From NCBI GenBank assembly GCA_963845755.1, contig CAWJTV010000020.1, positions 448,001 to 512,000 on the forward strand: DNA of 64,000 nt, written 5' to 3'. This DNA comes from an uncultured Planctomycetota bacterium. GTDB taxonomy: Bacteria > Planctomycetota > Planctomycetia > Isosphaerales > Isosphaeraceae. A model generated the notes under the pieces. The model saw only the letters and a program-made list of their open reading frames with translations. It was not told where the DNA came from and did not search any database. The position numbers and the translations under genes were made by a program. The first letter of the stretch is position 1. The number at the start of each line of letters is the position of its first letter. Positions 1-64,000 of this stretch are shown one piece after another.

Positions 1-282
1 ATGGCTGTTCCGCAGCTCACCCATGCTGAAGTGCGAGCTTTCGGCTCGCATGCCATGATCGGCCAGGATCTTCCGGACGGCTTTCCCTTCAGAGAGCGAT
101 GAAAACTCGGGACCGAAACCGATTGGCGAGCACAACTCGAGCCTTGTCACGCCGATCGCGGCCACCTTCGCGACGAGAGCTGGAAGGTCCCCGAGCATCG
201 AACGCAGTGGCCAGACCTGGCAGCCAATCGGCATCGGACTCGATTCGCCGGCGCTCTCGGACGCTGAAGCTTCGGTTGTCAT
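1..282 (-). CDS. Sugar phosphate isomerase/epimerase (xylose-isomerase-like TIM barrel), 5' part; runs off window edge
   Basis: Manual minus-strand translation: MTTEAS...PMPIGCQVWPLRSMLGDLPALVAKVAAIGVTRLELCSPIGFG...VRKILADHGMRAESSHFSMGELRNSH. Not in the ORF track because it has no stop in the window. Confidence 0.7.
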   Translation of the reverse strand, partial: MTTEASASESAGESSPMPIGCQVWPLRSMLGDLPALVAKVAAIGVTRLELCSPIGFGPEFSSLSEGKAVRKILADHGMRAESSHFSMGELRNSH

Positions 283-486
283 ATAGAAACCCTGGGATTT
301 CGGTTGCGCGTGATCGAGGAAAAAGCGGTTTCGTAATTGACCTCATTCTCGCCGATCCGATGGGGGCGTGCAATCCGGGCGATCTCAACGGGTCCGAGCG
401 CCGGTGAGCCGAGCCACGAACTCTGGTGTCGTCGGCACAGGGTGCGCGCTGATAAAATCCATCCGAGTCTTCCCGGGAGGCAGGAC

Positions 487-1593
487 ATGAAAATCACCCG
501 TAGTACCTTCGAGAGCCAGCGGCAGCGACGGTTCGGCGCCAAGAATCCAGAGCGGATGCCACTCGCATTCTGGGAGTGGATGGTCCGGGGTTCCGAAGAT
601 GCCCGGACCCGCGACGATTCCTCCAAGGAGAACGATCCCGCCGTCCTCGCTCACTCGCCCTACGACGTCCGCAGATATTTCGGCCGGGAGGGCGATTACG
701 CGGCGGGGCCTATCTGGAACTTCGAGCGTATGGGTTCGACGCGCACGCCGCATCCGGACGGCAGGATGATCTGCATCGGCGGCGAACACGAGGACTACTA
801 CGACCCCGATTTCTGCATCTACAACGACGACGACGTCCTCGATCTGGACGGCTCCATCGAGATCTATAGATATCCGAAAGACCACTTCCCGCCCACGGAC
901 TTCCACACCGCGACCCTCCTCGGCGAGCGTGTGATCATCATCGGACGGCTCGGGTATATGGGGGAACGCCATCCGGGGATAACGCCAGTGTTCGCCCTCG
1001 ACCTCGCAAGTTACCACATCGAAGAATTCCCTTCGCATGGGGAACTGCCCGTCTGGGTCTTCGGGCATGAGACCGAACTCGACTCAGATGGGCTCATCAT
1101 CATTCGCGGCGGCGAGATCTTCGACGAGACGTACGGCGATCGAGGGATCAAGCGCAATTTCGACGACTTCGCATATGACAGTGTTACCGGAATCTGGAAG
1201 CGTCTCACGAGTCGAGAATGGCGTCAGTTCTCCATTAGCGACGAAGGTGGAAAGACCTTCATGAAAGGTCCTCCTTTCCGGGGATGCTCGCCGGTCGCGG
1301 ATGTGCCCGTGGAGGAGACCCTCGACGTCGCCGACCCCTTCCTCTATGTCATGCCCAAGGCACTGCTTCCCCGAAGCGTCGCATACGAGACCATCTGGTC
1401 CGATGAGCCATCGCTGGATGAGCGGATCATCGTGGCGGGAATCCCCGTCTCCATCAAAATGGAGGCCTTCTCCATCGAGGTCATCATCGAGGGCGAGATG
1501 GACGAAGACATGGCAAACGCGCGTGCCGAGGACATCAGGGAAGGGGTCGAAGCCGATACGGGGCGGCCTTGCGTCTTGCAGAAATACACATGA
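487..1593 (+). CDS. Hypothetical protein, possibly Kelch-like beta-propeller
   Basis: ORF 337..1593; likely ATG at 487 after CAGGAC; motifs IGGEHEDYYDPDFCIYND, PPTDFHTATL..RVIIIG, FGH..L..GLIIIRGG. Confidence 0.6.
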   Translation: MKITRSTFESQRQRRFGAKNPERMPLAFWEWMVRGSEDARTRDDSSKENDPAVLAHSPYDVRRYFGREGDYAAGPIWNFERMGSTRTPHPDGRMICIGGEHEDYYDPDFCIYNDDDVLDLDGSIEIYRYPKDHFPPTDFHTATLLGERVIIIGRLGYMGERHPGITPVFALDLASYHIEEFPSHGELPVWVFGHETELDSDGLIIIRGGEIFDETYGDRGIKRNFDDFAYDSVTGIWKRLTSREWRQFSISDEGGKTFMKGPPFRGCSPVADVPVEETLDVADPFLYVMPKALLPRSVAYETIWSDEPSLDERIIVAGIPVSIKMEAFSIEVIIEGEMDEDMANARAEDIREGVEADTGRPCVLQKYT

Positions 1594-1705
1594 GGGCGAT
1601 CCGGCTGCGCGTGCCATACAGGTCTTTCAGTTCCCCGAGTTCCGCGGCCTGCTCCGGGCCGCTCACCATGAGCCCTGAGGATCAGGGCGGCGACTAAAAC
1701 ATCCC

Positions 1706-1842
1706 GGCTCATGGGCCCAGATTGGTGATGACCTCTGGTGTAGGGTGGGTGCAACCCACCATAACCCCAAGTCGGACGGTGGATTGCACCCACCCTACAA
1801 ATCTCATGGGCACTAGCAATTACCAATTTCTGCCCATGAGCC
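1706..1842. mobile_element. MITE-like element with imperfect ~25-bp terminal inverted repeats enclosing a GTAG REP doublet
   Basis: Left GGCTCATGGGCCCAGATTGGTGATG versus reverse complement of right end GGCTCATGGGCAGAAATTGGTAATT; no clear target duplication. Confidence 0.5.
1740..1798. repeat. GTAG-family REP doublet (REPIN-like)
   Basis: GTAGGGTGGGTGCAACCCACC ... GGTGGATTGCACCCACCCTAC, inverted pair; related copy at 47612..47667. Confidence 0.8.
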
Positions 1843-1870
1843 ACCCACGTAAGACCGCCACAGCGACTCG

Positions 1871-2370
1871 GGAATGTTGAGTTCTTCGAACACGTTGGCA
1901 TTCCGTATCAGCAATGAGGAGGCTCGACCGACTTCCCGGATCTCACAGAGCCGATGATTCCGCGCGAACATCCCAACAGGCTCTTGCGTCTATCAAGCAA
2001 AGGCTGCGAGGAGACGGCAAGAGCGACAGGCCGGCGCGAGCATCAAGCCGTCGTGATCGGTCAGGACTGGTATGCGAGGAAGGCGATGAACGGCGTGTGT
2101 CAACCGCTCGCGAGCTTGTCCAGACGTGCCGTTCGGTTCGACGGGGATCGGTCGAGTTCCCAGCGGTGGTATGCCCATCGCTGTTGACGCCCGGCCTGCC
2201 TCGATCTGCTTGTGGAAATGGAAAGGCCCGGTGTCGAAATCCACCGGGCCTTATCTTTGGATGGCGCTGGCGGGCGGGGATGGATCCGTCACGGCCCATC
2301 ACCAAATCCGGGAAACTCGGTAACAAACGCGGACAACGCATGGAGAATGTGCGAATCCGTATAATCGCAC
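1871..2370 (+). ncRNA. Large structured ncRNA candidate (GOLLD-like) upstream of tRNA array; ends approximate
   Basis: No credible ORF. Nested helices: 1871-1880/1895-1904, 1921-1931/2148-2158, 1980-1987/2017-2024, 2025-2031/2114-2120, 2035-2041/2106-2112, 2161-2169/2175-2183, 2223-2233/2242-2252. Strand inferred from the tRNAs. Confidence 0.6.
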
Positions 2371-2477
2371 CAAATACTTTGATAATTCGAGCTTCGGCTG
2401 GATTCTAAATCCACGGCGAGATAATGCATTAGCTCCGTAGCAAGGAGGCGGACCGAGTTCGACTCTCGATGCGGTTC
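2363..2477 (+). ncRNA. Non-canonical tRNA-like element
   Basis: AATCGCA(2363-69) pairs with TGCGGTT(2470-76); T-arm CGAG-TTCGACT-CTCG; internal hairpin TGGA-TTCTAAA-TCCA; about 115 nt, no canonical D-arm. Confidence 0.35.
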
Positions 2478-2491
2478 TTTCGATCAACGAT

Positions 2492-2563
2492 GGGCGGCTG
2501 GTCTAACGGGATGACACTTGGTTTGCACCCAGGAGATCGGGGTTCGATTCCCCGGCCGGTCCA
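2492..2563 (+). tRNA. tRNA-Ala(TGC)
   Basis: Anticodon arm CTTGG-TTTGCAC-CCAGG; T-arm CGGGG-TTCGATT-CCCCG; G3:U70 Ala determinant; irregular acceptor stem. Confidence 0.85.
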
Positions 2564-2645
2564 CTCCCTCGCGGGTTCGAGTCATGGTCGGGGTATCAGA
2601 ATTCCTTCGGAATCGTGAGTCCTCGACCGGAAAGCGGAAAGCGCG

Positions 2646-2718
2646 GCCTCGGTGGTGAAATGGACGATCATCCCTCGCTTCTAACGAGGTGTTCCAGGTT
2701 CGAGTCCTGGCCGAGGTA
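2646..2718 (+). tRNA. tRNA-Arg(TCT)
   Basis: Acceptor GCCTCGG/CCGAGGT; anticodon arm CCTCG-CTTCTAA-CGAGG; T-arm CCAGG-TTCGAGT-CCTGG. Confidence 0.92.
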
Positions 2719-2742
2719 TGACTGTTGAACGAAGTGGAATGA

Positions 2743-2815
2743 GGACCCGTCGTCTAGCGGCGAAGACGTCCCTTTGACGTGGGGAAGACCGGTGGTTCGA
2801 GTCCACCCGGGACCA
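2743..2815 (+). tRNA. tRNA-Val(GAC)
   Basis: Acceptor GGACCCG/CGGGACC (A.A mismatch); anticodon arm TCCCT-TTGACGT-GGGGA; T-arm GGTGG-TTCGAGT-CCACC. Confidence 0.85.
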
Positions 2816-2944
2816 CTGGTTGGCGAGACCCACTTGATATGGAAGCGCTACACGACTCGGGCGCGAGCGAGCGATGAGCCTTGCAGCTTCGACTTCCGCC
2901 CCTCGCGCTTCGACCCGGGCGAGTCCCGGGCAGGCCTTGATGAT

Positions 2945-3017
2945 GGTGATCGTGGTGTATCGGTCGCATCCGAGACTGTGAATCTCGACGTGCCGGGTTC
3001 AACTCCGGCCGAATACC
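2945..3017 (+). tRNA. tRNA-His(GTG)
   Basis: G-1, acceptor GTGATCG/CGAATAC; anticodon arm CGAGA-CTGTGAA-TCTCG; T-loop TTCAACT; C discriminator. Confidence 0.85.
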
Positions 3018-3035
3018 CTCGCTCAATCGAAAGAC

Positions 3036-3105
3036 AGGGGTGTGCTCCTGGGAGAGCAGCGAGCCTCCAAAACTCGTGCACAAGGTTCGAATCCTTGCAC
3101 TCCTG
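3036..3105 (+). tRNA. tRNA-Trp(CCA)
   Basis: Acceptor AGGGGTG/CACTCCT; anticodon arm CGAGC-CTCCAAA-ACTCG; T-arm CAAGG-TTCGAAT-CCTTG. Confidence 0.88.
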
Positions 3106-3129
3106 CTGGATGAATCTCCAGGCTCTCGT

Positions 3130-4387
3130 CTAAACTCGGCGCAAGAGCGGCAGTGGAGCGAACCCAGCCCCGAGGACGGATTCCGGAGGACATCCGAGCC
3201 AGTCGGCCAGGAGGCTCGCATAGACCTGGCGGAAGTCGGTGTGAAACTTCAAGTCGCCGTCGTCGAGGTCGTCCAGGCTCGGATGCTTGCCCACCAGGCC
3301 CGGCTTGGCGACCGGGCCGACGAGGAAGACCGGCGCCGCGGCGCCGTGGTCCGTCCCTTGCGAGGCGTTCTCTTGCACCCGGCGCCCGAATTCGCTGAAC
3401 GTCAGGACAACGACGCGGTCGGCCTGGCCGGCCGCGGTCAGGTCGTCATGGAACGCGGCGATCGAATCCGACAGCTCATTGAGCAGCGCCTGGTGGCTGC
3501 CGAGCTGGTTCGCGTGGGTGTCGAACCCGTCGAGCGATGTATAGAAGATCTGAGTACCGAAGTCCGCCTTGATCATCTGAGCGACCAGCTCCAGGCGACG
3601 CGCTAGCCCGAAATTGGGGTACTTGGGACCCGTTCCCGGCTTCGGCGCGAGCTGTTCGAGCCGGCTGCTGGATTCATACGCCGACAACGTCGTGCGGCTG
3701 ATGAAGCCGAGCAACGGGTCGTCCTCGCGACGCTCGACCCGCGCCATCTCCGATCAGCGCGGAGCGCGTCGCTTTCCGGTCAGGCTCGGCGCCGGCAACC
3801 CGGAGCTTGTAGGTCTCGAGGCTCTCCAGCGCCGGGACTTCAGTCTTGCGGCTGCGCAACGCCTGGGGCAAGCTGCGGCCGCCGACGTGCAATGCCGACG
3901 GATCGTCGCCCGGCTTGCGGCCCTTCGCATCGAGGGCCCGTCCCAGCCAGCCGGTCTCCACAGATGCAGGAGCATTGTCCAGCCGGGCGGTCTCCCAGAT
4001 CTCCATCGATCGGAAGTGAGAACGGTCGGGATTGGGGTAACCCACTCCCTGCACGATTCCCAGTCGTCCCTTTTCCAGCAGCTTTGCCATCCCTCCCATC
4101 GCGGGATGCAATCCGATCTCCGGGGTGACCTTATGGACCTGGCCCGGGGACGAGCGCAATGCCCTCCGCCCGCGGTTATAGCCATCGATCCCATGAGGGA
4201 CCACGGTATTCAATCCGTCATTTCCGCCCAGGAGTTGGACGACAACGAGAATTCGGTCTTTGGCTTTTCCGCCCATGGCCGCCTGGGCCGTACGGCCGAG
4301 GAAGCCGGGGATCGTCGTCGCGCCCATCGCGACCAGCGTACTGGTCCCGATCGACTGTTGAAGAAACTGGCGGCGGCTCGAAGGCAT
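3130..4387 (-). CDS. DUF1501 family protein with Tat signal (one frameshift near 3745)
   Basis: SRRQFL leader; VVQLLGGNDGLNTVVP, YPNPDRSHFRS, GFDTHANQ, FSEFGRR, GTDHG; ORFs 3674..4387 and 3130..3747. Confidence 0.9.
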
Positions 4388-4411
4388 GGATTCGTCCTCC
4401 CGGTCGGCGGG

Positions 4412-5822
4412 TCAGGTCAGTTGATATTCCGGTAGGGTCAGGATCCGTCGGGCGGCATCGCGGACGGCCGCATCGGCGCCGGCGTCTTTCGACGTCGCGG
4501 CCTTGACGATCGGCTCGCGTACTTTCGGGTCGAGCGGATCGGGGACGAGCAGGTCGAGCAAGAACCGAGCGGCCGCGTCGGGTCAACTCGCACCGTGGCG
4601 AGCGGCCAGCGCCCGCGGGTTGCAACGCCGGCCGACAGCCTGGTCGTCTTCGGAGATGAGTCGCAGGGCCAGGTTGGCGCGGGCGAGCATCGCGGTGGAG
4701 CTGACCCAGGCCGGTCCACCATCCCAGCCGGCGACGCTCGGAGGGGAATAGAGACTCTCACCCATGGCGACGCAGGTCTCGGCAAGGGCCTGCGCCTCGA
4801 CCGTCGGGTTGAGGATCTCCAGGGAGCGGATCGTCCCCACGGCAAATTCGACCGGACTCTTCACCCGCCGACGTCGCACGGCGGCATCGAAGAACAGGCG
4901 CGAGCGCAAGATCCGCGCCACGGGAACCTTGATCTGATAGTTCGACTCGCGAAACGCCTGGGCCAGCGGCGCGAGGAGCCGCTCCGATGGCGACTGGGAG
5001 TCGCTCACAAACTGCCGGAATAGCTTGCGGCAGATCCACTCGGCACACGCGGGTTGTTCCAGCAGGATCCCCGGAATGTCGTCGCCCGTCCATTTCCCGG
5101 TACGGCCCAGGACCTGCTTGACGCCATCGTCATGCTGGCGCGACGACCACCTGGAACTCGTCGCGGATCACGAACCAACCCGTGAACGCCCGGGCGGCTT
5201 CCCGGATGTCCTTCTCCGAATAGTGGCCCCGGCCGAGGCTGAAGAGCTCCATCACTTCCCGGGCGTAGTTCTCGTTGGGCTTGGCCTTGCGGTTGATGGT
5301 CGAATCCAGCCAGATCAGCATGGCCGGATCCTTTCCGATGGCCTGGAGCAAGGCGCGGAAGTCGCCCAGGGCCTGAGCTCGGAACAGGTTGTTCTGCCGC
5401 TGCATCAACGCAGTGCTCGTGACTTTGGCGATCGACGTCGCGAAATGGTTGTGCCAGAACAGGGTCATCCGTTCGCGGAGCGCGTGGGGTGTGAAGATCA
5501 ACCGGTACAGCCAGATGGCCTGGATGCCGGTCAAGTCGGCGGAGGGTCCCAGCTTGGCGGCCATCGCGTCGAGGAAGGATTCGAACTCGGCGGCCGTCGT
5601 GCCATCGCCGGCCTTCGGTTCCCCGACGAGCAGCCGATCGATACTGGCGGAGGGCCCGTCATGCAGGTCTCGCTGAAGGATCGCCCAGGGAGCGGCGAAA
5701 CCGGCCGCACGGTGCAGATGCGAGACGCTCGCCAGGTCCCACGGGTGCGATCGGTCCGGCTCGAACGGCGCCCAGGCACGATCCGGATCGTCCAGCAAAC
5801 TCTTCGGCGATGCGAACCTCAT
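4412..5822 (-). CDS. DUF1800 family protein (frameshifts near 5135 and 4585)
   Basis: LRERMTLFWHNHFATS, PAMLIWLD, PNENYAREVMELFSLG, PPSVAGW, C-terminal LPEYQLT*; canonical partner of DUF1501. Confidence 0.9.
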
Positions 5823-5834
5823 CCCGATGCCCTC

Positions 5835-7668
5835 TTACTTGGATAGATCGAGCTTCACCTGGAATCGAGTGGCATCCGGATCATCCCGAACCACCAGCCG
5901 GCCGTGACCCAGGTAGCGCAAGAAATCGAGGTTGAGTCCCACCCGCTGCTCCGCTTTCTCCTTCGTCGCGCCTTGCTTCAGCATGGCCTGCATGACCATA
6001 CGGCTTCGGTTCCGCTCCAGATAGTGGGCGATCGCCGTTCCGTCTGCTTCCACGCGGAACGTGGCCTTTTCCTCGGCCCGCAAGACGCCGGGCCCGCTCA
6101 TCGCCTTCAATTCCTTCACCAGCGCGCGGGCCAGGCCCGTGCTCGAGCTCAGGATGAAATACTTGCCGACCTGGCCCGCGGCCGGCGTGTAGTTGTACCG
6201 CTGGAGCGCTTGTTCGCTGGCGGGTGCCGACGTACGCGGGACCAGGAAACGCGTCGTCGCGATCGTGATCCCTTCGACCTCTTCGGATCCGAGCTCCATG
6301 ACGGCCGCCTTCTTCTGCGCCGCATCGACGTTGGCGATGGCGACGATCGACTGGAAGGCGATCTTGAGGCGAGACGCGAAATCATCGTCGGGCGCATTCA
6401 ATTCGGCCACCAGGGCAAACGCGGGAATCTTCGGATCGGGCTCGGGTTTTAGTGCGCGTGTAATCCTGATCGGCGATGACCAATCGCCAGTGGGGATCGA
6501 ACGCTCCCAGCACATCGGGGCCGAACTCACGACCGCCGAAGAACTGCCCCGCAAGCGTGTCGAGCTGGGCGAAGCCCTGGACCGTTTCCGGGGCGAACAG
6601 GTCGGCCCTCGATTCCCAGATCGTGGCCCAGTCGCGCCAGAGACTCAGCGAGGCGATGGTCCCCGGTGGATGAAGCAACGGCGAAGTTCCATGCCCTCCG
6701 TCGGGCACATAACCCTTGATTGTCGCCGGACGCCCCTCCTTCGAAAGGGGCACTTCGAGCGCCGCGGTCAACTCAGTGGCCGACCAGCGGATACTACCTT
6801 GAATCGAGTGGGCCTGACGCAGAACCTCGTACCAGGACCCGAAGAAGAGAACGATCCCGGTATCCCCTTTCTCCGGCAGCGTAAACTTCTTGGGATCGAG
6901 CGTTTTCAGCCTGTCCAGGTCGGCGTATCCCCATACGTCGGCGTCAGCCCCCTGGCGCTCTCGGATCGCTTTCCACTCAGGCTGATCAGTGAACCGGAGG
7001 AGGGCCGGCTTGATCTTCTTGGCATCGCCGAGATCGCCCGCGGACTTCGTCTCAATGCGCTCATCGATCAAACGAACGAGGTTCTTCGGCGAATTCGAGA
7101 TCGCCAGCGTCCCGGCGATGATGGTATAAGCCGCCCCCTTCTCGCCGCCGACCGCGTACACGACCACACCCTTGTGGTCGGATGTCTGCACCGGGTCGGG
7201 CTTGGCCTTGTTCTTCGCGTCCTCGCGCGCCAGTTTCAGGAGCACCTGGTGCGTTCGTTCTAGCAGAGACAGGTCTTTCGGCGTGATCAACAAGTAAACT
7301 CGGGGCTCCTGACCCGCCTCGGCCTCGACCGCCGCCACGATCCCACCGCCGGTCAGATCGCGAAGCCCTCGGTCCCAGGTGGTCCCGACCTGCGACGCGA
7401 CCAGATTGACCACCGCCTTGAGTTGTTGGAACTGGTTGCCTTCCAGGAATTCGCGGTATTGCGGCAAGACGCCGAGATATTGCTGGATTCGCGGGTCGGT
7501 CAGTCGGTCGAGCAGGATCTCCGGATGCGGAATCTCCAGACAGACCACGGGACGGGGGTCGATGACCGTCGCGGCCGGGCGTTGTCCCTTGGCCGTCTGC
7601 GCCGCCGCCGCGGGAATGAGCCATCCAACCATTGCCAGGAGGATCAGCCAGAGCCTCGGTGTTTCCAT
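5835..7668 (-). CDS. Secreted hypothetical protein co-transcribed with DUF1800/DUF1501 (frameshift near 6450)
   Basis: Signal peptide METPRLWLILLAMVGWLIPAAAA; ORFs 6382..7785 and 5835..6554 join. Confidence 0.7.
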
Positions 7669-8242
7669 TCTGGACCGACTCGTTGGCAGGAACCTGTTGC
7701 TCGGGAGCGGGGATCGATAAGGACCATGATCGCTTTGATGTTTGCGCGGATTGATCTCTGTCCGCGAAGTTCTCGGCGCTATCATCGGTGGTGCCCCTCA
7801 GGTCGCCTCATACGGATCGCGGCACGGGGTCCAAGTGGGCTCCGGCGCCCGGATCGTCTGACCCCATTTCCGCAACCAATACCCCGGTCAGCCGCAAATC
7901 GGTTTCAACAATTCGCATCGGACACGCCAAATCACCGAGGACGAGGATGGCGCGGGGAAAGCGTAGGCTGGAATCCAATTGTAGCAATGGAATGGAACAC
8001 TGCTCGAGTCATAGGGGAGTCTTCTGACGCCGATTCTCCGGAACGAGTTGACCCGGCGAGACGGTCGTCCCGACCCGACTCAACTCGATCCCCATTACCG
8101 TCGGCGGATGGGCTTCCCTTCGGTTTCCTGCGAATTCATCGAATCTCGGACCTGATCCGCCGAATCCCCTGAAACAAGCAGCCCCTCGCCGGACAATTCG
8201 TGCCGCAGGGGCGCTTCCTCTGTCGCGATACAGACATCTTCG

Positions 8243-8485
8243 ATGAACAAATCCACAACTGCGATTTCGCTGGTTCTCATGGGTTCGGCCCTGGCTCTGG
8301 CCGGCTGTTCGTCCGGGACGGATGAGGAGGACGATGCCCGCGCCGGAAACGGCGGTGGCCACGGGATTTACACGAGTGGTCGCCCCATCGGCTCGGGGTT
8401 GCGGGGCAACGTCGGATCCGTCGGATCGGGAGCGTCGGCTCGCGGCGGATTCGGGGGGATCGGAGGCGTCGGCGGGGGTTCATGA
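8243..8485 (+). CDS. Small Gly-rich lipoprotein (YgiB/DUF1190-like)
   Basis: Lipobox LAGC; C-terminal SARGGFGG; directly upstream of a GspS-like gene. Confidence 0.65.
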   Translation: MNKSTTAISLVLMGSALALAGCSSGTDEEDDARAGNGGGHGIYTSGRPIGSGLRGNVGSVGSGASARGGFGGIGGVGGGS

Positions 8486-8554
8486 GGCCACGGACCACCT
8501 GCAGCCGGTCCCTCGATCCGGTTGATGCACGTTCCTTCACGCCTCTCTGGACAA

Positions 8555-9832
8555 ATGACGATGCTCCGAATCCCAACCCCTCCCCGCGCCGACTGGACCA
8601 AGATCGTCGAATCGCAGGGCCTGCTCTTCCACTCGATCGACGGCGTCCGCTACTGGGACGAGTCCGCCTTTTATCTTTTCGAGGCTGCAGAGGTTGATCT
8701 CATCGAGACGGCCACTTACCAACTCAATGAGATGTGCCTGAAGGCGGTCGGAGACGTGATCGAGAACGGACGTCTCGGCGAGTTCGACATACCGGAGGCG
8801 TTCCACGAGCTCGTGGCCCGAAGCTGGGAGCGCGACGAGCATACGATCTACGGCCGGTTCGACCTGGCGTATGACGGTGCTAGTCCGCCCAAACTGCTCG
8901 AATACAACGCCGATACGCCGACGGCACTCCTGGAGGCGGCCGTCATCCAATGGTTCTGGTTCCGGGACCTGCTGGTCTCGGCGGGCATGAGCGAACGGGC
9001 GGAGGCACCTTTCGACCAGTTCAACAGCCTGCACGAGCGTCTCATCGAGGCGTGGGGCCGCGTCCGGCGCGACCTGGGAGGTCGTGTCCTCTTCGCGGCG
9101 ATGCAGGACTCCCTCGAAGATGTGATGACCGTCACCTACCTCCGCGACACGGCCACGCAGGCCGGGCTGAAAACCGAGTTCCTCGCCGTCAAGGACATCG
9201 GCTGGCACGCTGGCCGCCGAGCATTCACCGACCTCCGCGAGCGAACCGTCGAGATCCTGTTCAAGCTCTACCCCTGGGAATGGATGCTCCGAGAGAAGTT
9301 CGGGCGGTTTCTGCCGGCGGCTCGAACCCGATGGCTCGAGCCCCCCTGGAAGATGGTGCTGAGTAACAAGGCGATCCTCCCGGTACTGGCTGGGCTCTTC
9401 CCGGATAGTCCATACCTCCTCCGCGCCGGATTTCAGCCGATCGGCGAGACGTATGTGGTGAAGCCGATCTATTCGCGCGAAGGCTCGAACGTCGCGATCG
9501 TCCAGGAGGGGCGCATGATCGCCCAGACGGCGGGCGACTATACAGACGGCCCGCACGTGTACCAGGAGTTTCAACCGCTACCGAATTTCGAGGGCCGATA
9601 TCCGGTCGTCGGGAGCTGGATCGTTAACGGTTACGCCTGTGGAATGGGTATTCGCGAGGACGACGGCTTGATCACCCGGAATACGAGCCGGTTCCTGCCG
9701 CACTTGTTTCGCAAGCGGTCCGACCTCAAGCCGCCGGTCATGGACCCCAAGACAAGTCAATGCTCGGACGAAAGGTCGCAGCCTTCCTCCGGCGTGAACG
9801 ACCCGCTCTGGGACCCCTGGCTCGACCGTTGA
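8555..9832 (+). CDS. Glutathionylspermidine synthase family (YgiC-like) ATP-grasp protein
   Basis: YWDES, YGRFDLAYDG, KLLEYNADTPTALLEA, LFKLYPWEWM, EPPWK..LSNKAIL, KP..SREG, GIRED. Confidence 0.92.
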   Translation: MTMLRIPTPPRADWTKIVESQGLLFHSIDGVRYWDESAFYLFEAAEVDLIETATYQLNEMCLKAVGDVIENGRLGEFDIPEAFHELVARSWERDEHTIYGRFDLAYDGASPPKLLEYNADTPTALLEAAVIQWFWFRDLLVSAGMSERAEAPFDQFNSLHERLIEAWGRVRRDLGGRVLFAAMQDSLEDVMTVTYLRDTATQAGLKTEFLAVKDIGWHAGRRAFTDLRERTVEILFKLYPWEWMLREKFGRFLPAARTRWLEPPWKMVLSNKAILPVLAGLFPDSPYLLRAGFQPIGETYVVKPIYSREGSNVAIVQEGRMIAQTAGDYTDGPHVYQEFQPLPNFEGRYPVVGSWIVNGYACGMGIREDDGLITRNTSRFLPHLFRKRSDLKPPVMDPKTSQCSDERSQPSSGVNDPLWDPWLDR

Positions 9833-10019
9833 GCGAATCCCGAGAGTCCCTCTTCCCAGAGTTGCCCTGCCAGGTCAGACACATTCATGCAACCACGCTC
9901 GTATTCGTCTTGTCGAGCGACCGAGTCTGATGTAAGATGGAGTAGCTCGCGGAAACACGGAGTAACCGGCCAGTCACATCCCTCTCGTCGGTCCCGTCCG
10001 GACCAGAACAGTGTCGATA

Positions 10020-10617
10020 ATGAAAGCGGAACTTGTTCCCGATAATGGTGACCCCGCGATCCCGATCGTGCGCGACCTGACGATCGTGGGTAGGCGCGAG
10101 TATTGCGATGTGGTGATCCATCACCACAGCCTCTCGAAACGGCACTGTGTCCTGGTAAAAACCGACGGGTTGTTAGTGATCCGCGACCTGGCGACGACCA
10201 ACGGGACGAAGGTCAAGGGTCAGAAAGTACGATGGGCGGCGCTGTTGCCGGACGACCGGATCAGTCTGGGCGGCTACAAGATGCGCGTGTACCTGGGACC
10301 CGACGATATGCCGGCGCCTTCCGAGCAGGGCCGAGGCCGGGCTCACGCGGCTGGGCGAGGGGCGGCGAATGGGGCAGGCGTTGCGGGCCGACCTGCGGCC
10401 TCCACGGAGGCGCCCTGGAGGGTGGCCGGTCCTCCCGTCCGGCAGGGTGTCACCCCTGGCTTCCCCGAGCCGTCGAAGAGCCAGATCACGGCAATGCCGG
10501 CGCCGGAACGGGCTCTCGTCGCGCCCCTGCGCCGAGGCTGCCAATCTCCCCGATCTGGCCGAGTTCCGGTTCGACATCCTGGATGATGACGACGACGAGA
10601 TCATCGACCTGGAATAG
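10020..10617 (+). CDS. FHA domain protein (frameshift near 10540; acidic tail)
   Basis: IVGRREYCD...SLSKRHC...DLATTNGTKV FHA motifs; tail DILDDDDDEIIDLE in another frame. Confidence 0.85.
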
Positions 10618-10790
10618 ACCCTCAATGGATCATGGTGCCGCGCTTGAGGGGGATCCGAGGTTCTGGTTGCGAGATTCCCGATGAGGAAGATTGTGGGATT
10701 TGGAATCTCGCATCGCGAACGCGGGAATCTCGGAATCGGGAAACCCTCGGCTCCTGGCCGAAGGCCGCGTCCAGATGCTTCAGGCTGAAG

Positions 10791-10842
10791 AAAAAAAACG
10801 AGACAACGCCGCCGGTGTGACCACCGTGCGACGTCGTCTCGT
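10791..10842 (-). terminator. Rho-independent terminator after csrA
   Basis: Long hairpin ACGAGAC...GTCTCGT followed on the minus strand by a T8 tract. Confidence 0.65.
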
Positions 10843-10907
10843 CGGGAGCGGGTTCGTCGTCTAGCTCAGTTTGAGCGGGAATCTCGGGCCCATCCAGGGT
10901 GGGAGAC

Positions 10908-11174
10908 TCAGGTGGGATCGGGGCGACTCCGGCGGGTTTCGCGGCGGACCGGTTGGTTGAGGCGCTCGATCTGTCGAGCGTCCTGGGGATCCAGCCGGCT
11001 CGCCTGGCGATTCTCGCGTTGGATCGCTTCGTACACCTCTTGTCGATGTACGGAGATCTCGATCGGGGCCGCGATCCCCAATCGCACTTTATCACCCCGG
11101 ATATCCACCACGGTAATGACGATATCATCACCGATGATGATACTTTCGTCGCGGTGTCGGGATAGGACCAGCAT
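10908..11174 (-). CDS. csrA: Carbon storage regulator CsrA
   Basis: MLVLSRHRDESIIIGDDIVITVVDIRGDKVRLGIAAP.EISVHRQEVYEAIQRENRQA; C-terminal extension typical of FliW-regulated CsrA. Confidence 0.95.
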   Translation of the reverse strand: MLVLSRHRDESIIIGDDIVITVVDIRGDKVRLGIAAPIEISVHRQEVYEAIQRENRQASRLDPQDARQIERLNQPVRRETRRSRPDPT

Positions 11175-11305
11175 CGTATTCGGCTCCTTCCTCCTGCCAG
11201 CGAGGCCCGCGACCATCCCTGATCACGCTGCCTACGCCTCGGTGACCACGACGGAGCTGGGGATGGTACGTCGGCAGTTACACGAAAGGTGTTGAGCTAC
11301 ACGGG

Positions 11306-11785
11306 TTACGCCGTCGCACGCAGCGGTGACGGCCCGGGAAGCAGGTTCGGTGCTGAAGGGGACACGCCCGTTTCGAGGGGGTATCGCACCGGGTACCGGC
11401 TGGAGGTCAAGACCAGTTGCCGGCCCAGGCGACGAAGCGGGTTGAAGACCAGCGGTCCCTGGAGGTTGACGGTCAACCCTCCCCCTTCGCCACGATTGAG
11501 GATGACGTAAATCAATGCGGACCGTTCGTCATCGAGCTCCAAGGCCGAACGGTCACCCTGACGGATCTCGACGCGGTAGTCGCCGACCGCCAGCGGGGGC
11601 GCGACCAGGCCGAATGCCAGTTCGGGAGCGGTCAGGCTCTGCAACCAGGACAGACCCATCACGACCGGATCCGGGAGGAAGACAAAGTGCCGGAATGCCC
11701 GAAAACCCAGCAATCCTTCCGGAATCGTGATGACATCCGTTTCGCAAGCCTGGATCAGCCCGAAGCGGGTCGTGAGGATGTTCAC
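11306..11785 (-). CDS. fliW: FliW (CsrA antagonist)
   Basis: TTRFG...IPEGLLGF...WLQS...PELAF...TVNLQGPLVFNP..RLGRQLVL...YPVRYPL; adjacent to csrA. Confidence 0.9.
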   Translation of the reverse strand: MNILTTRFGLIQACETDVITIPEGLLGFRAFRHFVFLPDPVVMGLSWLQSLTAPELAFGLVAPPLAVGDYRVEIRQGDRSALELDDERSALIYVILNRGEGGGLTVNLQGPLVFNPLRRLGRQLVLTSSRYPVRYPLETGVSPSAPNLLPGPSPLRATA

Positions 11786-12185
11786 TTCCTGGTTACCTCC
11801 TTGAAGGTCGGTCGGGCAAAAGCCTGAGTGAGCAGGGCGTCTCCCGGCGCAACTTCAGACGTCCTCATCCAATCCCATCGTTCACCTCGACGGGCCCGGC
11901 CGCGATCCCGGCCCCTTGAGCAGGGGACCGAACGGGCCGGATGAGTGGCGGGAGCTGCGGTCTCCCGTCCGCCACGTGACGCGGTCCCATCGGCCCGCAC
12001 CGCAACCCACTCCCCGCCTCATCCCTTCGCTTCCCTTCGCTCGTCCGGGGAGTCGCCGTGACGACCATTATATCGTCCCGGGATCCCGACGCGGCTCAAT
12101 CGCGGACGACGGAAATCCTGACACAGTACGCCTCGCGATGGCTGCGCCAGTCGCTCCGTTCGTAGCTTTTGTTCGTGGTCCCTCC

Positions 12186-13727
<1,542 letters not shown>

Positions 13728-14352
13728 ATCCGCCACTCCTCCAACGCGACACGCGTCAAATCTCGTATCGACCTTGTAGGCCGTCGCGCCCTGGAAACTC
13801 TGAATAAAGAGTTTTCAAGAGGTTTCGCGAGCTGCACGACCAGGAACGTCCCACGAGAGATTCAAGAGATGGTCCCGACTCCCGGCGTTGCGAAGAAATC
13901 ATCCTGGACCGTGCTAATCTCATCGAACCATCCCGCCTCTCCGAGCCTCCGACAAGTCCGGCGGGAGATGCTCGGATCTAGTAATGATGTATGTTTTATC
14001 TATCAATGATAATCTATCCTCCTGAGGTAGGTAATCAACCACGAGAACCGACTGCGCGTACGCGACTGTGAACTCTCTCGTCGGTCGCCAGGACGCGATC
14101 TGGCTCCCCTCGTCGATGACGAAGAGTTCCAACCTCGGTCCTCTCGATTCGTTGGCGCCGTGATGGAGCGAGCCCATCGCTCTGGCCTCCGGGGATCGCT
14201 CCGGGCTCGCCGAATGACGAGTGGATGGCGTATCGCGGCGTGACGCTGTTAGAATCAGCCCGTGATTATCGGAGTTGTGGAGCGACGTCCTTCCCGCTGT
14301 CATCTTTCGGATGGACAATGGTTTCGCATTCGGAAGGAAAGCAGGATTGTAC

Positions 14353-15081
14353 ATGAAGACTAACCGATGGTTTTCTCGTGGGCTCGGATTCTTGATGGGA
14401 ATGACCGTCACCGTCCTGGGATCGAGTCCCGCCCGGGCTCAGTGGGGCATGGGAGGTGGTATGGGCTGGGGCATGGGAGGTTTTTACCAGGCGCCCTCTC
14501 CGACAAACCTCTTGAACCAGCATGCTCTCACTCGTGCCGCCGCGGGCCGAGCAGAGCGGCCTTCGCACGGCGCCTATCGGAACAATCCCAACTCCTACAT
14601 CAATCGCGTTCGCGATAATGGATTCGTCCCACACTACGATGTCCGGCGGCACCAGCCGCCCGCCTATCAGCCGCGACCGACCGCATCGCTGGGTAATACC
14701 GGACGGGTAGATTCTGGGGCCACGGCCGCTCCGCAGCCCATCTTGCCGCTGTCGAGTTTTTTCGATGCATCACAACGTCTCGTGTGGCCGACCGACTCTC
14801 CCAACGATGGGGACTTAGGAGAGAAGCGAACGATTTCCGACCAGAACACCCTGGCCGTCCTCCAGGAGAAGAAGCAGCGAAGTACGGCTTCGATTGCCAT
14901 TGTGACGGAGGCGCGGCAGAAGCTGCTCGACTATGGCCGGCCTGCGCTCCGAGCGCTGAGGGAGACCTCCACGCCGCGCATCGCGGACTCGTTCCACGTC
15001 TTCCTTCTGTCTCTCTACGATTCGCTCGCTCAAGCCGCCTTGCCGCCCGCACCCGGTGGCAGTTCCGCTCCCAACCCCTGA
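14353..15081 (+). CDS. Secreted hypothetical protein
   Basis: Signal peptide ending PARA|QWGMGGGMGWG; ORF 14275..15081. Confidence 0.7.
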   Translation: MKTNRWFSRGLGFLMGMTVTVLGSSPARAQWGMGGGMGWGMGGFYQAPSPTNLLNQHALTRAAAGRAERPSHGAYRNNPNSYINRVRDNGFVPHYDVRRHQPPAYQPRPTASLGNTGRVDSGATAAPQPILPLSSFFDASQRLVWPTDSPNDGDLGEKRTISDQNTLAVLQEKKQRSTASIAIVTEARQKLLDYGRPALRALRETSTPRIADSFHVFLLSLYDSLAQAALPPAPGGSSAPNP

Positions 15082-15140
15082 TCAGGAGAAGGCGATTCCC
15101 GATTCGGAATCCTGTCGAGGCTTTGCGGGGCTCTGGGGGG

Positions 15141-16214
15141 TCATTCGCCGACTGCGCGGGCGATCGTCGGTTCGAGGTTCTTGGGCACCAGGTCAATGGA
15201 GGCAACCTTTCCATCCCTGGCGATGAGGATGTTCGCCGGGATTTCGGTCACGCCGTAAGCCTTGGCATAGTCCTTCTCCCCCAGACCGTTGATTAGCGTG
15301 GGCCAGCGCACATTCTGGTCGAGCAGAAATCGACGGACGTTGGGCAGCACGGTCTCCAGCTTCTGTCCTTCGTCCTGCGCTGCGTCTAGATTGATGCCCA
15401 CGATCCGCAGTCCCCGCTCTCGATAGGACACTTCCACAGCTTGCAACGCCTCGATCTCGGCGGCACAGGGCAAGCACCAACTCGCCCAGAAGACAACCAG
15501 AACGACCTTCCCCTTCATATCGGCGACGCCGAACGGTTTGCCATCAAGATCGGCTCCTTGGATCACCGGTGCGGGCTGGCCCACCAGCTCTAGTCGTCTG
15601 AGACGAGTGGACAAGAATTCCTTGAGGACGGGACGTTGCGTGTGCCCGAGCACAATCTGGAGGGCCTTGCGTGCGGTGTCGAACCGGGCATTCTGGATCA
15701 GCCGCTGATAGTAGGCATCGCAAATTGTCATAATCTCGTCGGTCGGCAGTTCGGCCCGAGGAGCTCCGCGCTCAGCGGCCTTCTCTCGTTCGGCAACGAT
15801 GTGCTGAAGGGTCTCGAGAGACAGGTCGTAGTCCCCGCGGTCGGCCTCGGCGATCATCTTGACCAGAACGGCGAGCGCCGTAGCGGTCGGCGATGCGCTA
15901 CCGCCGCTCAGCACGCTCTTCGCGGACGGCTCCGCCTCGCGGAACAGATTGCCGGCGATCGCCAGTCGAAAGAGTTGTTCGTAGGTCGCAACGGCGTCCG
16001 CGGCGTTCTGGCGGGCCGCTAGTTGTTCGAGACGCTCCAGTCGCCGACGATCGAGCAGGAGTAATTGTTGATTGTAATCATCATTGATCGCCTTGATGCT
16101 TTCGTCGGGTGCGGACGCCGCCGTCTGCTTCTTGGCTTCCTGCCCCATGGCCGTGACCGTCAAGCCAATACACGCCAGAATCCCGGCTCTCGCGATGATG
16201 CGACGACATCTCAT
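15141..16214 (-). CDS. TlpA/ResA-like thioredoxin-fold disulfide reductase with helical N-terminus
   Basis: GKVVLVVFWASWCLPC, YGVTEIPANILIARDG; N-terminal signal peptide. Confidence 0.88.
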   Translation of the reverse strand: MRCRRIIARAGILACIGLTVTAMGQEAKKQTAASAPDESIKAINDDYNQQLLLLDRRRLERLEQLAARQNAADAVATYEQLFRLAIAGNLFREAEPSAKSVLSGGSASPTATALAVLVKMIAEADRGDYDLSLETLQHIVAEREKAAERGAPRAELPTDEIMTICDAYYQRLIQNARFDTARKALQIVLGHTQRPVLKEFLSTRLRRLELVGQPAPVIQGADLDGKPFGVADMKGKVVLVVFWASWCLPCAAEIEALQAVEVSYRERGLRIVGINLDAAQDEGQKLETVLPNVRRFLLDQNVRWPTLINGLGEKDYAKAYGVTEIPANILIARDGKVASIDLVPKNLEPTIARAVGE

Positions 16215-16911
16215 CTCGGTCGATCCTCCTCGAATGGGGCGTTCTAGAAGCAGTCCTGGCAAATCGCGGCGATCGATTTGGACTTATCTTGGTTGCTATG
16301 AGTGGTCGATCGTCCCCATCGTCGGGATGCCGCGAGATCGTCTCGAGCGGTCGAGTTCACTCGGTCCTCATTGTGCCATCTCGATCTGGACAAGGGTAGG
16401 GACAAGGGCGAACGGAGATCGCAGCAGCCGTTCATCGTGGTCGAGACCCGGCCGTCGAGGAACGCATCGTAACAGGGCGGCCCCTTCCCCAAGCGAACTT
16501 AGGCCACGATCAGAGCCACGAGGCAAATGCAATTGTGGGAAAACGTCTTACCAGTTATCTTCCGACACCTCGATGAGACACGCAATGGTGCGTCTGGAGG
16601 ATCCGGGGTCGGCCCAATTCGAGGTGAGAGTGGGGCTGATGGGATCATGGTCTCGTGGTCGAAGATGATCGACGAGAAGAACGACTCGCGATGTCCTCCG
16701 GGTGCACGCGGTGACGATGCTGGCTTTCACGATCGGCAGGTTTTCGAGGCGTTGCGGGAAGTCATTTTGGATAGGGATGTTATGTTCTTACAATCCTTTC
16801 ATTGCTTTAGGTGCTCTTAATAAGGCACTGAGGGTTCTGCGGAGTCATGCTCGAGAGCGAGGCCGATCGATGTGGACGGCACAACCGTCCGGCGGCAGGA
16901 GCTGAACACGC

Positions 16912-18630
16912 GTGCGACGACCCATAAGCTGGACAAGCCTTTGGGAATCGCTACTCGGCTTGTTCGCTGTCCTGGTCGTCTTCTGCCCGAGCGCCCTGTC
17001 TCAGGATCTTCCCCCGGCGATTCCCCCCTCACCAGCGGCGCCGGGTCCGAGGATCCCATCCGGTCCATCCCCATCCGCACCGATCTCTGTGGAGCAACTC
17101 GCAGAGCGGCTTCGAATGATGGAGGAAATGAACAGGAAGCTCGCCGCGCAACTTGAGGAGGCCAACAAGGCGCATGACGAGGAGATGAAGGAATTACGCG
17201 CGAGATTCGCGGAGCTGTCGAATCGGCTAAGCATCGGAGAGAAGGGCGGGGGAGGGATAAGCGATCCCGTCGGAACGGCCCCGCGGAGGGCCGACGTCCC
17301 GGGGGCCGACCCCGACTCGCCCGTGCCGGACTACACGGAAGGGCAGTTCTTCCCCAACTCACCCGCACCGGGATACTCACTCGCGAAGGTCTCCGGTACC
17401 CGCGGGTTGCCCCTGAGGGGCACCTTCGGGCCCGGCTTCCAGTTCGAGACCGAGGATGAGGAATTTCGGCTTCAAGTCCACCTGGAGTCCCAGATCGAGG
17501 GACGGATGTGGCGTCAGGCCGACCAGATCCCGGCCAATAGCGGCCTCTTCTTGCCCCGCCAGCGGATCTTCTTCAACGGCAACATCACCAAGAACATCGA
17601 GTACGAGTTTTCGATCAACCGAGGGTTGGGCGGCACGATCAACATTCTCAACGCCTATATCAACTTGCATCTCGACGACCGTTTCGAGATCCGCTTTGGG
17701 CGATTCTTCACGCCGCTGACCTACGACCAGTACGCGATCTCGAATTACTGGCTGCCGACGCCCGAGCGTTCGGTGTTCACGACCAACGTCGGCCTGGGCC
17801 GCCAGATCGGGCTGATGGGCTGGGGTTACCTCTTCGACAAGCGGCTCGACTACGCCGCCGGGATCTTCAACGGCTCGCGGAATTCGTTCGAGAGTCTCAG
17901 CAATGGTGTCGATGTCGTCGCGTTCCTCAACGCGAGGCCGTTCCAGCAGTCGGAGACGCTGAGGTTTGCCAGATTCCTCAACCTTGGCACCTCGGTCGCG
18001 TTCGGCTATCAGGACCAGCCGCCGGTGCCCGTGTCGTTCCGCATCGGCGGGGGGTCCCCGAATGGCGACGTCCCCGGGGCCGGCACGACGCCGTTCCTCA
18101 TCCTCAACCCCGGCGTGATCGAGCGGGGCGACCGGTTGCTTGGATCCGTCCATTCGGCCTACTTTTACAAGAGCCTGTCGCTGCTCGGCGAGTGGCAATA
18201 CGGCTACGGCAGCTATGCGTTTCTCAACAGCCCGTCGGCGGTCCAGGTGCCCTACATGGGCTTCTATGTCGCGGGTGGCTATTTCCTGACCGGCGAGCAC
18301 GTCGAGCAACGAAGCCGGCTCTATCCGAATCGGTCCTTGTTCCCGACCAAACGAGGAGATCCACGCGGTCCGGGTGCCTGGGAGATGGTCGGGCGCGTCG
18401 GAGAACTTCGCCTCGGCGAGAAGATCTTCACCGAGGGGTTCGCCGATCCGAACCTCTGGTCCAATCAGGCCATAACGACCGAACTGGGCATGAACTGGTA
18501 CTGGAACGAATATATAAAAATGTATATGTTTTGGCTGCATGGCGACTTCGGCGAGGCGGTCCAGTACCGACCGGGCGGGTTTCAGAAGACCGCCGATATG
18601 TTCTGGTTGAGGTTCCAGCTCTATTTCTGA
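16912..18630 (+). CDS. OprO/OprP-like (phosphate-selective porin family) outer-membrane protein
   Basis: Signal peptide, coiled coil, R.RIFFNG, NILNAYINL, GRQIG.M.WG, GFYV..GYFLTGEH, GAWE...R, C-terminal RFQLYF. Confidence 0.85.
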   Translation: MRRPISWTSLWESLLGLFAVLVVFCPSALSQDLPPAIPPSPAAPGPRIPSGPSPSAPISVEQLAERLRMMEEMNRKLAAQLEEANKAHDEEMKELRARFAELSNRLSIGEKGGGGISDPVGTAPRRADVPGADPDSPVPDYTEGQFFPNSPAPGYSLAKVSGTRGLPLRGTFGPGFQFETEDEEFRLQVHLESQIEGRMWRQADQIPANSGLFLPRQRIFFNGNITKNIEYEFSINRGLGGTINILNAYINLHLDDRFEIRFGRFFTPLTYDQYAISNYWLPTPERSVFTTNVGLGRQIGLMGWGYLFDKRLDYAAGIFNGSRNSFESLSNGVDVVAFLNARPFQQSETLRFARFLNLGTSVAFGYQDQPPVPVSFRIGGGSPNGDVPGAGTTPFLILNPGVIERGDRLLGSVHSAYFYKSLSLLGEWQYGYGSYAFLNSPSAVQVPYMGFYVAGGYFLTGEHVEQRSRLYPNRSLFPTKRGDPRGPGAWEMVGRVGELRLGEKIFTEGFADPNLWSNQAITTELGMNWYWNEYIKMYMFWLHGDFGEAVQYRPGGFQKTADMFWLRFQLYF

Positions 18631-18907
18631 GGCGGGCGATCAGCAATTGTCGAGGAGCGAGTCCTGGATGACCGAGCGACATTTCGGACACTTTGTTAGT
18701 GACTTCGGATTTCGCGGAATTTGGGGGGATTGCTGGATACTGGGCGAATTGTCAGCATCGTAGCACCTCATGCGCCGCGGCCTTCCCGTGAAATTGCGAT
18801 CGCCCTTCGACCTCGCGGAGTTGCCGGAGCGTCGCAGGCTGCGCTCGCGGGTCCATTCGATCGGGCGACCCACCGAGCCCGAAGCGCCGTTCCTGGAAGG
18901 ATGAGTC

Positions 18908-19624
18908 ATGCGATCACCGTATCGTTCGTCTCGCCGCGAGTTCGTGCGGCTCACCGGGCTGGCAGCCGGCGTGGCCGGTCTGAGTTCTGGATTGACCGGG
19001 GAGGCTGCCGTCCAGCCACCTGCGGCCCGCGATCCCGCCGCCGTGCTCGCCCGGTTGCTCGAGGGAAACCAGCGGTTCGTCGAAGGGAAGCTCACCCACC
19101 CGGGGCGGAAGCCGGAAGACTTCGCGGCGCTGGCGGAGGGGCAGGCGCCCCTCGCTGCCATCGTTGCGTGTGCGGACTCGCGAGTGGCTCCCGAACTGCT
19201 CTTCGACCAAGGGGTCGGCGACCTGTTCGTGGTCCGCGTGGCGGGGAACATCGTCAGCGGCGCGGGACCGAGTGTGAAGGGGAGCATCGAGTTCGCGGTC
19301 GCAGAGCTGGGCGTCCGACTGATCATGGTCCTCGGCCACTCGGCGTGCGGCGCGGTCAAGGCCGCCGTTGCTCACATCGACGCCAACGACGTGCTGCCCG
19401 GCTCCATCCGCGAACTCGTAGAGCTCATCCGGCCAGCCGCCGCCTCGGTGCGAGGAAAATCCGGTGACAAGCTCGACAACGCCATCAAGGCCAACGTGGC
19501 GCTGGGTGTTGAGCGGCTCAAAGGCCTGGATCCCATACTAGCCGAGAAGGCCAGGAGCAGAGAGCTGAAGGTGGTCGGCGCCGTCTACGACCTGCGCGCG
19601 GGCCTGGTCACCTTGCTCGACTGA
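18908..19624 (+). CDS. Beta-class carbonic anhydrase, Tat-exported
   Basis: SRREFV Tat motif; LLEGNQRF, CADSRV.PE, GDLFVVRVAGN, LGHSACGAV zinc ligands. Confidence 0.95.
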   Translation: MRSPYRSSRREFVRLTGLAAGVAGLSSGLTGEAAVQPPAARDPAAVLARLLEGNQRFVEGKLTHPGRKPEDFAALAEGQAPLAAIVACADSRVAPELLFDQGVGDLFVVRVAGNIVSGAGPSVKGSIEFAVAELGVRLIMVLGHSACGAVKAAVAHIDANDVLPGSIRELVELIRPAAASVRGKSGDKLDNAIKANVALGVERLKGLDPILAEKARSRELKVVGAVYDLRAGLVTLLD

Positions 19625-19675
19625 ATCTGCTGAACGGGCACAGTCTGTCAAGGAGGATCCCGGGGACTTCCATCG

Positions 19676-20224
19676 ATGACAGACGTTATGCGGATTCTCT
19701 CGTCAATCGGGCAAGGAGGACCCGAGTCGGCGGATCAGTTGCTGCCGTTGGTCTACGAGGAACTCCGTCAACTCGCCGTTCAGAGGCTGAGACTCGAGTC
19801 GCCCGGTCAAACGCTCCAGCCAACTGCGTTGGTACATGAAGCCTACTTGCGGCTGGTGGATGTCGAGAACGCCCAGGTCTGGAACGGCCGCCGTCACTTC
19901 TTCGCCGCGGCGGCCGAGGCGATGCGGCGCATCCTGGTCGAGTCTGCACGGCGCAAGACCAGTCTGAAGCGGGGGGGGCGGCTGCGCCGAGTCGACCTTG
20001 TCGACCAAGCCGCCTCTGACCCGGACGAGGACCTCCTCGCTCTTGACGAGGCTCTCAACCGGCTGATGATCGAAGACCCGATCGCGGCCCGGGTGGTCGA
20101 ACTTCGCCAGTTCGCCGGCCTGGGACACGAGGAGATCGCGGTCACCCTCGGCATTACCGTGTACCTCGCCCGCCAGAAATGGACCTACGCCCGGGCCTGG
20201 CTCCGCAACACCCTCGGGAGCTGA
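19676..20224 (+). CDS. ECF sigma factor, TIGR02999 type
   Basis: LLPLVYEELR, TLQPTALVHEAYLRL, HFFAAAAEAMRRIL, W.YARAWL. Confidence 0.92.
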   Translation: MTDVMRILSSIGQGGPESADQLLPLVYEELRQLAVQRLRLESPGQTLQPTALVHEAYLRLVDVENAQVWNGRRHFFAAAAEAMRRILVESARRKTSLKRGGRLRRVDLVDQAASDPDEDLLALDEALNRLMIEDPIAARVVELRQFAGLGHEEIAVTLGITVYLARQKWTYARAWLRNTLGS

Positions 20225-20300
20225 GGAATTTTTCAGATTCTTCGACAGTTTCGGCAACGGAATGCGCACTGAAGGATGAAGCCGATGAGCGGAGCATCCT

Positions 20301-23300
20301 ATGCCAATCGACCCGAAACGCGTGCAGGCCATCTTCCTGGCGGCGGTTGAACATCAGGACCCCGCCGATCGCGCTGCGATTCTGGACCGTGAATGCTCGA
20401 CCGATTCGGAGTTGCGGCAAAGCGTTGAGGCACTCCTGCGGTCTCACGACGAACCGGATAGCTTCCTCGATCAGCCGTTCGTCGATCACGCCGACCGGTC
20501 GTGGGTCAACATTGTTCGACGCGATGGGGGCGCCGCACCGAAACCGATTGCCAATTCGCCCCACAATAGCACCCCCGCTCAACCCCGCGAGCCGGCGCCG
20601 GGCGTTACCGACAAGACAGCCGCCCCACTTCTGATCGCGGAGGTGGCCGGGAATCATATCGGCCCCTACAAGCTGCTCCAAAAGATCGGCGAGGGGGGCA
20701 TGGGCGCGGTCTACATGGCCGAGCAAGAGACGCCGGTCCGACGACGGGTCGCGCTCAAGATCATCAGACCTGGAATGGATAGCGAGCCAGTCATCGCCCG
20801 GTTCGAGGCCGAGCGCCAGGCCCTGGCCATGATGGATCATCAGAACATCGCACGCGTGCTCGAGGTGGGGACGACCGCCACCGGCCGGCCCTTCTTCGTC
20901 ATGGAGCTGGTGCATGGAGTGTCGATCACGGAGTATTGCAACCGGAGCCAGCTCACGACGAAGGAGCGTCTCGAACTCTTCATCCCCGTATGTCAGGCGA
21001 TTCAACACGCCCACCAGAACGGGATCATCCACCGTGACATCAAGCCCTCGAATATCCTGGTTACCCTCTACGACGGGAAGCCCGTCGCCAAGGTGATCGA
21101 TTTCGGCGTCGCCAAGGCGATCGAGCAACGACTGACCGAACGGACTTTGTTCACGCAATACGGGACGATCGTTGGCACGTTCGAATACATGAGTCCCGAG
21201 CAGGCGGAGATGAGCGCACTCTCCGTTGACACTCGCAGTGATATCTACTCGCTGGGAGTCCTCTTGTATGAATTGCTGACAGGGACCACGCCGTTAGAAC
21301 GACAAACGATGATCGGGTCGGCCTATTCGGAGATCCTGCGCCGCATCCGCGAGGAGGAGCCTCCCAAGCCCAGCTCCCGATTGAAGGAGTCGAGGGAGAC
21401 ACTTCCCGCGATCTCAACCCAACGCAAGACGGAACCGGCGCGGCTGACGAAGCTGATGCGAGGCGAGCTGGATTGGATCGTGATGAAGGCACTCGAGAAG
21501 GATCGGACCCGTCGCTATGAAACGGCGAGCGGGTTCGGTCGCGACATCCAACGATTCCTGGACGGCGAAGTCGTCAGTGCCTGCCCGCCATCGGCTGCCT
21601 ACCGGCTCCGGAAGTTCGCCCGGAGGAATTACGCGGCGCTCGTGACCGTTGCTCTGTTCGTGGTGCTCTTGCTCGTCGGGGCCGTGCTCAGCATCTGGCA
21701 GGCGACCCGGGCCACGAAGGCGGAAGCCGTGGCGATCCGTCAGGCCGAACGCGCGATCGCCGCGGAGGAGCAATCACGGCTCGAGCGCGATCGGGCTCTG
21801 GTGGCCGAGGTCCAGGCGAAGGCCGAGAGTGAGAAGGCCAGGCGGTCGGCGGCCGAGGCGCGCAGCGTCCTCAGCTTTTTCCAGGACCACGTCCTGTCGG
21901 CCCCGCGCCCGGAGGGCATGGAAGGGGCGCTTGGCAAGGACGTGACCATCCGCAAGGCGCTCGACGCCTCGGAGCCGAAGATTGCGGCCGCGTTCCCCGG
22001 CCAGCCGGGTATCGAGGCGGAGGTGCGGACGGTCCTGGGCGACACGTATTACTACCTGGGAGAGCCGGCGGTCGCGCGTACGACAGCGGGAACGGGTCCT
22101 TGCGCTTCGATCGACCGAACTCGGTCCGGACCATCCCGATACCATGAAGTCCCGGACAAGTTTGGCCCTGGCCTACTGGGCCGCCGGCCAAGTGGATCGG
22201 GCCATACCCATGCTCGAGCGCACGGTGCCGGAGCAGGCGGCTAGGCTCGGCCCGGACCATCCCGATACGCTCACCAGCCAGAATCATCTCGCGCTGCTCT
22301 ATCAGGCTACGAGCGCGTTTGACCGTTCAATTGCGCTGCTCGAACGGACTGTAAGGGCACGCCGGACCGTCCTTGGGGCCGACCACCCCGACACACTCCT
22401 GAGCCAGTCCTATCTGGCCAATTCCTATCGCGTTGCCGGCTACCTCGATCGTGCCTTGCCATTGATCAAGCAAACCGTGGAGGCTCAATCATCCAGGTTG
22501 GGGGGCGACCACCCCGATACGATCACGGCCCGGAACACCCTCGCCAACGTCTACCGCGACATGGGTCAGTATGACAAGGCCATCCCGATCGCGGAGAAGA
22601 CGCTGGCGATGGGAGTACCCAAGCTTGGCCCGGAACACCCCAGGCTTCTCATCACCTTGAGTCTCCTGGCGATGTCTTATCAGGCGAGCGGATGGTTGGA
22701 CCGATCGATCCCACTCTTCCAGCGCGCGGTGGCGGTCCAGTCGGCCCGGATCGGTCCTGACCATCCGGAGACCCTCAGCACGCAGACCCGCCTCGCCTCG
22801 GCCTACAGAGACATCGGGCGGCATGACCTCGCGCTCACGATCCTCGAGAAGGCCGTACCGACGCTGGCGGCGAAATTGGGTCGGGAGAACATCAGGACCT
22901 TGATCGCCATGAACATCCTCGCCGACACCTATCGGTGCGCCGGTCAGTGGGATCGCTCGATCTCGCTCCTGGAGCGAAATCTCGTGGACCTATCGGCCAA
23001 GCTTGGTCCGGACCATGCTGAGACGCTCATCGCCCAGGACTACCTGGCCAAGGCTTATTGCGACGCCCGCCGGCACGAGCAGGCGCTTCCATTGCTGGAG
23101 CGCAATCTGGCCATGCGGATGGCCAAGCTCGGGGCCGACCATCCCGCCACCCTGGCGACGCGCCTCGATCTGGGGGAAGCGTTGCAAATGCGGGGCGACT
23201 TCACCAGGGCCGAGTTAACGTTCCGCGAGGCTCACGCCGTACTCATTGAGAAACTGGGTCCCCACCACCCCGAGGTCGCCCGGGCACTCATCGCAATGGC

Positions 23301-23649
23301 TCGCGGACTTCTGAGGTCGCGGAAGTGGGCCGAGGCCGAACGCCTGCTCGACAACGCCCTGGCCATCCTGGACGAGCGGTGCCCCGATCATTGGACACGG
23401 TTCAATGTCCAGAGCCTGCTGGGCCAGAGCCTGCTGGGCCAGGGAAGATTTGCCGAGGCCGAACCGCGTCTCGTCGCCGGTTTCGAGGGCCTCATCGCCC
23501 GCGAGGCGAGGATCCCGGCGTCGGGAAAAACCGACTTGACCGAGGCTGGCGAGCGGACCGTGAAGCTCTACGAAGCCTGGGGAAAGCCTGAGAAGGCCGC
23601 GGCGTGGCGTGCCAAGCTGGTCCCGCCGCCCACCCGGGCCGCACAGTAA
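20301..23649 (+). CDS. Ser/Thr protein kinase with TM helix and TPR repeats (frameshift near 22075)
   Basis: IGEGGMG.VY, VALK, HRDIKPSN, DFG, YMSPEQ; repeated LG.DHPDTL TPR units in 21982..23649. Confidence 0.92.
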
Positions 23650-23790
23650 TCGGTGGGGCCACGGCCCCATCCGCATTGGCTTGAGATGAACACACTGGAG
23701 GTGCCGGCGATTCACCGGAATCGCTCGCAGCGCAATGACGCCGAATTCTGCTCAGGACTCCTCATATGAACGTCTCACGGAGACACGCAC

Positions 23791-24780
23791 ATGGATTCAC
23801 TCACCTCGACCGATGCGAACGTGAATGCGACGCGACCACGCGCACTTCCATGGCCGGTGGTCGATGTTCCGGCCCCGGTGCTGGCGGTGTTCCGGGGCAT
23901 CGGGCAAGTCTTCTTCCAGGAGAACGCCCTGACGGGTGCTCTCTTCACACTAGGGATAGCCATAAGCTCACCCCTGATGGCGGTCGGTGCGGTCGTCGGG
24001 TCGGCGATCGGCACAGCAACGGGTTGGGTCCTGAAGCTCGACAAATCGGAGGGTCTCGCCGGGATCTACGGCTTTAACTCCGCACTGGTCGGGATCGCCA
24101 CGCTCTTCTTCTTCCGCCCGGGGACGACGAGTATCGGCCTGCTCATCGTCGGCTGCGTCGTGGCGGCGCTGGTGACCTGCCTGGCGCGGCGATACGTGCC
24201 TTTCCCGACGTACACCGCGCCGTTCATCGTGACCACCTGGGCGCTGTTTTTCCTCGGGCAGGCACTGGGGGCGACCCGTGCCGATCCGGGGGGGCTCTGG
24301 AAGGAGTCGGCATCCTCGGGTCGGTCGCGCACGGAGTCAGCCAGGTCATGTTCCAGGCGAGCATCTGGACGGCGCTGCTGTTCCTCGTCGGCATCGCCCT
24401 GAGCGACTGGAAGCACGCGTCATGGGTCCTGCTGGCATCGGCCCTCGGCATGCTGTTGGGGAGCTACCATGTGACCGCCGCGGTGAGGGCTCTCGACCCC
24501 GAAAGCCTGGTCGATCGCTCGCCTATTCGAGAACGTCGCCTTGGGACTGTACGGTTACAACGCGACGCTGGCGGCCGTCGCCCTGTTCCTCTGGAGGCGG
24601 TCGTTCATCGCTCCCTTGTTGGGCATTCTTCTCTCGGTCCCGCTCACCGAGCTGATCCCGCTCGTCGGGCTGCCCGCCCTGACCGCACCGTTCGTCCTTG
24701 CGACGTGGCTGGTCCTGGCGTTCGGCTGGCTCGAGAGACGGCTTCTCGGCAAGAGCAGCACAATATCGGCGACGGGATGA
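23791..24780 (+). CDS. Urea transporter (UT/Yut family), copy 1 (frameshifts near 24300 and 24525)
   Basis: RGIGQVFFQEN, GIYGFNSALVG, PTYTAPF, GLYGYNATL, LPALTAPF; directly upstream of ureA. Confidence 0.9.
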
Positions 24781-24853
24781 AATGCCGTCAGGCTGCCACC
24801 CGGCGCCCGGTCGTGAACGTCTTCCGTATTCCCCGTCCCTTGGAGTTTGATCC

Positions 24854-25156
24854 ATGAATCTGTCACCGCAAGAGCGAGACAAGGCGCTGATCTACGTGAT
24901 CGGCCAGGTTGCCAAGGACCGCAAACGGCGCGGCCTGAAGCTCAACGTCCCCGAGGCCACGGCCTTGATCACAGCCGAGCTCCTGGAGCTGGCACGGGAC
25001 GGCAAGTCCGTTGCCGAGATCATGGCTGCCGGCCGCGAAATCCTCAAGCGTAGCGACGTCATGGAGGGCGTCCCGGAGATGATCGCGATGATCCAGGTCG
25101 AGCCGACCTTCCGCGACGGCAGCAAGCTGGTCACGATCCACGACCCGATCCGTTGA
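24854..25156 (+). CDS. ureA: Urease gamma subunit, copy 1
   Basis: [10 protein letters not shown]...RGLKLN.PEA...ARDGKSVAE...DVMEGVPEM...[19 protein letters not shown]. Confidence 0.97.
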
Positions 25157-25203
25157 CGGTCGGCGCTAGTTCTTGATACCCGCAATTCCTGGGAGGCAGA
25201 ACC

Positions 25204-25581
25204 ATGATTCCTGGCGAGTTCTTGTTCGACAAACCCGACCTCGAGCTCAACGCGGGCCGTCCCGTCGTCACGCTCACCGTCAACAATACGGGGGACCGGC
25301 CGGTTCAGATCGGTGCCCATTACCACTTCTTCGAGGTCAACAGGGCCCTGATCTTCGACCGGGTGAAGGCGTACGGCATGCGGCTCGACCTGCCGAGCGG
25401 CACGTCCGCACGGTTCGAGCCCGGCGACACCAAGGAAGTCCGTCTGATCCCCTACAGCGGCCGCCGGGTGGTGTACGGGTTCAATGCCCTGGTCAGCGGC
25501 CGGCTGGACGACCCTCACACCCGCGAGACCAGTCTGAAGCGATGCCTCGATCAGAAATATGGCCATAAACCATCCCAGTGA
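25204..25581 (+). CDS. ureB: Urease beta subunit, copy 1
   Basis: [39 protein letters not shown]. Confidence 0.97.
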
Positions 25582-25635
25582 CACGGCGGACCTCACGATC
25601 GTATCCCATTCCGAACAACCCGAGGGCACCGACCC

Positions 25636-27357
25636 ATGAGCGTGAAACTCTCGCGAAAAGCCTACGCCAAGAAGTACGGCCCAACGGTCGGCGACCGCAT
25701 CCGGCTGGCCGACACCGAGCTGATCATCGAGATCGAGCACGACTACACCGACTACGGCGAGGAATCGATCTTCGGCGGCGGAAAGTCGATCCGTGACGGG
25801 CAGGATCAATGCCCGATCGAAGATGTGATGGGTCCCGAACACTGCGACCTGGTCATCACCAACGCCGTGATCATCGACCACTGGGGGATTGTCAAGGGTG
25901 ACATCGGCATTCGAGGCGGCCGCATCGTGGCGGTCGGCAAGTCTGGGAACCCGCTGACGCAATCCGGTGTTGACCCGAGGCTGGTCATCGGGCCGGGCAC
26001 CGAAATCATTGCGGGCGAGGGCAAGATCTGTACGGCGGGTGGCATCGACACCCACATCCACTTCATCTGCCCGCAGCAGATCGAGGTCGCCATCGCCAGC
26101 GGCATTACCACACTGATCGGCGGTGGAACCGGATCGGCGACGGGGACCTGGGCAACAACCTGCACGCCCGGCCCGTGGAACATCATGCGAATGCTCCAGG
26201 CATTCGAAGGGCTGGCGATCAACGTGGGGATCCTCGGCAAGGGCAACGGCAGCGTGCCGAGGCCCCTGTGCAAGCAAATCGAGGCCGGAGCCTGCGGGCT
26301 GAAGCTCCACGAGGACTGGGGCACCACACCCGCCGTGATCGACACCAGCTTGTCAGTGGCCGACGAATACGACATTCAGATCGCCATCCACACCGACACG
26401 CTCAACGAGTCGGGTTTCATCGACGATTCGATCGCGGCGATCAAGGGGCGGGCAATTCACAGCTTCCACACCGAGGGTGCCGGCGGCGGCCATGCCCCGG
26501 ACATCATCAAGATCGCCGGGCTGCCCAACGTGCTCCCCTCGAGCACGAACCCCACTCGCCCGTTCACCGTCAACACGATCGACGAGCATCTCGACATGCT
26601 GATGGTCTGCCATCACCTGTCGCGGGACATTCCCGAGGACGTGGCGTTCGCCGAGAGCCGCATCCGGGCCGAGACCATCGGCGCCGAGGACGTCTTCCAC
26701 GACCGCGGCATCATCAGCATGATGAGCTCGGACTCACAAGCGATGGGCCGTATCGGCGAGGCGATCGTCCGGTGCTGGCAGACGGCCCACAAGATGAAAG
26801 TGCAGCTCGGCCCCCTGGCCGGCGACAGCTCGCGCAACGACAACGAGCGCGTCAAGCGGTACGTCGCCAAATACACGATCAACCCGGCGGTCACGCATGG
26901 CATCGCCCAGCACGTCGGGAGTATCGAGGGCGGCAAACTGGCCGACCTGGTGCTGTACGAGCCGGCGAACTTCGGTGTGAAACCCTTCCTGATCCTCAAG
27001 GGAGGCCTCATCGTCGCCGCCCAGATGGGCGACCCCAACGCCAGCATCGCCACGCCGCAGCCCGTGTACATGCGACCTCAGTTCGCCGCCTACGGCCGGG
27101 CGCTGTCCAAGTCCTGTCTGAGCTTCGTCTCGAAGGTCTCGCTGGACAAGGGGATCGTCGATCGCTACGGCCTCGAGCGCGAGGTCGTGGCCGTCGAGAA
27201 CTGCCGTGACATCGGCAAGAAGGACATGCATCGTAACGAGGCAACTCCTGAGATCCGCGTGGACCCGGACACCTACCAGGTCTGGGTCAACGGCGAGAAG
27301 GTCAGCAGCGAACCGCTCGAGGAGCTGCCGATGTCTCAACTTTACTTCGTATTCTGA
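25636..27357 (+). CDS. ureC: Urease alpha subunit, copy 1
   Basis: [53 protein letters not shown]; all Ni ligands present. Confidence 0.98.
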
Positions 27358-27425
27358 AACGACGTCGCCGCGCCGGCGGGGATGCCTACCGCCGGTGCCT
27401 CCTCAGGTCGAGACCGCAGATTTCA

Positions 27426-28106
27426 ATGAATCTCCACTTGCTTCAGCTTGCCGATTCGGCCCTCCCGATCGGCGGCTATACTCACTCCTGGGGGTTGGAG
27501 GCGGCGATCGCTCAAAGGCGAGTCCGCGACCCCGCGACCCTGGAGCGATGGACAGTTCGTTGGCTACGAACCTGCCTGGGGCCGCTCGAGGGTGTGCTCG
27601 TCGCCTCGGCTTGCCGTGCGGCCCGCGCAGGCAAGCCCTTCGATCTACGAGCTCTGAATCACCTTGCCGAAGCATCGATCATTCCCCCCTCGATACGCAC
27701 AGCCAGTCGAGAGATGGGCGAGCAACTCCTGGCTTTGGGGGCGACGTGGGCCTGGTGTGCCGCGGGGCTTGCGCCGTTCCTGCCGGAGGGAACCGACGAA
27801 TCTGACGGCTGGCACCACCCGATCTCGTTCGGCCTGCTCGGGGCACTCGCGGGTGGCGATCCCGAGGACGTGGTGACGGCCTACCTGCACCAGGCGGCGC
27901 TGGGAATGATCGGCGCCGGGGTCCGCGCCATCCCTGTCGGTCACACGCATGGCCAGCAAGTGCTGGCCTATCTTCACGACGAGATTGAAAGCCTGACTCA
28001 GGAAATCCAAGGCCGCGAGCCGGAGACGGCCGGCGCCGGCTGCCCCTTCTACGAGATCCTTTGCGATGACCAAACTCGACTTTATGCTCGGATGTTCCGC
28101 TCTTGA
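27426..28106 (+). CDS. ureF: Urease accessory protein UreF, copy 1
   Basis: [22 protein letters not shown]-terminal YARMFRS. Confidence 0.95.
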
Positions 28107-28119
28107 CGATCGGTCGGAC

Positions 28120-28860
28120 ATGCTGGGATGGTGCCCTGGACGCCATCGCCGGCGCTTCCGGGCGGGTGTTGTCTTCCACAAGGACCACGGCCACTCCCAC
28201 GACCACATGGGCAGGGCCGGCCCCGCTCGCTACGCGGGGCCCACGCGAAAGGTCTATACCCTCGGTGTGGCCGGCCCGGTGGGCTCGGGCAAGACCGCGC
28301 TGGTGGAGATGCTCTGCCGCGCTCTCTGGCCGGAGGTCAACCTTGCCGTCATCACCAACGACATCTACACCCACGAGGATGCCGAGTTCCTCTCGCGGCG
28401 CGAGGTGCTGCCGGTGGAGCGGATCGTCGGCGTCCAGACCGGCGGTTGCCCACACACGGCCATCCGCGACGACGCCAGCGCCAATCTGAGCGCCGTGGCG
28501 AATTTTCAGCGTCAGTTTCCCGGTCTCGAGCTGGTCCTGGTCGAGTCGGGCGGCGACAACCTCACAGCCGTCTTCTCGCGCGAGCTGGCCGACCGCTTTA
28601 TCTTCGTCATCGACGTGGCCGAGGGGGACAAGATCCCCCGCAAGGGAGGGCCGGGCATTTGCAACAGCGACTTGCTGGTCATCAACAAGATCGACCTGGC
28701 CCCGCACGTCGGGGCCGACCTGGACGTCATGCGACGCGACAGCCTGAAGATGCGGGGCGAGCGGCCGTTCCTCATGGTCAGCCTTCGGCAGAAGGAAGGG
28801 ATCGCGGAGGTCATCCGGTGGGTTCGCGAGCAGTTCGCATCACGCGCGACGAGCTCGTGA
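28120..28860 (+). CDS. ureG: Urease accessory GTPase UreG with His-rich N-terminus, copy 1
   Basis: [46 protein letters not shown] extension. Confidence 0.96.
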
Positions 28861-29761
28861 CGCCGCCCGAGTTCCGGGGCCTGCACCCGACCGGGCACCA
28901 GGCCGCGCGGGTCGGTGGCGCACGCATCGAGCTCGTCCGCGTCGGCGACGAGACCCGCCTGGGGACTTGCTACCAGCAGGTCCCCGTCCGCCTGATGCCG
29001 CCGTTCGTCCTGGACTCGGAGCCAGCATCCTTGCTGTACCTGATCAACCTCACTGCCGGCCTGATGGATGGCGACGGCCACTGCGTCGAGATCACGGCGC
29101 GGGCGGGCACGCAGGCCGTCGTGACCGGCCAGTCAGCCACCCGGATTCATCCGGCCGTGGCCAGTTACGCAACCCAGCAATGGACCATCGAGGTCGAGGA
29201 CGATGCGTGTTTGGTCGTCCTGCCGGGACCGGCGATCCCGTTCCGAGGTAGCCGCTATTATCAGCGCGGCCGCGTCGAGCTCGCCCCCCGCACCGGTTGA
29301 TCTGGGGCGACATCTGGCTGGCAGGTCGCTACGACCGCGGCGAGCTGTCGGAGCGGTTCCAGTTCGATCGGATTGTCCAGGACTTCGAGGTCCGTCGCGC
29401 GGACCAACTGGTGTATCGGGATCGCTTCCGATGGGACGGCCCCTGGACCTCGGAGGACGCCGACTGGTTCTTCGGCGGCGCCCTCGCCTCGGCCAGCCTG
29501 TTCATCGCCGGGCCGGTGTCGGAGCCCGTTGCCGAGGTCGGCCCGACCCTGCGGCGTTCGGTCTTTCGGCTCGGCAATGGCGAATGGTGCATTCGATGGT
29601 GCGGCCACCCGTCGGCCGTCACGACCGACCTCGTGCATCACGCGTTGCGGCTGGCTGCGAGCTCGACCGACGGCTACGAGGCCCATCCCTGGCTGCTTGC
29701 GTCGTCCGGCCTTGCCCCCAACCACTGGTTCTCGACACCGGTAGAAAAATCAGGGGAGTGA
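28818..29761 (+). CDS. ureD: Urease accessory protein UreD/UreH, copy 1 (frameshift near 29290)
   Basis: GTG start [48 protein letters not shown]. Confidence 0.9.
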
Positions 29762-29959
29762 GACAATGTCAGAGAAGGACGAATCCCCACGCCACAGAAA
29801 ATCGGTGGTATCGTCGCGTGGCAATGCCGGTACAATCGAAGGGTGCAGTAAGGTCGGTGGCCACCTCACTGCCGTGTCGCTCGACCGGCAAGCGGACGTT
29901 CAACCTGTCCAACCGGCTGTCGTGGGGGAGGCCGGGGCTTCGTTTATGAGGAGGCGAAT

Positions 29960-31012
29960 GTGCCGATAATCTTGGAACGACGGAGCGGCGTGAGACGATG
30001 GGTCGCGCCATTGCTGATGGTCGTCTCCATCGCGATCGGGTTGGTCGCCGTCTCGGGAGCGACCGATCCTCAAGACGGGCAGAAGGCTCAGGCAGCGACT
30101 CCTACACCTCCGGGCGAAGTGGAGATCCGCAACGTACTCAAAGCTGTGACTGACGCCTACAACCAGGCCGACGCCAAGGGGCTCGCGGCTCGATTCACCG
30201 ACGACGCTGAACTCTTCGACCAGGACGGGCAAGTCGTTCGGGGGCGTGACTCGATCGGCCGACATTACGCCCAGGCGTTCGGCAATGGACCGACGTGCAA
30301 GATCTCGGGAAAGGTCGAATCGGTCCACTTTCTGTCCCCCGACGTCGCCTCGGTCGTGGGCCGGTTCCAACTTGAGGACGAGAAAGGCACTGCGCTCTCC
30401 TCGGGTAGTTACAGCCTGATCGCCGTTCGGAAGGGAGACCAGTGGCGGCTGGCCGAGCTTCGCGACGGCGCGACCACGACCGTTGAGTCCTCGGAAAAGG
30501 GAGGACCGCTCCGAGACCTCGAATGGCTGATCGGCGACTGGGTTGATGAGGGCGAGGATGGCAAGGTCGCGTCCACAGTGCGCTGGGACGAGGGTCGGAA
30601 GTTCCTGGTTCGCAAGTACTCGGTCCAGATCGATGGCGAACCCAACTGGAGCGGGACGCAGTGGATCGGTTGGGATCCGCAAGCGAAGCAAATCCGGTCG
30701 TGGGTCTTCGACTCCGATGGAGACTTCGGCCAAGGACAGTGGACCCGCTCGGGCAACGCCTGGATCGTCAAGGCAAGCGGGATCTCAGGCGACGGTCTCA
30801 CGACGTCGGCAACTCAGGTCATCGAGCCGGTCAACAAGGACGCCGTCAAGATGCAATCGACCGACCGCATCGTCGGTACCGAACTGCTCCCCGATCTGGA
30901 GGAGGTCGTGATGGTCCGTAAGCCACCATCGGCCGATTCCGACCGGCCGACGCCCGCCACGGAGCGAAATCCGCCGGCAGGGGTATTGGATCCCAAGAGC
31001 GATCGGCCTTGA
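29960..31012 (+). CDS. Secreted NTF2-like (SnoaL/DUF4440, SgcJ/EcaC-like) protein
   Basis: AYNQADAKGLAARFTDDA...GRDSI; second domain LEWLIGDW...IGWDP..KQIRSWVFDSDG. Confidence 0.8.
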   Translation: MPIILERRSGVRRWVAPLLMVVSIAIGLVAVSGATDPQDGQKAQAATPTPPGEVEIRNVLKAVTDAYNQADAKGLAARFTDDAELFDQDGQVVRGRDSIGRHYAQAFGNGPTCKISGKVESVHFLSPDVASVVGRFQLEDEKGTALSSGSYSLIAVRKGDQWRLAELRDGATTTVESSEKGGPLRDLEWLIGDWVDEGEDGKVASTVRWDEGRKFLVRKYSVQIDGEPNWSGTQWIGWDPQAKQIRSWVFDSDGDFGQGQWTRSGNAWIVKASGISGDGLTTSATQVIEPVNKDAVKMQSTDRIVGTELLPDLEEVVMVRKPPSADSDRPTPATERNPPAGVLDPKSDRP

Positions 31013-31123
31013 TTTCGAGCCAACCCGTATCGATTGGCGTCCTGGGTTCCAGCTTCCCGGCGGCCCTCGGCGAAAAATCGATCTGTCGTCCATCATGTAG
31101 GTATCATCGCGAGGCTCGTTGTC

Positions 31124-33052
31124 ATGGGCGCTTCTTGGAAACTGATCCTGGCTTTCGCCTTGTGTTTGACTTGCATGGAACCGACCTACGGCCAGCGGAG
31201 GGGCGGGGGAGGAGGAGGCCGTTCGGGAGGGGGAGGAGCTCGTTACGGAGGGGGAGGTGCCGGAGGTGGCCGATCGGCGGGACGGGCTGGAGGCGGAATG
31301 ACCAGTCCCTCGACTCGCCCGAGCGCGTCACGCTCTTATGGCGGGGGCGCCGGATCGGCCTACCGGCCCAACGCGGGTGGGACGAACCGGCCCTCGCAAC
31401 GTCCGAGCGCGACGCCCGGGCAATACGGATCTGGCTCGACGAATCGACCTGGGACGGGCGGGATGACCCGACCCTCGCCCTTGCCGGGTGGCGGCTACCG
31501 CCCCGATTCGGGTGGTGGTGGCCTCACTCGTCCGGGAGGTGGTAACCGACCCGGTTCGGGCGATTATCGTCCGGGTTCCGGTGGCAATCGTCCCGGCCTG
31601 GGCGACTACCGTCCGAGTGTGGGTGGTAATCGGCCTGGAGCCGGAGGCGATCGTCCTGGCCTGGGCGACTATCGTCCGGGTGCGAGCGGCAATCGTCCCG
31701 GCCTCGGTGATTATCGACCCGGTGCCGGTAGTAATCGTCCCGGATCGGGCAACTCTCGTCCTGGTCGGCCCGACTATGGCGACAACCTCGGGATGGTCAA
31801 CCGGCCGAATCCCGGAAACTTTCGCCCCGGTGGAGGTCTGGGAGGCGGCTGGTTCGGCAATAACAACACCCTCATCGTCAACAACGGCTGGGGTGGCGTC
31901 CGGAGGTGGCCCCGCCACGGCTGGGGATTCCCCAATTCCCGCTTCCATGGCAACTGGTATCGAGGGAGTTGGGGGCGAAACCACTTCGGTGGCTGGTTCG
32001 GTCCGGTCGGCATGGGTTTCGGGCTCAGGAGATGGCCGATCCGGGTTTTCCCCACCTGGGGCCACGCGGGACTCGTTGGTTGGGGACTCGGCCCATGGGC
32101 CAATCGCTGGCTCTACTCAGGGTTCATCAACCCGTATCTTGTCGCACCCGTGATCAATACGACGGTGGTCGCGAATGCGCCTCCGGTCTTTGTTCCGGAT
32201 TACAGCCGTCCTCTTGACTTGGCCAACATTCCTCCCGAGCCCGAAGGTACCGAGCAAGACGACTCGACGTTCCTGGCCGCACGTGACGCCTTCAAGTCCG
32301 GAGACTTTCCCCGCGCCTTGAGTCTGACCGACCTGGCCTTGCAGCCCTACCCCAACGATCCGGTCCTGCACGAATTCCGCGCGCTGTGTCTCTTCGCCCT
32401 GGGGCGGTATGACGAGACGGCGGCCGTGCTCTACGTGGTGCTGACCGCCGGCCCTGGCTGGGACTGGGCGACGATGTCGGGCCTTTACGCCGACGTCGAC
32501 ACCTATTCCCGTCAACTCCGGGCGCTGGAGGCGGCCATCAAGGCGAATACGTCCGTCGCGTCGAAGCGTTTCGTGCTGGCCTATCACTACATGGTTCAGG
32601 ACCACTTCGAGAACGCCCGGCAGCAATTCGAGTACGTTGTCAAGCTCCAGCCCAAGGACGAACTGGCGGCCCAGTTCGCCAAGTTGCTGACCCCACCTTC
32701 CGATGCTCCGACTCTGGGAGCGACGGACTCCGCCCAGGGTATCGAGACCGCCGGGATGCAACAGCCATCCCCTCTCCCGGCGGCCTTGGTTGGAAACTGG
32801 AAGGCCAAGCCAATGCCCGATGTGAGCATTGAGCTGACCATTCGGGAGGATGGTCAGTTCACCTGGGATGTCAAGTCCAATGGTCATTCGGATTCGATTG
32901 CCGGCGAGGCCGACTATCTTGATGGAGTCCTGACACTCACGCAGGCCGATGCCCCGGCCCTGGTTGGCAAGATCGTCAACCTGGGCGACAAGCAATTCGG
33001 TTTCGAGCTGCTCGGTGGTTCGCAGGTCGGGACGATCCAGTTCTCTCATTGA
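31124..33052 (+). CDS. Secreted Gly-rich low-complexity protein with TPR-like and C-terminal beta domain
   Basis: Signal peptide; RPG repeats; W/G-rich segment; AARDAFKSGD, PNDPVLHEFRALCLFALG, GPGWDW. Confidence 0.8.
   Translation: MGASWKLILAFALCLTCMEPTYGQRRGGGGGGRSGGGGARYGGGGAGGGRSAGRAGGGMTSPSTRPSASRSYGGGAGSAYRPNAGGTNRPSQRPSATPGQYGSGSTNRPGTGGMTRPSPLPGGGYRPDSGGGGLTRPGGGNRPGSGDYRPGSGGNRPGLGDYRPSVGGNRPGAGGDRPGLGDYRPGASGNRPGLGDYRPGAGSNRPGSGNSRPGRPDYGDNLGMVNRPNPGNFRPGGGLGGGWFGNNNTLIVNNGWGGVRRWPRHGWGFPNSRFHGNWYRGSWGRNHFGGWFGPVGMGFGLRRWPIRVFPTWGHAGLVGWGLGPWANRWLYSGFINPYLVAPVINTTVVANAPPVFVPDYSRPLDLANIPPEPEGTEQDDSTFLAARDAFKSGDFPRALSLTDLALQPYPNDPVLHEFRALCLFALGRYDETAAVLYVVLTAGPGWDWATMSGLYADVDTYSRQLRALEAAIKANTSVASKRFVLAYHYMVQDHFENARQQFEYVVKLQPKDELAAQFAKLLTPPSDAPTLGATDSAQGIETAGMQQPSPLPAALVGNWKAKPMPDVSIELTIREDGQFTWDVKSNGHSDSIAGEADYLDGVLTLTQADAPALVGKIVNLGDKQFGFELLGGSQVGTIQFSH
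31490..31830 (+). repeat. Coding tandem repeat, unit approximately GDYRPG(S/A)GGNRPG(L/S)
   Basis: Repeated GGCGA(C/T)TA(C/T)CG.CC and AATCGTCCCGG units within the CDS. Confidence 0.8.
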
Positions 33053-33112
33053 GTCCCGGATCTTCGTCGATTCAACGCACCCGATTCGGGGCCTGCTCAA
33101 TCGCTCCATGAG

Positions 33113-36100
33113 TTGGAGTTGCCGGCCACTGAAGAGGGTTCTTCGTTCTTCTCGCCCTGGCAAGAGACGGAGGCTGAATTGAATCCGGCAGGCAAACCCT
33201 CCTCCGACGAGTCCTCCGGCAACATCGGTGTGAAATCGGATTCCGCGCTTCTCGGCGCGGCGCTCAGTCCCTCGGGGTCGGGAAGCGACTGGGAATCGAC
33301 CACGGACCTGACTCTGCGTCCGCCGGCCGGGCCGGCAACGCCCGGGGACGCCACGCCAGCACCCGTGGCCTTCGGCCGCTATCGAGTGAAGAATGCGCTC
33401 GGATCTGGCGGCTTCGGCACGGTGTACCTCGGCCACGACACGCAACTCGACCGTCCCGTGGCGATCAAGGTCCTACGCGGTGGCGCCGAGGTGCCGGACG
33501 CCGAGGCCGAGCGATTCCTCCAGGAGGCCCGCAGGCTCGCGCGGCTGAGCCACCCCGGCATCGTGACGGTCCACGACGTCGGCCTGCACGAAGGGCAGGT
33601 GTACATCGTTTCGGATTATCTCGAGGGCCCCAATCTCGCGGAGTGGCTGCGACACAACTCCCCGAGCTGGCACGAGGCTGCACGCATCGCGGCCAACGTG
33701 GCCGATGCGCTGGCTCATGCACACGCCCGGCTCACCGTCCACCGCGATGTCAAGCCCGCGAACATCATCCTGACGTCCGACCGCGGCCCGGTCCTCGTGG
33801 ACTTCGGGTTGGCCCTCGACGAGCAGGCGTCGGGCGGCCGAGAGCTCGGCGCCGTCCGCGGCACCCCGGCATACATGGCGCCAGAACAGGTCGCAGGCGT
33901 GGCACACCGCATCGACGGCCGAACCGACATCTACAGCCTGGGCGTGGTGCTCTACGAGATGCTCTGCGGTCACTTACCCTTCCGGGCGAGCAACACCCTG
34001 GAACTGCTCCGGCAGGTTCGCGACGACGAGCCACAGCCCCCGCGCCAACTCCGCCGCGAGATACCGCCCGAGCTCGAGCGGGCTTGCATCAAGGCGACTC
34101 GCGAAGCGGCTCCAGGACCGCTATATGACCGCGGCGGACTTCGCCGAAGAGCTAAGGCGTGCGTGCCAGGCCGTCGCGGGGTCGGGCACCTCGTGGTCGC
34201 TTGGGTCGCTCTCCGCGGTCGTACCGACGGGCGAGACACTCGCATCCGGGTCGATCGCGCCATCTCAGTCATCGTCGCAGACCTCGTCCCGCCGCGTCCG
34301 CGAAGCCGAGCGTCGGCAGGTGACCGTCCTGGTCTGCGGCTGCAGTCTGTTCGAATCGGAGGCTTACCTGGAGAATCTGGATGCGGAGGACCAGGCCCGG
34401 ATCCAGCGGGCCTTCCAGGAGCCTTGCGAGCAGGCCGTTCGCCGATTCGATGGGACGATCGTGCAGTGCAACGAGGAGGGGCTGCTGGCTTGCTTCGGCT
34501 TCCCGGTGGCCTACGAGGATGCCGCCCGCCGCGCCGTCTTGACCGGCCTCGGCCTCCTGGAGGACATGAAGGCGCTCGGCGAGCGGCTCCGCCGCGAACA
34601 GACACTGGAGCTGGATCCGTGGGTTGGCATCCACACCGGTTCGGCCGTCGTGGAGGCGGGCGAGGAGTCGATCTCGATGGTTGGTGAGGCGCGGAACGTG
34701 GCGGTCCGCCTGGAAGACGTCGCCGCGCCCGGCCAGGTCGTGTGCAGCGTGGCCACTCACCGGTTGATCCGGCCCCAGTTCGACTGCACCAGTCTCGGCC
34801 ACCGCAAGATCAAGGGCGTGGCGCAGCCCGTCGAGTTCTTCCTGGTCCAGGGAGTCGACGAGGGCCGCAATTCCCTCGAAGTGGCGGAGCGGGCGGCCTT
34901 CTCGCCATTGACTGGCCGTGACCACGAGGTCAGCCTGCTCAAGGACCGCTGGGAGCAGGCCCAGGAGGGCCTGGGCCAGGTCGTCATGCTCATCGGCGAG
35001 CCGGGCCTGGGCAAGTCGCGCCTGGTCCACACGCTGAAGGAGCACGTCCTGGGGCAGATGCTCGAAGGAGAGGTCGACGCGCCGGTCATCGAGTGGCGAT
35101 GCTCGCCGCACTACCAGAACACGGGGCTGTACCCGGCCATCGAATTCTACGAGCGAGCCCTCGCCTTCGGCCGCGAGGAGCCACCACAGGCCCGGTTCGA
35201 CCGACTGCTCCATCGACTGGAGCAATATGACCTGGCACGTCCGGAGACCGTACCGCTGTGGGCGTCGCTGCTGTCGCTACCGACCCCGGACCGCTACCCC
35301 CCACTCTTGTTGTCCCCGACCCGGCAGAGGGAAGAAACGTTCCGGGCGATGCTGGATTGGCTGCACACGCGCGCCTCCCGGAAGCCGGTCCTGTTCGTCG
35401 TCGAGGACTTGCACTGGGTCGACGCGTCCACCCTGGAGTTCCTGGGGCAGTTCCTTGCCGAGGGCGTGCACGATTCCATCCTCGCCTTGCTCACCTCTCG
35501 CCTCGAGTTCCAGTCACCGTGGCGCGCGATCTCCCACCAGACCAGCCTGTCCTTGAATCGCCTGACCCGGCGCCAGGTTGGCGATCTGATCCTCAAGAAG
35601 GCAGGGGGCATCGTGACAGAGGCACTGGTCGAGCAGATCTACGACCGCACGGGCGGCGTGCCGCTGTTCGTCGAGGAATACACGAAGATGGTCCAGGAGT
35701 CGGGTGTCCTGGAGCGGGCGAGGGACGGCGGCGCACTCGGCCAGACCCTGCTTGGGCACGAGATCCCCGCGAGCCTCCAGGACCTGGTGATGGCCCGCCT
35801 GGATCGCATGGAGGGCGATCGGCAGGTGGCCCAGCTCGCCGCGACGCTGGGCCGCGAGTTCAGCTACGAGCTGCTCGCCGCCGTCGCGCCGGTGGACGAG
35901 CCGACGCTGGAGGCGGAACTGGCCAAGCTGGTCCGAGCGGAGATCGTCTACCAGAAGGGGCGGCCGCCGCGGTGCAGTTACATCTTCAAACACGCCCTCC
36001 TGGAAGATGCGCTGTATAACGCGCTGGTCAAGGACAGGCGACAGCAGTTCCACCGGCGGATCGCCGAGGTGCTGGAGTCGCAGTTCCCGCAGACCACCGA

Positions 36101-37445
36101 GACCCGGCCCGAGTTGTTGGCCCACCACTTCACCGAGGCGGGCCTGACTGAGAAGGCGATCGACTACTGGCTCAAGGCGGGCCTGCGTTCGCGAGGGCGA
36201 TCCGCGGAAATCGAAGCGATCAGCCACCTGACCCGGGGCCTGGCGCTGCTCGAGACGCTGGGCGAGTCGCTCGAGCGGGACGTCCGAGAACTGGAACTGC
36301 TGAGCCCCCTCGGCACCGCCCACATCGCGTCGCGCGGTTATGCTTCGCCCGAAGTCGGCCCGGTTTTCCGTCGGGCGCGCGAATTGTGCGAGCGGGTCGG
36401 GCAACCGCCCCAGTTGTTCGCGATCATCCTGGGGATCTGGGAATGGCACACCGTACGCGGTGATCTTCGCCTGTGCATGGACCTGGCCGCCGAAGGGATG
36501 GAACTCGCCGGCCGGCTCAACGACCCCGGCATCGTGATGGAATCGTTGTTCATGTCGGGCGAGACTCTACTTTATCGTGCGGATTTCGCCGGCGCCCGCG
36601 ACCGGTTTGCGACGGCGGTCGCCGACTACGACGACCGGGAGCGCACCAGGTCTTGGGCCGTCCACACGGGCCACGATGCCGGCGTCACCTGCCGCTCCAA
36701 CCTGGCGATATCCCTCTGGCACCTGGGCTACCCGGACCAGGCCCTTGTGGTCAGCCGGCAGACTTGTCAATTAGCCCGCGAGATCGGCCACCCGTTTAGC
36801 CTGGCGTACGCCCTGCACCACACGGGCTGGCTCTACCAGTATTGCCGGCTCGGGGCCGAGGTCCAGGCGGCCGCCGAGGAGGAGTTCGCAATCGCGACGG
36901 AACAGGGTTTTGCGCTCTGGTACGCGACAGGCACGTTCTTCAAGGGTGCTGGAATGCTGTTACGAGGTGCGCCGGAGGAGGCGCTGCCGTTGATCCTGAA
37001 GGGCCTCGATGCCTTCCGGGCGAGCGGTGCCGAGCTGACCCTTCCGCTCCAGCTCAGCACCCTGGGCGAAGCTTACACGGCGGTCGGTCGGTTCGACGAC
37101 GCGCGCCGGGCGCTGGATGAGGGCCTGGCCATCGCGGAAAAGAACGACGAGCGATGCCAGGAGGCCGAGCTGCACCGCCTCATGGGCGAATTGCTACTGG
37201 CCGAGTCGCCCGACCAGGTCGCCGCAGCCGAGGACTGCTTCCGCCAGGCCATCGAGACGGCCCGGCGCCAGAAGAGCAAGGCGTGGGAGCTGCGGGCCAC
37301 GATGAGCCTCGCCCGCCTCTGGCAGCGGCAGGGCCGCCGCGACGAGGCCCGCAACGCGCTGGCGGCGGTTCACGACGCCTTCACCGAAGGCTTCACGACG
37401 CCGGACCTCATCGAGGCCGGGGCGCTGCGGGAAGCTCTGGCCTGA
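33113..37445 (+). CDS. Ser/Thr kinase - class III cyclase-like - STAND/AAA ATPase - TPR fusion (frameshift near 34095)
   Basis: LGSGGFGTVY, HRDVKPAN, DFG, YMAPEQ; ERRQVTVL, FGFPVAYEDAARRA, GIHTG; GEPGLGKS, VEDLHW, GGVPLFVEE, FKHAL; WELRATMSLARL. Confidence 0.9.
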
Positions 37446-37961
37446 CCCCAATCGCGTGGCACCCGTAGCGTGTGTGGAGGCGACGACGGCGCGCGAGAAT
37501 CCTCGCCAGTCTCCACCCTCGATTCGATCGGAGCACTACGGAGGTAGGACGTCTCCCTTCGTTCCCACGGTTCTCTTTGAGAACGAGGTTCCATTCGATC
37601 GAAGCAAACCCCAGTGTTGACCACGGCGACCTGATTGGGCGGGATGCCGATACCGATTGGGAATTGTCGGATTTTCCGCTTGCCGGCGGCGTGAACGCGG
37701 TGTGGAATAAATCTCACGCAGGAGCCCCCTTCGGTCTCGATCAAAAGGGTGATGCGATGCATTTCCAGCTACCGGAAACGCGGTGAGCATTCGGCTTATT
37801 GGTCGCCCCGAGCAGGTTGCCTCAGCGGACGATGCACCGTTCAGGGTGGAGCTGAGAGCCGGATGAGCCGGGAGGACAACGTTCCTCGCGGGTCGAGTGG
37901 AGCGACGCGCCTCGGGTCCGAGATGGAGCGGTAGAGAAGTGGCTGATCGGGACAACCGCCA

Positions 37962-38647
37962 ATGAACGATGTCACTCAGAGTCGGTCCCAGAAGGGCGAG
38001 CGGGGGCGTCAGCCCCCTGTCCGGTGAGCGACGGACCTCCAAGACAGGGGGCTGACGCCCCTTGCTCGCTCGGACCGGCCCCTTCTGGGACAGACTCTCA
38101 GATCCTCGGGAAGATCGAGCAAGGCGAGTTGCAGGCCGCCGGACAACTCCTGCCGCTGGTCTACGACTCGCTTCGCAGGCTGGCCGAGCGGAAGCTGGCG
38201 CAGGAGAAGCCCGGCCAGACCCTCCAGGCGACGGCCCTGGTGCACGAGGCGTACCTCCGGCTGGTGGATACGGACAGGACGCAGGGCTGGAACAGCCGCG
38301 GCCATTTCTTCGCCGCGGCCGCCGAGGCGATGCGGCGCATCCTCATCGAGCGGGCCCGGAGCAAGGGTCGACAGAAGTCGGGAGGCGACTGGCGCCGCGT
38401 CAACCTCGATAACCTGGATGTCTTCACGTCGGTCACCCCGGACCAGCTCCTGGCCCTCGACGAGGCGATCGACCGCCTGGCCGAGCAGGACCCGACGGCG
38501 GCGAGACTGGTAAGGCTCCGATACTTCGCCGGGTTATCGCTGGAGCAGGCCGCCGATCCGCTCGCGATCTCGATCGCGACCGCCTACCGCCACTGGTCCT
38601 ACGCCCGGGCCTGGCTGCTCTGTGCATTGCTCGACCGCCGCGAGTGA
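37962..38647 (+). CDS. ECF sigma factor, TIGR02999 type, with MITE inserted at codons 5-6
   Basis: ATG AAC GAT GTC ACT CAG [insert] ATC CTC GGG AAG restores MNDVTQILGK; body has TLQATALVHEAYLRL, HFFAAAAEAMRRIL, WSYARAWL. Confidence 0.85.
37979..38097. mobile_element. 119-bp MITE with IS5-like ends, TCA target duplication and internal palindrome
   Basis: TIRs GAGTCGGTCCCAGAAGGG / CCCTTCTGGGACAGACTC; TCA at 37976-78 and 38098-100; inner GCGAGCGGGGGCGTCAGCCCCCTGTC...GACAGGGGGCTGACGCCCCTTGCTCGC. Confidence 0.8.
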
Positions 38648-38737
38648 CCACCTCTACCTTCGCCGTTCGCGTCCGGCGAGCAGCCCGGGATTCCGGCCTC
38701 GCTCTGCTCCAGAGGCGTTCATTCACGCGAGGTTGCC

Positions 38738-41449
38738 ATGACTGATCATGTCGATCAAGCCCGATCGATCTTCCTGGCCGCGATCGAGGAGGGTCCGGGC
38801 GAGCGGCCGGCATTCCTGGACGGCGCCTGCGGCGACGACGGGGAACTGCGCGCTCGGGTCGAGCACCTGCTGGAGGCGCACCAGGCGCTGGGCAGCATCC
38901 ACTTCCATCCGATCTCCGAGCCGGCCGCGATTGCGGGGCAGCGATCGTCCGAAGGGCCCGGCTCGGCCATCGGCCCGTACAAGCTCCTCGAAGTGATCGG
39001 CGAAGGAGGGATGGGCACGGTCTACCTGGCCGAGCAGGAGCGGCCCGTCCGGCGCAGGGTCGCGCTGAAGATCATCAAGCCGGGCATGGACTCGGCCCAG
39101 GTGATCGCCCGGTTCGAGGCCGAGCGGCAGGCGCTGGCCCTGATGGACCACCCCCACATCGCCAAGGTCCTCGAGGCCGGGACGATGGGTTCCGGACGGC
39201 CGTTCTTCGTCATGGAACTTGTCAAGGGCATCCCCATCACCCGGTTCTGCGACGAGCATCGGCTCACGCTCCGCGACCGCCTGGAGTTGTTCGTGCCAGT
39301 CTGCCAGGCGGTGCAGCACGCGCACCAGAAGGGGATCATCCACCGAGACCTCAAGCCCTCTAACGTCCTCGTCGCCCTCCACGACGACAAGCCGCTGGCC
39401 CAGGTGATCGATTTCGGCGTGGCCAAGTCGACCGGCGATCGGCAAACCGAGCCGACGACCCTCACCGGGTTCGGCTTGGTGGTCGGTACCCTCGAGTACA
39501 TGAGCCCCGAGCAGTCCGGGCTCAACGCCCTGGATGTGGACACGCGAAGCGACGTCTACTCGCTGGGCGTTCTGCTCTACGAGTTGCTGACCGGCACGAC
39601 GCCGTTGGATCGACCGCAACTGGGCCAGGCGTCCTTCGACGAGCTGCTGCGGCTCATCCGGGAGGAGGAGCCCCCGATGCCCAGCGCGCGGCTGAGCGGC
39701 TCCGTAGGCGATCTGGCCACGCTGTCGGCCCGGCGTCGGGCCGATCCGGCGAAGTTCCCCGGGCTCGTGCGCGGCGAGCTGGACTGGATCGTGATGAAGG
39801 CGCTGGAGAAGGACCGGGTCCGGCGATATGAGACGGCCAACGCCCTGGCCCGCGACCTCCAACGCTACCTCGCCGATGAGCCGGTAGAGGCCGGCCCGTC
39901 GTCGGCCGGATATCGGCTGCGGAAGCTCACCGGCCGGTACAGGAACGCCCTGGCGACGGCCGCGGCCTTCGTCCTGCTCCTGGCGATGGCCGCGGCCGTG
40001 AGCACCTGGCAGGCGGTGCGAGCGACGCGGGCGGAGCGGGCAGAGCGGGCCGAGCGCGATCGGGCCGTGGCGGCCGAGAAGGGGGCAAAGACGGAACAGA
40101 CCAACGCCAGGGCCGCCCTCGACTTCCTCTGGAAGGATGTGCTGTCGCAGGCGAGTTACCGCAATGAGCCCGACCGGGACCTGTCGGTCCGCACCCTGCT
40201 CGACCGGGTCGCCGACCGGCTCGGGCGTGGCCCCGGCCAGTCGACGTTGGTGGAGGCCGCGGGCCGTCAAATGGTCGGGGGACTCTATATCGATCTGGGG
40301 GAGTATCGCAAGGCGCAGCCGCATCTGGAAGCGGCCCTGGGGGCGCAGCGCCGCGAGCTCGGGGAGGAGGACCCGCAGACCCTGACCACCATGCACCATC
40401 TCGGCCACTGCCTTCTTCGACGGGACCGTCGGGAAGCCACCGGGCTGCTCGCCCGCGCGCTGGAACTCCGCCGCCGCGTCCTCGGGGACGATCACGACGA
40501 CACCCTGTTCACCGCGCGCCTCTCCGCGGCCTGCTACGCCCTGGAGGGCCGCCCCGAGGAGGCCGAGCGATTGCTGAGGCGGACGCTGGAGGCGCGGCGC
40601 CGGGTCTTCGGCGATCCGCATCGCGAGACCCTGGTGACGATGTACTGGCTGGCCGGACACCTCGTCCGGCAAGGCCAGCTTGAGGAAGCCGAGGCCCTGG
40701 CCACTCGGTGCGTGGATCAGGCTCGCCGGCTCGCCGGCGACGACCTCATGGTGACTCTCTGCGCCAAAAACACCCTGGTCGGCGTCTACATCGCCCGCGA
40801 GGATCCCGCGCCGGCGGAGCCGCTCGCCATCCACGTCGTCGAGGGGATGCGCCGCTATTTCGGCCGCCAGCACCCGTTCACCGTAAAGGCCATCAACCGG
40901 CTGATCCGCGTCTATCAGTTGCAGGGCCAGCACGCCCAGGCGGCCCCGTTCCTCGCCGAGTCGCTCGCGACCGCGCGGAAGGTCCATGAAGACGACCATC
41001 CGGCCCTCTCCACCATCCTGCACCTGCTCGGGCGAAGCCTGCTCGAGGAGAAGAAGTACGACGAGGCCGAGCGGCACCTGCGCGCGTGTCTACAGGGACT
41101 AATGAACGAGCAGTCCGGCCGTCTCACAAGGGGCGGCTCGACGGTCTTCGTCCAGGGCCTCCTGGGCGAGAGTTTACTCGGCCAGCGGAAGTACGTCGAG
41201 GCCGAGCCTCTCCTGCTCGCCAGCTACGAGGGGCTGAGAGAGGCTCCGGACGCGGGCGATCCCGAAGTCATCCCGGCGAGGGAACGACTCGGGATCGCGG
41301 CCCTCGAACGGATCGTGCGGCTCTACGACGCCTGGGGCCAGCCGGGGCGGGCGGAGGCGTGGCGGAGGGAACTGGCCGCGTGGGCCGGATCATCCGATGA
41401 GGGGCGACCGTATCGTCTGGGCCTGCATGGGGGCGCCCCAGGTCGATGA
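38738..41449 (+). CDS. Ser/Thr protein kinase with TM helix and TPR repeats
   Basis: IGEGGMGTVY, HRDLKPSN, DFG, YMSPEQ; LGEEDPQTL-type TPRs; paralogue of 20301..23649. Confidence 0.93.
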   Translation: MTDHVDQARSIFLAAIEEGPGERPAFLDGACGDDGELRARVEHLLEAHQALGSIHFHPISEPAAIAGQRSSEGPGSAIGPYKLLEVIGEGGMGTVYLAEQERPVRRRVALKIIKPGMDSAQVIARFEAERQALALMDHPHIAKVLEAGTMGSGRPFFVMELVKGIPITRFCDEHRLTLRDRLELFVPVCQAVQHAHQKGIIHRDLKPSNVLVALHDDKPLAQVIDFGVAKSTGDRQTEPTTLTGFGLVVGTLEYMSPEQSGLNALDVDTRSDVYSLGVLLYELLTGTTPLDRPQLGQASFDELLRLIREEEPPMPSARLSGSVGDLATLSARRRADPAKFPGLVRGELDWIVMKALEKDRVRRYETANALARDLQRYLADEPVEAGPSSAGYRLRKLTGRYRNALATAAAFVLLLAMAAAVSTWQAVRATRAERAERAERDRAVAAEKGAKTEQTNARAALDFLWKDVLSQASYRNEPDRDLSVRTLLDRVADRLGRGPGQSTLVEAAGRQMVGGLYIDLGEYRKAQPHLEAALGAQRRELGEEDPQTLTTMHHLGHCLLRRDRREATGLLARALELRRRVLGDDHDDTLFTARLSAACYALEGRPEEAERLLRRTLEARRRVFGDPHRETLVTMYWLAGHLVRQGQLEEAEALATRCVDQARRLAGDDLMVTLCAKNTLVGVYIAREDPAPAEPLAIHVVEGMRRYFGRQHPFTVKAINRLIRVYQLQGQHAQAAPFLAESLATARKVHEDDHPALSTILHLLGRSLLEEKKYDEAERHLRACLQGLMNEQSGRLTRGGSTVFVQGLLGESLLGQRKYVEAEPLLLASYEGLREAPDAGDPEVIPARERLGIAALERIVRLYDAWGQPGRAEAWRRELAAWAGSSDEGRPYRLGLHGGAPGR

Positions 41450-41507
41450 TCGGATCGGTCGTCGCCAAGGTCCCACGCAACGGATCGAGCGCGTGCGTGC
41501 GACAGAC

Positions 41508-42552
41508 TCAACGCAAGAGGGCCGCTCGACGGCCGCCACGCACCACGGCGATGCACACCAGACCGATTACACTCAGTATCCATGCCGCCGGTACCGGCAC
41601 GGACGCGGCGCTCAGGATGAGATTCCCCTTGGTCACCTCCGAGCCGAACGGATCGCCGAGGAAGGCCACATACCCTTGCTCGCCGCCGTTTGTGGTGCCC
41701 TGCGCAGTGAGCTGGTAGACGTAGCTCACGGTGTCGCCGGGCTGGAGTGTGCCCAGCTTTATGTCCGTGGACACCGGATCCATGTCAAACCGTGGGTTGG
41801 TAATGCTGGTGAATTTGATTTGGAACGCGTCATCGAACAAGTGCTGCGTACGATCGTTAAGGCCGATGAATTCGTAGTCCCAGAAGTTCGCGAGGCTTCC
41901 GGTGCCGGTCGGAATCTGCGTCTCGAATGCGCAGGCCGAACTCGAAGCTGGCCCCGGGGGACGTGGTGAGATCGGGATGCATGATGGTTGCCGTGAGACT
42001 CGCTTTTGCCTCAGCGGTCTCTGCTACGCTGGCCGAATCGCGCATGGGAGGGACGCCGATCAGCCCGACTTGCAGGGCAGGAATGTTGAGGTGCAGCGAC
42101 ATCGATACGGGAAAAGTCCCATTGTAGGTGAAGTTCTGCTGCCAGGTGGCCTGGGAGGCGAGCTGCCCGATCGCCGTCGGATTGGTGTGGCTCGGATTTC
42201 CGCCAATCCAGGCCGTGACACCGACACCGCCGTTGCCATCGGATTCGGCGAGCGAGGACGCGAAGGCGCGCTGGATGTTGGTCGAGCGGCCGGAGAGGTT
42301 CTCTCCCTCGCTCGCGAGGTAGAGGTATTCCGCGCTCTGCTTCGGCGTGATCAATGCGCCCGTGACGGAATGCGTATCGTCAAAGATCGTTCCGCCCGGC
42401 AGCAGGGCCTCATGCACGCGCGCGGATAAATCGATCGGCGCGCCGACGATCCCCCCACCCACGGCTTCACCCGCCATCAAGGCGACTGCAAGACACGCTG
42501 TGAGCACGATTTGCCTTTGCCGATGCCGCGGTGCGGCCGCAAGCGATTTCAT
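41508..42552 (-). CDS. Secreted protein with PEP-CTERM/VPLPA-CTERM-like sorting tail (frameshift near 41925)
   Basis: Signal peptide in 41857..42552; C-terminus VPVPAAWILSVIGLVCIAVVRGGRR (motif, TM helix, basic residues). Confidence 0.75.
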
Positions 42553-42936
42553 AGGACCCTCCCGGCGTGTGCCACGGACTTGCCTAGATCAGAAGTTGTC
42601 CCGCGGTAGGAATGTCTCTACCAGTAGTGCGACATTTGGACTCCAGTTTTCTCACGATGAAAGCCCGGAGCAGACTGACTGGATCCATAAGGGCCCCTCA
42701 CCGGGATAGGTGTGCATGGAGCGGGGGAGGGCGCAGCCACCCGGGTCCGATCACGGATGGCCTCTCAGTACAGGCTGGGTCTTACCGTTATTCAGATCGG
42801 CTACTTGAGTTACTTCGAAACTGCCGAAGAGACCGGAATCCGCGATCGGTATCAGTTGCCCTGATCTCTGGCAGATTCCCCGAGCACAGGTCTCGCGGAC
42901 GCGTCCGCCAGAGCCAGCCGGCCGCTCCTTCCGTCG

Positions 42937-43330
42937 TCAGAAATCGAGCTTGAGGCGAACGCCGAACAACAGCGCGGTGTCCACCGGCGCGAGTCCCGGA
43001 TGGAGCACCTGAATGTCAGGTGTGAGGTGGCACCCGGGCGTGATCCGCAGGTTGTAGAAGAGCTCGACCCCATATTCGTCCCGGAGCCCCGGCACCAAGT
43101 CCTTGGCCTGCGTGCTGAGCCCGAGATCGTAGAACCCGACGCCGAACGTATCTCCCTCGCGGCCCGGCAGCGAGGTATTGCCGCAGACGGCTGCGCTCAG
43201 AAACCAGCGGATCGGGTTCGGATTGCCATCGCCGAGGCCCGTCTGGACGTACAGGCCCAAGCCCCGATCCGGGTCGTCGGAGTCGAGCCAGAGCCGCTGC
43301 TCGATGTTCCAGCCCGCCGTCGTCTTCAGT
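42937..43330 (-). pseudogene. C-terminal remnant of an OprB-type carbohydrate porin
   Basis: GDGNPNPIRW...PGREGDTFGVG...GVELFYN..ITP..HLTPDIQVL.PG...GVRLKLDF; no room for the N-terminal part. Confidence 0.7.
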
Positions 43331-43412
43331 CAGCCTCGACGCCGTCTTCCGCAAACTTGAATGATTTGAACAGTGACGACCGCGGTGCCTTCCCGGTCGA
43401 GAGTGAGCCCCG

Positions 43413-44885
43413 TCAGAACTTGACCAGGAAGCTAATCCCACCGCTCAACTGGCTGCGATGTGTGTGCTCGCCGTTTACCCCGAAGGCATTTTGGCCTGCG
43501 AAGTCACCGCGGATCTCCGGCCGAATCTCAAGGTATTTGATGGGATGCCAGTTGAGGCCCAGAGTCACCTCTTCATAGTTGGTGTTGATTCCGGTTCGCG
43601 TTCCGTTGACATCGTCGAACCACTCGGCGCGAAAGTTGGTGTCGAGCGTGGGGATCAAGTGGTAGATGCCGATGGTATAAAGGCCATACCACGATCCGGT
43701 GCCGACCGGAGTGTTGGCGTCCCAGCCCATGTTATTCTGGATGATTTGAGTGAACCGTTCGGTCCAGTTCTGCTGGAGTCGCAGTTCCACCATCGTGACG
43801 AAATCGCCCGCCAGATTAGGAGCGGCGAAAATGGCGTTCGGACCGGCATAGACCGAGGCCGTCAACCGTGTCTTCCTGGCGTCCGTCACCCAGTAGTTGA
43901 CCTGACCGATGTAGCAGATCGAGCGGGAGCTTCGCTGAACGAAAAACGTGTTGGCACCCAGGGTCATCCCATTCCAGATGTCCAGCCGATTGGAGACGTG
44001 GAGGTCGGTCAACCAGCCGGTGAAGGCACCGTCCTGCGAGTAGAAAAACTGGTAGTCGCTGGAGTAGAAGGGCCGGTAGGGGGCGAGGAATCCGTTGTAA
44101 CCGATGATCGTGTTCATGCGGCCGATCTTGAAGTCCACCCCGCCCTCGGTGAGGATTGGAAGGTGGGCCGAGAGGTACAGGTCGCGGAAATCCTGGCCGA
44201 AGTGGGGGTTGGGTGAAGAGTCGATGCCGCCCTTAGGCGCGCCCAGGGCCGCGTCGGCACCGGCGAAATACCGCATCATGAAACCGAGATTGAAGACGTC
44301 CTGCTGGAGCGGCTTCTCGATCACCCATCCAATCTGGTTAAGCAAGAACTCGTTGCCGAATCGGTTCTGACGGGTCTCGACCGAGAGGATTCCCGTTCCG
44401 GTCAACGCTCCGGTGTAGCCACCCTCGACCCAGCCGAATGATCGGATGCCGGTGTTGCCGAAGAGGTCTCCCAAACGGAGATAGTCCATCAGGAAGTTTA
44501 CCTGTGAGACAGGCGTCGCACCCAGCCGAAAGTTGGGGGACACCTGGGAGATGTCTTCCTGCATTTCTCCGGGGAGCGATTCCGCCTCCAGGCCGGTGCT
44601 GGGCGTAGTCTGACCTGGACTTGCGGTGATCGGCGGGGGGCCGACAACGCCCGTTACGGGCTGCGAGAGCTCCTCGCCAGGCGGCGGCGTCTCCGGGTCA
44701 GGCTGCGGCATTTCCGATCCCGACTGCGGGACAAACGATCGGGGCGGTGGGATTACCGGTCGCGCGTCGGGGATCTCCTGGGCATCGACGGCAACCGACC
44801 CAATCAGCAGGGCCGCGAGGCCCACGCTGACGAGGAATATGCATCTCGTCACGTCAAACCTCCACAGTATGCGCCACATCAGCAT
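43413..44885 (-). CDS. Outer-membrane beta-barrel protein (BBP2-like porin)
   Basis: FGWVEGGYT, LYLSAHLPILTEGGVDFKIGR..TIIGY, RAEWFDD.NGTRTG, IRPEIR.D; C-terminal F. Confidence 0.85.
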   Translation of the reverse strand: MLMWRILWRFDVTRCIFLVSVGLAALLIGSVAVDAQEIPDARPVIPPPRSFVPQSGSEMPQPDPETPPPGEELSQPVTGVVGPPPITASPGQTTPSTGLEAESLPGEMQEDISQVSPNFRLGATPVSQVNFLMDYLRLGDLFGNTGIRSFGWVEGGYTGALTGTGILSVETRQNRFGNEFLLNQIGWVIEKPLQQDVFNLGFMMRYFAGADAALGAPKGGIDSSPNPHFGQDFRDLYLSAHLPILTEGGVDFKIGRMNTIIGYNGFLAPYRPFYSSDYQFFYSQDGAFTGWLTDLHVSNRLDIWNGMTLGANTFFVQRSSRSICYIGQVNYWVTDARKTRLTASVYAGPNAIFAAPNLAGDFVTMVELRLQQNWTERFTQIIQNNMGWDANTPVGTGSWYGLYTIGIYHLIPTLDTNFRAEWFDDVNGTRTGINTNYEEVTLGLNWHPIKYLEIRPEIRGDFAGQNAFGVNGEHTHRSQLSGGISFLVKF

Positions 44886-45246
44886 GGACGCACGGATTTG
44901 TCTCGCCGGTCAACGCGGGACATCCAGTGTCCCCCACCTATCGGAATGATGTTGGTTGTATCGGTTGCGACGAATCGAGCACTTAAAGATCGCGAGATTT
45001 GATTCTCACGTGGGATGCACAGATGGCTTCGACCTGGAAGGAAAGTCTGGGTCTCCGTCTGGGTTGCGACGACCTGAGGACCGGGGTTAAACACCGCGGT
45101 CGCGGTCCTCGTCCGGGGGGCGATTCACTCCTTCAGGCGGATCCGGTTGGAACAGTGAGCTTCGATCCGATTAATTTCCAGACCGCCTCCGATTTAGGGA
45201 GCCGCTTCTGGGACGCAGTCTGCGTCTCCCGGGATGCCTACCTGCT

Positions 45247-46191
45247 TCAGTGTTGTTCCGTTTGAACCGAGAACCAGTGGCTGGGGTTGAGGTGATAGCC
45301 GCCGGTGAGCCAGGGGCGCTGGCTGTTTCCGGAGGTCCAGACGGCGGCGCAGCTCAGCGCCGTGTCCACGACCGACGGCACGAGATCCGGAGCTGGCCCG
45401 CACCAACGGATCAGCGTATCACCTCGCTCCAGGCGGAGTACGGCTCGTTGGAGCGCAGGATTCTTTTCCGCGGCCAAGTCAGGAACTCCGCCGGAAATGA
45501 ACAGCCCGGCGCTCGCCGCCTCGTCTCCGTCCCCGACGAACCAGCGCGCGGTGGTCCGATCCCAGGGACCCTTCCATTGAAATCGATCGCGATAGACCAG
45601 GACGCCGTCGCGATGGACTTCGAGGTCCTGGAGGACCTGATCGAACTGATAGAACTCCGACTCATCGCCGCGGGAATAACGGCCCGGCAACCACATGTCG
45701 CCCCAGATCAGCCGTGCATCGCCTTCGAGCTCGATCCGGATTCGTTGATGATAGCGACAGCCCCGGAACGGAATCGTGGGGCCCGGCAGGATCACGAGCT
45801 GTGCTCCGGCCTCGACCCGGACGTTCCACTGCTGGGTCGCGAAGGAACCGAGTGCGGGATGGACCCGGTTGGCCGATTGTCCGGTCACCACCGCGGCCGA
45901 ACCCGCCTTGGCCTCGATCTCGACCAGGTGGCCGTCGCCATCCATCAGGCCGGCGGTGGGGAGCAGGAGATAAATCAAGGCGGCCGGTTCGCCCTTGAAA
46001 TTGAAGGCGGGCATGACTCGGAGGGGCACCTGCTGATAAGTGTGACCCAGGATCGTCTGGCCGCCTCGATCGACCAGGGTCAGGCTCACTCCTCCGATCT
46101 GACCGGCGGATCGCTCCGCCAGGTGATACGCCCGATATTCCGGAGGAATCAGGAAGTCTTGCGCTGTGATTCGAGTTGTTCGCGAACCCAT
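45247..46191 (-). CDS. ureD: UreD/UreH, copy 2
   Basis: [39 protein letters not shown]. Confidence 0.92.
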
Positions 46192-46949
46192 CGGATAACG
46201 TTCTCGACGCCATCGCCTCGACGGAGGCTGATGAGGTAATACGGACGGTCCCTTCGCATGGCGAGGCTGTCGCGCTTCATGACGTCGAGGTCCGCCCCGA
46301 CGTGGGGAGCCAGGTCGATCTTGTTGATGACGAGCAAATCGCTGGTGCAGATGCCCGGTCCGCCCTTGCGGGGGATCTTGTCGCCCTCGGCGACGTCGAT
46401 CACGAAGATGAAGACATCGGCCAGCTCGCGCGAGAAGACGGCCGTCAGATTGTCGCCGCCCGACTCGACGATCACCATCTCGAGGTCGGGGAACTGGCGT
46501 TCAAAGTTCCCGATCGCGCTGAGGTTGCTGCTGGCGTCATCGCGGATGGCCGTGTGCGGACAACCGCCGGTCTGGACCCCCACGATTCGCTCCAGGGGAA
46601 GCACCTTGCTGCGCGATAGGAACTCGGCGTCTTCGTGCGTATAGATATCGTTGGTGATGACCGCCAGGTTGACGGAGGGCCAGAGCTCGCGGCAAAGGCG
46701 TTCCACCAGCGCGGTCTTTCCCGAGCCGACCGGCCCGGCGACGCCGAGCGTGAACGTCTTGCGTCGAGAACCGGCGTAGCGGGCCGGACCAGGTCCCCCT
46801 TTGTAATCGTGCTGATGATCGTGATCGCCCTTGTGCGCCGGCACGACCGGAACGAACCGGGGGCGGCGTGAGGTCCGGAAGGGCCCGGGGCCAAGTAGAC
46901 CGTCGCCTTCACGACCGGAACAGGCGGGAATAAAGCTGTGTCTGTTCAT
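46149..46949 (-). CDS. ureG: UreG with His-rich N-terminus, copy 2 (start uncertain)
   Basis: [38 protein letters not shown] extension. Confidence 0.95.
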
Positions 46950-47595
46950 CGCAGAGTACCTCGTAGAAGGGGGAGCCACTGCCCGCCGTCTCCAGGTCGC
47001 GACCGTCGAAGTCGATGGCGAGCCGTCCTACGTCATCATGGAGATAGGCGAGGATCTGTTGGCCGTGGGTATGGCCTACGGGTAGAGCACGGACCCCCGC
47101 CCCGATGATACCCATGATCGTCTGGTGCAAATAAGACATGAGCGTCTCGAGCGACGAGGCACCGGCGACCGCCCCGAGCAGCCCGAAGGCGATCGCATGG
47201 TTCCACTTCGGCCCTCCATTGTCACGGCCGACCGATCGCTGAAACCGGTCGACGGCCGTCGCGCTCCAGACCCAACTGGATCCGAGTGACAGGAGCTGCT
47301 CGCCCATCTCGTGGCTGGCGGCCCGGATGGAGGGCGGAGCCAGTGACGCGCTTAGGATCTCATCGGCCCGGACGATCGCCGCGAGATCGTTGCCCGTCCA
47401 CGCGCGACAAACCACGCCGACCAGCACACCCTCCAGCGGCCCGATCACGTGGGTGAGCCAGTGACGCGCCCAGTTTTCCAGCGACGGCGCATCGTGCACC
47501 TCTCGACGCGCGACCGCGGCTTCCAATCCCCAGGAGTGAGTATATCCACCGATCGGTAGTGCCGAGTCGCTGAGCTGGAGGAGCCGAAGATTCAT
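46909..47595 (-). CDS. ureF: UreF, copy 2
   Basis: [25 protein letters not shown]...YSRLFRS. Confidence 0.95.
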
Positions 47596-47611
47596 GATCC
47601 GCACAGTCATT

Positions 47612-47667
47612 GTAGGGCGGGTGAAACCCGCCAATAAGCCGATACCGGTGGGTCTCACCCACCCGAC
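47612..47667. repeat. GTAG-family REP doublet between ureC and ureF (copy 2)
   Basis: GTAGGGCGGGTGAAACCCGCC ... GGTGGGTCTCACCCACCCGAC; similar to 1740..1798. Confidence 0.75.
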
Positions 47668-47697
47668 AACCGTTGAACTCGGCCCTCCCGATCGTTT

Positions 47698-49419
47698 TCA
47701 GAACAAGAAATACCGCTGGGCCATCGGCAGCTCCTTGGCCGGCTCCGAGCCCACCTTCTTGCCGTCGACGAACACCTCGTAAGTATCGGGCTTGACCTTG
47801 ATCTCGGGAGTGGCGTCGTTGCGCCTCATGTCTTTCTTGCTGATATTCCTCGTGTTCTCGACGGCGAAGACCTGCCGTTGGAGGCCGTACCGGTCGACGA
47901 TTCCGTCCTCGATGGACGCCTTCGAGACGAAGGTCATGCACGACTGGGAGAGCGCCCGGCCATAGGCGGCGAACTGCGGGCGCGCGTAGACCGGCTGTGG
48001 CGTCGGGATGCTGGCGTTCGGGTCGCCCATCTGGGCGGAGATCAACATGCCTCCCTTGATGATGAGCTCCGGCTTGACGCCGAAATACGCCGGCTTGTAC
48101 AGCACCAGGTCGGCTATCTTGCCCGGCTCGACGCTCCCGACCAGGTGGCCGATCCCGTGGGTGATCGCCGGGTTGATGGTGTACTTGGCGACATACCGTT
48201 CCACCCGCTTGTTGTCGCTGCGGCTCGAATCCTCCGCGAGCGAACCGAACTGGACCTTCATCTTGTGAGCCGTCTGCCAGCACCTCAGGATGACTTCGCC
48301 GATCCGGCCCATCGCCTGGGAGTCGGAGCTGTACATACTGATGATGCCGCGATCGTGGAAGACGTCCTCGGCGCCGATGGTCTCGGCGCGGATGCGGCTC
48401 TCGGCGAAGGCGACGTCCTCGGGAATATTGCGCGACAGGTGATGGCAAACCATTAGCATGTCGAGGTGCTCGTCGATCGTATTGACTGTGTAGGGCCGGG
48501 TCGGGTTGGTGCTGGAGGGGAGCACGTATGGCAGTCCCGCGACGCTGATGATGTCGGGCGCGTGGCCGCCGCCGGCCCCTTCGGTGTGGAACGTATGGAT
48601 GGCTCGGCCCTTGATCGCCGCCACCGAGTTCTCGAGGAACCCCGCCTCGTTGAGCGAGTCGGTGTGGATTGCGACCTGAACGTCGTACTCATCGGCGACC
48701 TTCAGGCAGGTGTCGATCGCGACCGGGGTCGTCCCCCAGTCCTCGTGAAGTTTCAGCCCGCAAGCGCCGGCTTTGACCTGGTCGGCTAGCAGTCGCGGAA
48801 GACTGCCGTTCCCCTTGCCCAGGATCCCCCAGTTCACCGGCAAGCCTTCGGCCGCCTGGAGCATGCGCATGATATTCCAGGGGCCCGGCGTACAGGTCGT
48901 CGCCCAGGTGCCACTCGCCGAACCGGTGCCACCGCCGATCATGGTGGTGATCCCCGAAGCGACGGCCACGTCAACTTGCTGGGGACAAATCATGTGGATG
49001 TGGGTATCAATCCCACCGGCGGTGCAGATCATACCCTCGCCCGCGATGACCTCGGTCCCCGGCCCGATTACCAGCCGGGGATCGATCAACGGCTGAATCA
49101 ACGGGTTGCCGGCGCTGCCGATCCCGACGATCTTGCCGTCCAGGATCCCGATGTCGCCCTTGACGATCCCCCAGTAGTCGATCACGATCACGTTGGTGAT
49201 GACCAGGTCGAGGTGGGGCGTGCTCATCGGCGCGTGAAACGGGCACTGACCGAGTCCGTCCCGGATCACCTTGCCGCCGCCGAAGACGACTTCTTCGCCG
49301 TAATGGACGTAGTCTTTCTCGATCTCGATGAACAGTTCCGTGTCGGCCAGGCGGATGCGGTCGCCGACGGTCGGCCCATAATGCGCCGCGTACGAGTCGC
49401 GGGAAATCTTGACGCTCAT
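47698..49419 (-). CDS. ureC: Urease alpha subunit, copy 2
   Basis: [53 protein letters not shown]. Confidence 0.98.
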
Positions 49420-49454
49420 GATGTGTTCCCCCGTGGTGGTCCGTCGATCGGATG

Positions 49455-49833
49455 TTACTTGGCGGGATTGTTACCGTATTTGCCGGCCGCGAGCCGTTCG
49501 AAGCGCCGCGGCGCGTACGGTCGGGTCGTCGAGCTGGCCATTGATCAGACCGTTCAGGCCGAAGACCCGGCGTTCGCCGTCGAACGGAACCAGCCGCACT
49601 TCCTTGACGTCGCCCGGCTCGAAGCGGATCGCGGTGCCCGAGAGCAGATCCAACCGCATCCCGTAGGCCTTCTCCCGATCGAAGACCAGCCCTGAATTGG
49701 CTTCGAAGAAGTGGTAGTGCGAGCCGACCTGGACCGGCCGGTCGCCGCTGTTGGTGACCTTGAGCGTCACGGTCGGCCGGCCGGGATTGATCTCGATCTC
49801 CGGCTTGTCGAAAACGTATTCCCCTGGGATCAT
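49455..49833 (-). CDS. ureB: Urease beta subunit, copy 2 (probable frameshift near 49495)
   Basis: [19 protein letters not shown]; alternative frame ends GKYGNNPAK*, matching copy 1 QKYGHKPSQ*. Confidence 0.95.
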
Positions 49834-49864
49834 GATCTGGCTCCTCTCATGGCGGATCCGGGAC

Positions 49865-50167
49865 TCATTTGATCGGATGGTGAACGGTCACGAGCTTGGT
49901 CCCATCGGGAAACGTCCCCTCCACCTGGACGACTTCGATCGTCTCGGGGACACCCTCCATGACGTCCGCTCTCGTGAGGATGCTACAGCCGAGCGTCATG
50001 ATCTCGGCGACGCTCTTACCGTCCCGGATCATCTCGTGGAGGGCCGCGCTGATCAGCGCCGTCGCCTCGGGCAAGTTCAACTTCAAGCCGCGCGCCTTGC
50101 GGGCCTTGGCCAGCTCGCCGGCCGTGAAGATCAACAGTTTGTCGCGTTCTTGGGGTGTGAGATGCAT
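49865..50167 (-). CDS. ureA: Urease gamma subunit, copy 2
   Basis: [12 protein letters not shown]...[10 protein letters not shown]...[21 protein letters not shown]. Confidence 0.97.
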
Positions 50168-50239
50168 GGTGCGTCCTCCCTCAGGGTCATGGGTGGTCAG
50201 GCCGGCTGGCCCGGTGCAACGTTCCGAACCAAGGAGTCC

Positions 50240-51160
50240 TCATGCGGGCGCGGGCGGAATGTCTTCGGGGGGCGGCGTGTGAGCGGCCGGCGCGAATCGA
50301 TGGAAGTACGGCTCCAGGGCACCGAGGGCCAGCACGATCCAGCAAGCCACGACAAACGGCGCGGTGAGCGTCGGCAAGCCGGTCATGGGAAAGCATTCCG
50401 TGATCGGTGTCGAGAGGATCGCTCCCAGCAGCGCGATCACCAGCGACGGCCTCCACAAATACAAGGCAATCGCCGCCAGCGAAGCATTATATCCATAAAG
50501 ACCCAATGATATCTTGTCCACCGGGGCACCGTGATAGATGGCGACCAAAGTTCCCACCATCGAGCCGACAAAGGCCAGGACCGCATGGCGCGGGTCGCTG
50601 ATCGCCAGGCCGATGAAGATTGCGATCCCACACACGATGCTCGCCTGCAAGAAGACCTCGCTGAGTCCCTCCGAAAACGCACGCACCAGATCGAGCGACT
50701 CCGGCCCGGGAGGATGCTCGACAACGGGCAAGCCCATCGCCTTTCCGATGCCGAACATCACCCACGTCGTCACGATGAACGGCAAGGTATACGTTGAAAA
50801 TGGGAGATATCGCCGCATGACCATCGTTACGGGGGTCGACGCCGCGCAGGCCAGGACCAGGAGGATCACCGTGACGACGCCCGGTTGGAAGAAGAAGAAC
50901 GCGGCGATGCCAACCAGCGTGGAATTGAACCCGTAGATCCCATCGCGGATCTGCGCCGCGTCGTACTTCATCAGCCTGGCGACGACCGGCCCGATCATGG
51001 CGCCGATCAGGGCCCCCAGTCCCATCAGCCAATCCGCCCAGGCGATCCCCAGGAGTATCAGGAGTCCAGTAGCCGCGTGGCCTTGGAACATCACCTGGCC
51101 TACGCCGCGGAGCACGAGCTTCACCCAATCCATGGTGTTCTCGTTCTGAGTTCGGCTCAC
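50240..51160 (-). CDS. Urea transporter (UT/Yut family), copy 2
   Basis: RGVGQVMFQ, GIYGFNSTLVG, TYTLPF, GLYGYNASL, LPTLTAPF. Confidence 0.93.
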   Translation of the reverse strand: MSRTQNENTMDWVKLVLRGVGQVMFQGHAATGLLILLGIAWADWLMGLGALIGAMIGPVVARLMKYDAAQIRDGIYGFNSTLVGIAAFFFFQPGVVTVILLVLACAASTPVTMVMRRYLPFSTYTLPFIVTTWVMFGIGKAMGLPVVEHPPGPESLDLVRAFSEGLSEVFLQASIVCGIAIFIGLAISDPRHAVLAFVGSMVGTLVAIYHGAPVDKISLGLYGYNASLAAIALYLWRPSLVIALLGAILSTPITECFPMTGLPTLTAPFVVACWIVLALGALEPYFHRFAPAAHTPPPEDIPPAPA

Positions 51161-51436
51161 CGTCTCGACCTTTCTATCGACTCGCTGCGATCAAGGTCTG
51201 TAAATCCGTCGCTTCGCAAGTCGGGAGGCATAAAGAATGTAGAATTTACAGGTCCCGCCTCTCGTTCACAAGCTCCTACCGGTGCGATATCGCGCGGAAC
51301 ACCCAGTCCTCGCATCTCGCCGCGACTCCCAATTATTTTCGCTCGACCCCGGATTTTTCCCTTCACCCTCTCGTCTCCTACGGACGATTCAATCTGCACA
51401 GTCCATCGTTTAAAAGTTCGCCGGGGATCCACGTCG

Positions 51437-53207
51437 ATGGGTAGATCCTGTCGTTCGTCATTTCGAATGGCTTCTTCCATCAAGGCAGGCATGATTGCGT
51501 CAGTTCTTGTCCCACTCCTGGTGGCCGGATCGCCGAGCGTTCGCGCCCAGGAGCCCAGTCCCGCCTCGAGTTCCGCGCCCGCGCCAATCACCACTTACGA
51601 GGAACTCTTGCGCAAAATCCGCGCCTTGCGCAAAGAAGTGGCGGAAACCCGCCAGCTCAAGGACCAGGTGAACCAACTCCAGAGGCAGCTATCGACGTTC
51701 CGGCCGGTGAGCCAGCGGACACCTTCGTTGCCGCAGCTCCAGCCTGACGGTCCGAATGGAGGCGCTTTGGGGGTCGAGATGGTTCCCACCCAGCCCGGTG
51801 TCCCGGTCGGGACGATGCCTCCCCTGAATTCCGGTGCGATGGTGGGCGGCGAATCCTCGGCCATGCCCTTGAGCGGCGAGTTGTTACGAACGGAACCCGG
51901 CGCACCGGGGCAAAGCTCGTCGGCATCGACCGGAGACGATTTCCATCTGATGGGACGATATCGCTACAACGCGGGCGCGACCGGTCCTCTGGGCGGCGGC
52001 GGCTATTTCCACTTTGGGAATGACACCGACGAGTTTGTGCTCAACGTCACGAATCAGATCACGATCGACGGCGACGTTTTACGATCGCCAGAACATGCCG
52101 ACGACCTTCCAGGGATTCTTCGTCCCGTTCGCCCGTACTTTCCTCTACGGGAATATTACGAAGAACTGGCTCTACCAGGTCGGCACCCAAGGCTTCGCCG
52201 GGCAGTTCAATCTGCTCGATATGTGGATGGCCTATCGCGTCGGCGACCGAATGACCATCCGTTTCGGCAAGGGCCTGACCCCGCCCCTGTACGAGTATTA
52301 CGGGTTCTCCCCGGCCCTCGAGCCTGTCATTATCAACTCGCCGATCTTTCAACTGGCCGGCCGACGACAGCTCGGAGTCATGGCCACGGGAAATCTCTTC
52401 AATGGCCGTTTGCAGTACTGGTCGGGCATCACCAACGACGGCAACAGCTTCTGGTATGCCTTGAACCGCAACATGCAGTACAACGGAGCTTTCGACCTCA
52501 CCCCCTTCAAGGGGACGGGCAACCCCCTCCTGGAGGGCATGGGCGCAGGTATCGGCGTATCTGCGGGAGACGAGCAATACAAGCTTCAGCAATCGAACAT
52601 CGCGTTTGTAAACGGTGCCGGCGAGCCGAGCACGAATGGGTCATGGATCACCTCGTCCGGAGTTCCGTTCGCGGCCTACAACCCCAACGTCTCTGCCAAC
52701 GGCATGCGGACGCGATGGGCTCCTCACTTCTACTGGTACGGCCGGTTCAGCGTCCTGGCGGAAATGATGAACAGCAGCCGCATCTTAACCGATGGCGCCA
52801 CCGAGGGCCGATCGACCCAGTGGGGTTATTACGTCAACCTCTCATATTATCTGACCGGCGAACGCGACTTCGCCGGCAACGGCTTCCAGGGGTATTCGAC
52901 CGTCACGCCGCTTCGCCCATTCAATCCCGCAAAGGGCGAATGGGGGCCAGGCGCCTGGCAGCTCGCCGCGCAGTTCTCGCAGTTGAACATCGGCCGCGGC
53001 GACTTCGAGCGCGGATTCATCAACCCGACCAACTACACCAACGGCCTCGAGCAGATCATGGTCGGCGTCAACTGCTGGCCCAACAAGTACACGCGCCTCA
53101 GCTTCGATTGGGTCTGGGACCGATTCAATAATCCGATTCCCTTGAACGGTTCGAGCCCGGTTCAAGGCTTTAACATGTTCTGGATGCGATTTGCGATGTT
53201 CTTCTGA
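51437..53207 (+). CDS. OprO/OprP-like porin, copy 2 (frameshift near 52078)
   Basis: Signal peptide, coiled coil, FNLLDMW, RRQLGVM..G, GYYVNLSYYLTGE, GAWQL, C-terminal RFAMFF. Confidence 0.82.
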
Positions 53208-54882
53208 TGCAGTCGGTGACCTGCACTCATTCCGAGCCGCCGAGTCCGGAGATGCCGTCATTCACAGGGTATTATGGAGAGCGGCCTCCATTCTCGGGAG
53301 CCACGGGCTCGCCGCCTTGTCGCTACTCTGCCTCGGTCTGACCGTCATCCAGGAGACCGTGCTGGCACAGGAGGCCGTTCAGTCGACACAGCAGCCGCGC
53401 CCCTCGAATCGGCAACCCCCCGCTCCTGGCGGAGGTCGCCCCAGTCCGGGGGCGTCCGGGCCTCGACCTGAGGACGTGAATACCCAGGAGAAGGCTGGCG
53501 GCGATCCCCGTCGGACCGGTCCCGCGCCGGTCAGCCCGAACGCACCATCGACATCAGGGGCGACCGCCAGTGCCGGAGCCCCGGCCATGACCGCGGTCGC
53601 GCGGCCTTCCTCGCGCTCGGTTGCGTCTCTGCGACCCAATATGCCGGTCCCGACCACGAGCGCAGCCGTTCAGGAGACGCGCGAGGCGACGCCTCGTGAT
53701 GAAGCGTCACGCATCCTCGCGGATCTCCTGGAGATCCCCGAGACGAGCAGTTTCCGGGCATTCGGCTGGATCGAGAACAGTTTCACCGGCAATCCGGGCG
53801 TTCTCAACGGCGGACTGAACTTCGGCGTCAATCCCAATGATCGGGCCAACCGTTGGATGGGAAACCAGTATTACCTGGTCCTCGGACGGAGAGTCCAGCA
53901 AACCGACGTGGTCAACTTCGGCTTCCGGGTCGACGCACTCTTCGGCAACGACTGGCAGTTCAACCATATGCATGGGCTGTTCGACTCGGCCTTCAGGCTG
54001 AATTCATTCCTCGGCTTCGACCCCGCCCAGTTCTACGCCTCAGTCCACCTGCCGATCCTGACCCCCAAGGGACTCGACGTCCGCGCCGGACGCTGGTACA
54101 CGATCGCCGGTTTCGAGGGAGTTCCGGCGATGTCGCGCCCTTTACTTTCTGTACCCTACATGTTTAATTATGGCCAGCCGTTCACGCACTTCGGCATGTT
54201 GACCACGCTTCATCTCACGGAGCACCTCGATCTCTTCAACGGGACGATCAACGGCTGGGATCGCTGGATCGACGAGAACTACCGGTGGGGCTATATCGGG
54301 AGCCTGAGTTACACCACCGAGGGATCGCGCGACCACTTCGCACTGACCGGCATCTGGGGGCCGAACCAGTTTCCGCGCTTCCTGCCCGCGAACACGCAGC
54401 TCTTCCCCACCGGCTACGTCAACATCCCCAGCCTGGCCGGCCTGCCGAACCCGGGATACGCTCGCAACGATCGCACGCTCCTGACCTGGGTCTACTCGCA
54501 TAACTGGACCGAGAGATTCGTGCAGACGATCGAGACCGATCAGGGCTGGGAGCGCTCGATACCGGGGCTCGCCTCCGGCGGCCTGAACTACGCACCGTTG
54601 TCCGATCAGTGGTATAGCTTCGGAAACTGGTTCATTTACTCACCGACTGAGGAGCTGACGGGGGTCTGGCGGTCCGAGTGGTTCCGCGATGTCCATGGCT
54701 CCCGCACCGGTTACGCGGGGAGTTTCTACGAGCAGACCCTGGGACTAATCATCAAGCCCAAGCCCTGGATCTTGATCCGTCCGGAGATCCGTTTCGACTG
54801 GTCGCAGTTCTGCCATCCCTTCGATAACGGGACGTCCAACCACCAGTTGACCCTGGGAATGGATGTGATCTTCCGGTTCTGA
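53191..54882 (+). CDS. Outer-membrane beta-barrel protein (BBP2-like porin); start uncertain
   Basis: FGWIENSFT, QFYASVHLPILTPKGLDVRAGRWYT..GFE, RSEWFRD.HGSRTG, IRPEIRFD; C-terminal F. Confidence 0.85.
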   Translation: MRCSSDAVGDLHSFRAAESGDAVIHRVLWRAASILGSHGLAALSLLCLGLTVIQETVLAQEAVQSTQQPRPSNRQPPAPGGGRPSPGASGPRPEDVNTQEKAGGDPRRTGPAPVSPNAPSTSGATASAGAPAMTAVARPSSRSVASLRPNMPVPTTSAAVQETREATPRDEASRILADLLEIPETSSFRAFGWIENSFTGNPGVLNGGLNFGVNPNDRANRWMGNQYYLVLGRRVQQTDVVNFGFRVDALFGNDWQFNHMHGLFDSAFRLNSFLGFDPAQFYASVHLPILTPKGLDVRAGRWYTIAGFEGVPAMSRPLLSVPYMFNYGQPFTHFGMLTTLHLTEHLDLFNGTINGWDRWIDENYRWGYIGSLSYTTEGSRDHFALTGIWGPNQFPRFLPANTQLFPTGYVNIPSLAGLPNPGYARNDRTLLTWVYSHNWTERFVQTIETDQGWERSIPGLASGGLNYAPLSDQWYSFGNWFIYSPTEELTGVWRSEWFRDVHGSRTGYAGSFYEQTLGLIIKPKPWILIRPEIRFDWSQFCHPFDNGTSNHQLTLGMDVIFRF

Positions 54883-55059
54883 TCGTGCGGACGGATTGTG
54901 ATCCCGTGCGACCTGGTCATACCATTTGACTCGGGAGATCCATCGTGTATATCACACTGATCGTCATCCCTTGAACGACGGGTCGGACCCGCTCCCCTGC
55001 GCGGCCTCCATGGTCCCTCGTCGCTTCGTCTCTCTCGACCTTGGGCCGACAGGGAGGTT

Positions 55060-55821
55060 GTGATGCGGTTTGCCTTTCGGACGCGACCTCCGAGTATGGC
55101 GGTCCGATCCAGGCGGGCGAAGCCTCGGCTCGAGTCCCTCGAAGAACGGAATCTCTTAAGCCATGTCGCCGCGGGTGGAGTGGCGGGGGCTCTCGAACGG
55201 GGGATCTCAGTCCCGCACGGTGCACTCTATCCCTACAGCCTTCGCAAGCATCCGTTGAGCGAGAAGATCATTGGGGGGCATGTCACGAAGGTCCCGATGT
55301 TCTACGGTCCGTTCGCCGGACAACGGACACCGGAACTGGACGCGACCGGAGCGAATGGCCGGCTCATCTTCGGCCGGGGATTTGTCTTCACCGGTGAAGT
55401 GCTCGGCCCAATCAACCCGCAACAGCCCGCGGATTACGTCTTCGGGATCAACCGTGGCGGCGCCGCGGCGCCGGGCCCGTTCCTCAATCGGGCGATGATT
55501 TACTTCGACGCTCTGGCAATCGTCTCAACCGGCCCTGATGGCACCACCGGCACGATCGAACTTCTCAACGCTCAGGGACAGCCCAAGTCGAGCGTGACGC
55601 TCCCCGCCGATGCCGTCCAGATCCACGGCAACCAGGTCCAGGTCGAGTTCTCGGCGAGCCGGCTCCCCCCGACGAGTGCGCCCCGAACGCGTCAGCCCGA
55701 GTCGCGCTATTTCTATGCCTTCTGGGCCGGGACATCGCCCACCGCGCCCAACGGTATCGCCAGCTTCGCCCCCGAGTATGCGATCACCTCAGTGGCGGCC
55801 CAGGGATTTCCCAAGGGGTGA
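55060..55821 (+). CDS. Hypothetical exported protein with planctomycete LEPR-XLL-type leader
   Basis: RRAKPRLESLEERNLLS motif. Confidence 0.7.
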   Translation: MMRFAFRTRPPSMAVRSRRAKPRLESLEERNLLSHVAAGGVAGALERGISVPHGALYPYSLRKHPLSEKIIGGHVTKVPMFYGPFAGQRTPELDATGANGRLIFGRGFVFTGEVLGPINPQQPADYVFGINRGGAAAPGPFLNRAMIYFDALAIVSTGPDGTTGTIELLNAQGQPKSSVTLPADAVQIHGNQVQVEFSASRLPPTSAPRTRQPESRYFYAFWAGTSPTAPNGIASFAPEYAITSVAAQGFPKG

Positions 55822-55968
55822 GATCGGACCGCGAGTGAGTAAGACGACGCGCGTTGGGACGCCGTCGCCCCAATCGGCCCGACGCGAAATCAAAACGATT
55901 GGCCCGCGGACTCTGCCATCGCGTCGGACTGGTGTGGCGCAGTGCGCAAACCGATTGATCGCCGCTCC

Positions 55969-56123
55969 AAGCACCTGGCCAGGGTTATCCTGCAGGGGTC
56001 CCAGGCGAGCGGGGGGCGTCAGCCCCCTGTCAGGTCGATCGGACAGGGGGCTGACGCACCCGCTCGCCTCTCGGAACCGCCTCCGAACCCCGAAGAGTGC
56101 AAGGAATCCACGGCCGGCTGCTT
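55969..56123. repeat. Nested palindromic element (MITE-like shell around the same core palindrome as 37979..38097)
   Basis: Core GGCGAGCGGGGGGCGTCAGCCCCCTGTC...GACAGGGGGCTGACGCACCCGCTCGCC (56004-56068); imperfect outer arms AAGCACCTGGCC / GGCCGGCTGCTT. Confidence 0.7.
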
Positions 56124-57180
56124 AGCGTGCCTGGTCCATCTTCTGGAAGAAATTGGTCGCGTCGCTCGGATTGCCTACCGGCGGGGTTTTGCTATCGATC
56201 TTGGCCTCGGCCAGGATTTCATCGCGCGTCCGATCGAGGATCGTGAAAAGGCGTTGGAACGCTTGACGCTCCTTCGGCGTGGAAGCCGCCCCGAACCGGA
56301 GATTGTAAGCGTTCATGAAGCCGAGCAGGTTGCCGATCATGGTATCCTGAACCTTCTTGAGTTCCAGGATCGCCGGTTGGATGGTCGGCTTCTCCAGCAG
56401 GCTGAGCAACGACGTGGAAGCCGTGATGAATCTCAGGGCCTCCTTCTGATCGAGGGGATCCTTGAGCGGCTGGGCTTCGACCTTGGCGTGGAGATCCTTC
56501 ACGAAGCCCTTGGCCGCCCGAAGAGTCCTGGCCGAGAGCTCACCTTCGTTCGCCTGTTCCCGCAATCGAGCGACATGGTCATCGAACGTCTTCTGATCCT
56601 CGGCGAATCGTGGGTCCTCGAAGACCTCGGGCCACTTGATCGAGGTGCGCAATCCATCGAGCATGAGTGTGACACGTTCCGCCGCATTGACGAACGGGAC
56701 GTCGGCGATCAATGTCGCCGGGACCGGGGCTGTGGCCGCCAGCATCGCCGACCTGCCCAGCCTCGGATCGCTCAGATCGGCAACCGCGGCGTTCAAGGCA
56801 TCGCCGGTCTCGATGTCGCGTAGGGTCGGGCTCTCCCGGAGTTGTTTCTGACGCGCATCGTAGAGGGCTCGGTTCCTGGCGATTCGCCGGTTCACACGCT
56901 CGGCGTACATCCTTGCCGATTCACGCGTGACCTGGGCCACGTAGTCGTTGAACTTTATGGCCGTGGCGGCGTCGATGCTATTGGCCTGGGCCGTCTTGAG
57001 ATTGAAGATTCCTGCACCCATCGCGTAAAAACCGGCACCTTGCAGCGCGGCGCTCTCGGGGCTCGCGGCACCCCAACCCATCCATCCCCAGCCGTCAAAA
57101 CCCCACTGGGCGCGGGCATCGCGGCCGAACAACGAGAAAGCCAGCACCAAGCCGACTGACAATCGCATGCAACGGAGCAT
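56122..57180 (-). CDS. Secreted hypothetical protein
   Basis: Signal peptide ending DARA|QWGFDGWGWMGWG; long helical body. Confidence 0.75.
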   Translation of the reverse strand: MLRCMRLSVGLVLAFSLFGRDARAQWGFDGWGWMGWGAASPESAALQGAGFYAMGAGIFNLKTAQANSIDAATAIKFNDYVAQVTRESARMYAERVNRRIARNRALYDARQKQLRESPTLRDIETGDALNAAVADLSDPRLGRSAMLAATAPVPATLIADVPFVNAAERVTLMLDGLRTSIKWPEVFEDPRFAEDQKTFDDHVARLREQANEGELSARTLRAAKGFVKDLHAKVEAQPLKDPLDQKEALRFITASTSLLSLLEKPTIQPAILELKKVQDTMIGNLLGFMNAYNLRFGAASTPKERQAFQRLFTILDRTRDEILAEAKIDSKTPPVGNPSDATNFFQKMDQAR

Positions 57181-57580
57181 CGTGAACCTCCCGGGGCGAG
57201 CGTGAGCCCCAGCCGTCAACAGTAAGTCAACCCTGGGAAACGGAAGACAACCTTGGTCCGAATACGGGTGATGATGGTTGAAGGCTCGTCCTCACCATGT
57301 GCCCCCGCTGCCACGGAGTCGTTTGTATCGGGCTCAAGAGGGGAGGATGCAGACCATCCCGAGACCCTCACCTCGACCCGATCACACGTCTCCGGCACCA
57401 AGGGAGAAACCGGTTGACCGACCCTGGCAATTCGCGATGACCGATCATACGCGGCGCATGAGCGCAAGGTAAGGGTGGAGCGGCGAGATCATCGAATCTG
57501 AATCTGACTGGTTGGCTCAAAGACTGCTTCCACGCCGTATTGCACGAGGTGACGCCCGGTCGGACGTCACGCCCGCCCGC

Positions 57581-58741
57581 TCACTGGGGCTGATTTATGG
57601 CCATGAGCAAGCCGCGCACGCGGCTCTCGAAGGTCTTGTCGGTGGCGAGCACGCGCTCGAAGTCCGCCTGGTTGATGACGTAGACCTCCACCTCGGTCTT
57701 GGCTTGCACCGTCGTCTGGATGGGGCGGCCGAAGAAGGAGGAGATCGTGCCGAATCCCTCGCCGAAATAGAGCTCTTCCTGATATTCACCACCCTTGTAG
57801 GCGAGCGCGACGCCCGAGCCGATCAGGTAGTACCGATCACCGAGTTCGCCCTCGCGGACGATGGTTTCGCCGGGATGACGGTATTCGACGGTCATCACGC
57901 TGGCGATCTTCGTCAAGCTGGCCTCGCTGAGTCCCTTGAGGAGCTCGCTCTGGCCCAGGGCGCGGGCGATGCGGACGGCCATCCGGGTCAGCGAATTGGT
58001 GATGATCCGGCCGCCCATCATGTTGACGACCCGGTCCGCGTGATCGATCACGCGCTGATCGTGCGTGACGATGAGCACCGTGGTCCGTTCGGGGCCATCG
58101 GCGAGCTTCCGGAGCAGCGCCAGCACGGTCTGGCCGGATTCCGCGTCGAGGGCGGCGGTCGGCTCGTCGGCCAGGACCAGCGCGGGGCGATTGACCAGGG
58201 CACGGGCGATCGCCACCCGCTGTCGCTGGCCGCCCGAGAGCTGGGCCGGCACGTGGTTCAGCCGTTCGCCCAGTCCGAGCTGCTCCAGGAGTCGCGCGCT
58301 CCGTTCGTTCATCTCTTGGACGTTCGATGGCCGCAGCGCGGTCGCCATCCGGACGTTTTCCTGGGCCGTCAACGAGCTGAAGAGGTTATGACTCTGGAAG
58401 ATGAATCCGATGTCCTTGCGCAGCTCGACCGCACCGCTCCCGTTCAGGGCCGAGACATCCCGATCCAGGACGATCAGCCGACCTTGCTGAACCCGCCTGA
58501 GGGCACCGATCAGGGTGAGGAGGGTCGTCTTCCCCGATCCGGAAGGACCGGTCATGATCACCACCTCGCCGCGACCGATCTCGATTTCGTTATCGAAGAG
58601 CACCTGGGTCCGCGTTTCCCCCTCCCCGAACCAGTAGCTCACCCCCAAGGCGCGGATCGCGAGTTCCTTGGCCATCGGCCGAGCGACGGCAATCGTCGCG
58701 CGCGAGGGAGATTCCTGGTCGAGAACGGATGCCGTGCTCAT
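57581..58741 (-). CDS. DevA/LolD-type ABC ATPase fused to a C-terminal cyclic-nucleotide-binding domain
   Basis: [34 protein letters not shown]; then [17 protein letters not shown]...GEGFG...[14 protein letters not shown]...F. Confidence 0.9.
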
Positions 58742-58767
58742 GGTGGATGACTCAATGATTCGTGGAC

Positions 58768-59938
58768 TCAGTGGAAAAGCTGGGCGGGATCAGCCGAGGC
58801 CAGCCGGCGCGCGGCCAGGCAACCGGAGGACACGCACATGACCAGCGTCAGACCCAGGATCCCGGCCGCATCCTCGGTGCGAAGGTCCATCGGCAAGCCG
58901 GTCGCCTGGTGTACGACCCCGAACAACAATACGCTGACGACCAGCCCGGCCAGATAGCCGAGCATCGCCAGGTAAACGGACTGGTTGACGATGATGGAGA
59001 ACAACCGGAGGTCCGAATACCCGATCGCCTTGAGTGTCGCGAACTCAGCCAGGCGCTCGCTGACGTCCGAGAACAGGACCTGATAGCAGATAGCCAGCCC
59101 GACGATGAATCCCATGACGACCCCGATCGAGAAGACCGTCCCGATCGGCGCGACGTGATCCCAGAAGGCTTGTTCCTTGGCGATCAATCCCGCCTTGGTG
59201 AGGACGCGGACATCGGGCGGGAGGCTGGCCGCGATGTCCGCGCGCAATCTCTCGAGGTCGACACCCGGCCGGATGCGCAGCAGCCCGATGGTCACCCGGT
59301 CATCACCTTTCGTCAGACCGCGGAGGTCGGGGAGGATGTCCGCCAGGCTCTCGGAGCTCATGACGAGGGTCCCGTCGCTCTGGAAGTCGGCGCCGAGGTC
59401 GAAGGTCCCGACGATGTGAACGGTCTTTCCCGACAGTTCGGAGACGATCCCCGATCGGAGCGGCCCCAATCGTTCGGTACGCGATAGCGCATCGGCCATG
59501 GCTCGGCCGGGGCGTCCCCAATCGTCGCGCCGATCGATCAGTGCCGGGAGATCGAGCGCATCCTCGCGCAGGCGCGTAGGCGACGACACGGATCGGCCTG
59601 GGCAGGCCGTTCTCCGGGTCCCTCCAGAATGAGCGCCGAGTCTCGATAGCGATCGGCACGGCCGAGACGACCTCCGGGAACGCCTTGGCCTGTTCGATCC
59701 GACGATTGGGGAAACCATAGGGGACCGAGAGCGTGTAGACCGTCCGGCTGACGACGAACAACTGTCCATCGAAGTGCCGGATCAGGCCCACCATGCTCTC
59801 CAGCAAGGCATGACGGAAGCCGTTTTCCATGAACATCAGCGTCACGGCAAACGCCGTCCCGGCCACCGAAGCCAGCAGGCGCAGCTTGTTCTCGGTCAGG
59901 TTGCGCCAGGCAAGCGGTATAGTCGAACGAGGCTGCAT
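58768..59938 (-). CDS. DevC-type ABC exporter permease (frameshift near 59570)
   Basis: PLAWRNL...FAVTLMFME.GF; GVVMGFIVG..ICYQVLFSDV..RLAEFATLKAIGY; RRL..ADPAQLF. Confidence 0.88.
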
Positions 59939-60209
59939 GGGCAGATCGCGATCCGGGCGATGATGCGAGCCGATCCGGATCCTCTCGTTGAGGAAGACCC
60001 GCAAGAATGCCTCTCATTGCGGCGGTGAACGGATCCGGCCCGGCCCGGCTCCTGATGGACGCCTTGGGCTACTCCCTTATAACATTCACCGAGCGGGGAT
60101 CGAAGCCCATCGCCTTGAACGCCTCGGTGCGTGCCGTCGCAGTTCGGTACGAGTCGCTCGGGAGATCCGCCGAGTCGCTCGTGGGGCAAACTCGGGTTGA
60201 GGTGGGATC

Positions 60210-60682
60210 TCATCCGGCTCCCGCCGGTACCGAACCGGCGCCTCGCCGGAGCGAGTCTTCCAGCAGGGTAACCAGGTCGGCGCGGCGAGTCAGGATCTGT
60301 TCGAGGTTGTAGCCGTCGAGGACGGTCAGGAACGCCTGCTGGGCGCGCTGAAGCAATCCCTTGAGCCCACAGGCGGGGGCGATCGGGCAGGTGTTCGTCG
60401 CCAGGTCGAAGCATTCGACGAGGTCGAGGTGCGGCTCGGTCTGGCGGATCAGCCAGCCGACGTTGATCTCCGCGGGTTGCATCGCGAGCCGCATGCCACC
60501 CCCTCGACCACGTTGCGCCCGACGACCCCCAGCTCCGTCAGAGTTTGGACCACCTTCACCAGGTGGTGCCGCGAGATCCCGAACGCCCGGCTGATCTCAT
60601 CGACCGAGATGACCTGATCGGGGTGACAGGCCAGGTAGATGACCAATCGCAAGCTGTAATCAGTGAACTGCGTCAGGTGCAC
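60210..60682 (-). CDS. nsrR: Rrf2-family NO-sensing repressor NsrR (frameshift near 60510)
   Basis: LTQFTDYSLR..IYLA, ISRHHLVKVV, LVECF...NTCPIAPACGL (three Fe-S Cys); divergent from globin and qNOR genes. Confidence 0.88.
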
Positions 60683-60730
60683 GGAAACGCCTCGTAAGAC
60701 GGCGCCGACCGAAATAATCCCGGCGGCCGG

Positions 60731-60775
60731 TTGACAATCTCCCTTACGACAATAATATGGATTTAGAATACAAAT
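60731..60775 (+). promoter_or_regulatory. Sigma70-type promoter overlapped by an NsrR-like operator
   Basis: TTGACA(60731-36)-16 nt-TAATAT(60753-58); ATGGAT-TTAGA-ATACAA resembles the NsrR consensus ATGyAT-N5-ATrCAT. Confidence 0.65.
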
Positions 60776-60864
60776 TCAAGCGGGGCCCAGGCCCGGAGAA
60801 TCGACGGCGATCCCGAACCCTCATTGTCGGGTTCGTACCTTCCTGAAATCATGGGCGAGAAACG

Positions 60865-62226
60865 ATGACCATCGGAGACACTTTCTCGACTGGAGGCGAC
60901 GTCGCCTTCCCGCAAGTACGATGGTTGGGCGCCTTCCTGGTCGTTTGGGCGACGTTCGCGACCGCATCTGCCTCCGGTCAGGACATCGAGCGCGAACCGA
61001 TCCATTATCAGCGCGGCGACGCCTCGGAATGCGATCACGCAGCTCCAGGAACGACTCGCGAGTTCGAAGACCAAGCTGGAATTCGAGTCGGAGCACGGCT
61101 ATCTGAAGTCGCTGCTCCGCGCGCTCGACGTTCCCGAGTCGTCGCAGGTGCTGGTGTTTTCGAAGACGAGCCTTCAACGGGAGCGGATCTCGCCCAAGAC
61201 CCCGCGAGCCATCTACTTCAACGATGAGGTAATGGTCGGCTTCTGCCTTCGGGGCTCGGTGATCGAGATCTCGGCGGCCGACGACGGCCTCGGCACGGCA
61301 TTCTATACGCTCGAACAGGACCGCGAGGAGAAACCGAGCCCGCAACGACAGACCGATTCCTGCCTGCTCTGTCACGGCTCTTCGTCCAACCAGGGGTTTC
61401 CCGGGCATCTCGTCCGTTCGCTGTTCGTGGACTGGCAAGGCAATCCCTTGCTGGCTAACGGGTCGTTTCGTACCGATCACTCCAGCCCGCTCGCCGAGCG
61501 GTGGGGGGGCTGGTACGTGACCGGAACCAGCGGCGGACAGAAGCACATGGGGAACATGATCTGCCGGGGGTCGAAGCGCCCCGAGGAGATCGACAACGCC
61601 GAAGGCGTGAACGTGGTCGACTTGAAAGACCGATTCACGATCTCCTCCTACCTGGCGCCGCACAGCGACATCGTGGCCCTGATGGTGCTGGAGCACCAGG
61701 CCGGCATGCTCAACCGCCTGGCCCGAGCGGGCCTGGAGACGCGGATGGCGCGTGCATTATGAGCGCGAGATCAACAAGGCGCTGGGCCAGCCGCCCGAGG
61801 AGCACTCCGATAGCGCGCGGTCTCGCATCCGCAACGTGTGCGAGGACGTCGTCCAGTACATGCTGTTTCGCGAGGAGACGCGCCTCACCGATCGCATCGA
61901 GGGCACCTCCTCGTTCGCGGCCGACTTCGCGGCGCACGGCCACCGCGACGCGAAAGGGCGGTCCCTCCGCGACCTGGACCTGAAGACCCGCCTGTTCCGA
62001 TACCCCTGCAGCTACCTGATCCATTCGCGCGCCCTTCGATTCCCTTCCGGGCGAGGCGAAGGCGTATATCTATCAACGCCTCTGGGAAATCTTGAGCAGC
62101 CGGGGGAGTTCGAAGGAGTACCCCCATCTGACCGCGGCAGATTGCAAGGCGATCCTGGAGATCCTCCGGGAGACGAAACGCGACCTGCCGGATGACTGGA
62201 AAACTTCGTCGGACGCGTCCCGTTGA
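60865..62226 (+). CDS. Uncharacterised exported protein with one CxxCH heme-c motif (frameshifts near 61035, 61755, 62030)
   Basis: Signal peptide; SQVLVFSKTSLQ...PRAIYFND, SCLLCHGS, RWGGWYVTG, SDIVALMVLEHQ, GRSLRDLDL.TRLFRYPCSY, ILEILRETK. Confidence 0.8.
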
Positions 62227-62256
62227 TCGCGAATCGGCCGGCTAGAGGATTGACAC

Positions 62257-62769
62257 ATGGATACTCGATCAGACTCCGGTGTGAGCGCCGTTGTGCCGGT
62301 AACGCGCCGATATGGCCTGCCCCTCTCGGAGCGGCCCGCCCTCCCGGATGCCGATGCCGAGGGGATCACCGAGGACCTCATCCGCGACGTCGTCCTGGAG
62401 TTCTACCGGCGGGCGCACCGCGATGCTCGGATCGGTCCGGTATTCGAGGCGCACGTGGACGATTGGAACGTCCATCTGGTGCGGATGAACGACTTCTGGT
62501 CGGCAGCCCTTCTCAGGACCGGACGATACTCCGGCAGGCCGGCTGAGCAGCATCGCGCGATTGAGGGCCTTGCCGCCGGACATTTCGACCGCTGGATCGA
62601 GCTGTTCGAAGAAACAGTGCGTGACCTGTGCCCGGCTCCACAGGCGGATGCGTTTCTCGTCCGCGCCAAACGGATGAGGGACGGCTTGATCATGGTGCTG
62701 GGGCTGGATCACAGGCCGTCGAACGCTCGGGCGACCGTCCCGCACGATCGAGGAAATAGCCGGGAATAA
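62257..62769 (+). CDS. Group III truncated hemoglobin (trHbP/Ctb-like)
   Basis: VV.EFY.R...DARIGPVF...DWNVHL.RM.DFWS.ALL.TGRYSGRP..QH...HFDRWIELF. Confidence 0.9.
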   Translation: MDTRSDSGVSAVVPVTRRYGLPLSERPALPDADAEGITEDLIRDVVLEFYRRAHRDARIGPVFEAHVDDWNVHLVRMNDFWSAALLRTGRYSGRPAEQHRAIEGLAAGHFDRWIELFEETVRDLCPAPQADAFLVRAKRMRDGLIMVLGLDHRPSNARATVPHDRGNSRE

Positions 62770-63054
62770 CGTCCCGACCGGGTCGCAAGCCGGGCCCACC
62801 TTGTGACAGCCCCGCAGAACGAAACCCTCCCGACCGGAGTCCTCCGGTCCCGCCCACGGTGCGTCCTGAAGACGCGCGCTGAACGGTCGTAGACGCGAAA
62901 TCGGCAAATGATTGTCAACAAGTTCCCAGGCGGTATTCTCCGGCCCGCCAATCCGTCTGGGACATGTTCGTTCCCAAGGACCCACGAAGGAAAAGGCGCG
63001 GTTCGGAAGTCCTTCGCGCGGATGTTCATACTCTGGATCTGGGAGCCTCTACAG

Positions 63055-64000
63055 ATGCGATACATGCGGCTTTGGCTCGGACTTGGCTTGGTCATTGTCG
63101 GCTCGTTCACGGTGCTGGGTTACTTCGGAGGCGAGCTGTATCGTCAGTCCCCACCGATCCCGGACCAGGTGATAACGGCTAATGGCCGGGTGATTTACAC
63201 GGCACAAGATATCCTGGAAGGGCAGAACGTCTGGCAATCGATGGGCGGACAAGAGGTCGGGACGGTCTGGGGTCATGGGGCCTACGTGGCGCCCGACTGG
63301 TCGGCCGACTACCTCCACCGTGAGGCCACCTGGCTTCTCGACCACTGGTCGGCGGCCGAGCATGGCAAGACATACGAGAATCTGGGCAACGAGCCTCGCG
63401 CCGCCCTGAAGGCCCGGGTCAAGGAGGAGTTGCGCCGTAACACCTATGACCCCGTGACCGGCGACCTGACTGTGTCGCCCTTGCGGTCCGAGGCGATGGC
63501 CGCTGTCGGTGCCCATTACGCGGCGCTCTTCGGCCACGAGCCGAGCCTGGATCGGCTCCGGGACGCCTATGCCCTCCCCGCCGACGCGATCAAGACACCG
63601 GAACGGCAGAATCAACTCAATGCGTTCTTCTTCTGGGCCACATGGGCCTGCTCGACCAACCGGCCGGGCGCACGAGATCACCTACACGAATAACTGGCCC
63701 TCCGAAGACCTGATCGACAACCATCCTAGCGGTCAGGTCGTCGTGTGGTCGGTCGTCAGTTTCGTGCTGCTCCTGGCCGGGATCGGTGCCCTGGCATGGT
63801 ATTTCGCCGTCCAGAAACGCCATGAGGCCGACGACCACGACTTGCCTGCTGAAGACCCTCTGCTGGCGCTTCATGCCACTCCGTCGATGCAGGCCACGTT
63901 GAAGTATTTCTGGGTCGTGACCGCGTTGATCATCGCCCAGGTTGGTCTCGGAGCGGTGACCGCGCATTACGGCGTGGAGGGTTCAGGCTTCTACGGTATC
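63055..64000 (+). CDS. norB: Quinol-dependent nitric oxide reductase (qNOR), 5' part (frameshift near 63675; runs off window)
   Basis: GQNVWQSMGGQEVGTVWGHGAYVAPDWSADYLHRE, FFFW.TW...T.RP, YTNNWP, KYFWVV.AL...QVGLG.VTAHYGVEG. Confidence 0.93.

Follow-up and report, generated by a model that had tools for sequence, protein, structure and literature searches.

A candidate ribosome-mediated transcription attenuator at the head of tRNA arrays in Planctomycetia

Classical leader-peptide attenuators belong to the amino-acid operons trp, his, leu and pheA, and the 1:2 hairpin of the trp leader is a pause site. In mycobacteria, efficient translation of the whiB7 uORF lets a rho-independent terminator form, while translation stress favours an antiterminator and read-through (10.1101/2023.06.02.543512). 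Long tRNA arrays are widespread, and their purpose and control are known for one cyanobacterium only, where a repressor is used. This array, the trn operon of Anabaena sp. PCC 7120, is repressed by TrcR and induced by translational stress (PMC8421152, PMC10272220). TrcR is a ribbon-helix-helix repressor acting on direct repeats that cover the -10 box and the start site of a sigma-70-type promoter (PMC8421152). A count of 'leader', 'attenuat' and 'terminator' in that paper gave 0 for each, and neither a leader ORF nor an attenuator is described there for the trn operon.

The DNA analyzed here, called the window, is a stretch of 64,000 nt from an uncultured planctomycete of the family Isosphaeraceae. 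The original prediction placed an ornate non-coding RNA of about 500 nt at 1871-2370, directly upstream of five tRNAs. The five tRNAs were borne out, whereas the extent was not: conservation was limited to 304 of the 500 nt, a unit of about 300 nt at 1959-2262 on the plus strand. No relatives of window 1871-1958 or 2263-2441 were found, and the remainder of the predicted extent (1871-1958 and 2263-2370) is unconserved spacer. From 5' to 3' the unit consists of an ECF-sigma-like box, a 5' UTR with a Shine-Dalgarno-like motif, and a short ORF (about 33 codons) whose UGA stop falls within an antiterminator strand, followed by a terminator-like hairpin with a U-rich tail (Table 1). Full-length copies were found with model R1 in 43 of 121 genomes of the same family (63 matches) and, outside it, in 11 of 115 sampled genomes from four other families of the same class. 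A same-strand tRNA array followed 58 of 61 family copies and all 14 outside copies, and in both sets the element always lay on the strand of the tRNAs. The collection of homologues before planctomycete arrays, proposed with the original prediction, yielded copies with compensatory changes, but only for 1959-2262. No description of such a leader or attenuator heading tRNA arrays was found in the literature searched. The original prediction was right that a conserved, previously undescribed element at the RNA level stands before the tRNA array and recurs in this place in planctomycetes, but the evidence fits a transcription leader of the tRNA array rather than a large ornate non-coding RNA.

Table 1. 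Features of the leader and tRNA array, in window coordinates
Feature	Position	Strand	Details
Promoter-like box	1962-1991	+	GCGCGAACATCC at 1962-1973; GAAC core 1966-1969; 17-nt spacer; CGTC in GCGTCT 1986-1991
Leader 5' UTR	1992-2085	+	Variable stem-loop and Shine-Dalgarno-like motif
Leader ORF, 33 codons	2086-2187	+	ATG 2086-2088; stop TGA 2185-2187
Hairpin inside leader ORF	2139-2154	+	2139-2144 with 2149-2154; covarying helix
Antiterminator 5' strand	2184-2196	+	TTGACGCCCGGCC; stop codon inside; pairs with 2225-2237
Shared strand	2225-2237	+	GGCCCGGTGTCGA; antiterminator 3' strand, terminator 5' arm and loop start
Intrinsic-terminator-like hairpin	2223-2258	+	2223-2233 with 2242-2252; loop 2234-2241; U-rich tail TTATCTTT 2251-2258
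tRNA-Thr(TGT) relic, 3' half	2442-2478	+	Between leader and first intact tRNA
tRNA array	2492-3106	+	Ala-TGC, Arg-TCT, Val-GAC, His-GTG, Trp-CCA; ARAGORN and Rfam tRNA matches
tRNA-Ser(GGA) relic	~2868-2909	+	Within array, between Val-GAC and His-GTG

We consider it probable that window 1959-2262 is a ribosome-mediated (leader-peptide) transcription attenuator of the tRNA array. Its 5' edge of conservation is the promoter-like box, where conservation within the 5' half of alignment A2 was highest and the spacing was fixed. The pattern GAAC-N17-CGTC (window 1966-1990) occurred in 51 of 67 copies, for which shuffles gave an expectation of 0.21, and in copies from outside the family the box reads GAACC...CGTCTAA. 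ECF-type promoters have a -35 core GAAC and a -10 CGTC about 16-17 nt apart (PMC3326320, PMC3426412). The box has both elements at this spacing, and from this motif we read it as a putative ECF-sigma-like promoter. A simple promoter scan of window 1500-3300 listed 0 sigma-70-like sites. A possible hairpin just past the box, GCGTCT...AGACGC, was rejected: inspection of the A2 rows by eye showed that the 3' arm varies without compensation and the 5' arm GCGTCT never varies, so the 5' arm was taken to be the -10 element rather than part of an RNA helix. The genome has one further, orphan promoter-like box (C20:720434, minus strand), with no leader, tRNA or clear gene downstream.

The 5' UTR ranged from 44 to 229 nt among copies, without a period of three. 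In the window it contains a stem of GACGGC (2013-2018) with GCCGTC (2047-2052), and pairing was kept with differing sequences in other A2 rows (by eye). The Shine-Dalgarno-like motif GAGGAAGG at 2076-2083 ends 2 nt before the ATG, and GAGG, GGGA or AGGAG preceded the start codon in most copies.

The original prediction had found no credible ORF in this region. This was right for the long ORFs (164 aa on the plus strand, 132 aa on the minus strand), which have no Pfam family, but it passed over the 33-codon leader ORF, which is kept in position, length and stop. Between the aligned start and stop the frame was uninterrupted in 21 of 23 copies, and a larger set gave 54 of 61; two of the seven others are full-length and differ by +1 or -1 in length. 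Among 61 copies the start was ATG in 56 and GTG in 3, the GTG copies having AGGAG before the start, and the stop was TGA in 58 and TAA in 1; among 69 copies there were 67 TGA, 1 TAA and 1 GGA. In 43 of 69 copies, other families included, the stop was preceded at exactly 33 codons by an in-frame ATG, and in 62 of 69 an in-frame ATG or GTG lay 27-38 codons upstream of the stop. Nine of 14 length classes were multiples of three (binomial p=0.017), while the flanking segments had no period of three. The ORF frame was open in all 23 copies and the other frames in 5 to 19 of 23, open frames being common in GC-rich DNA.

Entropy at codon positions 1, 2 and 3 of the leader ORF was 0.96, 1.17 and 1.12, which is not protein-like, and some third positions never vary. 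Constraint at the nucleotide level therefore dominates, and the peptide is not conserved. No Pfam family matched the leader ORF. What is conserved is a short leader ORF with start codon and ribosome-binding motif, as in attenuators, with a codon-position pattern unlike that of a protein; it is presumably translated. The leader peptides show no repeated codon or residue run and thus lack the regulatory codons of the classical amino-acid type. This absence fits the general-stress (whiB7-like) subclass and not the classical amino-acid one. Two other roles of the ORF were considered. Selenocysteine recoding of the UGA was rejected, since the distance from stop to terminator stem varies by single bases (31-36 nt), so that no frame continues beyond the UGA. 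A protein-level role of the peptide, including an arrest peptide suggested by the recurring C-terminal ...P-x-R-x, seems less probable, as invariant third positions there point to nucleotide constraint. The hairpin inside the ORF was paired in 88.8% of cells (69 copies), and all six pairs had changes on both sides. By analogy with the trp leader, it could possibly serve as an RNA polymerase pause hairpin.

At the end of the ORF and beyond it, the antiterminator and terminator helices are mutually exclusive. The antiterminator uses a strand of the terminator and could be covered by a ribosome that has nearly finished the ORF, which is the arrangement expected of an attenuator. The antiterminator strand is among the most conserved stretches of the unit. 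Its 12 pairs were paired in 95.6% of cells among 23 copies and in 90.9% among 69, compared with 23-38% in slid controls. Double-change cells numbered 22, a count reached by 0 of 500 shuffles, although these controls ignore the relatedness of the sequences; 20 of the 22 strict double changes fell at the outermost pair, and the rest were wobble-compatible one-sided changes. One-sided changes gave G-U or U-G pairs on the plus strand only. For the terminator, 91.5% of cells were paired and 7 of 12 pairs had changed on both sides (69 copies), and its G-U wobbles are likewise compatible with the plus strand only. Terminator and ORF hairpin together had 90.6% of cells paired, and 13 of their pairs held 76 double-change cells.

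At locus L124 one position of the shared strand changed along with both partners. Another position, where U is replaced by C, always faced G and never A in the antiterminator strand (6/0 vs 29/28, Fisher p=0.029). The calculated energies in the window were -23.0 kcal/mol for the terminator and -24.4 for the antiterminator region. In MFE folds of the window sequence the nascent leader held the antiterminator and the full leader held the terminator, and RNAalifold also predicted the antiterminator helix for the nascent RNA without the terminator 3' arm. The putative terminator hairpin is GC-rich with 11-12 bp, but its U-tract is interrupted and a simple terminator scan (1500-3300) listed 0 sites.

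From this arrangement we infer the direction of the switch, with efficient leader translation leading to termination. Transcription would start a few bases downstream of GAAC-N17-CGTC, and the leader RNA would carry the Shine-Dalgarno-like motif and the 33-codon ORF, with the UGA inside the antiterminator 5' strand. A ribosome that kept close behind the polymerase until the ORF ended would cover that strand, the terminator would form, and transcription would stop before the tRNAs. If leader translation were slow, stalled or not begun, the antiterminator would form first and the polymerase would read into the array. Scarce charged tRNA, damaged tRNAs or ribosomes, and translation inhibitors are possible triggers, and the array would be a spare tRNA set turned on by translational stress. 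Since no conserved helix was found that would restore termination without ribosome loading, a leader that is not translated is expected to leave the array ON.

Compared with the classical attenuators, the planctomycete element likewise has a leader ORF, mutually exclusive antiterminator and putative terminator helices with a common strand, blocking of the antiterminator by a ribosome at the ORF end as proposed here, and an ORF hairpin that could serve as pause site. It differs in having no codon run for one amino acid and no conserved helix found to restore termination in the ribosome-free state, and in preceding tRNAs instead of biosynthetic enzymes. With the whiB7 attenuator the element shares a short leader ORF with a varied, poorly conserved peptide, and the whiB7 switch operates as we propose for this leader, sensing general translation impairment and not one amino acid (10.1101/2023.06.02.543512). 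In contrast, the whiB7 leader controls a transcription factor gene and has no sequence relation to the leader here, which precedes tRNA genes, has its stop codon within the antiterminator strand and an ORF length fixed near 33 codons, and is read from sequence alone. The output predicted here is that described for the Anabaena trn operon, a supernumerary tRNA array apart from the housekeeping set, normally silent and induced when translation is impaired, although control there is by a repressor (PMC8421152).

Another reading is that the terminator and antiterminator form a riboregulator set by a trans factor, such as uncharged tRNA, an alarmone-like small molecule or a protein, and that the ORF is incidental. 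The nucleotide-level conservation of the ORF speaks for it, with its invariant third positions, most variable second positions and internal covarying hairpin, as do the poorly conserved peptide and the frequently open other frames. We nevertheless regard it as unlikely. The near-invariant start tolerates an ATG to GTG swap and has the Shine-Dalgarno-like motif before it, the in-frame stop shows one swap from TGA to TAA, and the 33-codon length holds across families with indels mostly in multiples of three. Furthermore, no T-box or riboswitch of Rfam matched at E<=1, and three to four conserved helices offer little for a ligand pocket.

It is decidedly improbable that the unit is a small gene or small RNA in its own right, ended by a terminator of its own, the arrays being transcribed by constitutive leak-through or otherwise and the antiterminator having no regulatory role. 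The hairpin and U-rich tail would indeed end a transcript of about 260 nt, no tRNA lies within 800 nt of L086, a full-length copy, and the orphan box noted above lacks both leader and tRNAs. However, arrays follow nearly all copies, and in 29 of 58 family copies the gap from leader to array is <=15 nt; this leaves no room for a separate promoter, so the array must be transcribed through the hairpin. In addition, the antiterminator strand lies past the stop codon and is yet highly conserved, co-changing with the terminator arm, and the peptide is without protein-like conservation.

A role at the DNA level, as the end or attachment site of a mobile tRNA-array unit or as a repressor platform as in Anabaena, is very unlikely. 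The first tRNA behind the leader is of 12 different kinds among copies, and at L018 the unit splits one long array; both suggest that the unit moves or recombines with array pieces. Long arrays have also been reported to spread horizontally (PMC8421152), and the upstream box acts on DNA under any reading. Against this, G-U pairs fit one strand only and three helices show compensatory changes, both of which indicate RNA, and the unit is always on the tRNA strand.

Large RNAs of the GOLLD, ROOL and OLE type are over 500 nt and have a multi-domain structure supported by covariation, whereas the conserved unit here has about 300 nt and three helices. Searching window 1-8000 with cmscan (Rfam 15, E<=1), the check proposed for these families, returned the five tRNAs and four sub-threshold chance matches elsewhere; within 1871-2370 there was no match to GOLLD, ROOL, OLE, T-box or any other family. 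The MFE fold does have many helices, as the claim of at least seven nested ones in the original prediction implied, but it is not strand-specific, and RNAalifold on 23 homologues kept three (3-4 conserved helices overall). The proposed long-range stem exists as complementarity of 1922-1931 with 2148-2157 and in the MFE, but the 5' half of this stem (1921-1931) falls outside the unit, upstream of it, and nothing in other copies corresponds to it. The segment likened to the GOLLD 3' domain, 2336-2366, sits in unconserved spacer. Compared with shuffled controls the 500-nt fold was modestly better, with 0 of 100 shuffles folding as well on the plus strand, but about equally so on both strands (z-scores of -2.30 on plus and -2.72 on minus); these alike values are modest for DNA of 60% GC, so fold stability does not discriminate. 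In viral contigs a loose pattern gave 63 stretches, about the chance level for so degenerate a pattern by hand estimate, and 0 of 63 matched model R1 at E<=0.01. The reading as a compact GOLLD variant on the chromosome, or as some other ornate structured RNA about 500 nt long, can therefore hardly be right, even though the unit adjoins tRNA genes as GOLLD does and lies in a helix-rich fold, since no family model matches, conservation is limited to a short unit with few helices and a short ORF, and no viral context was found.

Beyond the attenuator itself, we see about an even chance that Planctomycetia couple a near-complete spare tRNA set to a cis-acting translation sensor (ORF, UGA and antiterminator) behind an ECF-sigma-type promoter, with the array ON only when ribosomes lag, independently of the cyanobacterial repressor control, and that this is the first attenuator known for tRNA genes. 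If so, the logic of calling up spare tRNAs when translation fails would have been reached a second time by an independent route. It would also extend ribosome-mediated attenuation to genes for parts of the translation machinery, and tRNA supply would be fed back on by translation capacity. The element is compact (about 300 nt) and occurs in genomes of several families, offering a choice of strains; several of the carrier genomes consist of one contig and may come from isolates. Its predictions are testable by single mutations, and in annotation it marks where regulated tRNA arrays of Planctomycetia begin.

The genome containing the window has a 36-tRNA array on contig C41 and two shorter ones of 5 and 4 tRNAs, and a leader copy precedes each of the three. 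Of its 102 tRNAs, 45 are in arrays and 57 elsewhere, and the arrays form a near-complete second set, in keeping with the spare-set role proposed. This genome thus has a long supernumerary array beside a dispersed housekeeping set, as long tRNA arrays are characterized in PMC8421152. The array in the window is a short, partly decayed piece with five tRNAs and two relics. Window 2868-2945 showed an 82% match to the 3' part of tRNA-Ser(GGA) and the following spacer of the C41 array. Window 2442-2500 had 89.8% identity to a stretch of G001:C9 that runs from the 3' 37 nt of tRNA-Thr(TGT) through the spacer into the start of tRNA-Ala. In the window, 232 nt separate the leader copy from the first intact tRNA; no other gap among the 58 is as long, and the tRNA-Thr relic lies within it.

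A BLAST search with window positions 1844-2130 matched only itself in the own genome, and positions 2169-2264 recurred 5' of other tRNA arrays, within the own genome as well as among relatives. Upstream extension of the alignment gave a single unit of about 290-310 nt, window 1959-2262. Of the 121 genomes of the family Isosphaeraceae, BLAST detected this element in 26, and a covariance model built on its 3' part (R1) detected it in 43, with 63 matches. Among 115 genomes sampled from four other families of the class, R1 had matches in 11, the class search being a sample of 151 genomes under strict filters. Seven pattern matches in the species-representative collection carried the titles of Isosphaeraceae, Isosphaerales or Planctomycetota MAGs. 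The carriers were mostly metagenome-assembled genomes, in which single-base indels may be assembly errors. Rfam 15 contains no family for the element.

The original prediction had read 1871-2370 as a GOLLD-like structured RNA of about 500 nt. A scan of window 1-8000 against Rfam at E<=1 yielded only the five tRNAs and, at other places, four chance matches below threshold; GOLLD, ROOL, OLE and T-box were all absent, which speaks against that identity. The MFE of the 500 nt was -206 kcal/mol compared with -191.3 +/- 6.4 for shuffles (z -2.30), and the opposite strand reached z -2.72; the fold excess is thus modest and not strand-specific, and an ornate RNA was not supported. The complementarity of the proposed long-range stem (1922-1931/2148-2157) exists in the window sequence, but its 5' half lies in DNA without a counterpart in any related copy. 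Between the upstream gene and the first tRNA, no protein with a Pfam family was found.

Features of the element and its surroundings (window coordinates unless a contig is named)
Feature	Position	Strand	Remark
Upstream gene	337-1593		weak Kelch-like match
Unconserved DNA upstream of box	1871-1958		
Promoter-like box	GCGCGAACATCC 1962-1973 + GCGTCT 1986-1991	+	most conserved columns of 5' half
Shine-Dalgarno-like motif GAGGAAGG	2076-2083	+	5' of start codon
Start codon ATG	2086-2088	+	nearly invariant
Leader ORF	2086-2187	+	33 codons; near-invariant stop TGA at 2185-2187
Hairpin within leader ORF	2139-2154	+	
Antiterminator 5' strand TTGACGCCCGGCC	2184-2196	+	includes stop codon
Terminator-like GC-rich hairpin	2223-2233/2242-2252	+	followed by TTATCTTT
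Unconserved spacer	2263-2441		
tRNA-Thr(TGT) relic	2442-2478		decayed, 3' half
tRNA genes Ala-TGC, Arg-TCT, Val-GAC, His-GTG, Trp-CCA	2492-3106	+	five genes
tRNA-Ser(GGA) relic	~2868-2909		3' part
Own-genome array 1	C20		window's own
Own-genome array 2	C20:431840-432244		Pro-Lys-Ile-Ile; same contig, 18 kb upstream
Own-genome array 3	C41:590256-593662		36 tRNAs

The predicted position ahead of a tRNA array was confirmed, both for the five tRNAs in the window and for homologues in other planctomycetes. A same-strand array lay 4-232 nt 3' of 58 of the 61 family copies examined, the exceptions being one full-length (L086) and two partial copies (L108, L109), and an array followed all 14 copies from other families. 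The first tRNA varied among copies (Phe 28, Pro-GGG 10, Asp 5 and nine other kinds). The gap from leader to tRNA was 15 nt or less in 29 of the 58 copies, leaving no room for a promoter after the element, and therefore those arrays must be transcribed through it.

The own genome (14.27 Mb, 49 contigs, 88% complete) contains three element copies, each heading an array. According to ARAGORN, 45 of its 102 tRNAs belong to leader-headed arrays, and since the remaining 57, dispersed over the genome, are by themselves nearly a complete set, the arrays are a second, largely redundant tRNA set. Arg-GCG, Ile-TAT, Leu-CAA, Lys-TTT and Val-GAC were found by ARAGORN only in arrays, although absence elsewhere is not proven in a genome 88% complete; if they are truly missing elsewhere, the arrays cannot be wholly silent. 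The tRNA-Ile with anticodon TAT is carried by own-genome arrays 2 and 3. The leader of the window's array is intact, and the array itself is a partly decayed fragment, as it contains the Thr-TGT and Ser-GGA relics; its leader-to-tRNA gap of 232 nt is the longest of all copies. Ser-GGA is intact between Val-GAC and His in related arrays of three relatives (G001:C8, G070 and G074). In another relative, 27 tRNA genes in a row are interrupted by a leader copy (L018 in G008:C30, ~2937-3195, minus strand), which lies 590 nt behind one sub-array and 152 nt ahead of the next; a second copy stands about 3 kb farther up (G008:C30:552349-552477). Long arrays may thus consist of several units under separate attenuation.

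The promoter-like box forms the 5' edge of conservation. In an alignment of 23 element copies (A2), its halves kept a fixed spacing across a variable spacer. GAAC-N17-CGTC was present in 51 of 67 copies compared with 0.21 expected from shuffles, and copies from other families carried GAACC...CGTCTAA. ECF-sigma promoters are characterized by a GAAC core at -35 and CGTC at -10 (PMC3326320, PMC3426412), and a simple promoter scan of window 1500-3300 found no sigma-70-like site. From this sequence pattern, we infer that the box is the promoter of the element. The 5' UTR is variable, with indels of any length, and its stem-loop kept pairing with differing sequences in A2, as read by eye and uncounted. 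A fourth box copy in the own genome, GGCGCGAACATCC-N13-GCGTCT at C20:720434 on the minus strand (L051, ~4400-4445), is preceded by an A-rich stretch. Neither a leader nor a tRNA nor any obvious gene follows it; an orphan promoter, a small RNA or what is left of a lost array are possible readings.

The segment had been described as having no credible ORF. This was contradicted by the 33-codon leader ORF, which was open from aligned start to aligned stop in 21 of 23 and then in 54 of 61 copies. Among the 61, the start codon was ATG in 56 and GTG in 3, all three with AGGAG ahead of it, and the stop codon was TGA in 58 and TAA in 1. Across the whole class, an in-frame ATG stood exactly 33 codons 5' of the stop in 43 of 69 copies, and ATG or GTG 27-38 codons 5' of it in 62 of 69. 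The ORF was 99 nt long in 42 copies; other length classes were 48, 81, 84, 87, 90, 93, 96, 102 and 105 nt, divisible by three, and 61, 86, 91, 98 and 100 nt, not divisible. Thus 9 of the 14 variant classes (99 nt excluded) are multiples of three (binomial p=0.017), and the flanking segments differ in length by single bases. Counting against the ORF, other frames were open in 5-19 of 23 copies, and two full-length copies in other genomes had the frame off by one base. The DUF1501 and DUF1800 genes 3' of the window's array (3130-4387 and 4583-5822, both minus strand) likewise each fall into two ORFs that overlap or lie side by side, either as pseudogenes or through single-base indel assembly errors, which bears on the reading of those two copies. 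Codon-position entropy was 0.96, 1.17 and 1.12 for positions 1, 2 and 3, and several third positions never varied, indicating that the peptide is not under protein-like selection. Leader peptides are usually kept for being translated and not for their product, and we read this ORF as probably kept for the act of translation.

Two competing helices were predicted 3' of the ORF. RNAalifold, applied to the nascent RNA before the terminator-like hairpin has its 3' arm, joined 2184-2196 to 2225-2237 in 12 pairs around one C-C mismatch. The partner strand consists of the 5' arm and first loop bases of the terminator-like hairpin, and therefore the two helices are mutually exclusive. The antiterminator was paired in 90.9% of cells (69 copies) compared with 23-38% when the partner was slid by 1-3 columns. 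It had 22 double-change cells, a number reached by 0 of 500 shuffles, although the significance is overstated because the sequences are related; 20 of the 22 fell at the outermost pair (U-A to G-C). Other changes were mostly one-sided (G-U to A-U, U-G to U-A, C-G to U-G) and kept pairing on the plus strand only. For the putative terminator and the ORF hairpin together, 90.6% of cells were paired and 13 pairs showed 76 double-change cells, in an alignment fitted to these helices and not to the antiterminator. In copy L124, a shared position changed from G to C, and its antiterminator and terminator partners both changed from C to G. Where a second shared position was C and not U (6 copies), the antiterminator partner was always G and never A, compared with G in 29 and A in 28 of the remaining copies (Fisher p=0.029). 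In the window copy, the terminator had -23.0 kcal/mol and the antiterminator region -24.4. The MFE structure of the nascent leader contained the antiterminator, and that of the complete leader (-117.1) contained the terminator, compared with -107.7 when the antiterminator was forced.

For the element we propose ribosome-mediated attenuation of the general-stress type, acting on a new class of target genes, tRNA arrays. A ribosome at the last codons or UGA would cover 2184-2196; the shared strand would then pair with the 3' arm and transcription would end at the U-rich tail. If the ribosome stalled earlier or never loaded, the antiterminator would be free to form first and polymerase would continue into the array. 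The output would be "spare tRNAs when translation falters". The same logic has been described for the whiB7 uORF attenuator (10.1101/2023.06.02.543512). The long array of Anabaena behaves physiologically like the proposed output, but its control is by the TrcR repressor acting at a promoter of sigma-70 type (PMC8421152, PMC10272220). The literature searched, papers without their supplementary files, yielded no account of an attenuator or a leader ORF ahead of tRNA arrays. Long arrays in Planctomycetes are mentioned in PMC8421152, in which the terms "leader", "attenuat" and "terminator" occur 0 times.

Across copies, the stop was almost always UGA followed by C (last codons, window 2170-2187). 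UGA followed by C is a weak terminator context. The ending ...(Y/H)-P-x-R-x recurred in peptides of different families. If termination is slow, or if the nascent peptide acts at the stop, the ribosome could stay longer on the antiterminator strand; the invariant third positions of the last codons argue for an RNA-level constraint instead of a peptide effect.

Upstream of the element lies a palindromic repeat (window 1706-1843, about 138 nt), whose inverted arms fall around 1740-1800. It is dispersed in the own genome and in the same-genus genome G001 with identity up to 86-89%, and a query containing it gave 58 own-genome BLAST matches. The Rfam matches to mir-3165 were spurious and produced by this repeat, which looks MITE- or REP-like.

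Follow-up and report, generated by a model that had tools for sequence, protein, structure and literature searches.

Coupling of urease to a periplasmic carbonic anhydrase (CA) is established in Helicobacter pylori, in which the CA gene lies outside the ure operon. Urease converts urea to two molecules of NH3 and one of CO2, and in other bacteria urease and CA together drive the precipitation of carbonate. Channels of the UT family have urea as their substrate. The acid acclimation of H. pylori by urease, urea channel and periplasmic CA is described in part of PMC8017301. UT channels are encoded together with urease in Brucella (ure2, ureABCEFGDT-nikKMLQO) and Yersinia (ure-yut), with two urease clusters in one genome, and in Brucella a passive Yut/UreT-type channel plays a role in acid resistance (PMC2868824, in part). 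In ECF43 sigma factors, a QxTA consensus places a Thr at a site resembling T51 of EcfK (PMC13147305, in part), and the kinase PknS has the layout kinase-TM-periplasmic TPR (parts of PMC13147305, PMC8999054 and PMC8103513).

Here we analyzed a stretch of 64,000 nucleotides from an uncultured bacterium of the Isosphaeraceae (from here: the window). It contains a conserved cluster consisting of an OprO/P-fold porin, a β-CA with a Tat signal, a UT channel, the urease genes ureABC-FGD and a convergent BBP2 porin. As in H. pylori, a urea channel and a cytoplasmic urease are combined with a CA predicted to be periplasmic, and the same NH4+/HCO3− chemistry is predicted. In contrast to H. pylori, the channel is a UT protein instead of UreI, the CA is a Tat β-CA instead of an α-CA, the urease has three subunits, and all genes are located in one locus, with two porins and without ureE, in a free-living soil bacterium. 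The UT encoded with urease and the two urease clusters in one genome are shared with the Brucella and Yersinia systems, but ureE and nik genes are lacking in the cluster here, CA and porins are added and the UT gene is the first of the operon. The earlier note on this DNA had known of no description of the combination; in the literature searched, with supplements and most subscription papers outside the search, we likewise found no prior description of a linked CA, urease, urea channel and porin locus, and PMC9062700 (in part) contains no linked CA-urease locus.

Composition of the cluster

Matches to Pfam and TIGR families bore out the gene identities, strands, coordinates and the co-oriented run from the first porin to ureD (16912–29761) that had been read from the sequence before (Table 1). 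The redoxin pair to the left, a second urease operon and the BBP2 porin fall outside the limits chosen then.

Table 1. Coordinates of the cluster and neighboring features in the window
Feature	Position	Strand	Identification and status
Secreted-looking hypothetical protein	14275..15081	+	No Pfam match; accessory, recurrent CA/porin neighbor
Redoxin, signal peptide	15141..16262	-	AhpC-TSA/Redoxin, WCLPC; accessory neighbor
OprO/P-fold porin	16912..18630	+	PF07396; core
β-CA, twin-arginine signal	18908..19624	+	PF00484, 139.8 bits; core in family f1
ECF sigma factor	19676..20224	+	TIGR02999/ECF43-type, 194.6 bits (cut-off 126.15); optional insert
Hanks Ser/Thr kinase-TM-TPR	20301..23649	+	One TM segment, TPR_12 repeats; frame break ~22078; optional insert
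UT-family urea channel	23791..24780	+	PF03253; frame breaks ~24295 and ~24522; core
ureA (24854-25156), ureB (25204-25581), ureC (25636-27357)	24854..27357	+	Intact, above cut-offs; core
ureF, His-rich ureG, ureD (~28818-29761)	27426..29761	+	Frame break in ureD ~29291; core; no ureE
BBP2 porin	43413..44885	-	PF07642; core
Second operon UT-ureABC-FGD	45247..51160	-	Intact, without CA; UreC 78% identical
Distant OprO/P-like porin and second BBP2 porin	51440..54882	+	First porin frame-broken, start approximate; divergent from second urease operon

The ureABC genes encode the metal-site motifs HIH, KLHEDWG, HTD, HTEG, CHH and SDSQ, and UreC scores under the PRK13309 cut-off. Neither ureE nor nickel transporter genes were found in the cluster of the window, and UreE_N and NicO gave no match in the genome (87.9% complete). 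A scan of the window for promoters and terminators stayed at the level of chance (1 vs. 2.0 and 5 vs. 7.9).

Conservation of the gene linkage

Among the 121 genomes of the family, 42 of the 49 CA orthologues have a UT gene downstream on the same strand, 32 of them within 600 bp. Hand counts place 37 of 43 porin orthologues no more than 25 kb from the CA gene and 40 of 44 BBP2 porin orthologues no more than 25 kb from UT on the same contig; the OprO/P-fold porin is directly upstream of the CA in 27 of its 43 orthologues. In most relatives, ureD and the BBP2 porin gene are immediate neighbors that face each other; here, ~13.6 kb of other genes separate them. The linkage of porin, CA, UT and urease exceeds chance, while the ECF/kinase pair is its variable part. 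Neighborhood conservation, the check named in the earlier note, speaks for CA, UT, urease and porin as a conserved module, but gives no support to kinase-ECF control as a part of it.

The secreted-looking protein and the redoxin were paired in 13 locus matches. The redoxin occurs within 25 kb of 14 of the 49 CA orthologues (hand count), its family being present in 91 of the 121 genomes. In L249, L250, L251 and L254, where CA and urease have become separated, the redoxin pair is still found with the CA. Together with the porin and the redoxin pair, the CA could hence be a separate envelope module that was linked to urease once and passed on as a block, with no functional coupling. This would agree with the close relatives of the CA, found in Nitrospira (68-70%) and other phyla, which have UT/urease genes at just 6 of 80 loci within the flanks examined, and with sigma-70-like sites occurring separately before CA (4/36) and before UT (5/40), in sequences that are kin and not independent. 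It is, however, hard to reconcile with the tight CA-UT adjacency, which has been retained by many genera in two families (55-80% identity) despite differing flanking genes, or with genome G118, in which UT is gone from the site and the CA directly precedes ureA. We therefore consider an uncoupled module quite improbable. A sharing of the cluster with Nitrospira was rejected, the close CAs there having unrelated neighbors.

The CA is absent from five of eight clusters of the same type in the sister family f5 and also from G109 and G111, and therefore the cluster works without it. No urease genes were found in the 14-20 kb examined near the CA orthologues of G083, G071 and G064.

Relatives repeatedly carry genes for ion or pH transport within or next to the cluster: a SulP-β-CA fusion (L032, L244), bestrophin (L242, L259, L261, L262), a Ca/cation exchanger (L241) and, in some, a GntP-type permease.

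The Ca/cation exchanger occurs in the cluster of this single relative. Together with the combination of urease and CA, it would suit the biomineralization module proposed earlier, with urease raising the pH, CA supplying carbonate and CaCO3 forming at the cell surface. Apart from this one case there is almost no support for that proposal. No calcium-binding surface protein was recognized in the cluster, and the named cultured relatives include genera from peat and tundra; Singulisphaera isolates from peat are mildly acidophilic (PMC11279305, in part), and under such conditions carbonate does not precipitate. Biomineralization thus appears highly improbable.

Porins and urea channel

The best Foldseek match of the first porin was OprP (2o4v, E 4.3e-19, TM 0.68; model pLDDT 74.9). 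At the positions of the OprP phosphate site (R34, Y62, D94, K121, S124, S125, K126 and R133, as listed in part of PMC5877670), it has E, R, gap/L, Q, S, N, Y and R, according to a profile alignment in which the site stretch alone is weak (E 0.76). Each of these residues is conserved in 58-60 of 60 orthologues. Because just two of the eight site residues are kept (S124 and R133), the protein, despite its OprP fold, is probably not a phosphate pore. Cultured relatives encode a porin orthologue.

The UT gene product matches dvUT (3k3f) by profile (E 1e-49), and its structure matches are UT proteins as well. Pfam yields only UT (PF03253) and no AmiS/UreI-family channel at the cluster. Intact UTs reach 144-187 bits against TIGR03441, below its equivalog cut-off of 274.6. 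A plasmid search returned just five distant UTs. An extra UT loop of 15 residues was considered as a docking site for the CA and rejected, since loop and CA do not match in their occurrence: several UTs adjacent to a CA lack the loop (L037, L042, L044, L239 and L246), and it does occur in clusters that have no CA (L259, L261-L264).

Carbonic anhydrase

The CA has a twin-arginine motif (SRREF) followed by a hydrophobic stretch. R9, R10 and F12 are invariant in 11 of 11 aligned sequences, as are the catalytic and zinc residues C88, D90, R92, H144 and C147 (CxDxR, HxxC). Because the twin-arginine motif is invariant, the enzyme is predicted to act outside the cytoplasm, presumably in the periplasm. 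Two further β-CAs are encoded in the genome. The nearest solved structure is that of Rv3588c (2a5v/1ym3), an enzyme that is off at acid pH, a property more fitting for a role against alkalinization than against acid. A pH-dependent switch of Rv3588c between an active and an inactive form is described in part of PMC6834203.

Proposed function

We propose that the cluster is a urea-use system in which the predicted periplasmic CA pairs the CO2 released by urease with NH3 and thereby buffers the periplasm, a proposal to which we give an even chance. Urea would pass the outer membrane through the OprO/P-fold porin, the BBP2 porin or both, and the inner membrane through UT, whose family assignment comes from the sequence and whose substrate from UT biology. 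Cytoplasmic UreABC, matured by UreFGD, would then release NH3 and CO2; the gases would diffuse out, and the Tat CA could convert CO2 to HCO3− and H+, with NH3 taking up the proton to yield NH4+. As an outcome, the cell might tolerate a low or fluctuating pH in soil and peat and would gain nitrogen as a side benefit.

This buffering proposal is drawn from the gene linkage and the recurrent pH and ion transport genes, together with the UT channel being of the passive Yut/UreT type, the lack of AmtB in the cluster, of urtABCDE and of sigma-54 enrichment, the precedent of H. pylori and the mildly acidophilic Singulisphaera from peat. It is also consistent with the predicted location of the enzyme, as a CA in the cytoplasm would be the better choice for recapturing CO2 and the genome has two other β-CAs. 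Acid acclimation, as suggested in the earlier note, is plausible on these sequence grounds. Points that may speak against buffering are the possible inactivity of the CA at acid pH, inserted nitrogen genes, clusters without CA, the three CA orthologues with no urease gene nearby and the missing NicO. Against the acid reading in particular count the lack of pH gating in Yersinia Yut (PMC2868824, in part) and the neutrophilic Singulisphaera from forest soil (PMC11279305, in part).

Nitrogen scavenging is the main alternative explanation of the same genes, possible if less likely. The porins and UT would import urea and amides, and protons from the CA would trap NH3 as NH4+ for re-uptake and limit alkalinization, acid survival being beside the point. 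A possible alkaline-side activity of Rv3588c-like CAs would fit, as would the inserts of formamidase (L163) and of allophanate hydrolase with an isochorismatase-family gene (L240) in clusters of relatives. UT may moreover be the sole route for urea, because no ABC urea transporter was found: urtABCDE were missing, and the two UrtA-like matches, both below the cut-off, are part of a chemotaxis cluster and of a kinase fusion. No urea carboxylase scored above the cut-off. FmdC, a porin for urea and amides, is mentioned next to porins annotated as OprO/P in part of PMC5877670 and, for comammox Nitrospira, together with urease in part of bioRxiv 10.1101/138586; the likeness to FmdC of Methylophilus lies in the location with urea genes. 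On the other hand, the single AmtB copy is on another contig and none is in the cluster, and no enrichment of sigma-54-like sites was seen before CA (0/36 vs. 1.9 shuffled) or UT (3/40 vs. 1.7 shuffled). An NtrB/C-like pair lies near the cluster in only one of the genera inspected (L032, L244, L245), and a passive channel fits a high urea flux more than scavenging.

If the buffering proposal is true, a conserved one-locus version, present in roughly one genome in three of a family from soil and peat, would achieve the chemistry of H. pylori with different protein families in free-living bacteria, with a bearing on urea turnover in acid soils. It would provide candidate functions for two uncharacterized groups of planctomycete porins, the OprP-fold proteins without phosphate site and the BBP2 porins, and for β-CAs with signal peptides, and an ECF43/kinase pair of planctomycetes would gain a first candidate regulon. 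A more far-reaching version is unlikely in our view: a single-locus, envelope-spanning machine from urea to buffer, made of parts unrelated to those of Helicobacter (an OprP-fold porin for neutral solutes, a UT in which an acidic periplasmic loop specific to the clade acts as the gate, urease and Tat β-CA), which would serve acid acclimation in a large planctomycete family of soil and peat and, in several lineages, stand under a phosphorylation-activated ECF43.

ECF sigma factor and kinase

The sigma factor matches TIGR02999, which we take to correspond to ECF43. In its sequence LQPTALVHE, the QPTA with Thr50 is a QTTA-like motif that replaces DAED. The Thr pointed out in the earlier note is thus present at the equivalent site, but it is common to nearly all paralogues of the genome (all but three of those shown) and kept in 11 of 11 ECFs of relatives shown. 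Like Vibrio EcfP-PknT and Xanthomonas EcfK-PknS, the pair combines the QxTA Thr with an adjacent kinase, and the PknS layout is matched; unlike them, the kinase has many more TPR repeats and the ECF is one of 26 paralogues in the genome, which contains 21 ECF43/kinase pairs. By analogy with EcfP and EcfK, a signal perceived by the periplasmic TPR domain would lead to phosphorylation of Thr50.

The pair is located at the CA-UT junction in 6 of 49 genomes, representing six genera, and is absent there in the other 43, including G001 of the same genus. The junction ECFs form one clade, as do the junction kinases, in trees that include five of the six loci, and additional genomes have other ECF43/kinase pairs next to the cluster. 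The single clades, the six genera and these flanking pairs speak in favor of the kinase-ECF control suggested in the earlier note. Because the pair is present in so few genomes and missing in a genome of the same genus, control of the cluster by it is possible but doubtful and unsupported by this distribution. No conserved ECF-type promoter was seen by eye among the upstream regions listed. A complex prediction for the kinase TPR domain with two copies of the CA had a score of 0.01 and carries no weight here.

Frame breaks

Three genes are frame-broken in the assembly, the kinase, UT (in three pieces) and ureD. The breaks in the kinase and ureD correspond to one-base indels relative to run X1 (depth ~3), in which single short-read contigs represent a nearly identical strain from soil, the UT breaks being outside the coverage of the run. 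Intact orthologues exist, for the kinase with 1132 and 1228 aa in L239 and L242. The breaks are likely assembly errors, and a decaying operon was rejected as their cause on the basis of the X1 indels and the intact orthologues.

Second urease operon

The second urease operon of the window belongs to a separate clade on the tree. Porins similar to those next to it are divergent from UT in L271 and L273-L275 as well. A third planctomycete cluster type, with ureE, passes PRK13309 (L275).

Conservation of the urease cluster

The co-oriented run described in the earlier note was borne out by Pfam and NCBIfam: an OprO/P porin, a Tat-signal beta-carbonic anhydrase (CA), a TIGR02999 ECF sigma factor, a kinase with TPRs, a UT urea channel, ureABC and ureF, G and D all lie on the plus strand. 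The window belongs to contig C20 of a 14.3 Mb genome (49 contigs, 87.9% complete); among named organisms, its CA and porin are most closely related to those of Isosphaeraceae, so the family surveyed below is presumably that one, and near-identical contigs are present in a soil metagenome run. The SRREF motif and intact zinc site of the CA are invariant in 11/11 aligned orthologues. Three genes (kinase, UT and ureD) are frame-broken in the window assembly, which we read as assembly errors. Short-read contigs of the soil run, a single one at a depth of ~3 in each case, show a one-base difference both at 22078 (kinase) and at 29291 (ureD); they cover these breaks, not those of UT. The kinase is intact in two relatives' loci (L239 and L242) and UT in many relatives, and split ureC matches also occur in several few-contig relatives.

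A CA profile search of all 121 genomes of the family gave matches in 61, of which the 49 above a score gap (≥198 bits) were kept; the other 12 genomes and weaker second matches were excluded as paralogues or fragments. UT followed on the same strand within 600 bp in 32 of the 49 and within 12 kb in 10, 42/49 having UT downstream, and neither applied to 7. Among CA loci without a downstream UT, ureA directly follows CA in G118, UT and ureD remnants persist in G116, and a contig edge cuts the locus in G015. The urease operon of G090 lies 34 kb from CA, and the stretches fetched around CA in G083, G071 and G064 held no urease gene. The porin (43 matches in 42 genomes, hand counts) was directly upstream of CA in 27/43; 37/43 lay within 25 kb of CA, and 40/43 had either CA or UT within that distance. 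BBP2 porin orthologues shared a contig with UT, at most 25 kb away, in 40/44 cases (hand count), the remaining four being in fragmented assemblies. The proposed neighbourhood of CA, UT, urease and porin is thus retained in relatives; as these are not independent, the counts show conservation, not repeated origin.

In the sister family, CA was found in 5 and UT in 12 of 201 sampled genomes, with eight clusters of the same type, three of them including CA. A phylum sample had UT in 12/401 genomes, 10 from one distant family, and two UT loci fetched from it gave no CA or urease match. Among the 80 best CA loci the cluster was not found outside planctomycetes; UT or urease genes lay near CA in six, all planctomycete-labelled. 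Tat beta-CAs 68–70% identical to that of the window occur in unrelated contexts in L073, L075, L077 and L079 (Nitrospira-labelled genomes and one unlabelled); horizontal transfer is possible.

Coordinates of features (window positions unless a locus or genome is named)
Feature	Position	Strand	Remark
csrA-like, fliW-like and thiC-like ORFs	10908-13727		left of cluster; presumably so, from sequence appearance
UT insertion	24470-24530		
Ser/Thr kinase, then cyclase-like/AAA/TPR ORF in other frame	33113-37445		probably one frame-broken gene
Second ECF43-type/kinase-TPR pair	38024-41449		intact, different clade
BBP2 porin	43413-44885		orthologue of gene facing ureD in relatives
Second urease operon	45247-51160	-	own UT, without CA, separate clade
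Second operon plus divergent OprO/P-like and BBP2 porin pair	45247-54882		
UrtA-like binding protein	G000:C1:127721-129172		heads chemotaxis-type cluster
GntP-family permease	L032:9013-10569, L038:14934-16445, L072, L074, L161, L241, L244, L260, L265, L035/L054, L059		72-81% identical

The ECF/kinase pair and promoters

Control by the ECF/kinase pair, as earlier suggested, was not supported as a fixed part of the module: the pair directly follows CA in only 6/49 genomes, from six genera, and is absent from this junction in the same-genus genome G001, in which CA and UT are 212 bp apart. The Thr in LQPTALVHE, noted earlier as the likely equivalent of the site in kinase-activated ECFs, is near-universal among the ECF paralogues of the genome and agrees with the ECF43 consensus (PMC13147305); it is therefore uninformative here. 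Of the 26 ECF loci of this kind in the genome, 21 are followed by a kinase at most 1.5 kb away. At this density (~1 per 550 kb) a few independent neighbours of the cluster are expected by chance. Other pairs lie beside it in seven more loci, co-oriented upstream in four (ECFs 51–57% identical) and divergent in two (64–70%) among L262, L265, L270, L161, L243 and L246, with another ECF type in L036.

Five junction ECFs form one clade (support 1.0), as do their kinases (0.98). In a family-wide search (28 candidates scored per genome) the five best ECF matches were all at the junction, and 14/22 matches (68–73% identical) were away from it. Pair carriers are interspersed among non-carriers in the urease tree (modest support). 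Retention across genera is the sole sign of a link between pair and cluster. The ECF insert of G012 (L044) contains a relative of the probably frame-broken gene at 33113-37445.

Sigma-70-like sites upstream of CA (4/36 loci) and UT (5/40; shuffles 0.45 and 0.52, maximum 3) suggest that ordinary promoters precede these genes in some relatives, the window not being among them. Sigma-54 sites were not enriched upstream of CA and UT.

Porin, urea channel and proposed function

The porin model (pLDDT 74.9) matched OprP best. In a profile alignment that is weak in this stretch, only S124 and R133 of eight OprP phosphate-site residues are kept, and positions aligned to R34, K121, S125 and K126 are conserved E, Q, N and Y. 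Where CA is missing (L259, L261, L263, L278) the porin remains with UT-urease, so that urea or its products are better candidate substrates than bicarbonate. The urea/amide porin FmdC offers a precedent, by likeness of gene setting. In most cluster-1 UTs a charged stretch of 15 residues (DPExLxxR; columns 240–258 of the UT alignment) is inserted in a putatively periplasmic loop and is a candidate pH sensor.

Urea would enter through the porins and then UT, and would be hydrolysed by urease; CO2 would be hydrated in the periplasm by CA, and NH3 would take up a proton. Protein families, catalytic residues, signal motif and linkage are the directly observed elements of this scheme. We favour pH buffering, with about an even chance of being right, because the CA is predicted to be exported while the genome has two other beta-CAs, UT is a passive channel and a search of the genome found no urtABCDE, AmtB is encoded elsewhere, no enrichment of sigma-54 sites was seen, and genes for ion transport are recurrent neighbours. 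Against it stand the dispensability of CA in the sister family, the pH switch of the nearest solved CA, Rv3588c (PMC6834203), and amide-degrading genes inserted in two clusters. These inserts speak for nitrogen use with ammonium trapping, identical chemistry serving another purpose, against which the AmtB and sigma-54 results count; we regard it as a tentative alternative. Passive linkage of CA to a urease operon appears improbable. Of the earlier acid-acclimation or biomineralisation reading, the pH component stands as favoured, while biomineralisation is hardly supported and very improbable.

The GntP-family permease occurs at varying positions in or beside the cluster; its relative in the window's genome is only 46% identical and away from the cluster. 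The UrtA-like protein scored slightly below the cut-off (464.7 bits), and its chemotaxis-type cluster may possibly sense urea or amide.

The cluster likely works like Helicobacter pylori acid acclimation, without being a member of that system: UT replaces UreI and a beta-CA the alpha-CA (PMC8017301). It shares the UT-plus-urease plan with Brucella ure2 and Yersinia yut (PMC2868824) but lacks ureE and nik and has added CA and porins. No description was found in the literature searched; the cluster is real, conserved, built of known parts and apparently undescribed.

Other urease operons

Both urease operons of the genome lie inside the window. The second is flanked by the BBP2 porin on one side and an ABC transporter on the other; these adjoin each other in G001 (L058), and the operon is therefore likely a later insertion. 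Some genomes have two or three UT genes. In L271–L275 the UT-urease cluster is of a third type that includes ureE; its UreC is ~55% identical and passes PRK13309 in L275, and a divergent porin accompanies it in 4/5 loci.
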